Numbered from the stretch's first letter, positions 1 to 64,000 are shown. The stretch: DNA of 64,000 nucleotides from Nitrospirota bacterium (GCA_963737155.1 CAVTRN010000002.1:1696001-1760000), one strand, 5' to 3'. Program-made: numbers and translations. Notes: generated from the letters alone by a model not told the origin.

Positions 1-35
1 GAATTTTCTGGGATGTTGCTCCCAAAGGTATTAAT

Positions 36-215
36 ATGGCAATCGTAATCAAAAACGGAGTTAAAGGGAAAGTTTGCTCCACATGTCGCAAATGGAAGCC
101 GCTAGACGACTTCCCAACAGATCCCACCCACGGTCCTACGCAAGGCGGTCATCACTGCCGGTGTAAAGAATGTCATCGCAATGGAGCAAGATTTAAGAGA
201 CAAGAAAACTCATGA
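36..215 (+). CDS. small zinc-ribbon protein (59 aa, CxxC...CxxC), below the ORF-track cutoff
   Basis: Read manually: ATG36-TGA215 encodes MAIVIKNGVKGKVCSTCRKWKPLDDFPTDPTHGPTQGGHHCRCKECHRNGARFKRQENS, resembling Zn-ribbon modules of phage/HNH-associated proteins. Confidence 0.6.
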   Translation: MAIVIKNGVKGKVCSTCRKWKPLDDFPTDPTHGPTQGGHHCRCKECHRNGARFKRQENS

Positions 216-247
216 TGGTGTCTTTCGGTCTATGGTTTTTGAGGAGG

Positions 248-336
248 GTAGAGTAAGAGATCGGGCGTAGTCGGACTATTTCCCGATCTCTCCTCTCCGA
301 ACCGGACTTGCACCTCTCAGCGCATCCAGCTCTCCA
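248..336 (-). ncRNA. group II intron 3' remnant (domains V and VI)
   Basis: Reverse complement reads GAGCTGGATGCGCTGAGAGGTGCAAGTCCGGTTC (D5-like with AGC triad), then a D6-like hairpin GAGAGATCGGG...CCCGATCTC ending TTACTCTAC (canonical AY 3' end at 248). No RT ORF nearby. Confidence 0.85.
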
Positions 337-582
337 TTCAAGTGTTGCTCAATGCAAAGGCAACGTCAGCATAGCTCGATTCGATAGTGCGGCGTTTCTC
401 GTCGCGTAGTCGGAACGACTGTCCGAACTCGATCGGAATGGGTGTCCGATCCTGTTGCGTATAAGCATACGTCCCAAAATATTAAAGTCACTTCAATTTG
501 TCGTATTCAAAATATACGGATTGTCCTTTATGCCACGGTAGTTTAGTTTTTAAGAAAACTGTAGAAAGCATCCTGTGTGTCA

Positions 583-963
583 CTACTTTAGTTTTTTCTC
601 CCGCTCAGCGAGAAGATTTTGACCCTCAATAAAACGCAATGTTTCTATTTTTTGTTTTTTACTCATTTTCTCTAATAACCCAAGTATTTTTATTGTTTCA
701 TCATCATATAAATCCCCACTCTTCGCCGATTGGTTTAGCTTAACAACAGTAAAGTCCGTGCAAACATCATTGTTAGATAAAATCCAATTAATAGATTTTC
801 CGGTTATCTCAGAAAGCTTTTTTAATATGGGAGCAGGTGGAAACCGATCCCCTGATTCGTAATATCTATAGGCACGAAAAGACACCCCTAGCCTCTCAGC
901 AAATTTCTTTTGAGAAGAACTTCCTCGAATATCCTTAAGTCTTGAACCAAAATCATATTTCAT
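583..963 (-). CDS. XRE-family HTH transcriptional repressor (phage cI-like, no peptidase domain)
   Basis: N-terminal RLKDIRG..SQKKFAERLGVSFRAYRYYESGDRFP HTH_3 pattern. Confidence 0.85.
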   Translation of the reverse strand: MKYDFGSRLKDIRGSSSQKKFAERLGVSFRAYRYYESGDRFPPAPILKKLSEITGKSINWILSNNDVCTDFTVVKLNQSAKSGDLYDDETIKILGLLEKMSKKQKIETLRFIEGQNLLAEREKKLK

Positions 964-969
964 TGTATG

Positions 970-1021
970 GGTACAGTTGTGCCACTATAATCTTGACAAA
1001 TGGCACGAACATGCCTATAAT
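970..1021 (+). promoter_or_regulatory. consensus sigma70 promoter with two operator-like palindromes
   Basis: TTGACA(993-998)-17 bp-TATAAT(1016-1021). GGTA-N6-TGCC (970-983) and GGCA-N6-TGCC (1002-1015), the latter between -35 and -10. Divergent from the XRE gene. Confidence 0.8.
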
Positions 1022-1178
1022 CCCCAAAAATGATGATGTACAGTGCTTTTCGTATAATACATAATATTTTTCAGATATTAGTCTATTTTATTTGCCATGT
1101 CTACGTTTAATTTTAAAACGAGATTAGTCCTTTCTCATACAAAAAATATTACCTTTAGTAAATTACATAAAAAGAAAG

Positions 1179-1424
1179 GTGGGGATTTATTTGAAAAAAT
1201 ATAGAGAAGCTCTCAATAAATTATCAAATTCAAATATTCCATTATCGCAGATGCTACAAATACTTAGCTCTCATTCGATGCGGATATTTCAACTTCAATA
1301 CTTAGAGGCAACAAATGTTTTGCACAAAGGGCCTGTAACGCCAACAGATTTCGGTGATTCTCGATTCAATCAACATAAACCAATAAAAGTTATTCCCAAA
1401 AGACGCAATGGTAAAATCAAATGA
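1179..1424 (+). CDS. hypothetical protein
   Basis: 81-aa ORF downstream of the strong promoter, GTG start after GAAAG; no recognisable domain. Confidence 0.4.
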   Translation: MGIYLKKYREALNKLSNSNIPLSQMLQILSSHSMRIFQLQYLEATNVLHKGPVTPTDFGDSRFNQHKPIKVIPKRRNGKIK

Positions 1425-1574
1425 CTAAATTAAATACCGCATCGTCAAAACAATATGTGCTCGATAATTGTATACGAGATAGTCATAAGATGAATCATCG
1501 TATTCTCCAGAAATACTAAAGACACGATCACCGTAATTGTTTATCTTAAAGATAGACTATAAGCAGGTCTAGAT

Positions 1575-1736
1575 ATGATAATGATCTTTGTTCTGGTCAT
1601 TTTGTCTATTCTTGCAGTGATGATATCTGCGGATTCATCTTTTGGGAACCCTTTTACGAACAACTATATTCCAGGCGAAGACAACTCTCATCTTCAGTCC
1701 GTCGCGGTTATTGAATTATTCCTCTTTAGGAGTTGA
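1575..1736 (+). pseudogene. possible 5' remnant of a secreted/membrane protein gene at the island left junction
   Basis: ATG1575: MIMIFVLVILSILAVMISADSSFG... signal-peptide-like; ends 8 bp before the first recombinase start. Confidence 0.3.
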
Positions 1737-1743
1737 ACTGTCT

Positions 1744-3210
1744 ATGATGAAACCTGCCAAGAAGATTCTCTTACCACATATCGAGATAACCGTAGTCTCC
1801 ACATCGAAAGCCCCTGATGCATCCGGAGTTATTTTGCCTAGCCAAACTGGTGATGACGCCGAATTGATGTACTTCATAAGCCCGAAGCGCATGGGCAAAT
1901 CCGGTGAGCGAGTAGATGGGGAACCTGTCTGGGCAAAGCAGCAATACAACCACTTCCCTGTCGCGCTGGATAGTCACGGCGTGCCTTGGGCTGAAGCGGA
2001 GGTCTACATCCTTTCGAAGTTGGATGGTCTTGCCGGCCCGTCCATGGCAACATATATCGCGATCGCGAATGATCTTTCTGAGTACCGGAGGTTCCTGGAC
2101 GAAACCGGGCTTGATTGGCTGCACTTCCCGTCTCAGAAATTCGCCAGGCCGACCTACAGGTTCAACGGTCACCTAAAATATGCTGTCCAAGCTGGGAAGA
2201 TTGCAGCTACATACGCTCAACGGCAAATGGGTACAGTAATCGGTTTATACCGGTGGCTTATAGATGAGGAGGTTTTCGAGCCACAGAATCCTCCGTGGAA
2301 GGAATCTGACCGGTACATCAACTTTAAGGACTCCCGTGGTTTTGCCCAATCCAAGAAGGTAGTTACCACGGACGTTTCCATAAAGGTCGCCAAGCAGCAT
2401 GACCCCTATGACGGATATATTGACGATGGTGGGAAGCTGCGTCCACTCACCTATGAGGAGCAGGGGTGGGTCATGGACGCCCTCGTTACTCTTGGCAACA
2501 CTGAGATGACCCTTATCCATTTGCTCGGGATGCTGACAGGCGCCAGGATCCAAACTGCCCTCACCTTCAAAGTATCTCACACAAAGTTACCTCTTAGCAG
2601 CGATGTGTTCGGGGAGATCCGGATCCCAATCGGACCGGGTACTAGGATTGACTCGAAGAACAATAAAAAGATGACACTTCATATCCCTGCCTGGTTTTAC
2701 GAAATGCTAAAGCTCTACGCCAACAGCACACACGCCATCAAGCGCAGGGAAAAGGCAAAAGGTGGAGACACCGATGACCAGTACCTCTTTCTGAGCATCA
2801 GAGGGGCGCCTCTATACGAGGACAAGGCAGATTCGATGGAGTTTGATGAAAACAACGATACCCGCTATGCCAGGACCGGGCAGGGGGTTCGCCAATTTAT
2901 TACGGAAAGGGTGCTCCCCTTCATCCTGCAGAAATATGGTGCTATGAAGTTCAAATATCGGTTCCACGACACTCGGGCAACGGCTGGCATGAACTGGACA
3001 GACCATCAGTTGAAGCTTGTTGAACTGAAGAAGACCACTCTTTTCAGCGCAAGAGAATTTATTAAGACACGGATGGGCCACGAGTCGTCAATGACCACCG
3101 ATCGCTATCTTCAGTTCCGTGAAAACCTGAAATTCGTGCAATGGGCAGGCCAGGAGTACGACAACCACCTGAAACGTCTCGCCAGTTTGATTATGAAAGA
3201 TGTTCGATGA
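1744..3210 (+). CDS. tyrosine recombinase (GinA-like)
   Basis: Catalytic motifs TGAR, FHDTR (HxxR), RMGH, TDRY. AGGAG RBS at 1728 favours ATG1744 over the ORF-track start 1642. Confidence 0.85.
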   Translation: MMKPAKKILLPHIEITVVSTSKAPDASGVILPSQTGDDAELMYFISPKRMGKSGERVDGEPVWAKQQYNHFPVALDSHGVPWAEAEVYILSKLDGLAGPSMATYIAIANDLSEYRRFLDETGLDWLHFPSQKFARPTYRFNGHLKYAVQAGKIAATYAQRQMGTVIGLYRWLIDEEVFEPQNPPWKESDRYINFKDSRGFAQSKKVVTTDVSIKVAKQHDPYDGYIDDGGKLRPLTYEEQGWVMDALVTLGNTEMTLIHLLGMLTGARIQTALTFKVSHTKLPLSSDVFGEIRIPIGPGTRIDSKNNKKMTLHIPAWFYEMLKLYANSTHAIKRREKAKGGDTDDQYLFLSIRGAPLYEDKADSMEFDENNDTRYARTGQGVRQFITERVLPFILQKYGAMKFKYRFHDTRATAGMNWTDHQLKLVELKKTTLFSAREFIKTRMGHESSMTTDRYLQFRENLKFVQWAGQEYDNHLKRLASLIMKDVR

Positions 3211-5126
3211 GAAAATACACCCAGCACCCTACTGCTTTGTATGACCTCCCACTGGCCAACGGGATGCAGATCCTCCGAGCGGAGCAGGTTATTCTCCGCT
3301 TTGGTTCTGTAGGTTCTGTCGACATAGGGTCTCTCTGCTACTTACACCGAGGGACCTACAAACGTAAGTTCGTTAACGATAGTCTGATGGTGGATAGCTC
3401 CTCTTTTGACAGTTCGAGAGCGAAAAGGGTGTCGGAGCTGATAGAGTTTATATCAGTGTGTGTTCGCCACACAGGGCAGCGTACAAGTACGCTCTTTAAA
3501 AAGTTTATAGACTTTTCTAAAGTATTCATGGCCTGGTCGGATGGGAATGGGCACACCGATCTTTTCGATGATGAAGATACCGCTCGGAACGCCTTCCGAG
3601 GTTTTGTGGCTCATCTCCGTGAACGGGTTATCCAAAATCAAATCACTGTGAATAGTGCGGCCCGTTACCAAATACATGTCTTGTGGGTTCTGGAAAATTT
3701 TCTTGGGATAGATAATCTTGCAAGGGGCGTGAATCTCCTTGTGCAAAACTCTAAGGCAACTGAGCAGACAATGCCGCCTTGTGAAAACACTCAAAGCAAG
3801 GTGATGGCTCTTTGTGAAGCGCTTTTCTTTGGTCTCAGTGAATTGGTTATTGAAGCCAGAGATTACCCTTTCCGGCTAAAAATGCCCGACTACCTCCAAT
3901 GGAAATCGAATGCGATTTGGGTCTTCCCTCATATAAAATGGTGTATTCCTCCTCTAGACGATGGCTGCTACGATCGGAGTTTGCAACCTCGGGGGTTTAA
4001 CTATGCTGCCGGCAGAGTAGCCTCCTTGGATGAAATCAAGCAAAAGTGCCCGACAAAGTCGTTAAAGTTTTTCAAGCCCACGGCAACCCTCAGACGCGCT
4101 CAGAAGAGAATCTCTACAGCGAATCAGGACCCTCGTGATTATGCCCGCATCCAGGCCGCCCAAATGGCGCTCAATGCTTTCATTGATATGTTCGTTGCTA
4201 GCACGGCGATGAACGCAACTCAAATAATAGAATTGGCCTGGGGGGACGATGAATTCAAGCTTGGCGTTGAGCGCCAAGGATTCAGGACGCTCAAATGGAG
4301 AGCCGGCGGCAAGAGATGCTCGTTTGAAATATCTCCGGTATTTATACCTAAATTCAGGCGGTTTCTGAATTTGCGTCGGTATCTTTTAAACGGTGTAGAA
4401 TGTGATTATCTCTTTTTCACTTTGGGGGCAAATGCCGGTAAATCCTCTATCCCACGACGACTAATAAATAGATTTGCCGTTTCTTTTGCCGAGTCGCTAA
4501 GAAGATTTGATCCTAGTGTGAATGTGACAGCCAGAGAGTGGCGGGCCGCAAAGAGCGATTGGTTGATCAAAAAAACGGATCCTGCTACTGCTGCCCTTAT
4601 CCTTCAGAACTCAGAAAGAACGCTCTTGAAAAGCTATGCAGCTGGTTCTCCAACGGAGCACCTGAACGAAATGACGAGGTATTTCGACAGGGTTTCAAAT
4701 GTGGTGGCTAACAGGGGGCAACAGATCGAGCATGGTGTTGAGCGAGCTACAGGGGTTTGTTGTGACTACGGGTCCCCGCACGAGGTGTCCCAAAACGCTC
4801 CGGTTACGCCTGATTGTCGTGCTCCTGAAGGATGCCTGTTTTGCGACAAGTTCAAGGTGCATGCCGATGAGCGAGACACAAGAAAACTATTGAGTTGCCG
4901 CTTCTGCTTGTTGCTGACAGCCCCACTTGCGGCGAGCCAAGAACAATTCGAGCGCTTGTTCTCTCCGATCCTTGACCGCATCCAAGTGATCCTTGACGAA
5001 ATTGATGTCAGGGAACCCGGGATGGTTTCCCGAATAAAGGTAGAAGTGGAGGAAGATGGCGAACTTGATCCGTACTGGGCGGGGAAAATAGAAATGCTGA
5101 CTACCCTTGAGCTGGTGACTTTATAA
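3207..5126 (+). CDS. degenerate tyrosine-recombinase-like protein (GinB-like) with C-terminal Cys cluster
   Basis: ATGA overlap with the upstream stop. Recombinase-like REWRAAKS..LQNS..KSY lacking the canonical R/HxxR, plus C..PDC..GCLFC. Confidence 0.7.
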   Translation: MRKYTQHPTALYDLPLANGMQILRAEQVILRFGSVGSVDIGSLCYLHRGTYKRKFVNDSLMVDSSSFDSSRAKRVSELIEFISVCVRHTGQRTSTLFKKFIDFSKVFMAWSDGNGHTDLFDDEDTARNAFRGFVAHLRERVIQNQITVNSAARYQIHVLWVLENFLGIDNLARGVNLLVQNSKATEQTMPPCENTQSKVMALCEALFFGLSELVIEARDYPFRLKMPDYLQWKSNAIWVFPHIKWCIPPLDDGCYDRSLQPRGFNYAAGRVASLDEIKQKCPTKSLKFFKPTATLRRAQKRISTANQDPRDYARIQAAQMALNAFIDMFVASTAMNATQIIELAWGDDEFKLGVERQGFRTLKWRAGGKRCSFEISPVFIPKFRRFLNLRRYLLNGVECDYLFFTLGANAGKSSIPRRLINRFAVSFAESLRRFDPSVNVTAREWRAAKSDWLIKKTDPATAALILQNSERTLLKSYAAGSPTEHLNEMTRYFDRVSNVVANRGQQIEHGVERATGVCCDYGSPHEVSQNAPVTPDCRAPEGCLFCDKFKVHADERDTRKLLSCRFCLLLTAPLAASQEQFERLFSPILDRIQVILDEIDVREPGMVSRIKVEVEEDGELDPYWAGKIEMLTTLELVTL

Positions 5127-7153
5127 TGATTTATGAACCTAAAATACCTTTATCCGAGGCTGCTGTCCCCCCCGATTCATATGACGATTCCGTCGGACTG
5201 ATCCCTCCTGATGACTTTGTCGTAAGCAGATTTCATGACGGCACGGTGGCGTCTCGCTACATGGACATGTCCTGGAACCGTACGCCTTATGACCCGGACG
5301 GACACCCTTCTTGGTTGCGGTTCCCTTTCTGGAAGTACAAGCACCTTACGTTGGAGCAAGAAAGTCTGAACCGTGAGGTTCATTGGTTAATGTTTTTACT
5401 TACATGGAAAAGACCAAGACTCACGCTGTCTTTTTCAAGTCTCGAAAGCTATATGTGCTTTTTCAGGATGCTTACCAAGACCGCTTATGCCAGTTCCTGC
5501 CAGATCAAGGAGATACTTTCCGACGAGACCCGCATCATGCATTTAATAGACAGTGGGGGGATTGGCTATAGGAATATTGGGCTCCTATCGAGTTTGCTTT
5601 CCTTTTTGTTAAAGTTGGGGACAGAGGGCTCCGGACTGTTTGTCCCTGGCAGGAAGGTACTGCGGCAGTTGAACCAGCACTACAATCAGTCTAGGGACGA
5701 GTCCAAGCAAACTCCGCCCATCCCGACCAGAATCTATACCAAAATAATCGTTGGTCTTTTGCGTGAACTCGAAGAGTTCGAGAAGGTTGCAGATCGTTAT
5801 TTTGCCTTGCTGACAGAATGTCTTAGTGACCCGCTTATGGGGAGGTCTCGTACCATTCAATACTGCAAGGTTGTGCGGCTAGGGCTCACGGATAAGGCAC
5901 CGCGCCCACACTTTAGCCAACTTCTAAGGAAATATGATCTTGAGGATTACTTTGCTTCACGACAGTTAGTGCATGACGTAACTGGGTTATCGTCCGGGCT
6001 TTCGGAGGCACAGGAGGTCGCCAAACTACTGATTCAAACCTTCAGTGGCATGCGCGATGATGAGTCAGCCGAGTTGCCCTTCCATAGCCTGATAACATCG
6101 GTCAGTGACGACAGAACCCACTACTTGTTGGCAGGGAGAACTACGAAACTGAACAATGGTCTATTCAAGAGGACGAAGTGGGCTACCAGTCGTGAAGGTC
6201 AAAAGGCCGTCTTATTGGCACAACGTATTGCCACTGCTATCTATGAATCGATGGGAGAATCACCGGAGCCGGATATGGAACGGATCAACAACTATCCCCT
6301 TTTGGTGTCTACTGCATACCTTCCCATCAATGCCAGGCTTATAGCTAAAGGACACAAGGGGTTTCTGGCCGGCGGATTCAAACTCGCCGATTTTGGGAAA
6401 ATTAAGGTGCGGTTACTGGCCAAGATTGAAGAATCTGACATTCGGGAATTGGAGCAAATAGACCCTCACCGGGCTTGGCGTTCGGAGGCTGCATTTCAGA
6501 TCGGTTGCGCGTGGCCATTTGAAACACACCAACTTCGCCGGTCGCTGGCCCTGTATGCGCAACGGTCTGGGTTGGTGTCCCTTCCCTCGTTACGCCGGCA
6601 GCTGCAGCACATCACCGAGGAGATGTCTCGTTACTATGCTCGGGGATCCGCATATGCCAAGAACTTCATTGGTGATGACCCGGAGCACTTCGGGCTGGAA
6701 TGGCAGGAGACCGCCACTGAGTCGGCCGCACTCAGCTACTTCCTTAACGTGCTGTACTCTGATGAGGTTCTTTTTGGCGGGCACGTTAACTGGATGGAGC
6801 ACTATTTGAAATCTGCTGACGGGACAGTCTGTGTTGACCGTGAGACAACCATGCGTCGATTTAAGAAGGGGGAACTTTCCTACCGGGAAACCAGCCTTGG
6901 CGGTTGCACTAACGTCAATGAATGCAAGTCGGTCCCGATCAAATGGCTTGATATCGATTGCATCGAGAAATGTTCGAACCTAGTAGGAAAGCTATCAAAA
7001 CTTGAAGAAGTGATAGTAGTTCAAAAAAATTGGGTTGCGACGCTCGATCCTAAAAGCATCGAGTATCGGACTGAGAAAGAAGATCTAGCCGTTTTGGTTG
7101 GGGCACATGAAAAAATCCTCAGAAGGCAGGACAAGGGAGGTGTAGTTGCATGA
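5126..7153 (+). CDS. tyrosine recombinase (GinC-like)
   Basis: SGMR, THQLRRS (HxxR), LQH, SRYY motifs; C-terminal Cys cluster; TAATG overlap. Confidence 0.85.
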   Translation: MIYEPKIPLSEAAVPPDSYDDSVGLIPPDDFVVSRFHDGTVASRYMDMSWNRTPYDPDGHPSWLRFPFWKYKHLTLEQESLNREVHWLMFLLTWKRPRLTLSFSSLESYMCFFRMLTKTAYASSCQIKEILSDETRIMHLIDSGGIGYRNIGLLSSLLSFLLKLGTEGSGLFVPGRKVLRQLNQHYNQSRDESKQTPPIPTRIYTKIIVGLLRELEEFEKVADRYFALLTECLSDPLMGRSRTIQYCKVVRLGLTDKAPRPHFSQLLRKYDLEDYFASRQLVHDVTGLSSGLSEAQEVAKLLIQTFSGMRDDESAELPFHSLITSVSDDRTHYLLAGRTTKLNNGLFKRTKWATSREGQKAVLLAQRIATAIYESMGESPEPDMERINNYPLLVSTAYLPINARLIAKGHKGFLAGGFKLADFGKIKVRLLAKIEESDIRELEQIDPHRAWRSEAAFQIGCAWPFETHQLRRSLALYAQRSGLVSLPSLRRQLQHITEEMSRYYARGSAYAKNFIGDDPEHFGLEWQETATESAALSYFLNVLYSDEVLFGGHVNWMEHYLKSADGTVCVDRETTMRRFKKGELSYRETSLGGCTNVNECKSVPIKWLDIDCIEKCSNLVGKLSKLEEVIVVQKNWVATLDPKSIEYRTEKEDLAVLVGAHEKILRRQDKGGVVA

Positions 7154-8019
7154 AACAACAGCCACTTGACGCCTATTTTGTCGCCTTGGAACGGTTAAAA
7201 CAACGAGTCCCTACAGTTGTCCCTAAGGGGACAAAGATAACCAATGATGCTGTAGCCCTTGAGGCTGGGCGGGGAAAGGGAAGTATCAAAAAGTCGAGAG
7301 ACGTTTTCTCGGATCTGATTATTGCTATAGACGAAGCCGCGGCAGAACAGGCCAAGCCTAAAAATGAGAAAAAAGTTCAATTGGAGAAAGCCAAAGGCAC
7401 TGCGCACCAACTGCGACGGGAACTTGAAGCGGCATTGGGACGGGAGGTTTCTTTGCTCCAGGAACTCTTTGAGACCAAGCAGAAATTGGCCAAACTAACG
7501 GGTGGAAACGTTCTGCCGATCCGCGGTCTGAACTCTAAAGGCCGAATGGAACACAAGGCCGAAATTAAGGAAATTATTATCCTCATCGGAATCCCCGCAA
7601 GTGGAAAGTCAACATTTTATGATACACGGCTCAGCAAAACGCATGTTAGGTTGAGTCTCGATATCGTAAAATCTCGATTCCGTGAAATGACACTTTTCAA
7701 AGAATATTTAGCTGCAAAGCTGAGTGTAGTTGTAGACAATACAAATGTAACTACTTCCGACCGAAATCGTTATATAGAACCAGCCAAAGCGGCAGGCTTT
7801 CAGGTTAAAGGCTTCTACTTTGAAGCGGACGTAAAAGAATCTCTATTGCGTAACGAGTTGAGAGTGGGCAAGAACAAGCTGCCAGCAGTAGCAATCTATA
7901 CCTCAAACATGAAAATGGAACTCCCAAGGCTAGATGAAGGATTTGATGAGCTTTATACTGTGAACCTTGCTCCTGCTGGAGAGTTCAGAATTTCACGTTG
8001 GAACCTCGAAAAGCAATAG
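7150..8019 (+). CDS. GinD/TnpC-like small DNA-binding protein fused to an AAA_33/polynucleotide-kinase-like P-loop domain
   Basis: N-terminal ~130 aa (ITNDAVALEAGRGKGSIKKSR plus coiled coil). C-terminal GIPASGKST Walker A, VVVDNTN, LRNELR, PRLDEGFDEL. Confidence 0.75.
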   Translation: MKQQPLDAYFVALERLKQRVPTVVPKGTKITNDAVALEAGRGKGSIKKSRDVFSDLIIAIDEAAAEQAKPKNEKKVQLEKAKGTAHQLRRELEAALGREVSLLQELFETKQKLAKLTGGNVLPIRGLNSKGRMEHKAEIKEIIILIGIPASGKSTFYDTRLSKTHVRLSLDIVKSRFREMTLFKEYLAAKLSVVVDNTNVTTSDRNRYIEPAKAAGFQVKGFYFEADVKESLLRNELRVGKNKLPAVAIYTSNMKMELPRLDEGFDELYTVNLAPAGEFRISRWNLEKQ

Positions 8020-8341
8020 ACGATGATGCAGGTCAAAACAAGGAACGCCAAATCAACGAACAACGACCTTGACAAGTTTCATAATCAGCTTGAGTCTGTT
8101 CTAGTCGGCATTGTCGAGCATTTATTTTATTGAGCGGCGCAGGTCGTTGGCTTTCGCTTCGGTGCAGCTGTCGGTTTTTTGACCAGATTTCTGAAATTCT
8201 CTTTTACAGCAAAAAAGCAATAAATACCACTTCAACCACCTTCTCCCTCTTAATCTGTTTTCTGGACTTTTGCGACCATTTGTAGTAATCTCTTAAACAA
8301 TTCAATTATTTGCGTCCGTTGCATCCCTCTTTTTATAAATA

Positions 8342-11191
8342 ATGAATTTAACTGACTACCATGCAAAATTCTTTGCCCATGAGCTAACGAAGCGTTGCGC
8401 TTCAGACAGCATTGAAAAACTTGCCGGCGCGTTGGTTGATGCCCAGGTGGACCTAAATCCCCATCAGGTGGATGCTGCACTCTTTGCCTTCAGGTCACCG
8501 CTCTCAAAAGGGGGAATCCTTGCTGATGAAGTCGGGCTAGGTAAGACCATTGAGGCCGGGCTCGTCATATCGCAGCACTGGGCTGAGCGCCATCGTCGCA
8601 TTCTGATCATCACGCCTGCTAACCTTCGAAAACAATGGCACCAGGAACTGCAGGAAAAATTCTTTCTGTCCTCGATAATCCTTGAAAGCAAGCCTTACAA
8701 CGAAGCAATCAAAAACGAGAATTTCCGTCCTTTTGAATCAGACAAGATCATTATCTGCTCCTATCAGTTTGCACGCGGTAAAGCAGCAGATGTCAATGCT
8801 ATACCGTGGGATCTTGTTGTGATCGACGAAGCTCACCGATTGCGCAATGTGTACAAACCGTCCAATGTTATCGCAAACACGTTAAAGCAGGCACTGATAC
8901 ACACGCCTAAGCTGCTCCTCACTGCCACGCCGCTCCAGAATTCGCTCCTGGAGCTATATGGTCTTGTTAGTTTCATCGATGAGCACACTTTTGGCGATCT
9001 CAAGAGCTTTCGCGAACAGTACGCTAATTTGAGTGATGAACGCACATTCGCAGCGCTCAAGGCACGCCTCAAACCGATCTGCCACCGGACCCTCCGGCGT
9101 CAGGTGCTACCCTATGTGCGCTTTACCCAGCGATATTCCATAGTTCAGCCATTTACTCCAGAGGAGAGCGAAGACCGGCTCTACAATTTTGTTTCCGACT
9201 ATCTTCGTCGCGACAACCTGCAAGCCCTTCTATCAAGCCAAAGGGCACTCATGACATTGGTACTCAGGAAAATCCTCGCTTCCTCGTCCTTCGCTATCGC
9301 CGGTTCTCTCGAAACTTTAAGTAAGCGTCTCCAACTCCGAATTAAGAAACAGGAACCAGAAGCACCCCTTTCGGACGAACTCGACAAGGATTACGAAGCC
9401 CTTGGGGAGACAGCAGATGAATGGGGAAATGGAGAACAAGAGACGCCGTTATCCGCCGAGGACAGAGCAGCCATTGAACAGGAAATCAGTGATCTCGAAA
9501 GCTTCCGACAGCTTGCTCTCTCCATTGATTACAATGCTAAGGGAAGAGCACTTTTAAAGGCGCTTGAAATCGCATTTGCCAAAGCACGAGAAATCGGAGC
9601 CGAAGAAAAGGCTATCATCTTCACTGAATCTCGCCGCACACAGACCTATTTGCTGCGCGTACTTGCCGAAAGTCCATGGAGTGCAGGTGTCGTCCTGTTT
9701 AACGGCACAAACAACGACGAAAGCTCACGTCAGATATACAAGGACTGGTTCAAAAAGTATGAAGGCACGGACCGTGTCACTGGATCGCGCACCGCAGATA
9801 TGCGATCGGCGCTTGTCGATTACTTCCGGGAAGAAGGCAGGATCATGATTGCCACCGAGGCGGGCGCAGAAGGTATCAACCTCCAGTTCTGTTCTCTTGT
9901 TGTAAATTACGATCTACCCTGGAACCCCCAGCGCATTGAGCAGCGAATCGGTCGTTGCCACCGCTACGGCCAAAAGCACGATGTTGTGGTCGTGAATTTC
10001 CTGAACCGGAAAAACGAAGCGGACCAGCGCGTTTTCCAGCTACTTTCGGAGAAGTTCATGCTGTTCGAGGGGGTCTTCGGCGCAAGCGATGAGGTTCTCG
10101 GTGCAATTGAATCCGGCGTGGATTTCGAGAAGCGTATTGCCGACATCTATCAGCGATGCCGCACGCCGGAGGATATAAAGGCATCGTTCGATCAGCTTCA
10201 GCTTGAGATGAATATCCAGATCGACGAGGCCATGACGCGTACCCGTCGCCAGCTGCTTGAAAACTTCGATGATGAAGTACGAGAAAAGCTTCGTGTGAGC
10301 GATGAAAGTACCCGACAATACCTTAATCGCTATGAACGTTTGCTTATACAGCTCACGCGATATGAATTGGGCAATCATGCGGAGTTTTTGGATGATTCGT
10401 CCTTTCGATTAAAATCTTGCCCTTTTCATGGAGACATCCCAATCGGCCTCTATGAGTTACCCAGACGGACCGGTGAAGCCCATCTTTACCGACTAAGCCA
10501 TCCGCTGGCTGCCAGTATCCTTGAACAGGCTAAGGTGCGCAACGTTCCTCCTGCTGAGATAATCTTCGACTATAGCGGACACGAGGGTAAAGTTAGCAGG
10601 TTGGAGCCTTATATTGGGAAACGTGGGGATTTACTTCTCAGCCTCTTTACAGTCGAATCACTTGACCAGGCCGAAGACCATGTGCTTTGTTCAGCTATTA
10701 CCGAAGATGGTCAGATTCTTGAGGAAGAACTTGCACAAAGGCTTTTGTCTTTGCCGGCGAAAGTTGTTTCTCCGTTGACAGACACCCCGAATAGTGACAA
10801 ACTAAAAGCGCTGACAGAACAACGCCAGAAAGCTATTCAAAAAGGCATCTCCGAAAAAAATGCGAAATATTTTGAGATCGAGGCGGAAAAGCTGGACGGG
10901 TGGGCGGATGATCTGAAGCTTGGTTTGGAGCGGGAGATCAAGGACCTTGACCGGCAGATTAAAGAGACCAGGCGCACAGCAACAGCAGCATTGACCCTGG
11001 AGGAGAAGCTTGTTGGACAGAAACAGATCAAAGCTCTTGAATCACAGCGAGGCCAGAAACGTAAGTCATTGTTCGAGGCCCAGGATGAGATTGATAGGCA
11101 ACGGGAGAGCCTAATAAGGGAGATTGAGGGAAAGCTAAGCCAAAAGGTTGAGCTGGTCAACTTGTTTCGCTTGCGGTGGAGGCTGACATAA
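8342..11191 (+). CDS. SNF2/RapA-family helicase associated with type III RM
   Basis: LADEVGLGKT, DEAH, LTATP, EGINLQ, DLPWNPQRIEQRIGRCHRYGQ. Confidence 0.92.
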   Translation: MNLTDYHAKFFAHELTKRCASDSIEKLAGALVDAQVDLNPHQVDAALFAFRSPLSKGGILADEVGLGKTIEAGLVISQHWAERHRRILIITPANLRKQWHQELQEKFFLSSIILESKPYNEAIKNENFRPFESDKIIICSYQFARGKAADVNAIPWDLVVIDEAHRLRNVYKPSNVIANTLKQALIHTPKLLLTATPLQNSLLELYGLVSFIDEHTFGDLKSFREQYANLSDERTFAALKARLKPICHRTLRRQVLPYVRFTQRYSIVQPFTPEESEDRLYNFVSDYLRRDNLQALLSSQRALMTLVLRKILASSSFAIAGSLETLSKRLQLRIKKQEPEAPLSDELDKDYEALGETADEWGNGEQETPLSAEDRAAIEQEISDLESFRQLALSIDYNAKGRALLKALEIAFAKAREIGAEEKAIIFTESRRTQTYLLRVLAESPWSAGVVLFNGTNNDESSRQIYKDWFKKYEGTDRVTGSRTADMRSALVDYFREEGRIMIATEAGAEGINLQFCSLVVNYDLPWNPQRIEQRIGRCHRYGQKHDVVVVNFLNRKNEADQRVFQLLSEKFMLFEGVFGASDEVLGAIESGVDFEKRIADIYQRCRTPEDIKASFDQLQLEMNIQIDEAMTRTRRQLLENFDDEVREKLRVSDESTRQYLNRYERLLIQLTRYELGNHAEFLDDSSFRLKSCPFHGDIPIGLYELPRRTGEAHLYRLSHPLAASILEQAKVRNVPPAEIIFDYSGHEGKVSRLEPYIGKRGDLLLSLFTVESLDQAEDHVLCSAITEDGQILEEELAQRLLSLPAKVVSPLTDTPNSDKLKALTEQRQKAIQKGISEKNAKYFEIEAEKLDGWADDLKLGLEREIKDLDRQIKETRRTATAALTLEEKLVGQKQIKALESQRGQKRKSLFEAQDEIDRQRESLIREIEGKLSQKVELVNLFRLRWRLT

Positions 11192-11382
11192 TGACACCTG
11201 ATGAAGAAATAGCCGCCAATATTCTCAGTCAATTCAAAGAAATTAAACTTCTTTCAGATGATGCTATTAAGAAATTGGGAGATTCATTAGCTAAAGGACA
11301 AATCAGTGCTGAAGAATGGCGGCTTGTATTTGAAACTGATCAGCCCATGACGGGGGACGGCGATGGCCACAAAGATAACTAA
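11191..11382 (+). CDS. small hypothetical protein (63 aa) coupled between helicase and ATPase
   Basis: TAATG overlap with the helicase stop; overlaps the ATPase start by 20 bp. Confidence 0.7.
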   Translation: MTPDEEIAANILSQFKEIKLLSDDAIKKLGDSLAKGQISAEEWRLVFETDQPMTGDGDGHKDN

Positions 11383-13738
11383 GATCAACATGGCCGGTTT
11401 CAGAGGATCAGTTACGCCTTCTGAAATTGTGTTAGATCCGAATAAGCCTGTTACCTTGATCTTTGGAGAGAATGGAACAGGGAAAACTACAATTGCAGAT
11501 GCCCTCGATTTCACATGCAATAAGTCGTTCGGCTCACTCGATAATTACAGTTTTGGACAAGGAGCATCCGCAAAGAAGTTCGTTCCCTCGATAGGATGTA
11601 AACCTGCAAGCTTAAGTGTGTCAGTTACTTGTGGTGATAAGAAATGGACAGCTATATTGGCAAAAGACGGCCCTTCTGTTTCGCCCACTACAGATTGCCC
11701 AGATGCACGCATCCTGAGGAGAAGGACAATACTAAAGCTTATCGAAACTCAGCCAAAGCAGCGTTATGAAGAACTGAAAACCTTCATCGCTGTGCCCGGT
11801 ATTGAAGCCTCTGAGAATGGCTTGCGAAAAGCTATCGATAATATTGATCGCATGTTCAATGAAGCTGTGCGCGCTTTATCTCAGGCAACTGAAGAATTGG
11901 ACAAACTATGGATTGCCGAGGGGAAGCCCGAAAATACAGCGGTCAAATGGGCAACGATCGAGTCTAAGAAGGATGTAACTCAACTTCAATCCAACGTGAT
12001 AGCGGCTGACAATGTGTTGCGGTTACTGCAGTTATGCGACGAACCCCTTGCTGCTTTAGATAAAGTTCTCGAAGAACAAAAGGAAGCTGAAGTGGAACTT
12101 AGCACTGCGGAGGCAACGCTAAAAGAAGCAGAGGCAAAACATGCTGAACAAAATGCAAACCTGGTAAAACTTCTTCAAGATGCAAAGAAATATATTGGTC
12201 AGCAAGAGGTACTTTCGAGTTGCCCTGTATGTGAGAACAAAATAGATTCGGCAATCCTGATAACCCGTCTTGCTGAAAGAATTACACAAATGCAAGAACT
12301 GGCTAGCCTGATGGATAGCGTTACTGCGGCGCGGCGACAAGTTGATGGGAAGAAAACTCTGTCAGCACAAGCGCAAAAGAACTTCTGCTCTAAAATAAAA
12401 TCCGCAGGAACCGCTCTTAAGGGTTCAACACTTAAAGAAGTTCTATCGCTAGGAATAGATTGGCAAGAGTTTGACGACGTTCTATTACATGAAGAGTCAG
12501 ATGACACAATAGAGCTAAAGTGTCGCTCATTCTGGGCAATAGTGTTACCCTGTCGCGAGCCGATTCAGGCGCTAAAAAATGCGGAACAAAAGTCTGTAAA
12601 CCAGCATAACGCAATAGCAGGCCATGTTGATACGCTGAAAAAAAAAGCTGTTGATGCCAAGAATTATGAGATATTAGTATCTAAACTAAAGAAGGCGCTG
12701 GACATAGTCGCGACTCAAAGAAAGACCTATATAGAAGGGGTACTTGCAGGAATCGCCACAGAGGTTGAAGCGCTTTATACTAAACTGCATCCTGATGAGG
12801 GTATCGGTGCGATTAGATTCTATCTTAAACCGAATACGATCGGTTCTCTCGAGTTTGATGCTCGGTTCCAAGATGTTGAAGAAGTTCCACCGCAAGCATA
12901 TTATAGCGAGTCCCACTTAGACACTCTTGGGATATGCGTATTTCTAACGCTATCAAAACGTTTCAAAACGAAGAATACTGTTATCGTGCTGGATGACGTT
13001 TTAACCTCGATTGACGGTCAGCATCTGCGGAGATTTATGGATTTACTACATAAGGAGGCAAACCTATTTAATCAAGTTATTGTGACGACCCACTATAGAC
13101 CTTGGCGTGACATGTATCGGTGGGCAAAGGGTCCTGCTGCAAATACGCAATTAATAGAGCTCGGTCCTTGGACCTTGACAAATGGATTGCAAGTTCGACA
13201 ATTCTTTACTGCAGTTGATGAGTTGCGGGCCGAGCTCGAACGACCAAAAATTGATCGTCAAGCCGCATCATCTAAAGGAGGCATTGTTCTTGAGTCTCTA
13301 CTCGATTTCTTAACGCTAAAATATCGCAGTCCACTGCCTCACAATTTGACTAATGAATACACCTTGGGGGAACTTGCTGCAGGTATCGATTCCAAGCTCG
13401 GGAAAGAACTGCGCGTTCGAAAACCGTTAGCATCAGGTACAGGGATATCTGAAACAAACCTGAAACCCCTGATCGTCATTGCCACAGGCCCCAATTGGAT
13501 TCGCAACTGTGTGGGATGTCATTTCACCAAACTTGGAAGCGAAGTCTCAGATCAGGATGTTCTCGCTTTTGCTAATGGTGTCTTAGCTCTTGCCGATCAA
13601 TTAATATGTGGATTGTGCGGAACGCTTCCGACTAGAAGACCTTCGGGAAGTAACTGGCAATGTAAGTGTGGCAAACTCGAACTATATCCACTCGTATATC
13701 CAGGGGCAGATCCTAAAACTGTTGATGATGAGAATTGA
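11363..13738 (+). CDS. RloC-like SMC/Rad50-type ABC ATPase with zinc hook, C-terminal HEPN-like motif and Zn ribbon
   Basis: Walker A GENGTGKT; coiled coil with CPVC; YSESH signature; VLDDVLTSID Walker B/D-loop; VTTH; RNCVGCH (R-x5-H); CGLC...CKC. Confidence 0.75.
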   Translation: MATKITKINMAGFRGSVTPSEIVLDPNKPVTLIFGENGTGKTTIADALDFTCNKSFGSLDNYSFGQGASAKKFVPSIGCKPASLSVSVTCGDKKWTAILAKDGPSVSPTTDCPDARILRRRTILKLIETQPKQRYEELKTFIAVPGIEASENGLRKAIDNIDRMFNEAVRALSQATEELDKLWIAEGKPENTAVKWATIESKKDVTQLQSNVIAADNVLRLLQLCDEPLAALDKVLEEQKEAEVELSTAEATLKEAEAKHAEQNANLVKLLQDAKKYIGQQEVLSSCPVCENKIDSAILITRLAERITQMQELASLMDSVTAARRQVDGKKTLSAQAQKNFCSKIKSAGTALKGSTLKEVLSLGIDWQEFDDVLLHEESDDTIELKCRSFWAIVLPCREPIQALKNAEQKSVNQHNAIAGHVDTLKKKAVDAKNYEILVSKLKKALDIVATQRKTYIEGVLAGIATEVEALYTKLHPDEGIGAIRFYLKPNTIGSLEFDARFQDVEEVPPQAYYSESHLDTLGICVFLTLSKRFKTKNTVIVLDDVLTSIDGQHLRRFMDLLHKEANLFNQVIVTTHYRPWRDMYRWAKGPAANTQLIELGPWTLTNGLQVRQFFTAVDELRAELERPKIDRQAASSKGGIVLESLLDFLTLKYRSPLPHNLTNEYTLGELAAGIDSKLGKELRVRKPLASGTGISETNLKPLIVIATGPNWIRNCVGCHFTKLGSEVSDQDVLAFANGVLALADQLICGLCGTLPTRRPSGSNWQCKCGKLELYPLVYPGADPKTVDDEN

Positions 13739-13864
13739 ATAAGGAAAATATGCTGAGGGAGTAGAAAGATGTCACTCTATACCAGAAACGAACTGCGCCA
13801 AAGAAGGCAGCGGTTAGCAGCGCCTGCTCACAGTCGTTGAATACAGATATAGGATTATGTCGCT

Positions 13865-14725
13865 ATGACAAATAACAACAAGGTCGTATTGTTTGTAGAT
13901 ATTCTCGGGTTTGCCTCATTAACGGAGTCATGCCCGCTTGATCTTGATCTCTTGAAAGCACACGACAGACTTTTTGCCAATTATGAAAAGATTATGGCCT
14001 CACCCGATAATCAATTGATCCGTACTTTTTCAAAGTTTCATTCATCTCTTAGGTCGAATCTTAACCTTGCAAGCATGGAGCACTCATTGACTGCCATTAC
14101 ATTCTCTGATTCAGCTTTTATTACGACGACGTACGCTTATGAAGCTGTTAATATCGCGATTAGTCTCCAGCAATCATTGCTCTGGCAGAAGGTCCCGGTT
14201 CGAATGGGTATCGCTTATGGTTCGTTTGCAGCACTGAGGTTCAGATCTGACATCAGCGCCGATGATGGGGATCACGCGGCTCAATTCCTCGGGACTGGCA
14301 TAGTGCGTGCACATGCTGCAGAAACCTGTGGGATTAAGGGGCTTAGAATCTTGCTCCACCCATCAATTATACCCCTGTTCGATAATACCCGCCATAACCC
14401 TAAATCTCCCGATGAGATGTCGCACCCGATGCGTTATCTCGAATGTCCGGAAAAAGATCGGACTAAAAATAAGATTGGTGTGCACAATGAAATAGACTTC
14501 TGGCATTTCAAGCCCACAAAGGAAGCCGACGTATGGCACGCATTTCAAGACATGTGGAAGGACGCACCGGAATCTGAATATGAACACTACGAAGAAACAG
14601 CAGAAGCCATCAATCGAATGAGGATAGCCCAGGGCTATGAGCCCTTAAGTAACTTACGACGTCGAATTTTGCCGAGGGGCGTTACCAAGTCAAGTAAAAA
14701 CATTTCCACCGGCAAAATGAATTAA
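13865..14725 (+). CDS. stand-alone class III nucleotidyl-cyclase-like protein
   Basis: VLFVDILGF (first metal Asp), TFSDS (second Asp), VRMGIAYG, FLGTGIVRAHAAE, GLRILLH, in cyclase-fold order. Confidence 0.65.
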   Translation: MTNNNKVVLFVDILGFASLTESCPLDLDLLKAHDRLFANYEKIMASPDNQLIRTFSKFHSSLRSNLNLASMEHSLTAITFSDSAFITTTYAYEAVNIAISLQQSLLWQKVPVRMGIAYGSFAALRFRSDISADDGDHAAQFLGTGIVRAHAAETCGIKGLRILLHPSIIPLFDNTRHNPKSPDEMSHPMRYLECPEKDRTKNKIGVHNEIDFWHFKPTKEADVWHAFQDMWKDAPESEYEHYEETAEAINRMRIAQGYEPLSNLRRRILPRGVTKSSKNISTGKMN

Positions 14726-14788
14726 CTATGATGAACAAATAATATAAACGCGAACCACTTTGGAAAAGACCAAGGCGGAGATATACAA

Positions 14789-15361
14789 GTGAAGCTCAAA
14801 TTACTGCCGTCACTTTTGATTTTTATAAGTTCATATTTTCCATTGGCACTGATCTTTTTGATAAAGGATTTAGATGCCAAAACCTATTATCCGCAGCATC
14901 CATATGTAGCTGGGGCGGTCACCGTTGTAACATTGTTGGCCTGCTTCAGTGCCATTTTTGCCGCTCGTTCTATAAATGGCGGTGTTCCAGTAAAGATTGT
15001 AAGGATATCCAATAAATCTGGTGACATGTTTACGTACACAATTCCCTACATGATTTCATTCTATAATTTTACGCTAGGAGATTGGAAAACACTGCTAAGC
15101 TTATTGGTGTTCATGATTTTGATGTTTGCACTGGCTTATAGAACTCAAAACTTGCTGGTAAACCCAGTTCTCGCCTTGGCGGGTTACGGGCTTTATGATT
15201 GCCAGTTTAAGGATGGCGCTACGGATAATCAAGGCTTTCTATTATCAAAGGATGAATTCAGGGTCGGTGATGCATGCGTTATAGAAAGGCTTTCAACTTT
15301 TCTATATTTTGTGACAAAAACCATTCCAGCGGAGAACGGTCATGACAACCAAACCAGCTAA
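14789..15361 (+). CDS. kwaA: Kiwa anti-phage membrane protein KwaA-like
   Basis: Four predicted TM segments; SSYFPL, YTIPY and NPVLALAGY motifs; overlaps the kwaB-like gene. Confidence 0.75.
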   Translation: MKLKLLPSLLIFISSYFPLALIFLIKDLDAKTYYPQHPYVAGAVTVVTLLACFSAIFAARSINGGVPVKIVRISNKSGDMFTYTIPYMISFYNFTLGDWKTLLSLLVFMILMFALAYRTQNLLVNPVLALAGYGLYDCQFKDGATDNQGFLLSKDEFRVGDACVIERLSTFLYFVTKTIPAENGHDNQTS

Positions 15362-15612
15362 AAGGATAGCACATCTTCGCAAGATCGATTTTAAATCGTG
15401 GCATGCTACTCTCTGGTTGATAAAGCGACATCTAGTGAATAGGGAGGCGGTATACTCTGTTCTTCGCGTTGATATTGATAAAAAATTGCAAGTTAGACTT
15501 AAAAAGTCGACCACTGATAAGGTGCAAAACAGCCAGTATAAACTAGAAGAGTACTCATTTTCGACAGCAGACCAAGACGAACACGCTTTTACGATGGATA
15601 CGACCGAAAATG

Positions 15613-17136
15613 GACGAGGTCAAGCTTTTAGTTGAAATTATCTGAGTGGCCCGTTCCCTTCGGCTAAAGTATTTTTATCGGTTCAACGGTGTAAATCATC
15701 GCTGTTTATAAAATCGGATTCGTAGGATCGCCATATGTGAGTTTTCTGAGGCCGAGCCATACCTAACCATCCCCCTTTACGCAGCCTCTTTGACTGTTAG
15801 GTCATTTAATTCTTCCGCTTCGATCCGTTTCATCACGTCCGCGATGAAGGCGTGGCCCTTGATCTTTCTGAATCCTTGTTCAGCATATAAGAGGACAGAA
15901 GCGAGCCAGCGCTGCATCATCTTGCTGTCGCGGTAGCGCTTTATATTGCCTTCTGCTTTTCTCACCGTGGAAAACATGCTCTCGATAGGATTGGTAGAAT
16001 GCAACGTCTTCCTCAAGAGAGCGGGGACCTTCAATCGATGAAGGGTGAGAATGTCTTCTATCGCTTCCATGAGCGAATCAGCCGCCGACTCATTAATGCC
16101 CCGAAGCCATTTCTCCATGTCCAGAAGCATCTGACGAGCGTCCGCGTAATTATTCTGCTCCAGGGCTGTCCGGAACCTCCAGTGTGCGCCTTTCCGGTAT
16201 TTCTTCGGCAAATGATGCTGTATATTCCGGTCCTTGTGGATCGTGCACCGCTGATGGATGAGTTTCTTACCGAAGCGATCCCGGAGTGCCTTGATTACGC
16301 CCTTGCCGCCATCGGTAACCCAGATGATTCGTCGTGAAAGTATCAGACCCCGCCGCTCTATATCAGAAAACAGCTCTTCACACAGTTCATGGTTCTCCGT
16401 CGCCCCCTGCCAGAACCCCAATGTCTGCTTCTTTCCGGCAATATCAAGCCCCAGCGCCACGATGAATGCCTCTCCGCCGCGGTGAACAGTGTCTAAAAAG
16501 ACCGCAAAGGGAACGAATGACGTGAGTGACCGTTCCTTAAACTCCTGAAGCTGTTTTGCTGTTGCCGCGACGATATGGCTCGATACCGTGCTGGCGGACA
16601 CTCCAAATGCTCGTGCCGTATCTACAACTGTCTCCGCATACTTCCGGCATGATATGCCCCGAAGCACCTTTCCAAGCAATTCTTCTGCGAAGACTTCCGG
16701 TTTTTTCATCTTCTGATAGCTCTGCAGTACAATCTCACCCGCCGGACCTCGAAGCCGAGGGTGGGTCACCGGGATCTTCTGATCGCCGATATAGACGGAA
16801 CCGCCCTGGCTAGCCCACTTCCGCAGATCGGGACTGTTAGGCTGGTAGTCGGGGCCGGCAATCTCCTCCCGCTCGATGTACATGATCGTCTCTGCCATCA
16901 TTCTGCCCATTTCCTTCATGCATTCATCAAAACCCTGTTTCCCTTTTGCGAAGACACAATACATCTGTTCGATGATCTCCCGCCTTCCGTATGCCTCTTC
17001 AATTCCTCGTATTGCCTTTTTTCTCTTCCTTGTGGTATCCTTCATTGAGTGGCTCCTTTCTTTTTTCTCTCTCTACCGTGGATTATGCCACGGGGAAGCC
17101 ACTCTTTTCAATTTCAACTAAAAACAGTATAACCTG
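15613..17136 (-). mobile_element. IS256-family insertion sequence (1524 bp)
   Basis: 8-bp TSD CGAAAATG at 15605-15612 and 17137-17144; imperfect TIRs sharing TTTTAGTTGAAATT. Confidence 0.92.
15777..17045 (-). CDS. IS256 (Mutator-type) DDE transposase
   Basis: VFLD, VTDGGKG, HQRCTIHKDRN, STNPIES motifs. Confidence 0.93.
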   Translation of the reverse strand: MKDTTRKRKKAIRGIEEAYGRREIIEQMYCVFAKGKQGFDECMKEMGRMMAETIMYIEREEIAGPDYQPNSPDLRKWASQGGSVYIGDQKIPVTHPRLRGPAGEIVLQSYQKMKKPEVFAEELLGKVLRGISCRKYAETVVDTARAFGVSASTVSSHIVAATAKQLQEFKERSLTSFVPFAVFLDTVHRGGEAFIVALGLDIAGKKQTLGFWQGATENHELCEELFSDIERRGLILSRRIIWVTDGGKGVIKALRDRFGKKLIHQRCTIHKDRNIQHHLPKKYRKGAHWRFRTALEQNNYADARQMLLDMEKWLRGINESAADSLMEAIEDILTLHRLKVPALLRKTLHSTNPIESMFSTVRKAEGNIKRYRDSKMMQRWLASVLLYAEQGFRKIKGHAFIADVMKRIEAEELNDLTVKEAA

Positions 17137-17822
17137 CGAAAATGATTTTATCAAAATTCAACGAGAAATTGAAAAAGGACTTCAAAACAAGAAGGCGCAA
17201 ACATATGAAGAACTACTCAATTCATGGGCGTATGTAACCAAGCTTGAACATGATGGCGCGACTGTTTACGGCGTGAAAAAGATTAACGCCATAACGAAAG
17301 CCAAAAAAGTTTATAGTGTCGCCACATTATTATTTCAAGATCACTTGTTGGTTGACCTTGCTGATAAAGAAGTGTTAACTATACCAACAGACCTAGATTT
17401 TTTTGTCTATGATGGGACAACGTTCATTACTAATAAGAAGGCTTTTGAGAACACCTTGAACTTTCGCAGAGGAATGGAAAACAACCGAGACCTTGTTTTG
17501 GAAGAATTCGGATCACTTCGGTTATTTAGCAGCATTGAACCTATCAAAAAGATAGTTGGGTCTAATCTTCATTTATTGAGGATGCTGTCTTCAATTCAGA
17601 AGAGTGGCTACTATAAAGACAAAGTATACATGGAAAATCTGATCAAACTTAATGAAATAGAAAACTGGCAACTTGTTATAAACGATAATCAAATTGTTGT
17701 GACTGAAGAGAATGTAGAGCTTGTGCTCACATTGCTTAATAATAACCGTCTTAAATCGCCTATTAATCAGGAAGTATTCGATGCACAAGTTAAGAAAAAG
17801 GTCAGTTGAATAGGGTAGCGGA

Positions 17823-19451
17823 ATGATAAACAAGACGAAACTAGAATTAACCTGGATCGGCAAGGAAAACCGGCCAAAGCTAGAGCCGCGTATTCTGCTC
17901 GAAGATCCGGAAATGTCCTCTCACGCGAAACACCGTACGACGAAAAATGATATTTTCGACAACTACCTCATTTTCGGGGACAATTTGCTTGCACTTAAGG
18001 CGCTGGAGCATGATTTTACCGAAAAAGTGAAGTGTGTGTTTATCGATCCGCCATATAACACTGGGAGTGCTTTTGAACACTATGATGATGGTATAGAGCA
18101 TTCTATCTGGCTGTCACTAATGCGAGATCGATTGGAGATAATTAGAAGACTACTGGTCCAGGACGGGTCATTATGGATTACTATTGATGACAATGAGGCT
18201 CACTACCTTAAGGTTTTATGCGACGAGGTTTTTGGACGTGGAAATTTTATTTCTTCTGTTACTTGGATGAAGCGCGTCTCACCTGCCAACGATGCAAAGT
18301 ATCTGAGTTCCGACCATGATTTTATCCTGATCTATGCGAAAGACAAATCTTCATGGAGACCCATTCGTCTCCCACGTGGAGATCAACAAAACGCCTACTA
18401 CAAGAACCCCGACAAGGACCCACGAGGCCCTTGGAACTCAGTTACCTATACAGGGAACAAAACCAGAGCCGAGCGGCCTAACCTTTACTATGGCATTAAG
18501 AACCCAAACACAGGTGAACTAGTGTTCCCGCCAGAAACGTTAACGTGGAGATATGGACAGGAAACTCATGAAAAAAACACAACAGAGCAGCTTGTGTACT
18601 GGGGAAAAGATGGACGTTCAAAGGTACCACGCCGAAAAATGTTTTTGGAGGATGCAGAGCCAATCGTTCCTAGAAGTGTTTGGCTAAGCAGCGAAGTTGG
18701 AAGCACTCAGACATCAATGGTTGAGCAAAAAACTCTTTTTTCGGCCCCCTTTGCAACTCCGAAGCCTGAGCTTTTATTGCAACGAATCATTCATATTGCC
18801 ACAAATCCTGGCGACCTCGTTCTCGATTCTTTCGCCGGTTCTGGAACGACCGGAGCTGTAGCGCATAAGTTGGGGCGGCGGTGGATTATGATCGAACTGG
18901 GCGAGCATTGCCACACGCACATCATTCCGCGCATGAAGAAGGTAATCGACGGCCAGGATCCGGGCGGGATCACCGAGGCGGCGGGCTGGAAGGGTGGTGG
19001 GGGATTCAGGTATTATCGTCTTGCGCCGTCATTGCTTGAAAAGGACAAGTGGGGCAATTGGGTCATTAATAAACAATACAATGCTGCAATGCTCACAGAA
19101 GCGCTCAGCAAATTAGAGGGTTTCACCTACGCGCCGAGCGATGCAGTTTATTGGCAGCATGGACATTCGAGCGAGCAGGATTTCATCTATGTTACGACAC
19201 AGAACCTGAACCATGAGCAACTCCAGGCTCTCTCTGATGAAGTTGGGTCACGCAGGTCGCTTCTAGTCCTATGCTCAGCTTTTCGCGGCAAGTCCGATCG
19301 TTACCTGAATCTGACGATCAAGAAAATCCCGAACGCGGTCTTAAAGCGCTGTGAGTGGGGGCATGACGACTATAGCCTACAGGTAGAGAACCTACCCAAG
19401 GCCCCACCAAAAAAGGGGCAACAATCACTGTTTGAAGAGGAGGCAGAATAA
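17823..19451 (+). CDS. mod: type III RM methyltransferase (Mod, N6-adenine, beta class)
   Basis: GDNLLAL, IDPPY, TPKPE, LDSFAGSGTTG. Confidence 0.92.
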   Translation: MINKTKLELTWIGKENRPKLEPRILLEDPEMSSHAKHRTTKNDIFDNYLIFGDNLLALKALEHDFTEKVKCVFIDPPYNTGSAFEHYDDGIEHSIWLSLMRDRLEIIRRLLVQDGSLWITIDDNEAHYLKVLCDEVFGRGNFISSVTWMKRVSPANDAKYLSSDHDFILIYAKDKSSWRPIRLPRGDQQNAYYKNPDKDPRGPWNSVTYTGNKTRAERPNLYYGIKNPNTGELVFPPETLTWRYGQETHEKNTTEQLVYWGKDGRSKVPRRKMFLEDAEPIVPRSVWLSSEVGSTQTSMVEQKTLFSAPFATPKPELLLQRIIHIATNPGDLVLDSFAGSGTTGAVAHKLGRRWIMIELGEHCHTHIIPRMKKVIDGQDPGGITEAAGWKGGGGFRYYRLAPSLLEKDKWGNWVINKQYNAAMLTEALSKLEGFTYAPSDAVYWQHGHSSEQDFIYVTTQNLNHEQLQALSDEVGSRRSLLVLCSAFRGKSDRYLNLTIKKIPNAVLKRCEWGHDDYSLQVENLPKAPPKKGQQSLFEEEAE

Positions 19452-22123
19452 TGAACCGTCTTGTGAATGCCATTTCCGGACGGCTCAGTCTCCGGCCACC
19501 TCAAAAACGATCTCTTGAAATACTAGATAGGATCACGGAGATCGTTTCGCCTCGCAAAGGTGCGGACATTCAAGCCGCACTCGCTACCATCAAGTCTGAA
19601 TTCCCCACTGTAACTGACTTTGAGCGTGACTTTCCCTCGCTTTGCTTTGCTCTGGCTACCGGCGTTGGCAAGACACGGCTCATGGGAGCTTTTATCAGCT
19701 ATCTTCATCTTGCCCACGGCATCAACCATTTTTTCGTTCTTTCGCCGAACCTCACGATCTACAACAAGCTCATTGCCGACTTTACGCCGAATACCCCGAA
19801 GTATGTGTTCAAGGGAATAGCCGAGTTCGCTGTAGATCCTCCCGTCATCATCACCGGTGACAATTACGAATCCGGCGTAGGTGTGCGGGCAGGCGTATTG
19901 CCAGGGATCGATATGTCGGTCCATGTAAATATCTTCAATGTATCGAAGATCAATTCCGAAGTCCGGGGTGGAAAGTCTCCACGCATCAAGCGTTTGTCCG
20001 AGTACATAGGTGAAAGCTATTTCGAATACCTCGCTGGGCTTGACGATCTGGTTCTTCTCATGGACGAATCACATCGCTACCGCGCTTCCGCAGGCATTCG
20101 GGCTATCAACGAACTGAAGCCCGTTCTCGGTCTGGAACTGACCGCGACTCCAATTGTGGAGACAGCGAAGGGAGCGATCCAGTTCAAGAACGTGATCTTT
20201 GATTACCCTCTGTCAAAAGCAATGGAGGATGGCTTTGTAAAGGAGCCCGCTGTTGTTACTCAGAAGAACTTCGATCCCAAGCAGTTCACTCCGGAGCAGA
20301 TCGAGCAGATAAAGCTTGAAGACGGTATCCGACTGCATGAGAATACCAAGGTCGAGCTTGAGACCTATGCACGACAGACAGAACAGCGGATCGTGAAGCC
20401 CTTTATGCTGATCATTGCCAGAGATACGACCCATGCCAGCCAGTTGAGCGAATATATCAAGTCTGAAAAGTTCTTTGAAGGACGGTACAAGGATAAGGTG
20501 ATCCAGGTCGACTCGAGCAAAACTGGTGTTGAAGAAGACGAGATGGTCGCGCGCCTGCTGAAGGTCGAAAGCTCCGATGAGCCGACGGAGATTGTGATCC
20601 ATGTGAACATGCTCAAGGAAGGCTGGGACGTGACGAACTTGTACACTATCGTGCCCCTCCGTGCTGCTAATGCACGAGTCTTGATCGAACAGTCAATTGG
20701 ACGCGGCCTGCGGCTGCCTTATGGAAGGCGAGCCGGGGTGAACAGTGTTGACCGTCTAAATATTGTTGCCCATGACCGCTTCCAGGAGATCATCGACGAA
20801 GCAAATAGGCCGGACTCGGCAATCCGACTCCAACAGATCATTCTTGACCCGACTACTGATATGCAGAAGATGCAGACAACAGTTGTGCAATCTACCCTTG
20901 CCACACAGATAGGGGCTGTGAAGACAGAAGGTCAGGCACCTAGCGCAACTGCCCCACCTCTGTTTTCAACCGAGGCAGAGCGTACTATTGCGCTGGCGAC
21001 GGTAGACATCATCAAAAAGTACGAAAACCTGCCGGGATCGAACCATTTGTTGAAAAAGGAAGTGCAGGAGAAGATTGCAGCGGAAGTGGCAGAGTTTGTT
21101 GCACCGATGCAGGCTGCTTTGCCGGGGATTACGCAAACACCAAACATCGCAGCCGTTGTTGCGAAAACCGCAGAGCTCATGGTTCAGCAGACGATTGATA
21201 TTCCGCGAATTCTCGTTGTTCCCAAAGGCCAGATAACCGTTGGATTTCACCCATTCATGCTCGACTGCTCAGGCATCCGGTATCAACCAGTTGAACGGGA
21301 TTTGCTTATCCAACACCTTAGGACGAACGCTCAGGAAACCCTGGGTTTCAGCGGCAGTGGTCAGCATGAGAGCAGACTTGAAGATTACCTTGTTCGAGGA
21401 TTGATTGACTTTGACGATATCTCCTATGATGAGCATGCGGACCTCCTGTACGACCTTGCTGGCCAGATGGTGAAGCATTTGCGCTCATACCTTTCCGAAG
21501 ATGACACGAAGAATGTGTTGCTTTACCATCAGAAACAGCTGGCATCATTCATGCTCGCTCAGATGCAGGAACACCAATGGGAGAAGGCGGCAGATTATGA
21601 AGTGATCGTTAGCAAGGGTTTCACTGAACTGAAATCAAGCGCCTTTACTAACAGAGCTAATGAGCCTGTCTTTGATTTCCGAAATACCGTCGAGGACAAA
21701 ACCAGAATCGGCCAGATGCTGTTTGGTGAGTTTAAGCGCTGTTTATATCCGATACAAAAATTCCACTCTGACACTGAACGGAAACTTGCAGTCATTCTCG
21801 ATCGGGAAGCACAAAAATGGCTCAGGCCAGCGATTGGTCAGTTCCAGATCTTCTATAAATCAGGCGTTGTCCAGGGTGACTATATCCCGGACTTCGTGGC
21901 CGAGACAGACACGTGCATTTATATGATGGAACCCAAGGCCCGAAACGAGATGGATAGCACCGAGGTACAGGCCAAGAAGGATGCGGCCGTAAAATGGTGC
22001 ACACATGCGACAAAGCATTCCACAGAAAATGGCGGGAAACCGTGGAAGTACTTACTTATTCCGCACGACGCGATTATGGAAAATATATCGATAGCGGGGT
22101 TGGTCAGTCAGTACGGGTCCTAA
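19451..22123 (+). CDS. res: type III RM restriction subunit (Res helicase-nuclease)
   Basis: ATGVGKT, DESH, LTAT, LKEGWD, QSIGRGLR; C-terminal YIPDF..MEPK PD-(D/E)xK. Confidence 0.9.
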   Translation: MNRLVNAISGRLSLRPPQKRSLEILDRITEIVSPRKGADIQAALATIKSEFPTVTDFERDFPSLCFALATGVGKTRLMGAFISYLHLAHGINHFFVLSPNLTIYNKLIADFTPNTPKYVFKGIAEFAVDPPVIITGDNYESGVGVRAGVLPGIDMSVHVNIFNVSKINSEVRGGKSPRIKRLSEYIGESYFEYLAGLDDLVLLMDESHRYRASAGIRAINELKPVLGLELTATPIVETAKGAIQFKNVIFDYPLSKAMEDGFVKEPAVVTQKNFDPKQFTPEQIEQIKLEDGIRLHENTKVELETYARQTEQRIVKPFMLIIARDTTHASQLSEYIKSEKFFEGRYKDKVIQVDSSKTGVEEDEMVARLLKVESSDEPTEIVIHVNMLKEGWDVTNLYTIVPLRAANARVLIEQSIGRGLRLPYGRRAGVNSVDRLNIVAHDRFQEIIDEANRPDSAIRLQQIILDPTTDMQKMQTTVVQSTLATQIGAVKTEGQAPSATAPPLFSTEAERTIALATVDIIKKYENLPGSNHLLKKEVQEKIAAEVAEFVAPMQAALPGITQTPNIAAVVAKTAELMVQQTIDIPRILVVPKGQITVGFHPFMLDCSGIRYQPVERDLLIQHLRTNAQETLGFSGSGQHESRLEDYLVRGLIDFDDISYDEHADLLYDLAGQMVKHLRSYLSEDDTKNVLLYHQKQLASFMLAQMQEHQWEKAADYEVIVSKGFTELKSSAFTNRANEPVFDFRNTVEDKTRIGQMLFGEFKRCLYPIQKFHSDTERKLAVILDREAQKWLRPAIGQFQIFYKSGVVQGDYIPDFVAETDTCIYMMEPKARNEMDSTEVQAKKDAAVKWCTHATKHSTENGGKPWKYLLIPHDAIMENISIAGLVSQYGS

Positions 22124-22165
22124 GAGCTTTACCGTCAATTTCCTTATAACTCATGGGAGGAACAA

Positions 22166-23095
22166 ATGGCAAATTTGTTTTGGAAACGGGAAGGGAACAA
22201 AACGCTAAATCTGCTTTCAACGCCATTTGATACGGAAGAAGCTTTTGAAAAGGTTGTTTTTGAAACGAAGGAAATTCTTGAGGATATTTTCCTCATTAAA
22301 AGACAAATCAGGGGTGGCAAAAAGCCAGGTATTCCTGATATCGTTGGTATAGACAGTGAGGGCAACGTTTGCATCGTTGAAATGAAGAACGTAGCTGTTG
22401 ATTCATCTATCATTCCACAGGTATTGTCTTATGCTTTTTGGGCGCAGAACAATCCTGATGCAATTAAAAATCTTTGGCTTGAATCTCCTCGTCAATCTGA
22501 AGAAGTTGAAGTAAATTGGGATAACTATGATGTACGCATAATCATTATTGCTCCATCAATTGAGCGTTCAACACTAGAACTCGTCAATACGATTAATTAT
22601 CAGGTCGACTTAATTGAAATTAAGCGGTGGGTCGAAGGTAAAAATCATTTTTTACTGGTTAACAAACTTGAGCCAGAACAGACCAAGAAAACGACAGCAG
22701 TCAGAGGGCTTGAGGTATATGACAAAGCGTTCTATGAAAAATATCGTAATAAGAATAGCGTTAAAGCTTTTCTTGCATATACAGAAGAAACGCGAAAATT
22801 AGTAAAGAAAAAAGGCTGGCCTCTTGAACTGAAATACAATAAAGGCTATAGCGGGTTCAAGCACGGTTTTTTTAATGCATTTGGTATTCATTGGGTGGGC
22901 TCGAAATCGTTTGCCTTTTTTTTCAAACTGCCGAAAGCTGTTGCAGTAAAATATCAGCCAAAAGGTATTAAGATGGATAGATATAGCGATCAGTGGAAAC
23001 AAGCGGAATATAGAATTGATACGACCAAAACGAAAGTTAATGCATTCACAAAGTTGTTTGAAAAAGCATTAGAGTCTATCACACAAGTTGATTAA
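22166..23095 (+). CDS. NucS/DUF91-like PD-(D/E)xK endonuclease with C-terminal domain
   Basis: E..FE, IPDIVGID..IVEMK, QVLSY motifs. Confidence 0.7.
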   Translation: MANLFWKREGNKTLNLLSTPFDTEEAFEKVVFETKEILEDIFLIKRQIRGGKKPGIPDIVGIDSEGNVCIVEMKNVAVDSSIIPQVLSYAFWAQNNPDAIKNLWLESPRQSEEVEVNWDNYDVRIIIIAPSIERSTLELVNTINYQVDLIEIKRWVEGKNHFLLVNKLEPEQTKKTTAVRGLEVYDKAFYEKYRNKNSVKAFLAYTEETRKLVKKKGWPLELKYNKGYSGFKHGFFNAFGIHWVGSKSFAFFFKLPKAVAVKYQPKGIKMDRYSDQWKQAEYRIDTTKTKVNAFTKLFEKALESITQVD

Positions 23096-23121
23096 ACTTC
23101 TGAACTAGGCATTTGGGTCTC

Positions 23122-23277
23122 GTGACCAGCAATGCAGTCTGTTATACAAGAGAAGAGCTCTACGAGCAGGCCTGGTCGCAGCCGATGACGACACTGGCCA
23201 ACAACCTTGGTTTGTCCGACGTGGGGCTAAGAAAAAAATGCAAGGTTACCCCAATTAGCCGCAAAAAATTAACCTAA
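23122..23277 (+). pseudogene. truncated HTH-like gene fragment at the island right end
   Basis: Read manually: TREELYEQAWSQPMTTLANNLGLSDVGLRKKCK, the N-terminus of a family common in mobile elements, cut short by the end repeats. Confidence 0.6.
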
Positions 23278-25001
<1,724 letters not shown>

Positions 25002-25049
25002 ACAGCCCTCTCGGTGCGCTCTGCGAACATGCTGTGAAGAAAGGTTTTT

Positions 25050-25916
25050 ATGAAACTTGGATTCCATGTTTCTATCTCTGGCGGTTTCGCTCTCTCCGTC
25101 CAGCGTGCTTTCGAATTGGGCTGCACCTGCATGCAGATATTCAGCCGCAATCCGCGCGGCTGGACCGTTAAGCCCCTTGATCAGCATGATATCGCGGAGT
25201 TCAAAAAACTTCGAGAGCAATGGGACGTTGGGCCAGTCTTCGTACACGCGAACTATCTCATCAACCTCGCTTCACAAAAACCCGATTTATATGAAAAGTC
25301 TATTGCGCAGTTGGTGATTGATCTTGAACGAACTGAGCAACTGGGCGCAGAATACTTGGTCACCCATCTTGGCTCTGCAAGCGGCAAGGATCCGGCATGG
25401 ATGATCGATCGCGTGTCGTCGGCTTTGAATATGACGATGAGGCTTCATCCACCGCAAGCTACGATTCTTTTGGAAAACACGGCCGGCGAAAAAGGGGATA
25501 TCGGTTACGAGCTTGAACAGGTCCAAGAAGTCATTGTGCGTCTCGTCGATGCTAGAAACATCGGTGTCTGTTATGACACCTGCCACGGTTTTGCAGCAGG
25601 ATATGACATCCGAACGAAGAAGGATGTCGACGCTCTTGCAAATAAGATTGAAGCGACCGTGGGGTTGAAACGGTTGAAAGGCATGCATTTGAACGATTGT
25701 CTCCGCGAGTTCGGTTCCCATGTCGATCGGCACTGGCATATCGGAGAAGGCAAGGTGGGACTCGATGGATTTAAAATCCTGCTGAATCATCCGGCATTCA
25801 AGGATGTGCCGAAAATCATGGAAACGCCGAAAGAATCGGAAGAAGACGATCCGAAAAATATGAAGACGGTGAAATCGCTTATCAGGGTGGATAACAAACG
25901 TGTATCGCGAAGATGA
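25050..25916 (+). CDS. nfo: endonuclease IV
   Basis: GFHVS, QIFSRNPR, HANYLINL, LENTAG, DTCH, HLND, DRH motifs. Confidence 0.93.
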   Translation: MKLGFHVSISGGFALSVQRAFELGCTCMQIFSRNPRGWTVKPLDQHDIAEFKKLREQWDVGPVFVHANYLINLASQKPDLYEKSIAQLVIDLERTEQLGAEYLVTHLGSASGKDPAWMIDRVSSALNMTMRLHPPQATILLENTAGEKGDIGYELEQVQEVIVRLVDARNIGVCYDTCHGFAAGYDIRTKKDVDALANKIEATVGLKRLKGMHLNDCLREFGSHVDRHWHIGEGKVGLDGFKILLNHPAFKDVPKIMETPKESEEDDPKNMKTVKSLIRVDNKRVSRR

Positions 25917-26336
25917 GCAGCAACCCTCATCGATGTTTTGAATCCATATATACATTGATGAAACAGCTGTGGCAGCACAAGAAGCTTGATAAAACAGGCT
26001 TTTACCAGACGGCATTCAGACGAGCCCTCTCGCCGACTAACATTTATCTTTACGCATTGATTGAATTTCGGGTCGGGGGAGTTTGTTTTCTGGTTATCAA
26101 GAATAATTCGCTGCAGAAGGGATGTATCGGTTCACTTCTTGGAAGAGTGGCACGTGAAGCGTTTTGGCTGCAAGGAGTCGGCTCGGTTATTGAGCGCATG
26201 GATTGAGCATGCGTGGACGAGGGATGCCAACGCCTTGAGTAAGAAACGGCGTTACACGGGAAGCGGCACATCGGTTCTAAGAAAGAGCCGGCTTCATAAA
26301 GCGGGTATTTTTACGAAGGAATTGTGACGTGTTAAT

Positions 26337-26792
26337 TTGAGAGTGGCTTATAAAACTACCATGGCCATACTGATAATCTTCATCACGGCAGCCGTGCATG
26401 CCGGCGGTGATGACATCCTCGGGGTGTGGAACAACCAGGAAAAAGATGCAAGGATTGAGATATACCATTGCGGTGAGAGATACTGCGGTAAGATCGTTTC
26501 GTTAAATGAGCCGAACTATCTTCCGGGGTCCAAAGACGGGGTGCCGGGCACTCCGAAACTCGACCATAACAACCCAGATCCAATCCTCAGGAAAATACCG
26601 ATCATCGGGCTCAAAATTATGTATGATTTTATTTACGATGGAGATAATAAATGGGTCTCCGGAAAAGTGTACGATCCGAAGAATGGGGAAACCTACAGCG
26701 GCAAAATGATCATGGTTTCGCCTCACCAACTAAAACTCCGCGGATTTGTTGGCATATCGCTTTTCGGCAGAACTGCCATCTGGACCAGGTAA
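26337..26792 (+). CDS. DUF2147 family exported protein
   Basis: Signal peptide; GVW, YCGKIV, D.NNPDP, GKVYDP.NGETY, LKLRGFVGISLFGRT..WTR. Confidence 0.88.
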   Translation: MRVAYKTTMAILIIFITAAVHAGGDDILGVWNNQEKDARIEIYHCGERYCGKIVSLNEPNYLPGSKDGVPGTPKLDHNNPDPILRKIPIIGLKIMYDFIYDGDNKWVSGKVYDPKNGETYSGKMIMVSPHQLKLRGFVGISLFGRTAIWTR

Positions 26793-26830
26793 TGTAATAG
26801 TTCACAGTTCAGACTATAAAGAACATCACT

Positions 26831-27220
26831 ATGAATGATAGAATCAATAGGACAATGCAAACCAGGCTGAAGCAGGCACGGGAGGCTTTGGAGGAAGCGA
26901 AAGACTTGTTAGTGCAGGATGCTGCCTTGAATTTTGTTATGAATAGCATGTATTACGCCTTCTTATACGCCCTCTGGGGATTGCTGGAGTCACAGGGAAT
27001 ATCAGCTCCTCCGTATAGGACGGCTATTTCCTTTTTTGAACAGGAGTTCGTCCTGACCGGGAAAATTGAGAGAAGGTTCTACGATGCACTGCGACAAGCC
27101 TTTGATCTTCGGCCGGCATGCGACTGTGAAGGCAGAAAGAAGGTAACGGCAGAAGACATAGAGCAATTATTGCCGATTGCCGATAATTTCCTCGATATTG
27201 TTGGTCGATTCATTGAATAG
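26831..27220 (+). CDS. HEPN domain protein (UPF0332-like), no adjacent nucleotidyltransferase
   Basis: A.EAL..A..L, NSMYYAF, F..EFV.TG, AFDLR..CD pattern. Confidence 0.75.
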   Translation: MNDRINRTMQTRLKQAREALEEAKDLLVQDAALNFVMNSMYYAFLYALWGLLESQGISAPPYRTAISFFEQEFVLTGKIERRFYDALRQAFDLRPACDCEGRKKVTAEDIEQLLPIADNFLDIVGRFIE

Positions 27221-27384
27221 AGCAATTTGCGCGGATAAAGATGCCGGCTTTGAGCGAAGATGGCTTGACCTAAAACGAGGTATTTCATCGATTTCGTCCA
27301 AATTACCTTCTGGATTTTTCTTCCTGCCTCTGGTATAGTAACAAATGTTTATTTTTCTTCTGGGTTGCCCTCTCAGGTCAAATT

Positions 27385-28344
27385 ATGAACATTGCGGAGC
27401 AGAAAGTTAAGAAAATCTTGGCACGGCGCTATAATGCTTTTGGACATTACATGAAGGCTTTGTACGGTCTGCCAGTCTATAAAGTGAATGTGGATGCCGG
27501 GTTTACCTGCCCGAACCGCGATGGTTCTATCGCCACGGAAGGATGCATATACTGTAATAACGACAGTTTCAGGCCTTCTGCCTGTACCAGCACGCTGTCC
27601 CTGCAAGACCAAATTAGCAGGGGAATCCCTTATCTTCGCTCTCGCTACGGTGCTGAGAAGTTTATCGTATACTTTCAACCCTACACGAACACCTACGCAT
27701 CCGTGGGTATCCTGGAACGGCTTTACCGTGAAGCACTAGATAGCCCCGGAGTGGTGGGGCTGGCTATCGGCACCCGACCGGATTGCGTGGACGAAGAAAA
27801 GATCGCGCTTCTCGAGTCACTAGCCAAGAATTCTTTTATCCTTGTGGAGTATGGGCTTCAGTCCATTTACGATCGGACTCTCGCGTTCATTAACCGCGGC
27901 CATGATTACACCTGCTTTCGGAATGCTCTCGGCATGACGACAGGCCGAGGTATCAGAGTTGGAGCTCACCTTATTCTTGGGTTCCCTACGGAGACGCGTC
28001 CGGAAATGCTGGCCATGGCTGACGAGCTTTCAACGCTGCCGATAGAATTTCTGAAGATACATCAGCTGCAGGTCGTGCGGGATACCGCACTGGCGGAGCT
28101 ATATTCATCAAAATCGTTCCCGACGTTCGGGTATGAGGAATATATAGCGTTGCTTGCTGATTTTCTTGAACGGCTGGATCCGAAGATCATCATCCAGCGT
28201 CTTTTCGCAGCGGCTCCTGACGACATCCTGATTGCGCCGATATGGAATAGGACGCGAAGCGAATTCCTGAACGATCTTGATGCTTATCTTGAGAACAGGG
28301 GAAGCTATCAGGGGAAGTACCGCGGTCAGGGCATCGGATCGTGA
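27385..28344 (+). CDS. TIGR01212/YhcC-family radical SAM protein
   Basis: GFTCPNRDG...GCIYC, YFQPYTNTY, GTRPDC, KIHQL. Confidence 0.9.
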   Translation: MNIAEQKVKKILARRYNAFGHYMKALYGLPVYKVNVDAGFTCPNRDGSIATEGCIYCNNDSFRPSACTSTLSLQDQISRGIPYLRSRYGAEKFIVYFQPYTNTYASVGILERLYREALDSPGVVGLAIGTRPDCVDEEKIALLESLAKNSFILVEYGLQSIYDRTLAFINRGHDYTCFRNALGMTTGRGIRVGAHLILGFPTETRPEMLAMADELSTLPIEFLKIHQLQVVRDTALAELYSSKSFPTFGYEEYIALLADFLERLDPKIIIQRLFAAAPDDILIAPIWNRTRSEFLNDLDAYLENRGSYQGKYRGQGIGS

Positions 28345-28499
28345 TTTTCGGAAATAGAGATTGACATATCGTATGCAGTTGTCATTTCCCGTTAAACCGG
28401 CTTTCTTTGATATCATGAAAATTGAATTATTGAACCGGTACCATGAAAATACCGGTATTTCCCTTGTCCGTTTTTTTACATTTCGATGAAGGTGATATC

Positions 28500-29162
28500 A
28501 TGATTGATCTCCATACACATTCCTTGTTCAGCGACGGCGTGCTGGTGCCGTCGGAACTGGTTCGGCGCGCCGTCATGAAAGGATACGAAGTCATCGCGAT
28601 CACCGATCATGCCGATGCGTCTAACCTTGATTTTACGATACCTCGTGTTGCCGCAGCTTGCAAAATCCTGAGCAGTAAATGGAATATAGTTGCGCTTCCC
28701 GGCATCGAGCTTACGCATATTCCACCGGAAACATTTAGCGAGCTGACCGAACGGGCACGTTCGCTCGGGGCAGCGATCGTTGTCGCGCATGGTGAAACAC
28801 TGGTTGAACCTGTGCATCCCGGTACGAACCGCGCCGCAATAGAAGCGAGGGTGGACATCCTTGCGCATCCCGGACTAATCACGAGAGAGGAGGCTTTGCT
28901 CGCGACTCGGAACGGAGTGTACTTGGAAATATCGTCACGGAAAGGTCATAGCCTGTCAAACGGCTACGTGGCCAGAATCGCAGCGGAGACAGGATCGAAA
29001 CTCGTGATCGACACCGATACCCATGAGCCGGGAGACCTCATCACCGACGAGTTTGCCCACACCGTGCTGCTCGGCGCCGGGCTGGACGATGAGCAGATAA
29101 ACGTTGTCCTGCAAAACTCGCGGGAATTGGCTGCCCGAGCAAGCGCAGCGATCGGCAAGTAA
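28500..29162 (+). CDS. PHP-domain phosphoesterase
   Basis: IDLHTHSLFSDG, ITDH, GIELTH, LAHPG, DTDTH; start set at ATG28500. Confidence 0.88.
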   Translation: MIDLHTHSLFSDGVLVPSELVRRAVMKGYEVIAITDHADASNLDFTIPRVAAACKILSSKWNIVALPGIELTHIPPETFSELTERARSLGAAIVVAHGETLVEPVHPGTNRAAIEARVDILAHPGLITREEALLATRNGVYLEISSRKGHSLSNGYVARIAAETGSKLVIDTDTHEPGDLITDEFAHTVLLGAGLDDEQINVVLQNSRELAARASAAIGK

Positions 29163-29254
29163 TCGAGTTATCGCTTGATGAGGGACCGCCGAGTATGTAT
29201 TAAGCAGGGAAGAAATAAAAATCAAAATTCTATGCAGAGGGGGAGATTGATAAG

Positions 29255-29968
29255 ATGGCGAAGATAAAAAAGAGGGGAGACGCGGCACCTACGCAGCCTG
29301 AACAGGAGATCATGACGCTTGCGCGCGCGAGTTCCGATTTTATTACGAAGCATCGCCGACAGTTCATCATCGTTGCAGCAGCTGTTGCCACGGTCGTGGT
29401 GCTCATTGCAGGATACGCGCTCATGAAATCACTGCAAGAGCAGCAGGCATCACCGCTGGTGGCTGCCGCTTACGATTATTACAGCCCCGCGAAGGGTGCG
29501 ACTGCAGATTATGGAAAAGCGTTGGAGCTTTTCCGTGATGTCCAAAAAAGGTTTCCCGAGACGGAGAGCGGGGCTATCGCTCAGTACTATATCGGAAACT
29601 GTCTCGTAAATTTGGGACGGACCGAAGAGGCGCTGAAAGAATACAGCGCCTTCATCAAACGATACTCGAGTAAAAAGATCCTTGCGGGGTTTGTTTACCA
29701 GCGGATGGGCTACATATACGAGGGAATGGGCAAGTTCGATGATGCCAAAAAATCTTTCGATCAGGCCGAAACATTGCTAGGTACGGGCGTAGCGACTGTT
29801 GAGCTTGCCAGACTCTATGAAATGACAGGAAATAAGCCGGAGGCCGAGGAAAAATATAAATCGGTGATGGAGAAGCTTGCGGGTACGACCTGGGCCATGG
29901 AGGCTTCCAGTAAAATGCAAAATATTGCTTCGATACCGACACTGACATCGGGCAAAGGGGAAAAGTAG
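29255..29968 (+). CDS. membrane-anchored TPR protein (YfgM-like)
   Basis: Single N-terminal TM helix followed by TPR-like repeats. Confidence 0.75.
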   Translation: MAKIKKRGDAAPTQPEQEIMTLARASSDFITKHRRQFIIVAAAVATVVVLIAGYALMKSLQEQQASPLVAAAYDYYSPAKGATADYGKALELFRDVQKRFPETESGAIAQYYIGNCLVNLGRTEEALKEYSAFIKRYSSKKILAGFVYQRMGYIYEGMGKFDDAKKSFDQAETLLGTGVATVELARLYEMTGNKPEAEEKYKSVMEKLAGTTWAMEASSKMQNIASIPTLTSGKGEK

Positions 29969-30156
29969 TTAAGATCGCAGTCCCCGTAACCTCATGTTAT
30001 CGGGACTGCTGCTTATTAGTGGTCGCCAGCTTCGGCCAGACGTCAGATAATGTAACGTATCATTAGATTCTTCTTTAAAACGAAAGGCATTTTAATAAGT
30101 TCCTTTCTGAATCAGTAAAAAAAACATTCATCTTCAACTGCTATGAAAGTCAACCT

Positions 30157-31807
30157 TGAACTCTGGTCCGCACATTCTCCCTTCTAGACGCGAAGCGCCA
30201 GTAGGCGGGTCAAGCGGACCGGTGTTGGTTTAAAATCCCGGTTAGATTCCTGTGTTTGCAAGATTGCGTTGTGTAGTTGGCTATAATATCTCGCATGGCA
30301 CCAGTTACAAGCGGAGTTAAATTCAGGGCGTATCCGACGGAGAAACAGCAAGAGAAACTGTCTCAGTGGTTCGGCTGCCAGCGCCTGATATACAACAGCA
30401 AAGTTTCAGAATCGCAGTATTTCTACACCTTCAAGAAACACTCACTTTCTTTAACCGGCATACAGCTGCCAAGCGATCAACAATACTCGCAGTTTAAGGA
30501 TAAAGAGCTCACCCCGTTTTTGTACGAGCTGCCTTCACAAGTACTCCGTAATGGCGCCGTCAGATTCATGGGCGCTCAACAGCGGTTTTTCAAAGGGCTC
30601 GCCGAGCGTCCAACGTTCAAGAAGAAGTCTGGTCGCCAAACTGTTTGGCTTACAAAAGAAGTATTTCAGTTCGAGCCCACCGGCAAACGCAAAAGCAGCC
30701 ACAAAACCAAACAGGGTAAAACAATCTACGAGCACAAGCTGATGATCGGCACAAAAACACACAACTTCGGAGAATTGCGTTTTAAGGCCCACAGGGAATA
30801 CGATTTCTGGCGACTGTTACAATTGCGCGGGATGCCGGTAAGTGGTTTGTCTCCTTCTCCTATGCAGCGTCTGATGACCTCAGTTTATCGGAATCCGATC
30901 TTATCGCCCGTTACTCAGCGATGAACGCCCAAAATCTCGATAAAATCACGATGGGCATAGACCGTGGTGTGGTTATCCCTGCTGTAACAAGCGCCGATGA
31001 AAATCACGACTACACCGACAATCAAAAAAACAACCTCGTTAAAAAAGAAGCCCGTCGGAAACGCTACCAGCGAATAATGGTTCGCAGGCAAAAAGGGTCA
31101 GGGCGCCGGAAGAAAACGTCTTTGAATGTCGCGCGCTACCATACGCATGCATCTAATTTACGTTTGGACTTCGCCTATAAAGTCAGCGGAAAGATCGTTG
31201 ATTCCAATGCAGGGATCATCGTATTCGAGGACCCTAAAGTTAAGAACATGGCTAAAGCACCGGGACCAAAACCAGCGAATATGAAGAACGGTGCTGTCAT
31301 TGCCACTGATACCATCGCATATCTCCCCGACGGAGCTGCCGCAAAAGCAGGACTCAATAAAGCTATACTCGAGTCTGCCTCGGGCAACATAAAGTTGTTC
31401 ACCACCTACAAAGCACGGAGATCCAACAAACCTGTCATAGTTGTCCCGCCACACGGCACGTCGCAGGAGTGTTAGAAGTGTTCGCACACTCACCCGGGGA
31501 ATCGCCAGTCTCAGGCGATATTCGAATGTCAACGCTGCGGAGTTACCGCAAAAGCCGACTTTAATGCATCCGTCTCTGTCAAAAACAGGGGTACCGCATG
31601 CTGGAAGCCGCCGAGATTGCTGTAAAGCAAACAACGCGTGCTATGCGGTTAAAGAAAAAGCAACAACTAGGTCGGGAACTGGCCGAAGTTACGCGCGGGG
31701 AAATGGAAGTAAGGCGATCTGAGGGCACATGCCTTCAGGTCGCATCCGTCGAGAACCGCCAAACCTACACTACAATTGCGAAAGCGATTTAGTGGCGGGA
31801 GAGTTCA
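30157..31807 (+). mobile_element. tnpB: non-autonomous IS200/IS605-family (IS1341-like) element, copy 1, tnpB pseudogene
   Basis: Ends TGAACTCT...AGAGTTCA with subterminal hairpins. tnpB from ATG30295 has a frameshift near 30806, a stop at 31473-75 and a further shift near 31600. KFRAYPT, GIDRG, VFED, TSQEC motifs. Confidence 0.88.
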
Positions 31808-31890
31808 TAGAATTGGCAGAGGTAACCTACTGCGCCAGTGCATTCGCGGAAGAGGAGAAAGATGGTTCCCGGAACCAGTACTTGAAAAAT

Positions 31891-31917
31891 AAAAAAGGCC
31901 GGCATTTACCCCGGCCC
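31891..31917 (-). terminator. rho-independent terminator downstream of mltD
   Basis: Minus strand GGCCGG-loop-CCGGCC followed by TTTTTT. Confidence 0.7.
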
Positions 31918-31943
31918 TTGTTGTTTGATATCCATTGCCCCAC

Positions 31944-33311
31944 TTAAATTTGATCAACATCGACAACAAGTTTGATTTTTTGTCCTGCTCTTATCATGCC
32001 TATTCCCTTGTTCCATCCCTTGATGTCCGTAACGGTCACATTATGTTTTCGGGCGATTTTGACAAGTGTCTCGCCACGACGCACGCGGTAGAATATCTGC
32101 TGTCTGCTGCCATGACCGGGCGTCACATAGCTCGTATCCTGCGCATTACCGTTCAGGTCAATTGGAATCAGGAGATGCTTGCCGGGCGCAATGCGGTTCC
32201 TTGTAAGCCCGTTGATATCCCTGATAGCTTCAGACGTGGTGCTGTACCGTTTGGCAAGACTGGAAAGCGTTTCACCCCTTTTGACCTCATGCCGTTCCCA
32301 TTTGACCTTTTGTTCCGGTGGAACAGCCGCATAATTCGCAAGGAATATTTCTTTTTTCCCGGCCGGAATCCTGAGGACATAATTATTGGAGTCAGGCGGT
32401 GTCACCCATCGCCTCAGCGCGGGATTCAATTCCTTGATATCCTCATAAGTGCACCCCGCGCAACGGGCAATGAGACGGAGGTCGGCGCTTTCCTCGATTG
32501 TGACTTCATCGAAATTGAACGGTTCATGGTTGGTGACTGTGAAACCATAGGATTCAGGGTTTTTTGCAATGATCGTTGCAGCCATGTACTCGGGTACGTA
32601 ATTTTTAGTCTCGTTACGGATATAGCGCGAGGCCTTGAGATCCCAGAAATCATCGGACCTGGTCCTGAGAACGGCGCGCTGGACCTTGCCTGCGCCGGCG
32701 TTGTATGAGGCAAGCGCAAGCGGCCATGAGCCAAAGAGATTATGCAAATCCTTTAGGTCTTCAGCAGCCGCATTAGTAGATTTTATGGGGTCCTTACGCT
32801 CGTCAATCCACCAATTGATTTTAAGACCGTAAAGTTTTCCAGTTGCCGACATGAATTGCCATGGACCGACAGCTTTTGCCCATGACACGGCGGAGAGATT
32901 GAAACCGCTTTCGATCATGGCGACATAGACAAGGTCCTCGGGTAGGTTCTTCGCACGGAAGATATTCTTCATCACGGGGATATAACGTGCGGAACGATCA
33001 AGCCAGCGCTGAAACACCTCCCGGCCCCTCGTCTTGAAGTATTCGAGGTTGTTCTCCACGCTGTCGTTCAGCATCAGGGGGATCAGATAGGAGGTTTCAT
33101 CAGGCGTAATATCATCGGATTCGTCGACCTGCGCAATGTCTTCAGAGGGCGGCTTTACCTGGGTGGGGATATCTGAAACCACAGTTTGATTCAGCTGGGG
33201 CAAAGAATCCTCAGTGACAGGTTTGGGCAAAGAATCAGCAATGACTGGCGTGTAAGGGAATATAAATATAATTATAAAAAACAATAAAATCAATATATTG
33301 CTGTGTTTCAC
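31944..33311 (-). CDS. mltD: lytic murein transglycosylase with LysM domains (MltD-like)
   Basis: MIESGF, AVGPWQFM, DERKDP, LASYNAG, ETKNYVP; two LysM repeats. Confidence 0.9.
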   Translation of the reverse strand: MKHSNILILLFFIIIFIFPYTPVIADSLPKPVTEDSLPQLNQTVVSDIPTQVKPPSEDIAQVDESDDITPDETSYLIPLMLNDSVENNLEYFKTRGREVFQRWLDRSARYIPVMKNIFRAKNLPEDLVYVAMIESGFNLSAVSWAKAVGPWQFMSATGKLYGLKINWWIDERKDPIKSTNAAAEDLKDLHNLFGSWPLALASYNAGAGKVQRAVLRTRSDDFWDLKASRYIRNETKNYVPEYMAATIIAKNPESYGFTVTNHEPFNFDEVTIEESADLRLIARCAGCTYEDIKELNPALRRWVTPPDSNNYVLRIPAGKKEIFLANYAAVPPEQKVKWERHEVKRGETLSSLAKRYSTTSEAIRDINGLTRNRIAPGKHLLIPIDLNGNAQDTSYVTPGHGSRQQIFYRVRRGETLVKIARKHNVTVTDIKGWNKGIGMIRAGQKIKLVVDVDQI

Positions 33312-33507
33312 ATTCCCTCCTTATTTAGTATTCACATTATCTTGTTCAGGGCCATTTGTCAAGCAGGAATGCCGCCTTTATAAGTGTTTTTTCTCTCTTT
33401 ACTTATCGGTTTTTCCCGGGTTTTCTTTAATCGGCGCCAGTGCCCGCTGGTGTGAATGTATCACCGTGTCGCTTGTAATTCGAGGGAAAGTTCTGTATTA
33501 TTGCTCC

Positions 33508-34266
33508 ATGATTTATGCCCGTTTAAACGAGGTATTTGCGTCAATACAGGGTGAGGGGGTAAGGATCGGAGAGCGTCATATCTTTGTCCGATTTCAGGGG
33601 TGTAATATGAGTTGTTCTTTTTGCGACACCCCAACCTCTATAAATGAGGATGACAATTTTGCGGAGCAGGTTTTCTGCAGCGTCCAGGTCACACGGGAAT
33701 TGTCAGATGCCCGTGAACAGATTCTAAATCCCGTTTCAGTTTCCCGTCTCGCCGAACTGTGCTCCAGCCTGGTCGTGCCCGGTCCTGCACGGCCCATACT
33801 TAGCCTTACCGGAGGAGAACCGTTGCTGCAGCAGGAGTTCTTGATCCAATGGCTACCACTTGCGAGGAAGGATTTCCGAATTTATCTGGAAACGAATGGT
33901 GTCCAGGTCGATGCCATGAAAAAAGTCAGCAGCGTCGTCGATGTCGTGAGCATGGACTTCAAACTTCCATCGGCAACAGGGCTTCGAGCGTTTTGGGACG
34001 AACACAGGAGGTTTCTTCTCGCCGCGGCGGGGACCGATCTATTTGTGAAGGCTGTCGTAACCTGTGTCACGCGGATGGAGGACATCTTGATTTCCGCACG
34101 GATTATTGCCGATATCAACCGGTCCATTCCCTTTGTTCTCCAGCCGTCGATCGGCGACCTGAAGCCCGATCCGCAAATGCTGGTGGAGTTTCAGGATGCC
34201 GCGCTCCGGACCATCGATAATGTCCGGGTCATTCCTCAAGTCCATAAAATTCTGGGATTACCGTGA
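33508..34266 (+). CDS. queE: 7-carboxy-7-deazaguanine synthase
   Basis: EVFASIQGEG, FVRFQGCNMSCSFCDT, TGGEP, LETNG, PQVHK; start at ATG33508. Confidence 0.88.
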   Translation: MIYARLNEVFASIQGEGVRIGERHIFVRFQGCNMSCSFCDTPTSINEDDNFAEQVFCSVQVTRELSDAREQILNPVSVSRLAELCSSLVVPGPARPILSLTGGEPLLQQEFLIQWLPLARKDFRIYLETNGVQVDAMKKVSSVVDVVSMDFKLPSATGLRAFWDEHRRFLLAAAGTDLFVKAVVTCVTRMEDILISARIIADINRSIPFVLQPSIGDLKPDPQMLVEFQDAALRTIDNVRVIPQVHKILGLP

Positions 34267-34426
34267 AGGCAGGCTGACAAGGGCGTTGGGGGCGAAATGC
34301 CAACATCTCTCGCTTCCGCGAGAACCATTACGTCAAGGGACTGCCGTGCAATGGAAGGTAACTATCGGTGCAATCGGAACATTGGAAAATTACTATTCAT
34401 TCACAAGAAAGTTCGATGGACATGCC

Positions 34427-35842
34427 ATGGATTATCATCTTCTTTCGCAAATCGTAGAAGAACTTTCAATGAGTCTTACCGGGGCGAGGCTGGAGCGCGT
34501 GTTTCAGGGAGTAGATCGCGATATTTATTTGCTGTTCAGAAAAGACCGCAAGAACTTTATCCTATTGCTTTCCCCTCAGCGCGCTATGCCGCGCATACAT
34601 CTCATAAGCAGGAAACCCCAATCGATCAGCGATCCCGACCCCCTTGTGTTAAACCTCAGGAGCCGTCTCGTCGGAGCGCGTTTGACGTATATTGGCGTCC
34701 TGAACCAGGACCGCATCATTGAAATGCTTTTTGAAAGAGATTCGGATAAGCTTCGACTTATCCTGGAACTGACCGGATCATCATCGAACCTTTTTTTTAC
34801 CGACGAAAAACTCAATATTCTCGCTTCGTTTTATCAGGTAACCCCTTCGGAGCAGGGGACCCGCAGGTTACTGTCTGGCAGCCGGTATGTTCCGCTTCAA
34901 AAAACAGCGTTTGATATTTTTCTGAGATCGGAGTCCTATATCAATGTTTCAGGTTCTCCCAACAAGTCGGCAGAATATTTTTACCTGAATACCATTCAGC
35001 AGCGAAAATCCAAGGCCATCCGGTCGGAACTGTGTTCCTTCTTAAAGAAGGCAATTAAAAAAGCGGAGCGTAAACGTGCTGCGTTAATTGTGGATCTGGA
35101 GGCAATGGGGCAGGCCGAGGAGCACCGTCATAAAGGGGACGTTATATTTGCTAATGTTCAGAAACTGAAGCAAGGGATCGAGCATGCCGTTCTAACAGGA
35201 TATGATGGAATCGCTGTTTCCGTCCTCATGGATCCCAAAAGGTCCCCGGCAAAAAACGCCGAATTGTATTTTAAAAAGTACAAAAAAGCGAAAACAGGCC
35301 TGCCTCTCATAACAAAGCGTTTGGGCGAAACAGAGAAAGAACTTTTCCGGCTGCGTACCGCGCTGGTCGAGGTTGAGAATGCAACGGATATTGGTTCTCT
35401 GAATATCTTGCGTTCTGCACTCATCAATCGTGGCTCCGCAGATAAGGGGAGGGGGACAATGCGACAGGCCTCGTCTCCAACGCTGAGCGGAATCAGGGCG
35501 GTTAATTTTCAAGGATGGGAAATTCTTGTAGGCAGGAGTGCTGATGGCAACGAACGTCTCACCACAAAACTCGCAAAAGCTGATGACCTCTGGCTTCATG
35601 CGGAAGGTCTGCCAGGCTCCCATGTGCTCATCAGGAATCCACACAAGACGGAAATCCCACCGGATGTTCTTGTCAAAGCCGCTTCCCTGGCGGCGTTTTA
35701 CAGCAAAGGTAAGGAATCGGATAAGGTTCCCGTGACCTATACCGAGGCACGCTATGTCAGAAAACCAAAGGGGGCAAAACCCGGACTTGTGACGCTTACT
35801 CAGCGTAATACTATAATGATTAAGCCGGCAGTCGATGCATAG
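34427..35842 (+). CDS. rqcH: NFACT/RqcH (FbpA) family ribosome quality-control protein
   Basis: DRII, ELTG..SN, NAELYFKKYKK, VGRS...NE.L, WLHA...PGSHV, VRKPKGAKPG.V. Confidence 0.88.
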   Translation: MDYHLLSQIVEELSMSLTGARLERVFQGVDRDIYLLFRKDRKNFILLLSPQRAMPRIHLISRKPQSISDPDPLVLNLRSRLVGARLTYIGVLNQDRIIEMLFERDSDKLRLILELTGSSSNLFFTDEKLNILASFYQVTPSEQGTRRLLSGSRYVPLQKTAFDIFLRSESYINVSGSPNKSAEYFYLNTIQQRKSKAIRSELCSFLKKAIKKAERKRAALIVDLEAMGQAEEHRHKGDVIFANVQKLKQGIEHAVLTGYDGIAVSVLMDPKRSPAKNAELYFKKYKKAKTGLPLITKRLGETEKELFRLRTALVEVENATDIGSLNILRSALINRGSADKGRGTMRQASSPTLSGIRAVNFQGWEILVGRSADGNERLTTKLAKADDLWLHAEGLPGSHVLIRNPHKTEIPPDVLVKAASLAAFYSKGKESDKVPVTYTEARYVRKPKGAKPGLVTLTQRNTIMIKPAVDA

Positions 35843-36159
35843 AGGTGAGTATTCTACCATCTCAGACGACTGGTTGGTGATAATTCCCTTAAAAGTATCG
35901 TACGTTGTAAACAAAATTCACCAATCTTCGGGTTGACTTATGACGGGATCAGAATGAATTCGAGCAGAGTGATAAGAAAATAGTTTGTTTGAATCAAGAA
36001 AACATATTGGCGAGATGAATCTTAGTCGTCCGCTTATTTTCATCCACGGTGGATTAAATGTAGAGATAATCAAGCGATGTGAGGTATCTCAAAAATAATT
36101 TGATGCGGGTCAGTTGAAGTTAGGTTTTAAAAGTGGCAGGGGCGTAAGCGCATGGGTAT

Positions 36160-36933
36160 CTACTTTTTTTTTGATTCCTGCCAGAGCTGTTCCATCTCGT
36201 CGAGTGTCATTGCGCTTAGTGATTTTCCTGCATCAAGAGCGTGTTCCTCAATGTACCTGAACCTATGAATGAACTTGCTAATGGTCTTGCGGAGCGCTTC
36301 CTCAGGATTGACTCCGAGGAAGCGCGAGATGTTCACTAGCATGAAAAAAATATCGCCAAGTTCCTCTTCGATGCCCGCAGAATCCTCTTTTCTCAACGAC
36401 ATCTTGAATTCGGCGATTTCTTCGTCGAGCTTGGGCAGGGCCTCATCAATACGGCTCCAGTCGAAACCGACACGTGCAGCGCGCTCCTGCAGGCTGTGTG
36501 CACGAAGAAGTGATGGAAGACGCCTCGGCACGCCCTCAAGGATTGACCTCCGCTCTGTATGACCCCTTTCCTTCTTCTTGATTTCTTCCCAGTTCGCGAG
36601 GACGTCTTTGTCTGAGTTAACCCGCGTATCGCCGAATACGTGAGGATGGCGGCGTACCATCTTCTCATAGATACCTGCGATAACATCGCTGATAGTGAAT
36701 TGGTGCTGTTCCTCAGCTATGCGCGCATGGAAAATTATCTGGAACAGCAGGTCGCCCAGTTCTTCCTTGACCTTTTCAGGGGAACCTTCATCAAGAGCAT
36801 CAATAACCTCATAACATTCCTCGACCAGAAAAGGCTTGAGCGATTCAGGAGTCTGCTTGAGGTCCCAAGGGCAGCCATCGGGTCCGCGGAGCTTCACCAT
36901 GAGAGCAACGAGATCGGGAAAATTATCAGCCAT
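36160..36933 (-). CDS. mazG: nucleoside triphosphate pyrophosphohydrolase
   Basis: LRGPDGCPWD, EECYE, EELGDLL, RRHPHVF, second EELGD. Confidence 0.95.
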   Translation of the reverse strand: MADNFPDLVALMVKLRGPDGCPWDLKQTPESLKPFLVEECYEVIDALDEGSPEKVKEELGDLLFQIIFHARIAEEQHQFTISDVIAGIYEKMVRRHPHVFGDTRVNSDKDVLANWEEIKKKERGHTERRSILEGVPRRLPSLLRAHSLQERAARVGFDWSRIDEALPKLDEEIAEFKMSLRKEDSAGIEEELGDIFFMLVNISRFLGVNPEEALRKTISKFIHRFRYIEEHALDAGKSLSAMTLDEMEQLWQESKKK

Positions 36934-37100
36934 AAGGACCTCATTACGTTATTTTGCATTTAACATCTTTTTTTAATAAATTCTTGTCGTACCTTACACA
37001 AAGAACCATTCGTTTGCAAGCTTTTTTCTTGAAATAAGAATGCGTTATGTGGTAATGTGTCCAAATAATGTTCATCATTGATCCTGAAAGGAGACTGGCT

Positions 37101-37520
37101 ATGCATCGGCGGAAAATCACCTCACTTTTAATCCTTATGACGTTTATCCTTCTTACCGGCATGGGAGGAAACGGGGGGTTCGAACGGGCCCCTCGCGTTG
37201 AAAAGAACTTTTCCGTCACGATAGTCGACACGAGTGGCAACAAAATTGAGGGAAATAAGTTCAGTACGGAAGGACGGATACAATTCGAAGGCTATATGGG
37301 TATGGCGCAAGTAACGATACCATTCGACCGGATTAACGTAATATCCGTCGGTGAACCGAAGGAGCAAAAAGTGAGGGTTACTGCCACGCTTAATGATGGA
37401 AGCCAAACGAGTTTTGATGTAAATGCGACGTCACGCTGTTTTGGTGAAGCATCATTCGGGAGTTTCATGCTCGAGATGTATGAGATAAAGACAATAACCT
37501 TCAATGGAATTCGTGAATGA
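37101..37520 (+). CDS. exported hypothetical protein
   Basis: GGAG RBS, signal peptide ending LLTGMGG, beta-rich body. Confidence 0.7.
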   Translation: MHRRKITSLLILMTFILLTGMGGNGGFERAPRVEKNFSVTIVDTSGNKIEGNKFSTEGRIQFEGYMGMAQVTIPFDRINVISVGEPKEQKVRVTATLNDGSQTSFDVNATSRCFGEASFGSFMLEMYEIKTITFNGIRE

Positions 37521-38007
37521 CTCTGAGATATCTCTCTCATTTGAGTTTACCAGCTTCCATCATTCGTTCCCTCCGTACTCGGGTGCCGCAAAACGGTAAC
37601 CCTAGGATTTGTTGTATTTTTTGAACGTCGATAATGATTTCTGCATGTCTGAAGCGGTAGGTAAGCCGCTCATTCTCATTGAGGTGTTTCTCATTCTGTG
37701 TATGGAACAACTTGTGTATAGTTCATTCGCATCAATCGCTTTATTAGCTGCCATTTTCTAGATATTAGTACGCAAAAACGGTGTTAAAATCTGAGCAGGC
37801 CTAAAAGCCGTTGCGCCGCACAAAGAGCTGATAAGTCTGTTGGTATTTTAACCTGCTTTACAAACTGCGTTGTCATGATATCGAAGCATCCATATCTCTG
37901 ACTTCCTGATAATGGGTACATCTGCTGCCTACATTACTCTTGAAATTCTGCTGTATCGTTTTATTTCGTTCTTCCATTTTGGATGAAATCCGGACTACGA
38001 TAAAAGC

Positions 38008-38394
38008 ATGAAGACAAAAGGCCCCATGCAACTAATAAAATATGCCGGTGTCGGAGGCGTCGCGGCCATTGTGGAGTGGACGAGTTTCGGTGTGTTGGTC
38101 GGTTCAGCACACATCTTTTACTTGACTGCCGTGGTCCTGAGTTTTATCGCATCTACGGCCACAAACTATGTTTTGAGTTCACGGCTTGTTTTTGTTCGTG
38201 GGCGCCATTCTTACTTTAAGGAAGTTTTCCTGCTCTACCTGGTAAGCGCTGCAGGATTGCTTGTAAATTTGATTCTTATGTCGCTTCTTGTAGGATTTCT
38301 GGGGATGCACGCCATGCCGGCAAAAATAGTGTCCACGGGAATCGTGTTTTTCTGGAATTACGGCGCAAGAAAAATGTGGATTTTCGAGAAATAA
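38008..38394 (+). CDS. GtrA family membrane protein
   Basis: KYAGVGG, NYVLS...VF, AKIVS..IVFFWNY...K.WIF; four TM segments. Confidence 0.88.
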   Translation: MKTKGPMQLIKYAGVGGVAAIVEWTSFGVLVGSAHIFYLTAVVLSFIASTATNYVLSSRLVFVRGRHSYFKEVFLLYLVSAAGLLVNLILMSLLVGFLGMHAMPAKIVSTGIVFFWNYGARKMWIFEK

Positions 38395-38904
38395 TGCCTA
38401 ATTACTCCCTGCGGGAGAGCGAATGGCCATGATCATTGATCTTTCCAAAAAAACTTAATAAAAAAATATTGTTTCTTATCTTCTGCACGATTGGCGACAA
38501 GACCTGTCAATACTTAAAGAAATTAAGAAGCGCTGCTCGCTTCCGAAACGAGTCGCAGCCACTCTCTATTGCAATAGCATGGAAACGACCAGAGTAGGTT
38601 CGCTTGTTAGAGACAACTTCGGCTATGCTGTATAGTATAATCGCTTTTTGTGCCGGTGGTGCGTCTGCAGAGTGCAGGCAGGAATGTTGTTGGCTCGATA
38701 TGTTTTGACACTGTTTATCTTATAGTATGAGATTGCGAACGTTCTCTGACGCTTACTCACTTTCTCGCAATTCTGACCGGATCAGACGGAAGTACCCGAG
38801 GCTCGGTAACATCGGTGGCCAGGTAATATAACATGAACTTCTCTGATAAGCGTGGTGCACATTTGCTGTAATGGCACAAAAAAAGCAGAAGGGCGAAGCT
38901 CCTG

Positions 38905-41508
38905 ATGATCGATAAGAAGCAAGACAACAATCTGATCAATACAACCACCGACATCAAAGCCGTGCTTGAAGAAGAAAATGCGGTAATCAAGGCCGCGCAC
39001 TTCGCTGGTGCAGGAGGGAGCGAGGTTGTACAGCGTCGTACAGGTCTCATAGACCGGACGCTCCGCGAAGCGCATGCCCGTCTTTCAGCTGCCGGAAGCA
39101 TGCCCTCGCTGATTGCCATCGGTGGCTATGGAAGGGGAGAATTGAATCCCCATTCGGACATTGACATCATGTTTCTGTGTGGAGACGAAGCTGCCCGGAA
39201 ACGTTCCCCGGAATTGCTTTACCTGCTCTGGGATGCAGGTCTCGATGTCGGCTATAGCGTACGAACCGTGAAGGAATGCGCGGCCTTGGCCCGGCAGGAC
39301 ATTAAAATCCGCACCTCCTTGCTCGAGGCCCGTTTTATTGCTGGTGACCCAGGCCTCTATGGTATTTTTTCCGAAGCAATGCATGGTGAAGTATTCTATT
39401 GGAAATCCGCCGAATTCATCCATGAGAAAATAGTGGAAAGGAACGTGACTCGAAGAAAACTCGGCGGTTCTATCTATCTGCGGGAGCCGAATATCAAAGA
39501 GGGAGAAGGAGGGCTCAGGGACTTTCACACGGCTCTTTGGATATCCTTCGTACATTTTCGCATTTCCTCGCTCGCCGAACTGGTTGTGCGAGGCGTCATA
39601 ACCGAGGGCCAGTACGCTGTATTTCAACGCTCGCGGAATTTTCTCTGGCGCATTCGTAACGAAGTACACTACCTTTCAGGCCGCAAAAACGATCATCTGA
39701 CCTTTGACCACCAGGAACGCGCGGCGTCGGATTTTCGTTATCGTGACTCCGCCCACCTTCTTGCCGTGGAGCGGTTTATGAAAGCATATTTTCTTCATGC
39801 GCGGAACGTCAGGGAGTTCACCAGTATCGTAACTGAAGCCGTTCTGCCGAAACCGTCCCGCCGATGGTTCGAACGTAAAATGATGATCGGGCCTTTCAGC
39901 CTGATCGGCAAAACACTTGTTCCTCCCTCCGATGACAGTTGTCGCGGAGACCCGTCGCTGATCTTATCCGCTTTTGAAATAGCTCAATCCCGTCATGCGG
40001 TGCTATCCGATCATTTTAAGTCGCTTATTCGGGAAAGCAGGATCGATGATCAAACAAGATCATCCATGTCAGCAGCGAAGGCATTCCTAGCTATTCTAAA
40101 CAACCCTGACGGGCTGTCCGAAACTCTCGGCCTCATGAAGGAATTGCGTCTTCTTGGCAGGTATCTTCCGGAATTCCGGGCAATCCAGGCGCTTGCACGG
40201 CATGATTACTACCACCTCTATACCGTGGATGAACATATCCTTCTTGCGATCAGGAACCTGCAGAACCTGTGGACGGGGAATTATCCCAGCCTTTCAACGT
40301 TATCTGATGCAATGAAGACCCTGAAAAAACGATGGATACTGTTTCTTGCTGTCCTTCTTCATGACCTCGGAAAGGCTTTCCGTTATGACCATGCAAAGGC
40401 TGGGGCAAAGCTGGCCGAATCTATTCTAACGAGGTTCGGCATTGAAGGTGAAGAACGCCAAAGGGTCCTCTTCCTCGTTGAAAATCATCTTGTCATGTCG
40501 TCCCTTTCCCAACGACGCGAATTGACGGACCGGAAGGTGATTGCGGACTTCGCCCGGCTAGTGCAAGACCGGGAAAATCTTTCCTTGCTCTATCTCCTTA
40601 CCTATGCCGACATCTCGGCGGTCAATCCGATGGCCTGGACGCAATGGAAGGCCGTGCTCCTCCAGGATCTCTATGTAAGGACTCTTGATTACATCGAAAA
40701 ACGCGCTCTTGTCGAGGAAGAAGACAAAGCACGGCTTGCCGCCCAGATTGCCAAGATCAGGACCGAGACTCAGGACAAGTTTACTCCTCGGGAAGTCGAC
40801 GACTTCATATCGGTTATGTCCGACCAGTATATTCTCTATACGTCCACCCGTAAAGTCGCTTACCACATGCAGATGATGAGGCGGCTCCAGGTCGAACAGC
40901 TTGTGATCGATCATCGTCATTATCCCGGAAGAGGCTACACGGAACTTGTTGTCTGTGCCTATGATGCCTATGGGATGTTTTACCGTACGGCGGGTGTGAT
41001 CGCGTCCAAGAATCTTAACATTCTTCGCGCCCAGGTCTATACATCGAAAAGTGGAGTCATGCTTGACACATTTCAGATCACCGATGCTGAAGGGAAGCTC
41101 TGCGACTATGAACCGGCATGGGAGAGCGTGCTGGCTGAGCTCCGGATGGCTCTCATGAACAAGTCACGACTAGCGGAACCAAGTCATTATGGCCGAAGGC
41201 AGCGGCCGGCAACCGCAATAACTCCGGTCGTCGAATTCGACAATGAAACGTCGGCGAGCTTTACGATCATTGACATGTTGGCCCGTGATAGGGTGGGGCT
41301 GCTTTATTCCATGACAAAAGCTCTCTATGAACTCAATCTGGACATTGGTTCGGCAAAAATCGTAACTGAAGGGCCGAGGGTCATGGATTCGTTCTATGTG
41401 ACGGATTACCTACATGGGAAAATTACCGAGGAGCGCAGGCTGAAAAAAATCCAAGAGACGCTTATGTCCGTTCTGGGAGAAGGCGAAGCAGGAAAGTATC
41501 CGGAATAG
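38905..41508 (+). CDS. glnD: [protein-PII] uridylyltransferase
   Basis: GGYGRGEL.PHSDID, EPNIKEGEGGLRD, YTVDEH, LLHDLGK, two ACT domains. Confidence 0.95.
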   Translation: MIDKKQDNNLINTTTDIKAVLEEENAVIKAAHFAGAGGSEVVQRRTGLIDRTLREAHARLSAAGSMPSLIAIGGYGRGELNPHSDIDIMFLCGDEAARKRSPELLYLLWDAGLDVGYSVRTVKECAALARQDIKIRTSLLEARFIAGDPGLYGIFSEAMHGEVFYWKSAEFIHEKIVERNVTRRKLGGSIYLREPNIKEGEGGLRDFHTALWISFVHFRISSLAELVVRGVITEGQYAVFQRSRNFLWRIRNEVHYLSGRKNDHLTFDHQERAASDFRYRDSAHLLAVERFMKAYFLHARNVREFTSIVTEAVLPKPSRRWFERKMMIGPFSLIGKTLVPPSDDSCRGDPSLILSAFEIAQSRHAVLSDHFKSLIRESRIDDQTRSSMSAAKAFLAILNNPDGLSETLGLMKELRLLGRYLPEFRAIQALARHDYYHLYTVDEHILLAIRNLQNLWTGNYPSLSTLSDAMKTLKKRWILFLAVLLHDLGKAFRYDHAKAGAKLAESILTRFGIEGEERQRVLFLVENHLVMSSLSQRRELTDRKVIADFARLVQDRENLSLLYLLTYADISAVNPMAWTQWKAVLLQDLYVRTLDYIEKRALVEEEDKARLAAQIAKIRTETQDKFTPREVDDFISVMSDQYILYTSTRKVAYHMQMMRRLQVEQLVIDHRHYPGRGYTELVVCAYDAYGMFYRTAGVIASKNLNILRAQVYTSKSGVMLDTFQITDAEGKLCDYEPAWESVLAELRMALMNKSRLAEPSHYGRRQRPATAITPVVEFDNETSASFTIIDMLARDRVGLLYSMTKALYELNLDIGSAKIVTEGPRVMDSFYVTDYLHGKITEERRLKKIQETLMSVLGEGEAGKYPE

Positions 41509-41624
41509 GACGAGGTAGTCAACGAGCCAATCAATGCCGCAGAAATTCACCGCTTAGAACGGGGAAATTATGACAGATTCCCTCTCTGGAAAAACGGAGA
41601 AACATGCTCGGGCACAATCACCCA

Positions 41625-44309
41625 TCAATGAGCTTCATCCCAGTTTTTGCCCACACCCATATCGACTTTAATAGGTATTGAAAGCGCAAGCGCACCTTCC
41701 ATCTTTTCCTTGACAAGCTGTTTCATGGTCTCAATTTCGTCATCCGGTACCTCGAATACCAACTCATCATGGACCTGGAGGATCATTTGTGACCGTAATT
41801 TCCGCTGCTTCAACTCGGATTGGATGTTGATCATGGCCAACTTGATCAAGTCCGCCGCGGTACCCTGTATCGGGGTATTTACGGCAGTGCGCTCCCCGAA
41901 GCTTCGTACCGCCGCTGTTGAGGACGCTATCTCCGGGATGAACCTGCGTCTACCGAAAAGCGTGGTTACATACCCCTTTGTCTTCGCATCGCTTATGATT
42001 TGGTTTATGAATTCGCGGACCCGTGGATATCGCGAAAAATAGCTGTCGATGTAGCGCTTGGCCTCGTTGTTCGAAACGCCGATGTCCTGAGCGAGTCCGA
42101 AAGCGGAAATGCCGTAGATGATCCCGAAATTAACGGCCTTGGCCTTTCGTCGCATTTCGGACGTTATTTCCTCCGGTGCAAGACTGAAAATCTCGGACGC
42201 GGTGCGAGTGTGAATGTCCTCGTCCTCCTGGAATGTCTTGATAAGGGCTGTATCTCCGCTTAAATGGGCGAGAATTCGCAGTTCGACCTGTGAATAATCG
42301 GCCGAGAGCAGACTTGCGCCAGGCTCCGCAATAAAGGCCCTCCTGATTTCACGGCCCAAGTCGGTGCGAATGGGAATATTCTGGAGGTTCGGATCACTGC
42401 TCGATAGCCTGCCGGTCGCTGTCACGGTCTGATTGAGCGAGGTGTGGAGTCGGCCTGTCCGGGGATTGATCATGGCAGGAAGCGCGTCGACATACGTGGA
42501 CTTTAGTTTTGCGAGTGTCCGGTATTTCAGGATTTCGGCCGGGAGTGGATGGATATGGGCAAGTTCCTCGAGAACATCCACGTTCGTCGAGAATCCCGTT
42601 TTTGTTTTCTTCTGGGGTGCAAGCTGGAGTTTACCGAATAGGATTTCCGCGAGCTGTTTCGGAGAATTGATGTTGAAGGTCATGCCGGCCAGCTCATAGA
42701 TAATTATTTCTATATTGTTGATCTCCCGTTCGAGCTTGTGCGAGATGGCATTGAGAACAATAGGGTCGATCTTTACCCCCGCTCGCTCCATGTCCGCGAG
42801 CACTTCCATGAGAGGCATCTCGAGTTCACGAAACAGCTTGTCGAGATTTTGCTCCTGCAGCATTTGAGCCAACTTCTGCTTGAGCCGCAAGGCGATATCC
42901 GCATCTTCCCCGGAGTAGCGTGTTGCCGTCTTTACATCAACAGCAGAGAAACTGATCTGTTTTTTACCGGTCCCGGTGACTTCAGCGTAAGTAATGGTTT
43001 TGTAGTTGAGGTACTCGAGCGCAATCGCATCCAGACCATGGGAAGGTTTTCCAGGGTTGAGCAGGTACGAGGCGATCATGGTATCGAACGAAATACCTTG
43101 CACTGCGATTGCATAGTTGCTAAGCACGAGAAGGTCGTATTTTATATTTTGCCCAATTTTTTTTATTGCCGGATTTTCCATGAGGGGCTTAAGCGCTGTC
43201 AGTGCATGATCTGTGGTTATCTGGTTCGGTGCACCGGGATACTTGTGGCCTAGGGGAAGATAATATGCCTTGTGATGCGTCAGGGAAAAGGAGATGCCAA
43301 CAAGCTCGGCTTGGAGGGGATCAAGAGACGTTGTTTCAGTGTCGAAACAGAATTCCTCGGCTGTGGAAAGGGCATGGAGAAGACTCTGTAACGTGGATTC
43401 TTCCAGAATTGTTATATATGTTGCCTCCTGATCAGGTTCCAGGGCAACATACTTCAAGAGCGCAGTAAACTCGAGCTCTTTCAAGAGTCCTAGAAGAGCG
43501 GCACTGTCTGGCGGCTTCATTTTCAGGCGTTCATAATCCACGTCCAATGGAACATCGGATCTCAGCAGGGCAAGTTCACGGCTCAGACGGGCTATATGCG
43601 CGAACTCCCTCAGCGACTCCCTGAGTTTTGGCCTTTTAATTTCGTCGGCGCGCGCGAGAAGATTTTCGATTGTACCATACTCCTTGATGAGCGTCTGTGC
43701 AGTTTTCTCGCCAATGCCGGGTACTCCGGGAATGTTATCCGACGCGTCTCCCATTAGTCCCATGATTTCCACGACGCGATCCGGCGGTACGCCGAATCGT
43801 TCTTCTACATCCTTTGATTCGTACACTTTTTCCTTAAGTGTGTCGTAAACCCTGATATGGGGGCCGATGAGCTGAAGGATGTCTTTATCGCCCGTGACTA
43901 TCGTGATATCCATCCGCTGGGCCTCGGCTTTGCGGGCCAGGGTAGCGATAACATCGTCGGCTTCCTGGCCTTCCTGGATGAATACAGGGATGCGGAACGC
44001 ATCAACCAGTCGGTGAATATAGGGAATTTGCGGGACAAGATCAATGGGCATGGGAGGGCGATGCGCCTTATAATCCTTGAATTCCAGATGTCTCCGTGTG
44101 GGACCTTTAGGGTCAAATACGACAGCAAGAAATTCTGGATTTTTTTCCTTGACGACTTTGAGTAGCATATTAGCGAATCCGAAAACAGCATTTGTCGGCA
44201 GACCCGACGAGGTGGAGAGCCCTCGGATAGCATAAAAGGCGCGGTAGATGTAAGAATTTCCATCTATAATGTAAAAAATATCAGTCCTGCTATCCCGAGT
44301 ATTTCCCAT
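41625..44309 (-). CDS. polA: DNA polymerase I
   Basis: 5'-exo IDGNSYIYRAFYA and EADDVI; 3'-exo DTET; ADYSQVELR, KAVNFGIIYG, QVHDEL. Confidence 0.97.
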   Translation of the reverse strand: MGNTRDSRTDIFYIIDGNSYIYRAFYAIRGLSTSSGLPTNAVFGFANMLLKVVKEKNPEFLAVVFDPKGPTRRHLEFKDYKAHRPPMPIDLVPQIPYIHRLVDAFRIPVFIQEGQEADDVIATLARKAEAQRMDITIVTGDKDILQLIGPHIRVYDTLKEKVYESKDVEERFGVPPDRVVEIMGLMGDASDNIPGVPGIGEKTAQTLIKEYGTIENLLARADEIKRPKLRESLREFAHIARLSRELALLRSDVPLDVDYERLKMKPPDSAALLGLLKELEFTALLKYVALEPDQEATYITILEESTLQSLLHALSTAEEFCFDTETTSLDPLQAELVGISFSLTHHKAYYLPLGHKYPGAPNQITTDHALTALKPLMENPAIKKIGQNIKYDLLVLSNYAIAVQGISFDTMIASYLLNPGKPSHGLDAIALEYLNYKTITYAEVTGTGKKQISFSAVDVKTATRYSGEDADIALRLKQKLAQMLQEQNLDKLFRELEMPLMEVLADMERAGVKIDPIVLNAISHKLEREINNIEIIIYELAGMTFNINSPKQLAEILFGKLQLAPQKKTKTGFSTNVDVLEELAHIHPLPAEILKYRTLAKLKSTYVDALPAMINPRTGRLHTSLNQTVTATGRLSSSDPNLQNIPIRTDLGREIRRAFIAEPGASLLSADYSQVELRILAHLSGDTALIKTFQEDEDIHTRTASEIFSLAPEEITSEMRRKAKAVNFGIIYGISAFGLAQDIGVSNNEAKRYIDSYFSRYPRVREFINQIISDAKTKGYVTTLFGRRRFIPEIASSTAAVRSFGERTAVNTPIQGTAADLIKLAMINIQSELKQRKLRSQMILQVHDELVFEVPDDEIETMKQLVKEKMEGALALSIPIKVDMGVGKNWDEAH

Positions 44310-44748
44310 AGGTTATGAGTATATCGTATCTGGATTCAAAACACAACGGGAGACCGGCGTAGCAACATTGAGTGTCTGAAACTATGCGAACTATCGCGAA
44401 GATTGCAGGCAGGGGAAGAGATGCTTGTCATAGAACGGCGTCATTTTAAAATGATTCTCGACGATACTAGGTGAGCGGTTCCGGTCAGGCAGCGAACCAA
44501 TTAACTGCTTGGATTACTTTGGATAGTAGATAATACGTATGGTCAAAATGGTACATAGCTGAAAGAATTGAAAGAACGGCTTGTTTATTTGGTGGTTTTC
44601 GCTCAAGGTGCTCACTATCGCTCTATCTAATCGATCACTATTAAATAGTCATAAAATTAATTCTCTGATATATCAATATTATAAGTCTTTTTTTATTAGG
44701 TATCCTTTTTGCAGTTTCATAAAAAAATATCCTTATTGTGAGGCAGTT

Positions 44749-45015
44749 ATGGAATGTAACGTGCAGAACGCAAATTATGAGAGAGTTATGGCCGTCATGG
44801 AGAAATTCCTGAAGGAGCGGTCTCATAACATCTGCAGCTGCCCACGGTGCATGAACGATATTGCAGCTATTGCCCTGAACTTTTTGCCCCCTCATTATTT
44901 CGTCATAACTAATGGAGCAAATGCGGTGGGCTCCCCTTGGGTTATGATTGAAACCGCTGTTGTTGAAGCAATTGACCGTGTGTCAGAAAAACCGAATCAC
45001 TCTCACAAGAAGTGA
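44749..45015 (+). CDS. ComFB-family protein
   Basis: N.NYERV, CSCPRCMNDIAAIALN.LPPHY, C-terminal V...PNH; GAGG RBS before ATG44749. Confidence 0.8.
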   Translation: MECNVQNANYERVMAVMEKFLKERSHNICSCPRCMNDIAAIALNFLPPHYFVITNGANAVGSPWVMIETAVVEAIDRVSEKPNHSHKK

Positions 45016-45268
45016 AAGCCTTCCCGTTCCTCCGATTCGTTTCATAGTATTCGTGATCCGGATTTAGCGACGCTAGATTTATCTAAACAAATCGACAATC
45101 TGCAGGATTCATATCATTGCCTATGATAAGCGAAAAGGGGAAAATTGGTGCTTCTCATGATGCCTTTGCGGTCATTAAATGAGGAAACCGCCGAAAGATT
45201 TTCTTGACAGTCAAAGCAGGAATAGGGTATAAACTACCGTCAATTTGTCCCACGACTTCGCCTCTCAG

Positions 45269-45343
45269 GCCGACGTAGCTCAGTGGTAGAGCAGCTGATT
45301 CGTAATCAGCTGGTCGGAGGTTCAACTCCTCTCGTCGGCTCCA
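45269..45343 (+). tRNA. tRNA-Thr(CGT)
   Basis: Acceptor stem GCCGACG/CGTCGGC-T-CCA; anticodon arm CTGAT-TCGTAA-TCAG; T-loop GGTTCAACTCC; upstream TTGACA at 45204. Confidence 0.96.
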
Positions 45344-45494
45344 TTTTTCCAAACAGTTACAATTCTTTCCAAGAAATTACTTTAAGCGAAAAGTACGCAC
45401 TAAGTCTGGCGCATATTGAAACGTCGCGTTCAGGAGCATTGATATTTGTAAAAAAGTAATCGCAATTATAACGCCATGTGTTATAATGTGCTAC

Positions 45495-45776
45495 ATGATA
45501 AGCAACTTCGCTGATAAAGATACCGAGATTTTATACATAACGGGAAAGAGCAAGCGGTATCCCTCAACGATCATAAAAACAACATTACGAAAGCTTGATT
45601 ATTTGAACAAGGCAAAGACATTGAGTGACCTAGATGCATCACCGGGTAATCGACCGGAGGCGCTGAAAGGCGGTCTTAGGGGAAAACACAGCATCAGGAT
45701 AAATGATCAATTTCGCATTGTTTTCCAATTCAGCGACGGTGAAGCATCCGAAGTCGAAGTCGTGGATTATCACTAA
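45495..45776 (+). CDS. higB: HigB/RelE-like toxin 1 (conserved NRLE reads NRPE)
   Basis: MISNF.DKDTE, PGNR.EALKG, HSIRINDQFRI.F, VDYH. Confidence 0.85.
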   Translation: MISNFADKDTEILYITGKSKRYPSTIIKTTLRKLDYLNKAKTLSDLDASPGNRPEALKGGLRGKHSIRINDQFRIVFQFSDGEASEVEVVDYH

Positions 45777-45788
45777 GGAGAAATAATA

Positions 45789-46103
45789 ATGGCAAAGTAC
45801 GAACTAAAAAGAAATCCTACCCATCCCGGGGAAATCCTAAGAGAGGACTTTTTGTCGCCTCTGAGGCTTACCCAGACTGAGCTTGCTAAGGCGCTCAAAA
45901 CCTCATTCAGGACTATCAACGAAATCTTAAATGAAAAGCGTAGTATTAGCCCGGACATGGCGCTGAGGCTAAGCCGTTATTTCGGGACATCACCCGATGT
46001 ATGGATTGGCCTTCAAGCGGATTACGATCTTTACTGGGCAAGGATGAAATCAAAGAAGATGATCAACGAGATCAAACCGTATCATGGAAAGCGCGCGGCA
46101 TAG
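45789..46103 (+). CDS. higA: HigA-family antitoxin 1
   Basis: HPGEILREDFL, ISPDMALRL..YFG, W..LQ..YDL. Confidence 0.92.
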   Translation: MAKYELKRNPTHPGEILREDFLSPLRLTQTELAKALKTSFRTINEILNEKRSISPDMALRLSRYFGTSPDVWIGLQADYDLYWARMKSKKMINEIKPYHGKRAA

Positions 46104-46438
46104 TCTGTTCTGCCTCGCGTTTAAAGCATTCATATGGATGGAATCTTCTGCAAGGCAATAACTGAAATTCCGCACTCCTTCCTGTTTTATGTACTTTTGG
46201 CGATACAGGCCAATAGTACTTTGAAGTAGTCTGCAATTACCTTCTCAACGATGCACGCATTTCGTAAAATTCCGCGGCGATCCTAGGGGAAATCCCCCAA
46301 CCCGTAATGAGTTTGGAGGATATCACATCTTTCTTCAACCAACAAATCTATCAAACAGAATAGTTCTCTAACTTATAAGTTAATCTTACGTTCTGCAACA
46401 TATTGTATAATAAAGCGTATTTCATAGTCAGATAGTTT

Positions 46439-46483
46439 GTAATCAGCTGGTCGGAGGTTCAACTCCTCTCGTCGGCTCCATTT
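46439..46483 (+). repeat. att-like duplication of the tRNA-Thr 3' half
   Basis: GTAATCAGCTGGTCGGAGGTTCAACTCCTCTCGTCGGCTCCATTT, identical to 45302-45346. Confidence 0.92.
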
Positions 46484-46537
46484 ATCAAGCACTTACAACG
46501 AAATTTTCAGGTAAAATTTCCCTCAAATACTCCCCCT

Positions 46538-46598
46538 CGTAATCAGCAGGTCGTTAGCTCGATTCTGCCTATCCGCACAACTTATCAAACACTTACAG
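46538..46598 (+). repeat. degenerate att-like tRNA 3' copy
   Basis: CGTAATCAGCAGGTCG... followed by the same TTATCAAACACTTACA motif seen after the other copies. Confidence 0.6.
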
Positions 46599-47039
46599 CT
46601 GGACTTTCAGCATAAATACTCCACCTATCGGAAATCGCTAGACGAGTTTCGGAGGTGTTTTGGTCCAGCTGAGACAGCGATTTCAATTGTTGTCGGACAG
46701 CGTTCTCAATAAGTATTGAGCTCGATTCCGGACGTCCTCATAGAGAAAGATACCATGAAGTGTCTCTTAAATTACATCATCATGATGAATCCCCAATGAA
46801 CCTCGGCGCTTAATGTGATATAAACGCGTTCCTGTTCACATATTCTTTTTGGATCCTTGTACTTTATGATACTGGTATTAGTCGACCGTACCTTCCTGTA
46901 GTTCTTGTCGTCGCCGTTCTTTGCAACTCATAAACTTTGAACCCGAATCTTGCACCACATACCCATAAAATACTCCATCGCCCTGACACAAACCATTCCA
47001 CATTTCAATCTTTACAATACTGCATCTTTCACCTATTAT

Positions 47040-47339
47040 GTGGAGTGTTTGCATAAAATCCTTAAGTCATTTAAGGACAACGAGACTGGAAAAATATATT
47101 TTCGGGAGCGTTCGCGGAAATTGCCTCCAGATATTCAGCAGGTTGCCTTGAGGAAATTACGCATGGTCAATAATGCAAAGACCATCAACGACCTGAGAAT
47201 TTCACCAGCAAATAGGTTGGAAAAACTTGTTGGTAATAGGTCAGGGCAGTACAGCATTCGCATAAACGATCAGTGGCGTATTTGCTTTATCTGGAAAGAT
47301 AGCGCTGCGACTGACGTAGAAATCACCGATTATCATTGA
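47040..47339 (+). CDS. higB: HigB/RelE-like toxin 2 (start codon uncertain)
   Basis: ILKSFKDNET, PANRLEKL.G, YSIRINDQWRICF, TDYH. ATC at the expected Met; only upstream GTG/TTG are available. Confidence 0.7.
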   Translation: MECLHKILKSFKDNETGKIYFRERSRKLPPDIQQVALRKLRMVNNAKTINDLRISPANRLEKLVGNRSGQYSIRINDQWRICFIWKDSAATDVEITDYH

Positions 47340-47349
47340 GGATAGGAAG

Positions 47350-47655
47350 ATGAAGAAAAACAAATTACATCCAGTACATCCCGGCGAGATCCTTTTTGAG
47401 GAATTTCTTAAACCCATGGGATTGAGCCAGAATAAACTCGCTGTAAGCGTCGGCGTTCCAGCACGGAGAATAAACGAAATCGTACTGAAAAAAGGAAAAA
47501 TATCAGCCGATACGGCGCTCAGACTTGGTAGATTTTTTGGAACGTCCTCGGAATTTTGGCTTGGGTTGCAGTCTCAGTATGATCTAGATGTCGCTGCGGA
47601 CGCCCTCGGGAGCCGACTGATTAAGGAAGTCAAAGAATACTCTCAGGTTGCATGA
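47350..47655 (+). CDS. higA: HigA-family antitoxin 2
   Basis: HPGEIL.EEFLKP, RINEI, ADTALRL..FFG, FWLGLQSQYDL. Confidence 0.92.
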   Translation: MKKNKLHPVHPGEILFEEFLKPMGLSQNKLAVSVGVPARRINEIVLKKGKISADTALRLGRFFGTSSEFWLGLQSQYDLDVAADALGSRLIKEVKEYSQVA

Positions 47656-47892
47656 CAACCAGGATGTAATTCGCAGGCTGGTGCAACAATTCCTCCGTTT
47701 AGTCATTCCTGAGGGTCGCAACCGTTTAGATTATTCGAAATTGTAAGTTTCCTTCCGAATTTGATAACGCATTCCAAAAAAGAATTTACCCCGTAACCCA
47801 ATTGACAAACCCAATTGATATTATTGACATCGCCCCGCATTAAGAATATATTTACCTAAAAATGATATTATATTTTGTCTCAAATGCATAAT

Positions 47893-49488
47893 TGAACTCT
47901 GGTCCGCGTATTCCCCCTGCTAGGCGCGAAGCGCCAGGAGGCGGGTTAAGCGGATCAATTTTGATTTAATTTCATTGAGTTGTGCTATAATATCTCGCAT
48001 GTCACCATCAACAAGCGGAGTCAAATTCAGGGCGTATCCGACAGAGAAACAGCAAGAGGAACTGTCTCAGTGGATCGGATGCCAGCGCCTGATATACAAC
48101 GCCAAGGTTTCAGAAACGAAATATTTCTATACCTTCAGAAAACACTCCCTTTCCTTAACCGGCATACAGCTTCCAAACGACCAGCAATACTCGCAGTTTA
48201 AGGATAAGGAATTAACCCCTTTTTTGTACGAGCTGCCTTCTCAAGTGCTCCGGAATGGTGCCGTCAGATTTATCGGCGCCCAACAACGCTTTTTCAATGG
48301 GCTTGCCAGCGTCCAACGTTTAAGAAGAAGTCAGGCCGCCAAACTGTTTGGCTTACCAGCGAGCTATTTAGATTCGTGCCCACCGGCAAACGCAAAAGCA
48401 GCCACAACAGCAAGCAGGGCAAAACCATCTACGACCACAAACTGCTGCTCGGCACAAAAACACACAACCTCGGAGAATTGCGCTTTAAGGCCCACACGGA
48501 ATACGATCTACCGGCAACCATTACTATCGCGCGGGAAGCCGGTAAGTGGTTCGTGTCGTTCTCCTATGCAGCGCCTGACGATCTCAGCTTATCGGAATCC
48601 GATCTTACCGCCCGTTACTCCGCGATGAACGTCCAGAACCTCGATAAAATCACGATGGGCATGGACCGCGACGTAGTAACCCCTGCGGCATCGAGCGATG
48701 GTGCCAATCATGACTACACCGGCAATCAAAAGCGCAATCTCGATGTAAAAGAGATCCGCCGGAAACGCTATCAGCGCATAATGGCCCGCAGGCAAAAAGG
48801 GTCAGGGCGCTGGAAGCGCGCAATGAGTAAGGTCTCGAGCAGCCATGCGCATGCAGCTAACGTCCGTTCGGACTTCGCCCACAAAACCAGCCGTAAGATT
48901 ATAGATTCCGATGTCGAGGTCATTGTATTCGAGGATCTCAAAATAAAGAACATGACCAAGGCACCGGAACCAAAACCAGCAAATAACGGCACAGGCGCGT
49001 ATCTCCCCAACGGAGCTGCTGCCAAGGCGGGTCTCAATAAGGCGATCCTCGAGTCCGCCTGGGGCAAAGTAAGGCTGTTCACTACCTACAAGGCCAAAAG
49101 AGCAAACAAATTAGTCATCGCCGTACCGCCGCACTGCACGTCGCAGGAGTGTTCGAAGTGTTCGCACACTCACCCGGATAATCGCCAGTCTCAGGCGAAA
49201 TTCGAATGCCAACGCTGCGGTTTTACAGCAAACGCCGACTTTAACGCATCCGTCTCTGTCAAAAACAGAGGTATCCGGATGCTGTTCGCCGGCGAGATTG
49301 CCGTAAAACAAACAACGCGTGCCATGCGGTTAAAGAAAAAGCAGCAACTAGGTCGGGAACCGGCCGAAGTCACGCGCGGGGAGATGGGAATAAGACAATT
49401 TGAGGGCAAATGCCTTCAGATCGCATCCGTCAGGAACCGTGAAACCCCCACTACAACCGTTCTTACGGTTTAGTGGCGGGAGAGTTCA
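47893..49488 (+). mobile_element. tnpB: non-autonomous IS200/IS605-family element, copy 2, tnpB with one frameshift
   Basis: Same TGAACTCT/AGAGTTCA ends. ATG47999; 1-nt deletion near 48310 relative to copy 1. RuvC D (GMDRD), E (VFEDL) and D (NADFNA) and the Zn finger are retained. Confidence 0.9.
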
Positions 49489-49637
49489 TTATATGAAGTA
49501 TATTTCTAATCGTGGACTCAGACACACTGCGACTAGCCAAAGGGTTGTGCGTGACCCGCTCGTTCTCCGCTGTCTCAAACTGGAACCTGGCCGGTCAGAC
49601 CGCACACAGCGCGCATTCGGCGCATCAAGGGAGAAAA

Positions 49638-51089
49638 ATGAAAGATATCCTCAATGCCTATATTGAAAGCACCGTAGAGATGCGTGCGATGCTTGCGCAG
49701 CGGACGCCGGGAGAGTCGGCCCATGACGAGGCGGTCCTCAGCGGTTTGAGAAAAGGCTGGCCGATCAAAAAGGCCCTCAAACGGGCCGCCGAGAAGCATC
49801 CGGCTGAGGCGCTCCAATGGACCCCGGAAACGCTCGCGGACATCGAGGGGCATTATGATTGGCTGCTGAAACATGAGGAGATCATGGCAAAGGCCAAGGC
49901 ACTGGGCTTCAAGGAAGAGATACGGTTTATTCCGCCGAGGTCGAACGCGGCTGCGTTGACCGGGTCAGGCGAGCCCGCTCCGGGGATGTCTTTTGTCGCC
50001 GTGAACAGGATAATGGAAAAACGCATGACCACAGAGCCGGGACTGGCTGAAGATCTCGCACAGAAGGGGAAAGGCTGTCTTCGCTTCGGCAGGGCGATGA
50101 CCGACGAACAATTGATCGATAAAGTACGCGTCCTCGGCCTGAGTCTGGACAGGACGGTATTCGATGAGCTACACAAGGGCCATTTGTCGGCTGAAGAAAT
50201 GTCCCTGTCCCTTAGCCGCGAGCGCCGACTCACCTTCAAGGGCTTCGAAGAGGAGTGGCTGTGGGTGTGCCTCACCGTGCTGTGGGAACGGTGGGCGTCC
50301 GAAACGCCGAACCTCGAAATGATCGACGATGCCATGCAGGAAGGCTATGACTTCTCAGACAAAGGCGAAAGCGACAAGGCCATAACCGCCTGGTTCGGCG
50401 TCTGGAAAAACATTCTGGCGGCGATGGACGCCAATAAGATGAAGACGCTTCATGAGTTCAATGCGGTTTTTCGCGGGTCGCAGTTTGTTCGCAACTGGGT
50501 GCAGGACGTTGAAACTGAGCTTCTGAATGCATGCTGGAAAAATAACAACCGCTGCAGCGAACGCATACGTTTTTGCGAGGAGGTGATCGAGCGGACCGCA
50601 GGGAACGACTCTTCAATGATAGAGGACATGCGGCGGGCCATCGGGGACTCCTACGCCGTTATGGACGACAGGCAGCAGGCGGACTCGTTGTTCGACGGCT
50701 GGCTGAAAGCAGACCCGGAGTGGGGCTGGGGCTGGATTGGCTGGTCGGACAGCTATGCCCTGTTCACACGGGGGAAAAAAGACTACGACCGCGCCGAGCA
50801 AATCCTGAAGAGCGGCCTTGCGACTCCGGGAGTAAGGGACCGGGACGACCTCCTCGAGCGAATGATGCGGATTTATGAAGAAACCGGCCGGAAGGAAGAC
50901 GCAGAACGGATCCGGGAAGAGCTCGGCATGCCTGATGAGCGGCTTGAAGACGGCGAGATTGAGGAGTCAATCGACGGAGGAATTGCCGACATTGGTCTTT
51001 CGGAGAAGACTCAGTCAAAGAAAATCGGAAGGAACGAACCCTGCCCATGCGGCAGCGGAAAGAAATACAAGAAGTGCTGCATTGGATGA
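49638..51089 (+). CDS. SEC-C motif protein with helical/TPR-like body
   Basis: C-terminal KIGRNEPCPCGSGKKYKKCC; GGGAG RBS before ATG49638. Confidence 0.85.
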   Translation: MKDILNAYIESTVEMRAMLAQRTPGESAHDEAVLSGLRKGWPIKKALKRAAEKHPAEALQWTPETLADIEGHYDWLLKHEEIMAKAKALGFKEEIRFIPPRSNAAALTGSGEPAPGMSFVAVNRIMEKRMTTEPGLAEDLAQKGKGCLRFGRAMTDEQLIDKVRVLGLSLDRTVFDELHKGHLSAEEMSLSLSRERRLTFKGFEEEWLWVCLTVLWERWASETPNLEMIDDAMQEGYDFSDKGESDKAITAWFGVWKNILAAMDANKMKTLHEFNAVFRGSQFVRNWVQDVETELLNACWKNNNRCSERIRFCEEVIERTAGNDSSMIEDMRRAIGDSYAVMDDRQQADSLFDGWLKADPEWGWGWIGWSDSYALFTRGKKDYDRAEQILKSGLATPGVRDRDDLLERMMRIYEETGRKEDAERIREELGMPDERLEDGEIEESIDGGIADIGLSEKTQSKKIGRNEPCPCGSGKKYKKCCIG

Positions 51090-51141
51090 GGATGTTTAAG
51101 AGGTTTCCATGTAAGTAGAGTTTGCTTCATTCGGAGGTAAC

Positions 51142-51645
51142 ATGTCACTAAATGGGGAACCCGGCAAAGCGACGAAGAAGTTGAAGGCCGATGGAGCTTT
51201 CAATCCATGTCCGGTAGACGACGGCGATGAACTTTATCCGAACGGCATTTTCGAGTTTAACATAACAAAAATGCTCGAATATATTCAAGGCAAACCTGAC
51301 GGCATTACCATTGAGGAAGTGGCAGTAAGTAATTTCTATAGAAGTATATCGTCTATAAACGAGGCACACGTCAATTCGGTCGAACTATCAAGACCCGTGA
51401 TACTGGCGGAGATTTCGCCGGGGAAATACAACCTTTTAGACGGTCACCACAGAATGGAAAAAGCGAGAAGGACGGGAGTAACAAGTGTGTTAGCGTACCG
51501 GCTTAACGTTCTACAGCACATAAGCTTCTTGACATCTAAAAAAGCCTACCTCGCCTTCATCGAGTATTGGAACGGCAAACTGGAAGACTTAGTCCCGGCA
51601 AGTAGGATGACTGGCGGACGGAAAGGCGTGTGTAACCGCATATGA
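51142..51645 (+). CDS. ParB/Srx-like domain protein
   Basis: PVILAE..PG.YNLLDGHHR.EKA motif. Confidence 0.75.
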   Translation: MSLNGEPGKATKKLKADGAFNPCPVDDGDELYPNGIFEFNITKMLEYIQGKPDGITIEEVAVSNFYRSISSINEAHVNSVELSRPVILAEISPGKYNLLDGHHRMEKARRTGVTSVLAYRLNVLQHISFLTSKKAYLAFIEYWNGKLEDLVPASRMTGGRKGVCNRI

Positions 51646-51720
51646 GGAAGAAACATGAAGGTGGGCGCACACTGATTTTCATCGGTAAGTTAAGCGCGTG
51701 TTATCGAAGGAGTTGATGAT

Positions 51721-52344
51721 ATGGGGTATGATGAGAAAAGGCGCCAGAAGGCGCTGCTCAGGAAGAAGAAAAAAGATAAAGAGCGGAAAAAGGCTTCGGG
51801 AAACGCAGGATTGTTCGAGGGGCTGTCTGTCCCCTTGCTTATCAGGAGGTCCGGGGCCCTTCCGGTGCACGAATGCCTGATCAACGATAACTGGCGCGAG
51901 CGGGGCATCGCGAACATTCTCCTTTCGCGCAGACAGACCGACGGGTTCTACGTTATCGGCGTGTATCTCGTGGACGTGTTCTGCCTCGGCGTCAAGAATA
52001 CCTTCTGCAACGCTGGACTTTCGGAATTCCAGTACGACGAATTGAAAGCAAAGATGGCGGGACAATTTACTTTGATCGGCTGCGAGCTTGCCCTCGCGCA
52101 CGCTATCGTCCACGGCGCAATCAAATATGCGAGAAAGTGGGGGTTCGAACCGCAGAAGGATTTCTCGCTTTCACGGTACGTGCTCGGCGAAGGCGCTGAT
52201 TGGACCGGGCAGGACGTGATCTTCGGCAGGGACGGCAAACCATGCTATATCGCCGGCCCCCATGACGACGTGGACGCAATTTTGCGCAAGCTGACCAAGA
52301 CTGCAGGAGAAGGTAATTACGTATATATCGCACCGTTCTTATAA
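51721..52344 (+). CDS. conserved hypothetical protein
   Basis: Basic N-terminus; YLVDVFCLGVKN, GFEP..DF and FGRDGKP.YIAGPHD motifs, typical of SEC-C-associated hypotheticals. Confidence 0.75.
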   Translation: MGYDEKRRQKALLRKKKKDKERKKASGNAGLFEGLSVPLLIRRSGALPVHECLINDNWRERGIANILLSRRQTDGFYVIGVYLVDVFCLGVKNTFCNAGLSEFQYDELKAKMAGQFTLIGCELALAHAIVHGAIKYARKWGFEPQKDFSLSRYVLGEGADWTGQDVIFGRDGKPCYIAGPHDDVDAILRKLTKTAGEGNYVYIAPFL

Positions 52345-52393
52345 AGTACGGTCGGATTTAGGGAGACAGGTTCGGCAAACCGAAAGGCGAGAC

Positions 52394-52774
52394 ATGGCCA
52401 AGGTAAAGCTCGATAAAAATAAGGAACGCGAAGAACGCATTCCGATGGAGATCGTAGTCGACGCCTATGGTCCTGAGGAACAGGCGATGGGATGGTATTA
52501 TTATCTCGAAGAAAAACTTCGGTTTCCGTTTATCGCGCTTTGCAACTCGAGGCGCGCCATTTCCTCTTTGCAAGTTAAAGACAAGGTTGACGTCCTTGGA
52601 ATGGCTTCTGATGATGAGTGTGAACATGAAATGTTCGCAATGATCCGGTGGGAAAAGGATGGCTGGGCAGTTCCACTGTCCCAGCTTACTCCCATTAATT
52701 CCACAGACGCGCAAACCAGGCAAGCCGTCGGGGACTGGCATTATTGGGCGAAGATGGAGTACGAGTTCGGGTAA
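52394..52774 (+). CDS. CcbP-like 'calcium-binding' family protein
   Basis: EIVVDAYGPEEQAMGWYYYLEE.L.FPF.A...VPLSQL...QAVGDWHYW. Confidence 0.8.
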   Translation: MAKVKLDKNKEREERIPMEIVVDAYGPEEQAMGWYYYLEEKLRFPFIALCNSRRAISSLQVKDKVDVLGMASDDECEHEMFAMIRWEKDGWAVPLSQLTPINSTDAQTRQAVGDWHYWAKMEYEFG

Positions 52775-52806
52775 TAATCCTCGAGAGAATCCGGATCAAA
52801 GGATAA

Positions 52807-52835
52807 AGGTTCAATTCCTCTCGTCGGCTCCATTT
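52807..52835 (+). repeat. distal att-like duplication of the tRNA-Thr 3' end
   Basis: AGGTTCAATTCCTCTCGTCGGCTCCATTT, one mismatch to the tRNA 3' end. Confidence 0.85.
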
Positions 52836-53077
52836 CTATCAAGTATTTCCATGAATTGCAGATTTCCGCATAAACCGCTCGCTCCGCAAAATAGCGCATT
52901 TTACCCCGAAGAGCCGGTTGCTCAAATGCCCGTTTGGTCAATAAACTCACATGGTTGTATCCCATTAAATAAAATAGACGGCTGTGTCGATACGCCGGCG
53001 ACACCAGCGGCTTATATAAGGGTCGATTTACAACTAATGTTTTCCCACACGATATCGCCGTAAGTTTTTTTAAATAC

Positions 53078-53104
53078 TAAAGATTATAGCAAATTAGCCG
53101 ATAT
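53078..53104 (+). promoter_or_regulatory. sigma28 (FliA)-type promoter motif
   Basis: TAAA(53078-81)-N15-GCCGATAT(53097-104). Confidence 0.55.
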
Positions 53105-53566
53105 GTTTAAACAAACGGTTCTTGGCGCGGAACTATGAGTAAGGAATGTGGTATGAATCGTTATATAACTTCTTCATGAGATCATTGCGAGCGTTGCGGA
53201 AAGAAATCGATATTTGTATAATCATCGGAGAATAAGCGGCTGTGTCGCGGCGATAGTGGCAATGGCGGCTTATGTTTATATAAGGATAGATTTATAAGCT
53301 CATGCCTTTACCCACATTATGTCGCCTTGAACCTAAATTATGTAATGCCCTGAAAATTAAATCGATAAGGAAAATTTGACACTATCACAAGAGCAATGTA
53401 AAAACAGGATAAGTTGAGCTATTTCAATGGTGTGTTGAACAAATTGAAATGAAATCTTAATTAGCGTTGCTTTTTTTGTTGCTGTTGCGGCGTAAAAACG
53501 ATTTTAATCAAATTCGATTAAGACTTCTCATCCTGCATGGCAATTCTTCCTAGAGGTAATAAACCC

Positions 53567-54508
53567 ATGAAGAATCAAGAAAATATCATGATAGGTGATC
53601 AGACGTCAGTTCGATGGAAAGGGATAATCCTTACTGCCGGAGCGGGGACCCGACTGTATCCCAGCACGCTGGCAGTTAATAAACAACTGCTGAGCGTATA
53701 TGATAAACCGATGATTTATTATCCGCTGTCCATTTTGATGCTTGCAGGCATCAGGGAGATAATGATCATTACAACCGAATCCGATCTGAACAGATTCAAA
53801 AGCCTTCTCGGCGATGGATTCTCTCTCGGTATCGCAATTAGCTACGCAATTCAGCATAAACCTGAGGGAATTCCCCAAGCATTCACAATCGCCAGAGAAT
53901 TTATTGGTAAGGACAATGTTTGCCTAATTCTGGGAGATAATGTTTTTTACGGAGATGGTTTGGCAGCTATTTTCCGCAGAGTGGTTACTATGGAGAAAGG
54001 CGGCCTAATCTTCGGGTGTCGCGTGAAGGATCCCGAACGCTACGGCGTCGTGGAGTTTGACAAGGATGGAAAGGTAATCAGCGTGGAGGAGAAACCCGTG
54101 CGTCCCAAGTCGCATTACGCCGTTCCTGGACTCTATTTTTTCGACAATCGAGTTGTTGACATGGTTCTGCCGCTAAAGCCATCGGCGCGGGGCGAACTTG
54201 AAATAGCAGATATCATCCTAGAGTATCTTCGTAATGGCGAATTGAAAGTTGAGCGTTTGGGCAGGGGGTTCGCCTGGCTGGATACGGGAACCCATGATTC
54301 TCTGCTCGCAGCAAGTATGTTCATCGAAACCATAGAAAAACGTCAGGGATTGAAAGTAGCTTGCATTGAGGAAGTGGCATATAAAATGGGATATATTGAT
54401 ATAAACCAACTCCGGTCTCTGGCTGAACCGCTGCAGAAGAGCGGATATGGAAAGTATATATTGCAGATGCTCAGTGAACAGGAGGAAGAGAGAAGTAGTG
54501 TACATTAA
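53567..54508 (+). CDS. rmlA: glucose-1-phosphate thymidylyltransferase
   Basis: [52 protein letters not shown]. Confidence 0.93.
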
Positions 54509-54570
54509 TCCGATTGGGAATCTACTGTTCATCTAAAAATTATCAAGAGCTAGATAATTACTTCAAATCA

Positions 54571-54597
54571 ATACCCCGCAGCAAACTGATGGGGTAT
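54571..54597. repeat. isolated REP/IS200-end-like hairpin
   Basis: ATACCCC-GCAGCAAACTGAT-GGGGTAT imperfect palindrome. Confidence 0.45.
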
Positions 54598-54809
54598 AAA
54601 AGTAGAATGTTCAACTGAGAAACCTGCGGTTTCTCTAACCGGGATACCGGTCAAAAACTGTCGAAAAAAATCCGCCTCCTACGCTGAATCTGTGGATATT
54701 TATTAGATAATAAATCCGTATTTGTTCTGTAATTACGCGTGATTGAAAGATATCACCACTGTCGATTAGGCTAATAAATGTCACAGTGAGATATATCATC
54801 TGCATTGTA

Positions 54810-54960
54810 AGAAACAATCAAATCCTGATCTGAACCACGAATCTCTTTCTTCAGTTGAAGAAGCTGCTCAAGTCTGCTATCATCAATACAGTTCATAGAA
54901 ACCTCCTGACGCTTGAATTTAGTTCCCGTATAAACTAATTTTTAGCAGGAGGTTTCTATT
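54810..54960 (-). pseudogene. IS110-family transposase 5' remnant with upstream inverted repeat
   Basis: ATG54896: MNCIDDSRLEQLLQLKKEIRGSDQDLIV, breaking off before the expected GID motif. ATAGAAACCTCCTG...CAGGAGGTTTCTAT inverted repeat covers the RBS. Confidence 0.55.
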
Positions 54961-55409
54961 TTGGGTAATCTTGAAAAAAATATTTCTTATACTTTAATGG
55001 GGAAGTCTAACCCCATGCTTTACCCATATATATCAAAATTAGCATAATGGCTATGCCGGAATTCGAGACTTTTCCTTAAATGCTTATTTTATTCTCAACA
55101 GATTCTGCTGAGGAGCCATTTTTTTTATTACCATACGAGTATAAGAATCTTAAGCCGGTAGGCCGGGGATTACTAGATAAGGTGAGGTCGCAATTAGCTT
55201 CTGGAACCAAGCAGTTCAGCCTTGACATGCCCTTACGGCTAATGCCGAGGTTGAATGACGCGCGGCCGTACCTGTTCGATCTGGATGGCGGAGGCGTCCC
55301 AACCTCCGCCTAGTGCTTATGACGCCGTCATATTTTTACCGATGTAACTTTGATGTAGTATTCTTCAATCGATATCTGCCCATCTCTTACCCCATACGCA
55401 AGCATTGAC

Positions 55410-55663
55410 GATCGCCGGTCCGGTTTTTTGAGGCCAGCAGTCAATCGGTTTGTAAATCTCGTAATTTGAGCTTTGATTTTGCCCGCGGTTTTGCTATCAT
55501 GCCCCATGGAATTCTCCTTTCTCTCTTTGAGTTTCCCCAAAACTCTTATCCAAAAGAGAGTACATGCGGGGGAAATCTCCGTTTTCACTTCTTTTTATTG
55601 TCTATCTTCCTGATATTACAAGCCTATTGTGCATTTTATAAATATTTCTGTGAAAAGTCCTGG
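55410..55663 (-). pseudogene. DDE transposase 5' remnant (IS4/IS1380-like) with probable left end
   Basis: MGHDSKTAGKIKAQITRFTNRLTAGLKKP resembles transposase N-termini; candidate end CCAGGACTTTTCACA. Confidence 0.45.
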
Positions 55664-55746
55664 CTTTTATAGATTGACAAAAAAGAAAATGAATGTTATT
55701 GTTCTTAACGGTGTTAAGCTAACATATCGTAGCTGAGGAAACTGTA

Positions 55747-56358
55747 ATGGGAGTCCAAAAAGAGAGGGTCAAGTACAGGGATGAGTTTCGCAGAGAGATC
55801 CTCGATGTGGCCCGTGAACTTTTTATAAATGAGGGCTACGAAAAATTTTCCATGCGTAAGCTCGCAGAAAAAATAGACTATTCAGCTACAACCATTTATC
55901 TTTATTTCAGAGACAAAGATGATTTGCTTTTAGCTATATGTGAAAAAGTTGCCGAGCAATATTTTGCCAATCTGAGTCGTATAAGAGCGAGTCACATAGA
56001 TCCTCTTGATACCCTTCGTCAAGCGTTACTCTACCTTGTAGAATTCGGGTTCAATAATCCAAACCAATATAGAGTGTTTTTCTTTACTCGCCCAGATGTT
56101 TATGGCACACAGGAAGAATTCATGGAGAAGGAGTCCATGGCCCGAAAATCCTATTTTATATTCAGAGAAATAGTACATGATTGCATCGATACAGGCAAAC
56201 TTCGGAAGTTGGATACGGAGCTGCTGACGCAGGCGCTTGCCGTAGCAGTTCACGGTTTAATCGTGATGACCATTTATAGAAAAGGTTTTCCTTGGGCAGA
56301 CCGGAACATGCTGGCCCACACTCTGGTTGACGGGCTGTTGAGAGGATACCTGAAGTAA
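55747..56358 (+). CDS. TetR/AcrR-family regulator
   Basis: ILDVARELF..EGYEKFSMRKLAEKIDYSATTIYLYFRDKDDLL. Confidence 0.93.
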   Translation: MGVQKERVKYRDEFRREILDVARELFINEGYEKFSMRKLAEKIDYSATTIYLYFRDKDDLLLAICEKVAEQYFANLSRIRASHIDPLDTLRQALLYLVEFGFNNPNQYRVFFFTRPDVYGTQEEFMEKESMARKSYFIFREIVHDCIDTGKLRKLDTELLTQALAVAVHGLIVMTIYRKGFPWADRNMLAHTLVDGLLRGYLK

Positions 56359-56378
56359 TTAATTGGGAGGAACTTAAA

Positions 56379-57581
56379 ATGAAGTACTCAAGACCGTTTA
56401 TTACGGCCAAGGGAAGATTCACGTGGACAATTATGAGCATCGGAATGCTCGCAGCATGCCTTGTTCTGGCAGGATGTGGAGGACAGAACGCCGCAGTCGC
56501 AAAGGAGGCATCTGCACCGCCCGAAGTCGGAGTTGTTGTGATAGAGCCTCAGCGGGTTGCGCTCACCATAGATCTTCCCGGCCGAACCTCCGCCTATAAC
56601 ATCGCCGAGATAAGACCTCAAGTGAGCGGCATCATACAGAAACGCCTTTTTACTGAAGGTGCTGATGTCAAGGCGGGCGAGGTGCTATACCAGATAGATC
56701 CTGCAAGCTATCAGGCTGCATACAATAGCGCAAAGGCAGCGCTCGACCGAACAGAGGCGAATCTCCTTCCGGCACGGCTCAAGTCCGAGCGCTATGAGGA
56801 TCTCGTCAAAATAAACGCGGTCAGTCAGCAGGATTACGACGACGCAAGCGCCGCGCTCAAGCAGGCCGAGGCTGATGTAGAGGCAGGAAAGGCTGCGCTT
56901 GAAACCGTCAGGATCAACCTGGCCTACACCAAATTAACTGCCCCCATCTCCGGACGGATCGGACGGTCGTCGGTAACCAATGGTGCTCTTGTGACCGCGA
57001 ATCAGTCTGCCGCGCTGTCCACGATCCAGCAGCTAAGCCCCATATATGTAGATGTTGCCCAGTCCAGCGCAGATATGCTTCGCCTGGAGCGGGAGATGGC
57101 AAGCGGCAGTATGAAAAGCGGTGGCGCAGCGCAGGCCCGGGTCAAGCTGTTGCTGGAGGACGGCAATGTCTATCCGCTGCCGGGAACGCTCAAGTTTTCT
57201 GAAGTAACGGTTGACCAGAGCACGGGGTCGATTACATTGCGGGCAGTCTTTCCAAACCCGAAGCAGATCCTGCTTCCGGGAATGTTTGTCCGCGCGGTCA
57301 TAGAGGAAGGTGTCAACGAACACGCAATCCTCGTTCCTCAGCGGGGCGTCACCCGTAACCCTGCAGGAGAAGCAATGGTTATGGTGGTAGGAAGCGGAGA
57401 AAAGGCGGAGCCGCGTATCATCAAGGTTGTCCGCACCGTCGGCGACAACTGGCTCGTCAGCGACGGACTGAAAGCAGGCGACCGGGTCATCCTTGACGGG
57501 CTGCAGAAGGCTCGTCCGGGAACGCCAGTCAAGGCCGTTGCGTTCGGGAGTAAGGGAAACAGCGCCCCGGCAGGCACGTAA
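56379..57581 (+). CDS. RND efflux periplasmic adaptor (AcrA/MexA-like lipoprotein)
   Basis: Lipobox LAGC; LPGRT, RPQVSGII, APISGRIG, LLPGMFV. Confidence 0.93.
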   Translation: MKYSRPFITAKGRFTWTIMSIGMLAACLVLAGCGGQNAAVAKEASAPPEVGVVVIEPQRVALTIDLPGRTSAYNIAEIRPQVSGIIQKRLFTEGADVKAGEVLYQIDPASYQAAYNSAKAALDRTEANLLPARLKSERYEDLVKINAVSQQDYDDASAALKQAEADVEAGKAALETVRINLAYTKLTAPISGRIGRSSVTNGALVTANQSAALSTIQQLSPIYVDVAQSSADMLRLEREMASGSMKSGGAAQARVKLLLEDGNVYPLPGTLKFSEVTVDQSTGSITLRAVFPNPKQILLPGMFVRAVIEEGVNEHAILVPQRGVTRNPAGEAMVMVVGSGEKAEPRIIKVVRTVGDNWLVSDGLKAGDRVILDGLQKARPGTPVKAVAFGSKGNSAPAGT

Positions 57582-57615
57582 ATACCGCCGAAGCGGAGAA
57601 ATAACGGAGAAATAA

Positions 57616-60600
57616 ATGTCGAGATTCTTTATAAATCGTCCTATCTTTGCCTGGGTAATCGCCATCATGGTCATGCTGGCGGGCCTCCTGGCGATCAAGA
57701 CACTGCCCGTCTCTCAGTACCCTCCCATCGCGCCGCCTGTGATCGCCATCAACGCCAGCTATCCAGGTGCCTCGGCCCAGACGGCGCAGGATACGGTCAC
57801 CCAGGTGATCGAGCAGAATTTGAACGGCATCGATAACCTGATCTATATGTCCTCCACCAGTGACTCGGCTGGAGCAGTCAGCATCGCCCTGACCTTCAAA
57901 GCCGGCACTGACCCAAACATCGCCCAGGTGCAGGTGCAGAACAAACTGCAGCTGGCCATGCCGCTTCTTCCCCAGATCGTGCAGCAGCAGGGGATTCAGG
58001 TGGTCAAGTCCGGTCGAAATTACATGCTGATCGTGGGGCTGGTTTCGGAAGACGGAACCATGGACCGCAATGCCCTGACCGATTTCATGGTCTCCAATAT
58101 TCAGGATACCATCAGCCGTCTGGACGGGGTAGGGGAAATTATGGTGTTCGGCACCCAGAACGCCATGAGGATATGGCTCGACCCGGCGAAGCTGAACAAC
58201 TATCACCTGACCACCAACGACGTGATCACGGCCCTGCAGTCCCAAAACGTCCAGGTATCTGCCGGCCAGCTCGGCGGGACTCCTGCCGTACAAGGGCAGC
58301 AATTGAATGCCACGATCACGGCTCGCACCTTGTTGCAGACGTCTGACCAGTTCGATAACATCATCCTTCGAACTACCACCGACGGCTCTACAGTAAAACT
58401 TAAAGATGTGGCCGAGTCCAAGATCGGCACCGAGAATTACGACATTCAGTCGTTCTACAACGGAAAGCCGATGGGCGGATTGGCGATCCGGCTGGCCGCC
58501 GGGGCTAACGCCCTAGAGGCTGCAAACCGGGTCAAGGCAAAGATGGCGGAAATATCAAAGTACTTCCCGACGGGGATGAAGGTGGTCTATCCCTACGACT
58601 CCACCCCCTTCGTGAGGGTCTCCATCGAAGAGGTGGTACACACCCTGGTGGAGGCGGTTTTCCTGGTTTTTATCGTGATGTTCCTGTTCCTCCAGAACTT
58701 CCGGGCTACGTTGATTCCCACCATCGCGGTGCCCGTGGTGCTCCTGGGAACCATGGGAGTGCTGTCGGCGAGTGGCTTCTCCATCAACACTCTGACTATG
58801 TTCGCCTTGGTCATCGTCATCGGCCTCCTAGTTGACGATGCGATCGTCGTTGTCGAGAACGTCGAGCGTATCATGTCGGAGGAGGGCCTGTCTCCACGTG
58901 ATGCCACGATCAAGTCGATGGGCCAGATTACGAGCGCCCTCTGGGGCATTGCGACCGTCCTCTCGGCGGTCTTTCTCCCCATGGCCTTCTTTGGCGGTTC
59001 TACGGGCGTCATCTACCGGCAGTTCTCGATCACGATAATTTCGGCCATGATCCTGTCGGTGCTGGTGGCCCAGATCCTGACCCCGGCCCTCTGCGCCACC
59101 ATCCTCAAGCCGATGGAGAAGGGGCACCATTCCGGCGAGACCGGCCGGTTTGCCTGGTTCTTCCGTTCTTTCAACCGGGCATTTGAGTTCTCCCGGGGAA
59201 AATATGAGGGGATTGTCGGTCGCTCCTTTGCTAAGCCGGTGCGCTATATTGTGATCTACAGCTGCATCGTCACGGCAATGGCGTACTTTTTCTTTCATCT
59301 GCCAACCTCGTTTCTCCCTGACGAAGACCAGGGATTCCTGCTTTGCCAAGTCCAGCTCCCCGCCGGCGCCACCGTGGAACGCACCCTGCAGTCTGTGAAG
59401 CAGATGGAGCGGCACTTCCTGGAGGACGAGAAGAAGACGGTGGAGGGGATCATCACAGTGGCCGGGTTCAGCTTTGCCGGCCGCGGCCAGAACATGGGGC
59501 TCGCCTGGGTGAAGCTCAAGGACTGGAACGTGCGCAAAACCCCGGACCTGAAGGCCCCTGCCATTGCGGCGCGTGCGATGAAGGCGTTCTCGCAGATCCG
59601 AGACGGCCTCGCCTTTGCTTTTGCCCCGCCGGCGGTGCTGGAGTTGGGGGTGGCCAACGGCTTCGACTTCGAGCTGCAGGACCGCGCCGGTCTCGGGCAT
59701 GCCAAGCTGATGGAAGCCCGCAACCAGCTCCTCTCCATGGCTATGAAAGATCCTAAGCTGATGTCGGTGCGCCCCAATGGCCAAGACGATTCTCCCCAGT
59801 TCAAGCTCGATATCGATGACGTCCGGGCCGGTGCACTCGGGGTCTCGTTGAGTAATATCAACGACGTCCTCTCAACCGCATGGGGGAGTACCTATGTCAA
59901 CAACTTCATACAGAACGGCCGGGTGAAGAAGGTCTATATCCAGTCTGATCCCCGCTACCGGATGCTGCCGGAGGACATCAACAGCTGGTACGTCAGTAAT
60001 AAGAGCGGCCAGATGGTGCCGTTTTCCGCCTTTGCCACCGCGCGCTGGCAGTACGGCTCCCCCCGCCTGGAGCGATACAACGGCCTCCCCTCGGTCGAGA
60101 TCCTGGGGCAAGCTGCTCCTGGTGTAAGCACCGGCGAAGCGATGGCCGAGATGAAAAAGATGGCGGCCCAGCTCCCGCCAGGCATCGGGTACGAATGGAC
60201 CGGCCTTTCCTTCGAGGAAAAGAATGCCGGGGCCCAGGCGCCGGCGCTATATGCGATATCGCTCCTCGTCGTGTTTCTCTCTGTCGCGGCGCTGTATGAG
60301 AGCTGGACGATTCCTTTTGTGAATCTGCTGATGCTGCCGCTCGGCCTCGTTGGTGCAGTTACGATGGTCAATCTTCGCGGCCTTCCTAATGACATTTATC
60401 TCCAGATCGGTCTGCTCACGACAGTCGGCCTCTCAACCAAGAACGCGATCCTTATCATCCAGTTCATCAAGGAACAGATGCGCCAGGGACACGAACTCAT
60501 GGAGGCGACGCTTAACGCAGTGAGGATCAGACTCCGTCCGGTTCTCATGACCTCAATGGCCTTCTTCTTCGGCACGCTGCCGCTTGCGCTTACGAAAGGC

Positions 60601-60813
60601 GCCGGCGCTGGGGCCCAGAACGCAATAGGCACGGCCGTAACGGGCGGATTGCTCTCCGCCACATTTATCGACCTGATCTTCATTCCATTCTTCTTCGTAA
60701 TGGTATCACGGCTGTTCGGACGGGAGAAATCCAAAGAGCACGCAGCAGCACATGCTGTTTCAGCAGAGTACGCAGCAGCACAAACCGTTTCAACTTCTGC
60801 GGAGGAACAGTGA
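57616..60813 (+). CDS. HAE1 RND efflux permease (AcrB/MexB-like)
   Basis: [45 protein letters not shown]. Confidence 0.96.
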
Positions 60814-60814
60814 T

Positions 60815-62293
60815 ATGGGGAAAATGCCTTGCATTGTTAAAAAGTTTCCAAGACATCTAGCCGACGAGTATGGACGTCTGGCAGGTTCAGGACTCCGTAG
60901 TGCAGTTGTTGCTCTTGCCTTGCTTGCTCTCTCAAGCTGTACAATGATTCCCGAATATACACGACCGGCAGCGCCTGTCCCGGCCGAATGGCCGAGTGGC
61001 CCTGCTTATAAGCAAGGCGAAGTGAAGCCGACCGGCAAGGCTGTGGCCAACATCAAATGGCAGGAGTTTTTTGTTGACGGACAACTGCGGAAGTTGATTG
61101 AACTCGCATTAGAAAACAACCGGGATCTGCGAATAGCCGCGCTCAATATAGAAGAGTCTCAGGCGCTTTATCAAATCCAGCGTGCCGATCTTTTTCCAAC
61201 GGTGACCGCGGCCGGCGCTGTACTTGACCAACGGGTACCTGCGAGTCTATCTATTACCGGACAGTCGGTAACTCCACATGAATATAGTGTTGGTCTCGGT
61301 TTCAGCTCCTATGAGATCGATCTATTCGGTCGGGTGCGAAGCCTCAAAGAGCAGGCGCTTGAGCAGTTCTTCGCGACTGCTGAGGCACGTCGCAGTGTGC
61401 AGATCAGCCTCGTGGCCGAGGTAGCAAGTGACTACCTGACCCTTGCATCAGATAAGGAGCATCTGAAAATCGCTCAGAATACATTCGAAAGCCAGCAGAC
61501 TTCGTACAACCTTATCAAGAGTCGCTTCGAGGTCGGCAGTTCATCGAAGTTGGATCTTCGTCAGGCCGAGACAAGTGTTGACACAGCCCGGGTTGACATT
61601 GCCGCCTTCACGAGCCAGGTGGCCCAGGACGAAAATGCGCTGGCTCTCGTTGTCGGCTCGCCGATCCCGCCGGATCTCCTGCCGTCCGGGCTAAGTGCAA
61701 TAACCGCACTGAAATATTTCAGCCCGGGCCTGCCGTCCGAGGAGCTGCTGCGCCGTCCCGATATCATGCAGGCGGAACATCTCCTCAAGTCCGCCAACGC
61801 CAACATTGGTGCAGCGCGCGCGGCGTTCTTCCCGAGCATTACCCTCACAAGCAGCCTTGGTTTTTCAAGTCTTCAGTTGTCCTCACTCTTCGAGGGAGAA
61901 GCCAGAGTATGGAGCTTTGCACCGGAAATTACTCTGCCGATCTTTGATGCGGGGCGCAACCTGGCAAGTTTGAAGGCTTCAAAAATAGACCGCGAAATCT
62001 TCCTTGCACAGTACGAGAAGGCGATCCAGAGCGCCTTCAGGGAAGTGGCAGACGCCCTTGCTCAGTACGGCACTCTTAGTGACCAACTTGAGGCCCAGCG
62101 AGCTCTGACGGATGCCACTGCTGAAGCTTTCAGTTTATCGCAGGCGCGTTACAGCAAAGGCATATCGAACTATCTGGATGTCCTTGACTCTCAACGCTCT
62201 CTTTACAGCGCACAGCAGGGACTGATTGCCGTTCGTCTCTCCCAACTCACCAATCTGGTGACGCTCTACAAGGTACTCGGTGGAGGGGCGTGA
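60815..62293 (+). CDS. outer-membrane efflux lipoprotein (OprM/NodT-like)
   Basis: LALSSC lipobox; [29 protein letters not shown]. Confidence 0.93.
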
Positions 62294-62449
62294 TTGAGGT
62301 CTCAAAAACTCTTAGTGGTACTCAGTCCTTATCACACGCCCACCCTCGCTGGTGGTCGTATTTACATAGCGGCTGATGGCGTTGTGAAGGCCTTCGCGCG
62401 GTAGCTGTGAAATGCATCAACGACATGGACGTATTGGGTGTGTTTTTCT

Positions 62450-62617
62450 CCGGAATCTTATCTTTGTTACTTTCGCTGTCTCATATAGAATTATTTGGGT
62501 ATCCGGATTTTGCGGTTGATAACCCGAAAACTCGGATACCATAGATATTTGAGTTGCTAGTTGATTTCCGGATTTTAGAGCGCTGTACTTTTTTCCATTA
62601 CTCCGGATTTTGCGGTT
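62450..62617 (+). repeat. short direct repeats
   Basis: TCCGGATTTTGCGGTT at 62502 and 62602; TCCGGATTTT at 62567; variant TCCGGAATCTT at 62450. Confidence 0.65.
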
Positions 62618-62708
62618 AATTTGCCAAGCTCCCTGCTCATGGGCCACCATCTATAATCCTCTAAAATATAGCTTGCAAATTGGTGTCAAATATGTCAACA
62701 TATAGCAC

Positions 62709-63053
62709 ATGAGAGACACGTGATCAATTTCATGGATCAAAGCTGCAAGGAAGGATTTCCTGAAATTTCCCGAAGATGTGCAGGTCGATATGCTAAGCGC
62801 CCTTACGATAGCGGCTGAAGGTAGCAAGTCGGACAAGGCCAAGCCGTTTAAGGGTGTTGACAGTGGCGTGTTTGAAATAGCACTTGATTACCAAGGTGAC
62901 ACATTCCGTGTTATTTATGCCGTGAAAATAGGGGTGGATATTTGGGTTATCCACGCTTTCCAAAAGAAATCAAAGTCCGGAATAAAGACCCCTCAAATGG
63001 ATGTTGATCTTATCCGTGAACGCCTGAAACGACTAAAGGAGGCACTGCAATGA
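62709..63053 (+). pseudogene. RelE/Gp49-like toxin with in-frame TGA at codon 5
   Basis: ATG AGA GAC ACG TGA TCA ATT TCA TGG... is in frame with ISWIKAARKDF..FP..VQ and FRVIY...HAFQKKSKSGIKTP. Confidence 0.8.
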
Positions 63054-63376
63054 AAGAGAAAGACAATTTTGAATTAATACGCGGCAGTGGCAACGTATTT
63101 CGCGACTTTGGCCGTAGTAATGCCAGTTTGGAACAAGCGCGCGCTATTATTGCAGCAAAAATTATACATACACTTGATGAGCGCGAGCTATCCACACGCG
63201 AAGCCGAAAGGCTAACGGGCGTGTCACATTCTGAGTTTTCGCGCATCCGCAACACACAACTTCAACGCTTTACGATTGATCGGATGATTACTATTTTAGG
63301 AAAACTGGATAAAAACATTGAGATACGTGTTACTTTCCAGTCAGGGCATTCTTTACGACAACGGCTACACGCCTAA
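63050..63376 (+). CDS. XRE/HTH_37 antitoxin
   Basis: GSGNVFRDFG, HTH, FTIDRM; ATGA overlap with the toxin. Confidence 0.88.
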   Translation: MKEKDNFELIRGSGNVFRDFGRSNASLEQARAIIAAKIIHTLDERELSTREAERLTGVSHSEFSRIRNTQLQRFTIDRMITILGKLDKNIEIRVTFQSGHSLRQRLHA

Positions 63377-63452
63377 ATATACTATTCGCAGGCTGCGAGT
63401 AGTGACTCACTTTAAACTACCATAAGAACCCGATTTTTATAAGAGGCAAACG

Positions 63453-64000
63453 ATGGAAATACATAATGAGTTACTTCCCGAGACTGGTTCCTGGCCAAAT
63501 CAAACTTATGGCGAATTAGGTACTCTCGCTCAAGAAGACGGGAAGGCACAATGCCATATTTGCGGGCGTTTATTTGGGCATCTTGGGAACCACATTGTGC
63601 GTGGTCATAAAATGAGCTGCGCGGAGTATCGCGCATATTTTGGTTTAAGCAGAAGATACCCTCTGGCTGGAGAACATTATCTTTCTACAAAAACAGACAA
63701 CATTAAAAACTATTGTCAAAGGGGAGTAGCTACAATACTTGCCTTGACTCCCGAAGAGCGAAGCAAAATTAGAAAAACTAGATCAGCACGTTTGTCAACG
63801 ACAATAAAAAACTCGGCTTACCAGCAGCAACCAGATGTAAAAAAAAGACTCGTAGAAAGATTATCGTCTCCGGAAATACGTGAGAAAAGCGCAACTACAC
63901 AACGAAAAACATGCAGAAGCCTTGAGTTTAAAGAAAAGATGGAGCAAATACGTATTTCTATGCCAGAAGATAAACGTAAGCTTATGCTTGAAAAACGTAG
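63453..64000 (+). CDS. MucR/Ros-like zinc-finger protein with basic C-terminal extension (partial, runs off window)
   Basis: Read manually from ATG63453: KAQCHICGRLFGHLGNHIVRGHKMSCAEYRAYFGL; open to the window end. Confidence 0.75.
   Translation, partial: MEIHNELLPETGSWPNQTYGELGTLAQEDGKAQCHICGRLFGHLGNHIVRGHKMSCAEYRAYFGLSRRYPLAGEHYLSTKTDNIKNYCQRGVATILALTPEERSKIRKTRSARLSTTIKNSAYQQQPDVKKRLVERLSSPEIREKSATTQRKTCRSLEFKEKMEQIRISMPEDKRKLMLEKR

Follow-up and report, generated by a model that had tools for sequence, protein, structure and literature searches.

Classical type III systems of restriction–modification (RM) need only two subunits, without a helicase, and their cleavage requires ATP and two inversely oriented unmethylated sites. 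The locus at positions 8342–23095 of a 64,000-nt stretch of DNA from a Nitrospirota bacterium (the window) places a SNF2 helicase gene ahead of type III-like mod and res genes, with further defence-like genes nested in between, raising the question of whether these genes form one system and, if so, which of them belong to it.

We scanned 16 window proteins, and the ORFs of the first-pass annotation were found where it had placed them. It had described a single co-oriented run with overlapping start and stop codons. The named genes are co-oriented and the overlaps are present (helicase/small ORF, 1 nt; small ORF/ATPase, 20 nt; kwaA/kwaB, 20 nt; mod/res, 1 nt), but the run is interrupted, as kwaB is split by an IS256-family element with its transposase on the opposite strand. 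A promoter and terminator scan was uninformative (17 terminator-like sites versus 16 expected). The features are as follows, with the helicase, mod and res termed scaffold genes and those embedded between them cargo.

8342..11191, + strand: SNF2 helicase, 949 aa; scaffold gene 1 (SNF2-rel_dom and Helicase_C, Pfam; DrmD, PADLOC)
11191..11382, + strand: small protein, 63 aa; first gene of a two-gene cargo cassette
11363..13738, + strand: Rad50/SMC-like ABC ATPase, 791 aa; cargo module 1 (AAA_23, AAA_15, SMC_N)
13865..14725, + strand: class III nucleotidyl-cyclase-like protein, 286 aa; cargo module 2, single gene (Foldseek)
14789..15361, + strand: kwaA (Kiwa); cargo module 3 (PADLOC KwaA, 1.9e-53, residues 1–177)
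15342..15612, + strand: kwaB, 5' part (PADLOC KwaB PDLC00235, positions 1–89, 7.6e-27)
15613..17136, − strand: IS256-family element, 1,524 bp (transposase ORF 15777–17045, minus strand)
17137..17809, + strand: kwaB, 3' part (PADLOC KwaB, positions 89–310, 2e-90; Pfam KwaB, 1.3e-35)
17823..19451, + strand: type III-like Mod methyltransferase, 542 aa; scaffold gene 2 (N6_N4_Mtase, MTase_III)
19451..22123, + strand: type III-like Res, 890 aa; scaffold gene 3 (ResIII; REase_III PDLC03648)
22166..23095, + strand: PDC-S18 candidate defence gene, 309 aa (PADLOC PDC-S18, 4e-123)

The helicase, Mod and Res proteins and their linkage

The helicase (SNF2-rel_dom, 1.6e-35; Helicase_C, 5e-20) carries SNF2 motifs that are invariant in 30 sequences and has its best PADLOC match in DrmD (PDLC02619, 5e-213). 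Against the NCBIfam model DISARM_DrmD_b it scores 711.7 bits, below the cut-off of 950, and only aa 31–667 align, to profile positions 23–655 of 868. Pfam detected neither an N-terminal Tudor domain, the helicase motifs beginning at about aa 30, nor a NOV_C domain. The closest solved relative is RapA (E 7.5e-40), and a model of the C-terminal domain (aa 660–949, pLDDT 91.6), which contains a long coiled-coil hairpin, gave Foldseek matches at E ≤ 0.001 to RapA chains only (best 7e-5). The protein thus has a DrmD_b-like core and a RapA-like C-terminal domain.

Mod has the features of a type III enzyme of the beta-class N6-adenine methyltransferases: a PF01555 domain (N6_N4_Mtase, 7e-51, Pfam; MTase_III, 5e-214, PADLOC), a DPPY motif IV ahead of an FxGxG motif I (D75-P76-P77 and D335-S336-F337-x-G339-S340-G341, invariant in 36 sequences) and a hypervariable central target-recognition region (TRD). 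Res, encoded directly after mod, has an SF2 ATPase part and, at its C terminus, a PD-(D/E)XK nuclease (ResIII, 3.5e-19, Pfam; REase_III PDLC03648, 7.6e-225, PADLOC), and its motifs GVGKT, DL-x3-MDE, QxIGRGLRLPYG and P813-D814...E827-x-K829 are invariant in 30 sequences. All three scaffold proteins retain intact catalytic motifs. Res resembles EcoP15I Res only distantly (E 1.3e-6), so that type III enzymology is here an assumption, and the third conserved gene raises doubt as to whether two subunits suffice.

The helicase has at least 760 species-level hits in the genome collection, and we examined loci from the best 80 of 760 confirmed hits, mostly on metagenome-assembled contigs; 73 retain the helicase 3' end, 52 of these with at least 8 kb of downstream sequence. 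Gene calls in these loci are crude ORF picks labelled via cluster representatives. A co-oriented type III-like mod lies downstream of the helicase in 51 of the 52, together with res in 49. In most, Mod shares over 45% identity with that of the window (the short form; 46 loci, 44 with Res), five encode a long-form type III Mod with Res, and one encodes Res alone. When plasmid loci were instead sought through Res, all seven, from seven genera, had a SNF2 gene upstream, and two of them consist of the bare triad, its genes abutting or overlapping. Helicase homologues are thus consistently linked to Mod and Res. Four triads, those of loci L037 and L063 and of the two plasmids, have no cargo, and in such bare triads the genes are separated by 5–22 bp or overlap at their stop and start codons. 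The order helicase–mod–res is constant in all loci examined, including the E. coli homologues, which are only 46% identical; 74 of 5,426 complete E. coli genomes, O104:H4 among them, carry the scaffold. Because it recurs across phyla, the gene arrangement lies far beyond chance.

The proteins also diverge together to differing degrees. Helicase distances correlate with those of Res at a Mantel r of 0.89 (reached by 0 of 2000 permutations), of the Mod core at 0.47 and of AIPR cargo at 0.38; the Mod TRD, at 0.09 (reached by 395 of 2000 permutations), diverges independently of the helicase. Conserved synteny and co-divergence together support the first-pass proposal that helicase, Mod and Res make up a three-component system. 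Co-divergence could, however, stem from co-inheritance of one mobile unit instead of physical co-operation.

Cargo slots: occupancy, content and boundaries

The helicase-to-mod interval (slot 1) had been proposed as a variable hotspot for defence modules, and it proved to be highly variable, with mostly known or candidate defence genes as its contents. Its length runs from 5 bp to 5.9 kb, and 51 of 55 loci have cargo in it (4 intervals <200 bp, 23 of 1–2.2 kb, 11 of 2.2–4 kb and 17 of at least 4 kb). The cargo includes AIPR, IetAS, Septu, AbiL, AbiE, SIR2-HerA, pAgo-SIR2, Kiwa and HEC and PDC candidates; 41 of 60 representative cargo proteins have a match to a PADLOC model with E ≤ 1e-6, and 112 of 121 cargo ORFs (at least 120 aa) share the scaffold orientation. 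The loci thus show the hallmark of an embedded defence scaffold, namely variable co-oriented genes, many of them known defence systems, between core genes. DUF2130, Schlafen/AlbA_2 proteins and an HNH protein of about 580 aa likewise sit in the slots as unexplained families, as do the cyclase-like gene and the small protein with its Rad50-like ATPase.

Content differs even between close relatives: of the 10 helicase pairs nearest to each other (at least 89% identity), 7 differ in their slot-1 cargo, and the window and locus L004, with helicases 85.5% identical, have no cargo in common. In E. coli the cargo is invariant (IetAS in 74 of 74 genomes), indicating that turnover is not fast within a species. 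Between loci, DNA homology breaks off no more than about 20 nt from the helicase stop codon and is restored no more than about 10 nt from the start of mod; in related loci it begins just 5' of the helicase and finishes at res. Homology between the window and L004 also breaks at approximately 18239–18748, the Mod target-recognition region, which forms a third variable segment. Comparison of loci shows a unit with slots between helicase and mod and between mod and res and a swappable target-recognition region; the self-contained defence modules in the slots are exchanged precisely at gene boundaries. Such sharp breakpoints offer a clean system in which to study the exchange of defence cargo.

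The mod–res interval (slot 2) measures <150 bp in 30 of 48 loci and at least 320 bp in the other 18. In the window, slot 1 (11192–17822) holds three modules (small protein plus ATPase, cyclase-like gene and Kiwa) and slot 2 is empty, given the 1-nt overlap between mod and res. Neither the second slot nor the insertion in kwaB had been recorded in the first-pass annotation.

Relation to known systems and competing explanations

We found no named system that fits the three-gene core and no description of the scaffold in the literature. Class 1 DISARM comprises DrmA, DrmB and DrmC with DrmD and DrmMI. In the PADLOC scan none of the 16 window proteins was of DrmA/DrmB/DrmC type (within the best 25 of 39–60 matches for the helicase, ATPase and Mod); the sole match to a DrmA model came from the SNF2 helicase, as a secondary match (8e-37). 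DISARM was rejected on these grounds and on the sub-threshold DrmD_b score. Hma was rejected as well: the helicase matches the HmaA model at 4.9e-51, versus 5e-213 for DrmD, and lacks NOV_C, the methylase is a type III Mod, and HmaB and HmaC were not found among the PADLOC matches listed. With class 1 DISARM DrmD, type 3 BREX BrxHII and RapA, the window helicase shares a SNF2 core partnered with a DNA methylase, and its alpha+beta C-terminal region resembles RapA (Foldseek), as a BREX survey describes for that of BrxHII (PMC12839542). It differs in having no DrmA, DrmB, DrmC, PglZ or DUF499 partners and no detected Tudor domain, and in its long C-terminal coiled-coil hairpin. EcoP15I and EcoPI likewise have mod 5' of an overlapping res, a PF01555 Mod with DPPY before FxGxG, and a Res with SF2 ATPase and PD-(D/E)XK domains, whereas the present loci add the SNF2 helicase as a third conserved gene and two cargo slots, and their Res is distant.

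The first-pass label of an undescribed system appears to hold for the three-gene core but does not extend to the principle of embedding, as defences embedded in defences have been reported for other scaffolds (Payne et al. 2024 preprint, 10.1101/2024.01.29.577857). The main text of that preprint does not include type III RM in its set of scaffolds. Those scaffolds and Hma also combine a helicase and a methylase with co-oriented, interchangeable defence modules between their genes, and share cargo with the present loci (Septu, Ppl, GmrSD-like HEC-06, HEC-01 and PDC families). Occupancy is high in both, reported as 62.7% for Hma systems (10.1101/2024.01.29.577857; Hma in Halomonas, PMC11232893) and reaching 51 of 55 loci in the present set. 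Hma differs in its scaffold genes: the present helicase resembles DrmD_b and RapA and lacks NOV_C, a type III Mod serves as the methylase, and the third gene encodes a type III-like Res in place of the HmaC ATPase.

Taken together, the comparisons make it likely that the scaffold of SNF2 helicase, type III-like Mod and type III-like Res is a conserved unit of three genes that moves horizontally and carries exchangeable defence cargo. In such a scaffold Mod would mark host DNA, Mod/Res would restrict unmarked DNA in a type III manner, and the RapA-like SNF2 translocase would act as their dedicated third partner; our best guess, a speculative one, is that it clears or remodels protein–DNA complexes and so lets sliding Mod/Res complexes meet. 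Recombination within the conserved genes on either side would be the most likely route of cargo exchange, and the cargo may be expressed together with the scaffold and serve as second-line or abortive defences. A bolder reading, possible but doubtful, sees a distinct, unnamed class of ATP-dependent restriction that needs a RapA-like remodeller and has also evolved into a dedicated integration platform across phyla, with two precise slots and with the ATPase cassette as an RloC-like guard; the remodeller might then, for example, strip RNA polymerase or other roadblocks from invading DNA, and the small protein and ATPase would fire upon inhibition of the triad. The three-gene scaffold itself is a further widespread anchor from which new defence genes may be discovered by embedding, and it raises the question of what a SNF2/RapA-like motor contributes to type III-like restriction.

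Alternatively, the helicase could be autonomous, as a single-gene defence or a RapA-like factor that travels with a type III RM system in one mobile island but is functionally independent of it, the slots being ordinary defence-island junctions. HmaA alone has been reported to protect against T4 (PMC11232893), and homology from just 5' of the helicase to res fits one mobile block, but the near-universal linkage in both directions, its extension to two unrelated Mod/Res forms, the tightly spaced or overlapping bare triads of constant gene order, and the higher correlation of the helicase with Res than with AIPR cargo make this account unlikely.

That the locus is a variant of a named helicase–methylase system, class 1 DISARM or Hma, seems very improbable. 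The missing DrmA, DrmB, DrmC, NOV_C, HmaB and HmaC among the matches described above, a DrmD_b match that is below cut-off and covers the helicase core only, and Mod and Res matches to type III models (5e-214 and 8e-225) all weigh against it, even though DrmD models are the best helicase matches (PADLOC, NCBIfam), HmaA also matches (4.9e-51) and the cargo families HEC-01, HEC-06, PDC-S04, S05, S18, M30, M41 and M56 were defined from such scaffolds. We give next to no credence to the nine-gene run being one obligate composite system with interdependent parts. Its co-oriented genes with overlapping or close boundaries would suit such a machine; however, interval content varies between near relatives (the window and L004), triads free of cargo occur (at L037 and L063 and on two plasmids), Kiwa, IetAS and Septu each have a name as systems that stand alone, and kwaB is disrupted in the window. 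The accessory modules are nested in the scaffold, as had been proposed, but as interchangeable cargo, and hence not as parts of one obligate composite machine.

Cargo modules of the window and the adjoining gene

The ATG of the small protein, at 11191, overlaps the helicase TAA. A homologous ORF of 58–84 aa lies directly 5' of the ATPase gene start in 17 of 17 relatives (an 18th ATPase entry, without a small ORF, is the second piece of the split L054 gene and stands outside the 17), and accompanies the ATPase even where the latter does not adjoin the helicase. The ATPase, with 19 relative ORFs in related loci, belongs to SMC/SbcC-like Atlas clusters (score 0.99); in PADLOC it comes out as no more than LmuB-like (8e-22), and a weak AAA_13 match covers the Walker-A stretch only (2.6e-5, aa 30–51). 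A CPxC hook in the coiled coil and a C-terminal RN..G.HF motif are both invariant in 15 of 15 family members. The HEPN-like motif noted previously is therefore conserved, although no Pfam HEPN model matches. The hook and the C-terminal R-x5-H motif presumably resemble those of RloC, and the sequence features suggest an RloC-like architecture and a possible guard role for the small protein and ATPase. PrrC and RloC join an AAA_13-type ABC ATPase to a HEPN-type anticodon-nuclease domain at the C terminus. With these two RM-linked anticodon nucleases (PrrC from the EcoprrI type Ic locus; PMC12707154), the window ATPase shares its ABC/Rad50-like type and its position in an RM locus; it differs in lacking sequence membership, no PrrC model being among the best 25 of 39 PADLOC matches, and in its conserved small partner protein.

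Class III cyclases have a cyclase-homology fold with two metal-binding aspartates. The 286-aa protein has 656 homologues and falls in an Atlas cluster named guanylate cyclase (score 0.98); its AF2 model (pLDDT 72, disordered stretch 121–153) has class III adenylyl cyclases as best Foldseek matches (E 4e-5, prob 1.0, TM 0.36 by query and 0.59 by target). Across 31 sequences neither F10-x-D12-x-x-G15-F16 nor S81-D82-S83 varies, so that both D12 and D82 are invariant. The cyclase-like label thus appears sound at the level of the modelled fold, but no Pfam (including Guanylate_cyc), PADLOC or NCBIfam model matches. The gene was not found in the other 83 loci.

The 309-aa PDC-S18 protein, with a weak NucS match (1.1e-7, aa 22–143, NCBIfam), adjoins the scaffold just downstream of res and, as no homologue was found 3' of res in other loci, is placed outside the conserved unit.

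Of the adjoining Kiwa genes, KwaA is intact and KwaB lies in two pieces. The intervening element encodes a 422-aa transposase (Transposase_mut, 4.9e-35, Pfam; transpos_IS256, 5.7e-61, NCBIfam), has imperfect terminal inverted repeats and occurs once in the window. A perfect 8-bp target duplication, CGAAAATG, borders it on both sides, and kwaB read without the element is a 311-aa frame with no stop; the Kiwa locus has presumably been inactivated by a recent IS256-family insertion.

Gene content of the locus

ORF calling on the window delineated a plus-strand run spanning 8342–23095, which the first-pass annotation had described as a co-oriented defence run. The run is real, but an IS256-family element that splits kwaB had been overlooked.

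Features of the locus (window coordinates, strand, product)
8342–11191, +, SNF2 helicase, 949 aa (PADLOC DrmD PDLC02619, 5e-213)
11191–11382, +, small ORF, 63 aa; homologous small ORFs precede the ATPase gene in relatives
11363–13738, +, SMC/ABC-type ATPase, 791 aa (AAA_23, AAA_15, SMC_N)
13865–14725, +, 286-aa protein without a family match in Pfam, PADLOC or NCBIfam
14789–15361, +, KwaA (PADLOC, 1.9e-53)
15342–15612 and 17137–17809, +, KwaB in two pieces (PADLOC KwaB positions 1–89 and 89–310)
15613–17136, transposase on the minus strand, IS256-family insertion sequence, 1,524 bp, splitting kwaB
17823–19451, +, type III Mod (MTase_III, 5e-214)
19451–22123, +, type III Res (REase_III, 8e-225)
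22166–23095, +, 309-aa protein (PADLOC candidate PDC-S18, 4e-123; weak NucS match, 1e-7)

The helicase scored 711.7 bits against the NCBIfam DISARM_DrmD_b model, which has a cut-off of 950, and the match was confined to the core (residues 31–667). The PDC-S18 gene starts 43 bp past res in the window, a position downstream of res that was not conserved in the other loci when 83 loci were scanned for homologues. A promoter and terminator scan of 7900–23400 gave a result at chance level.

Linkage and co-divergence of helicase, Mod and Res

A protein search with the helicase returned at least 8,000 relatives; the best 120 were 72–100% identical and represented several phyla, with the top homologues (93% and 86% identity) bearing Nitrospirota names. 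By these figures the helicase belongs to a very large, conserved family. Scanning one genome per species yielded 760 confirmed helicase matches, of which the best 80 loci were analysed. The 3′ end of the helicase gene was kept in 73 of these 80 and was followed by at least 8 kb in 52 of the 73. Of the 52 loci, 46 encoded a Mod sharing >45% identity with that of the window, and 44 of the 46 also had Res; five carried paired type III genes of a long form (Mod of ~1,020 aa, PDLC03646; Res of ~1,050–1,100 aa, PDLC03654) and one (L009) had Res without Mod. The E. coli homologues were merely 46% identical, yet showed identical gene order; by megablast, the window locus shared no more than ~200 bp, in the helicase gene, with E. 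coli genomes, and the window is not E. coli sequence. In the reverse direction, tblastn of Res against plasmids gave 35 records, 23 with at least 80% coverage, and one per genus was inspected. In 7/7 plasmid genera an SNF2 gene lay upstream and a methylase gene lay between it and res, and the Ketogulonicigenium and Paracoccus plasmids carried bare triads (helicase, Mod and Res alone) whose genes abut or overlap. The proposal that helicase, Mod and Res are linked was thus supported in both directions, by the 46 + 5 of 52 loci with Mod and by every plasmid genus inspected.

Several loci in the comparison set depart from the window in composition. The long-form pairs accompany the same helicase family in L011, L015, L031, L036 and L078, and in L031 and L036 cargo, that is, defence modules inside the triad, also sits between the long-form Mod and Res. 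Mod is missing from L062 and L083. Downstream of the helicase, L062 (5194–9683) encodes multiubiquitin, an E1-like ThiF/DUF6791 protein and an OLD-like ATPase; L083 (3046–8999) has a Schlafen-like gene there, along with a type III Res of a third kind (PDLC03647) and a Ppl-like protein. The 5′ end of the helicase gene is overlapped by a WYL-domain gene on an Aeromonas plasmid (L087, 3249–4160) and by a small HTH gene on a Salmonella plasmid (L084, 4685–4885); both are possible regulators of the unit.

Co-divergence was quantified by Mantel tests on 30 full-length triads with 2000 permutations. Helicase distances correlated with those of Res with r of 0.89 (reached in 0/2000 permutations), of the Mod core with r of 0.47 (0/2000), of whole Mod with r of 0.36 (4/2000) and of the Mod target-recognition region (TRD) with r of 0.09 (395/2000). 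For cargo, r was 0.38 with AIPR proteins (1/2000) and 0.77 with the ATPase (0/2000), the latter from 14 loci, several of them closely related. These values fit a triad that would behave as a unit with both ends co-inherited and the interior swapped, and are not proof of physical interaction.

Catalytic motifs are kept in all three proteins: the SNF2 motifs in the helicase, DPPY and FxGxG in Mod, and the ATPase motifs and PD...ExK in Res. The conserved partners of DrmD/BrxHII-type helicases in named systems are methylases, and for this reason a complex prediction paired Mod with the C-terminal domain of the helicase; it returned no answer (score 0.00) and bears on binding neither way. The nearest solved relative of the helicase is RapA (E 7.5e-40). 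A confident model of residues 660–949 (pLDDT 91.6) combines an alpha+beta domain with a long coiled-coil hairpin, and its Foldseek matches at E ≤ 0.001 were all RapA chains, the best at 7e-5 with a low TM-score of 0.34. A passage in PMC12839542 likens BrxHII to RapA.

Two slots with exchangeable cargo

Cargo occupies two intervals, helicase to mod (slot 1) and mod to res (slot 2). Among 55 loci, slot 1 measured <200 bp in four, 1–2.2 kb in 23, 2.2–4 kb in 11 and ≥4 kb (up to 5,881 bp) in 17; in the window it is 6,631 bp, IS element included. Slot 2 was <150 bp in 30 of 48 loci and 320–2,545 bp in the other 18. Only L037 and L063 are bare among the four loci with the shortest slot 1: L023 has its cargo in slot 2, and in L017 (4123–12032) slot 1 is empty, with an IS66-family element inside mod and an IS3-type (rve) one inside res. 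The commonest slot 1 cargo was AIPR/AbiU-like proteins (29 ORFs), and a cassette of small protein plus ATPase accounted for 19 ORFs. Named systems in slot 1 include IetAS, Septu, AbiL, AbiE, SIR2-HerA with a MORC-like ATPase, short pAgo with SIR2, PD-T4-6, Ppl-like proteins and Kiwa (L024); candidate systems include HEC-01, HEC-06/GmrSD-like and PDC-M30/M41, and unexplained families include DUF2130, Schlafen/AlbA_2, HNH, HD and PLD-like proteins. Slot 2 held PDC-S05, AbiD, Fic/PDC-S04, PDC-M56, an NsnB-like ATPase and PDDEXK_3. A PADLOC model was matched at E ≤ 1e-6 by 41 of 60 representative cargo proteins, and of the 121 cargo ORFs ≥120 aa long, 112 were co-oriented with the scaffold. This range of lengths and families agrees with the first-pass view of the helicase-to-mod interval as a variable hotspot; with the linkage found in both directions, the comparative evidence supports the wider reading of a three-gene unit enclosing a variable interval. 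Minus-strand slot ORFs were considered as transposases, and 0/10 tested gave a Pfam match; they are probably spurious.

Cargo turns over between close relatives. Slot 1 cargo differed in 7 of the 10 closest helicase pairs (≥89% identity), and the window shares no cargo with its nearest relative, L004 (helicase identity 85.5%). DNA homology between related loci stops at the helicase stop codon, restarts at the mod start, breaks again in the Mod TRD and is then continuous to the end of res; where one locus of a pair carries slot 2 cargo, it restarts at the res start. The homologous blocks of the window and L004 are 8351–11142, 17838–18238 and 18749–21867. Since its r against the helicase is so low and DNA homology drops out there, the Mod TRD (window 18239–18748) is counted as a third exchangeable segment. 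In L040/L059, L018/L034, L075/L080 and other pairs, homology runs from ~8–60 nt upstream of the helicase start to near the res stop, so triad and cargo together act as a discrete mobile unit; L074/L077, with long upstream synteny, is an exception. Exchange is not rapid within a species, because IetAS is the cargo in 74/74 E. coli genomes with the locus, out of 5,426 complete genomes.

Carriers of the E. coli helicase-IetA-IetS-Mod-Res arrangement include strain 55989 and O104:H4 strains, and RefSeq labels the helicase just 'SNF2-related protein'. The three E. coli loci inspected (L001–L003) lie among integrase and IS genes; L002 adjoins tRNA-Phe and L003 tRNA-Leu.

Embedded defences are known from other scaffolds. 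Passages in PMC12707154 describe a type Ic RM locus that encloses PrrC and BREX that encloses BrxU, and one in PMC11232893 describes insertions between hmaA and hmaBC of Hma. The embedding scaffolds that these passages describe, among them Hma, BREX and type Ic RM, do not include a type III RM joined to an SNF2 helicase. A search of largely open-access literature found no description of a triad of SNF2 helicase and type III Mod and Res, or of its slots. Because the helicase matches DrmD models, some of these loci may already have been counted as DISARM in a preprint (10.1101/2024.01.29.577857). We read the locus as a new scaffold for a phenomenon already known, not as a new category.

Cargo modules and neighbouring genes of the window

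The cargo of the window comprises the small protein with its ATPase, the 286-aa gene and the IS-disrupted Kiwa. The IS256-family element is flanked by a perfect 8-bp target duplication and its removal leaves kwaB as a 311-aa open frame, for which reasons the insertion looks recent; going by the disrupted frame, Kiwa is presumably inactive here. In 17/17 relatives the ATPase gene start has a homologue of the small ORF upstream, and Walker A, the CPxC hook, Walker B and a C-terminal RN..G.HF motif are invariant in the ATPase family (15/15 sequences). We take the ATPase architecture to resemble that of RloC; Pfam, the best 25 of 39 PADLOC matches and a cluster comparison gave no sequence membership in the RloC family. 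A zinc cluster around the ATPase R-x5-H motif was considered and dropped, as the cysteines vary across the family alignment. The 286-aa protein is one of a family of 656 or more, and class III adenylyl cyclases were the top Foldseek matches of its model. Two aspartates are invariant in this family, and we infer that they correspond to the positions where cyclases bind metals.

Directly 5′ of the helicase lie four co-oriented ORFs (1642–8019; 522, 661, 675 and 289 aa), whose ends overlap or abut at 5126 and 7150–7153. The first three had zero Pfam matches, the 661- and 675-aa ORFs likewise had none in PADLOC and NCBIfam, and the 289-aa ORF encodes an AAA_33/polynucleotide-kinase-like P-loop protein. 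The last three genes (3141–8019) were rejected as members of the system, having 0 homologues in the other 83 loci; the four ORFs may form an operon unrelated to the system, or a neighbouring defence system not yet described. On the other side (23325–25916) are a LigA-like NAD-dependent ligase (558 aa), which aligns to the LigA profile from position 134 of 664 onward and so lacks the N-terminal part, and then an AP_endonuc_2/xylose-isomerase-like TIM-barrel gene. The region is flanked by a 129-aa HEPN-domain protein (26831–27220) and a 126-aa Xre-type HTH protein (583–963) (minus strand).
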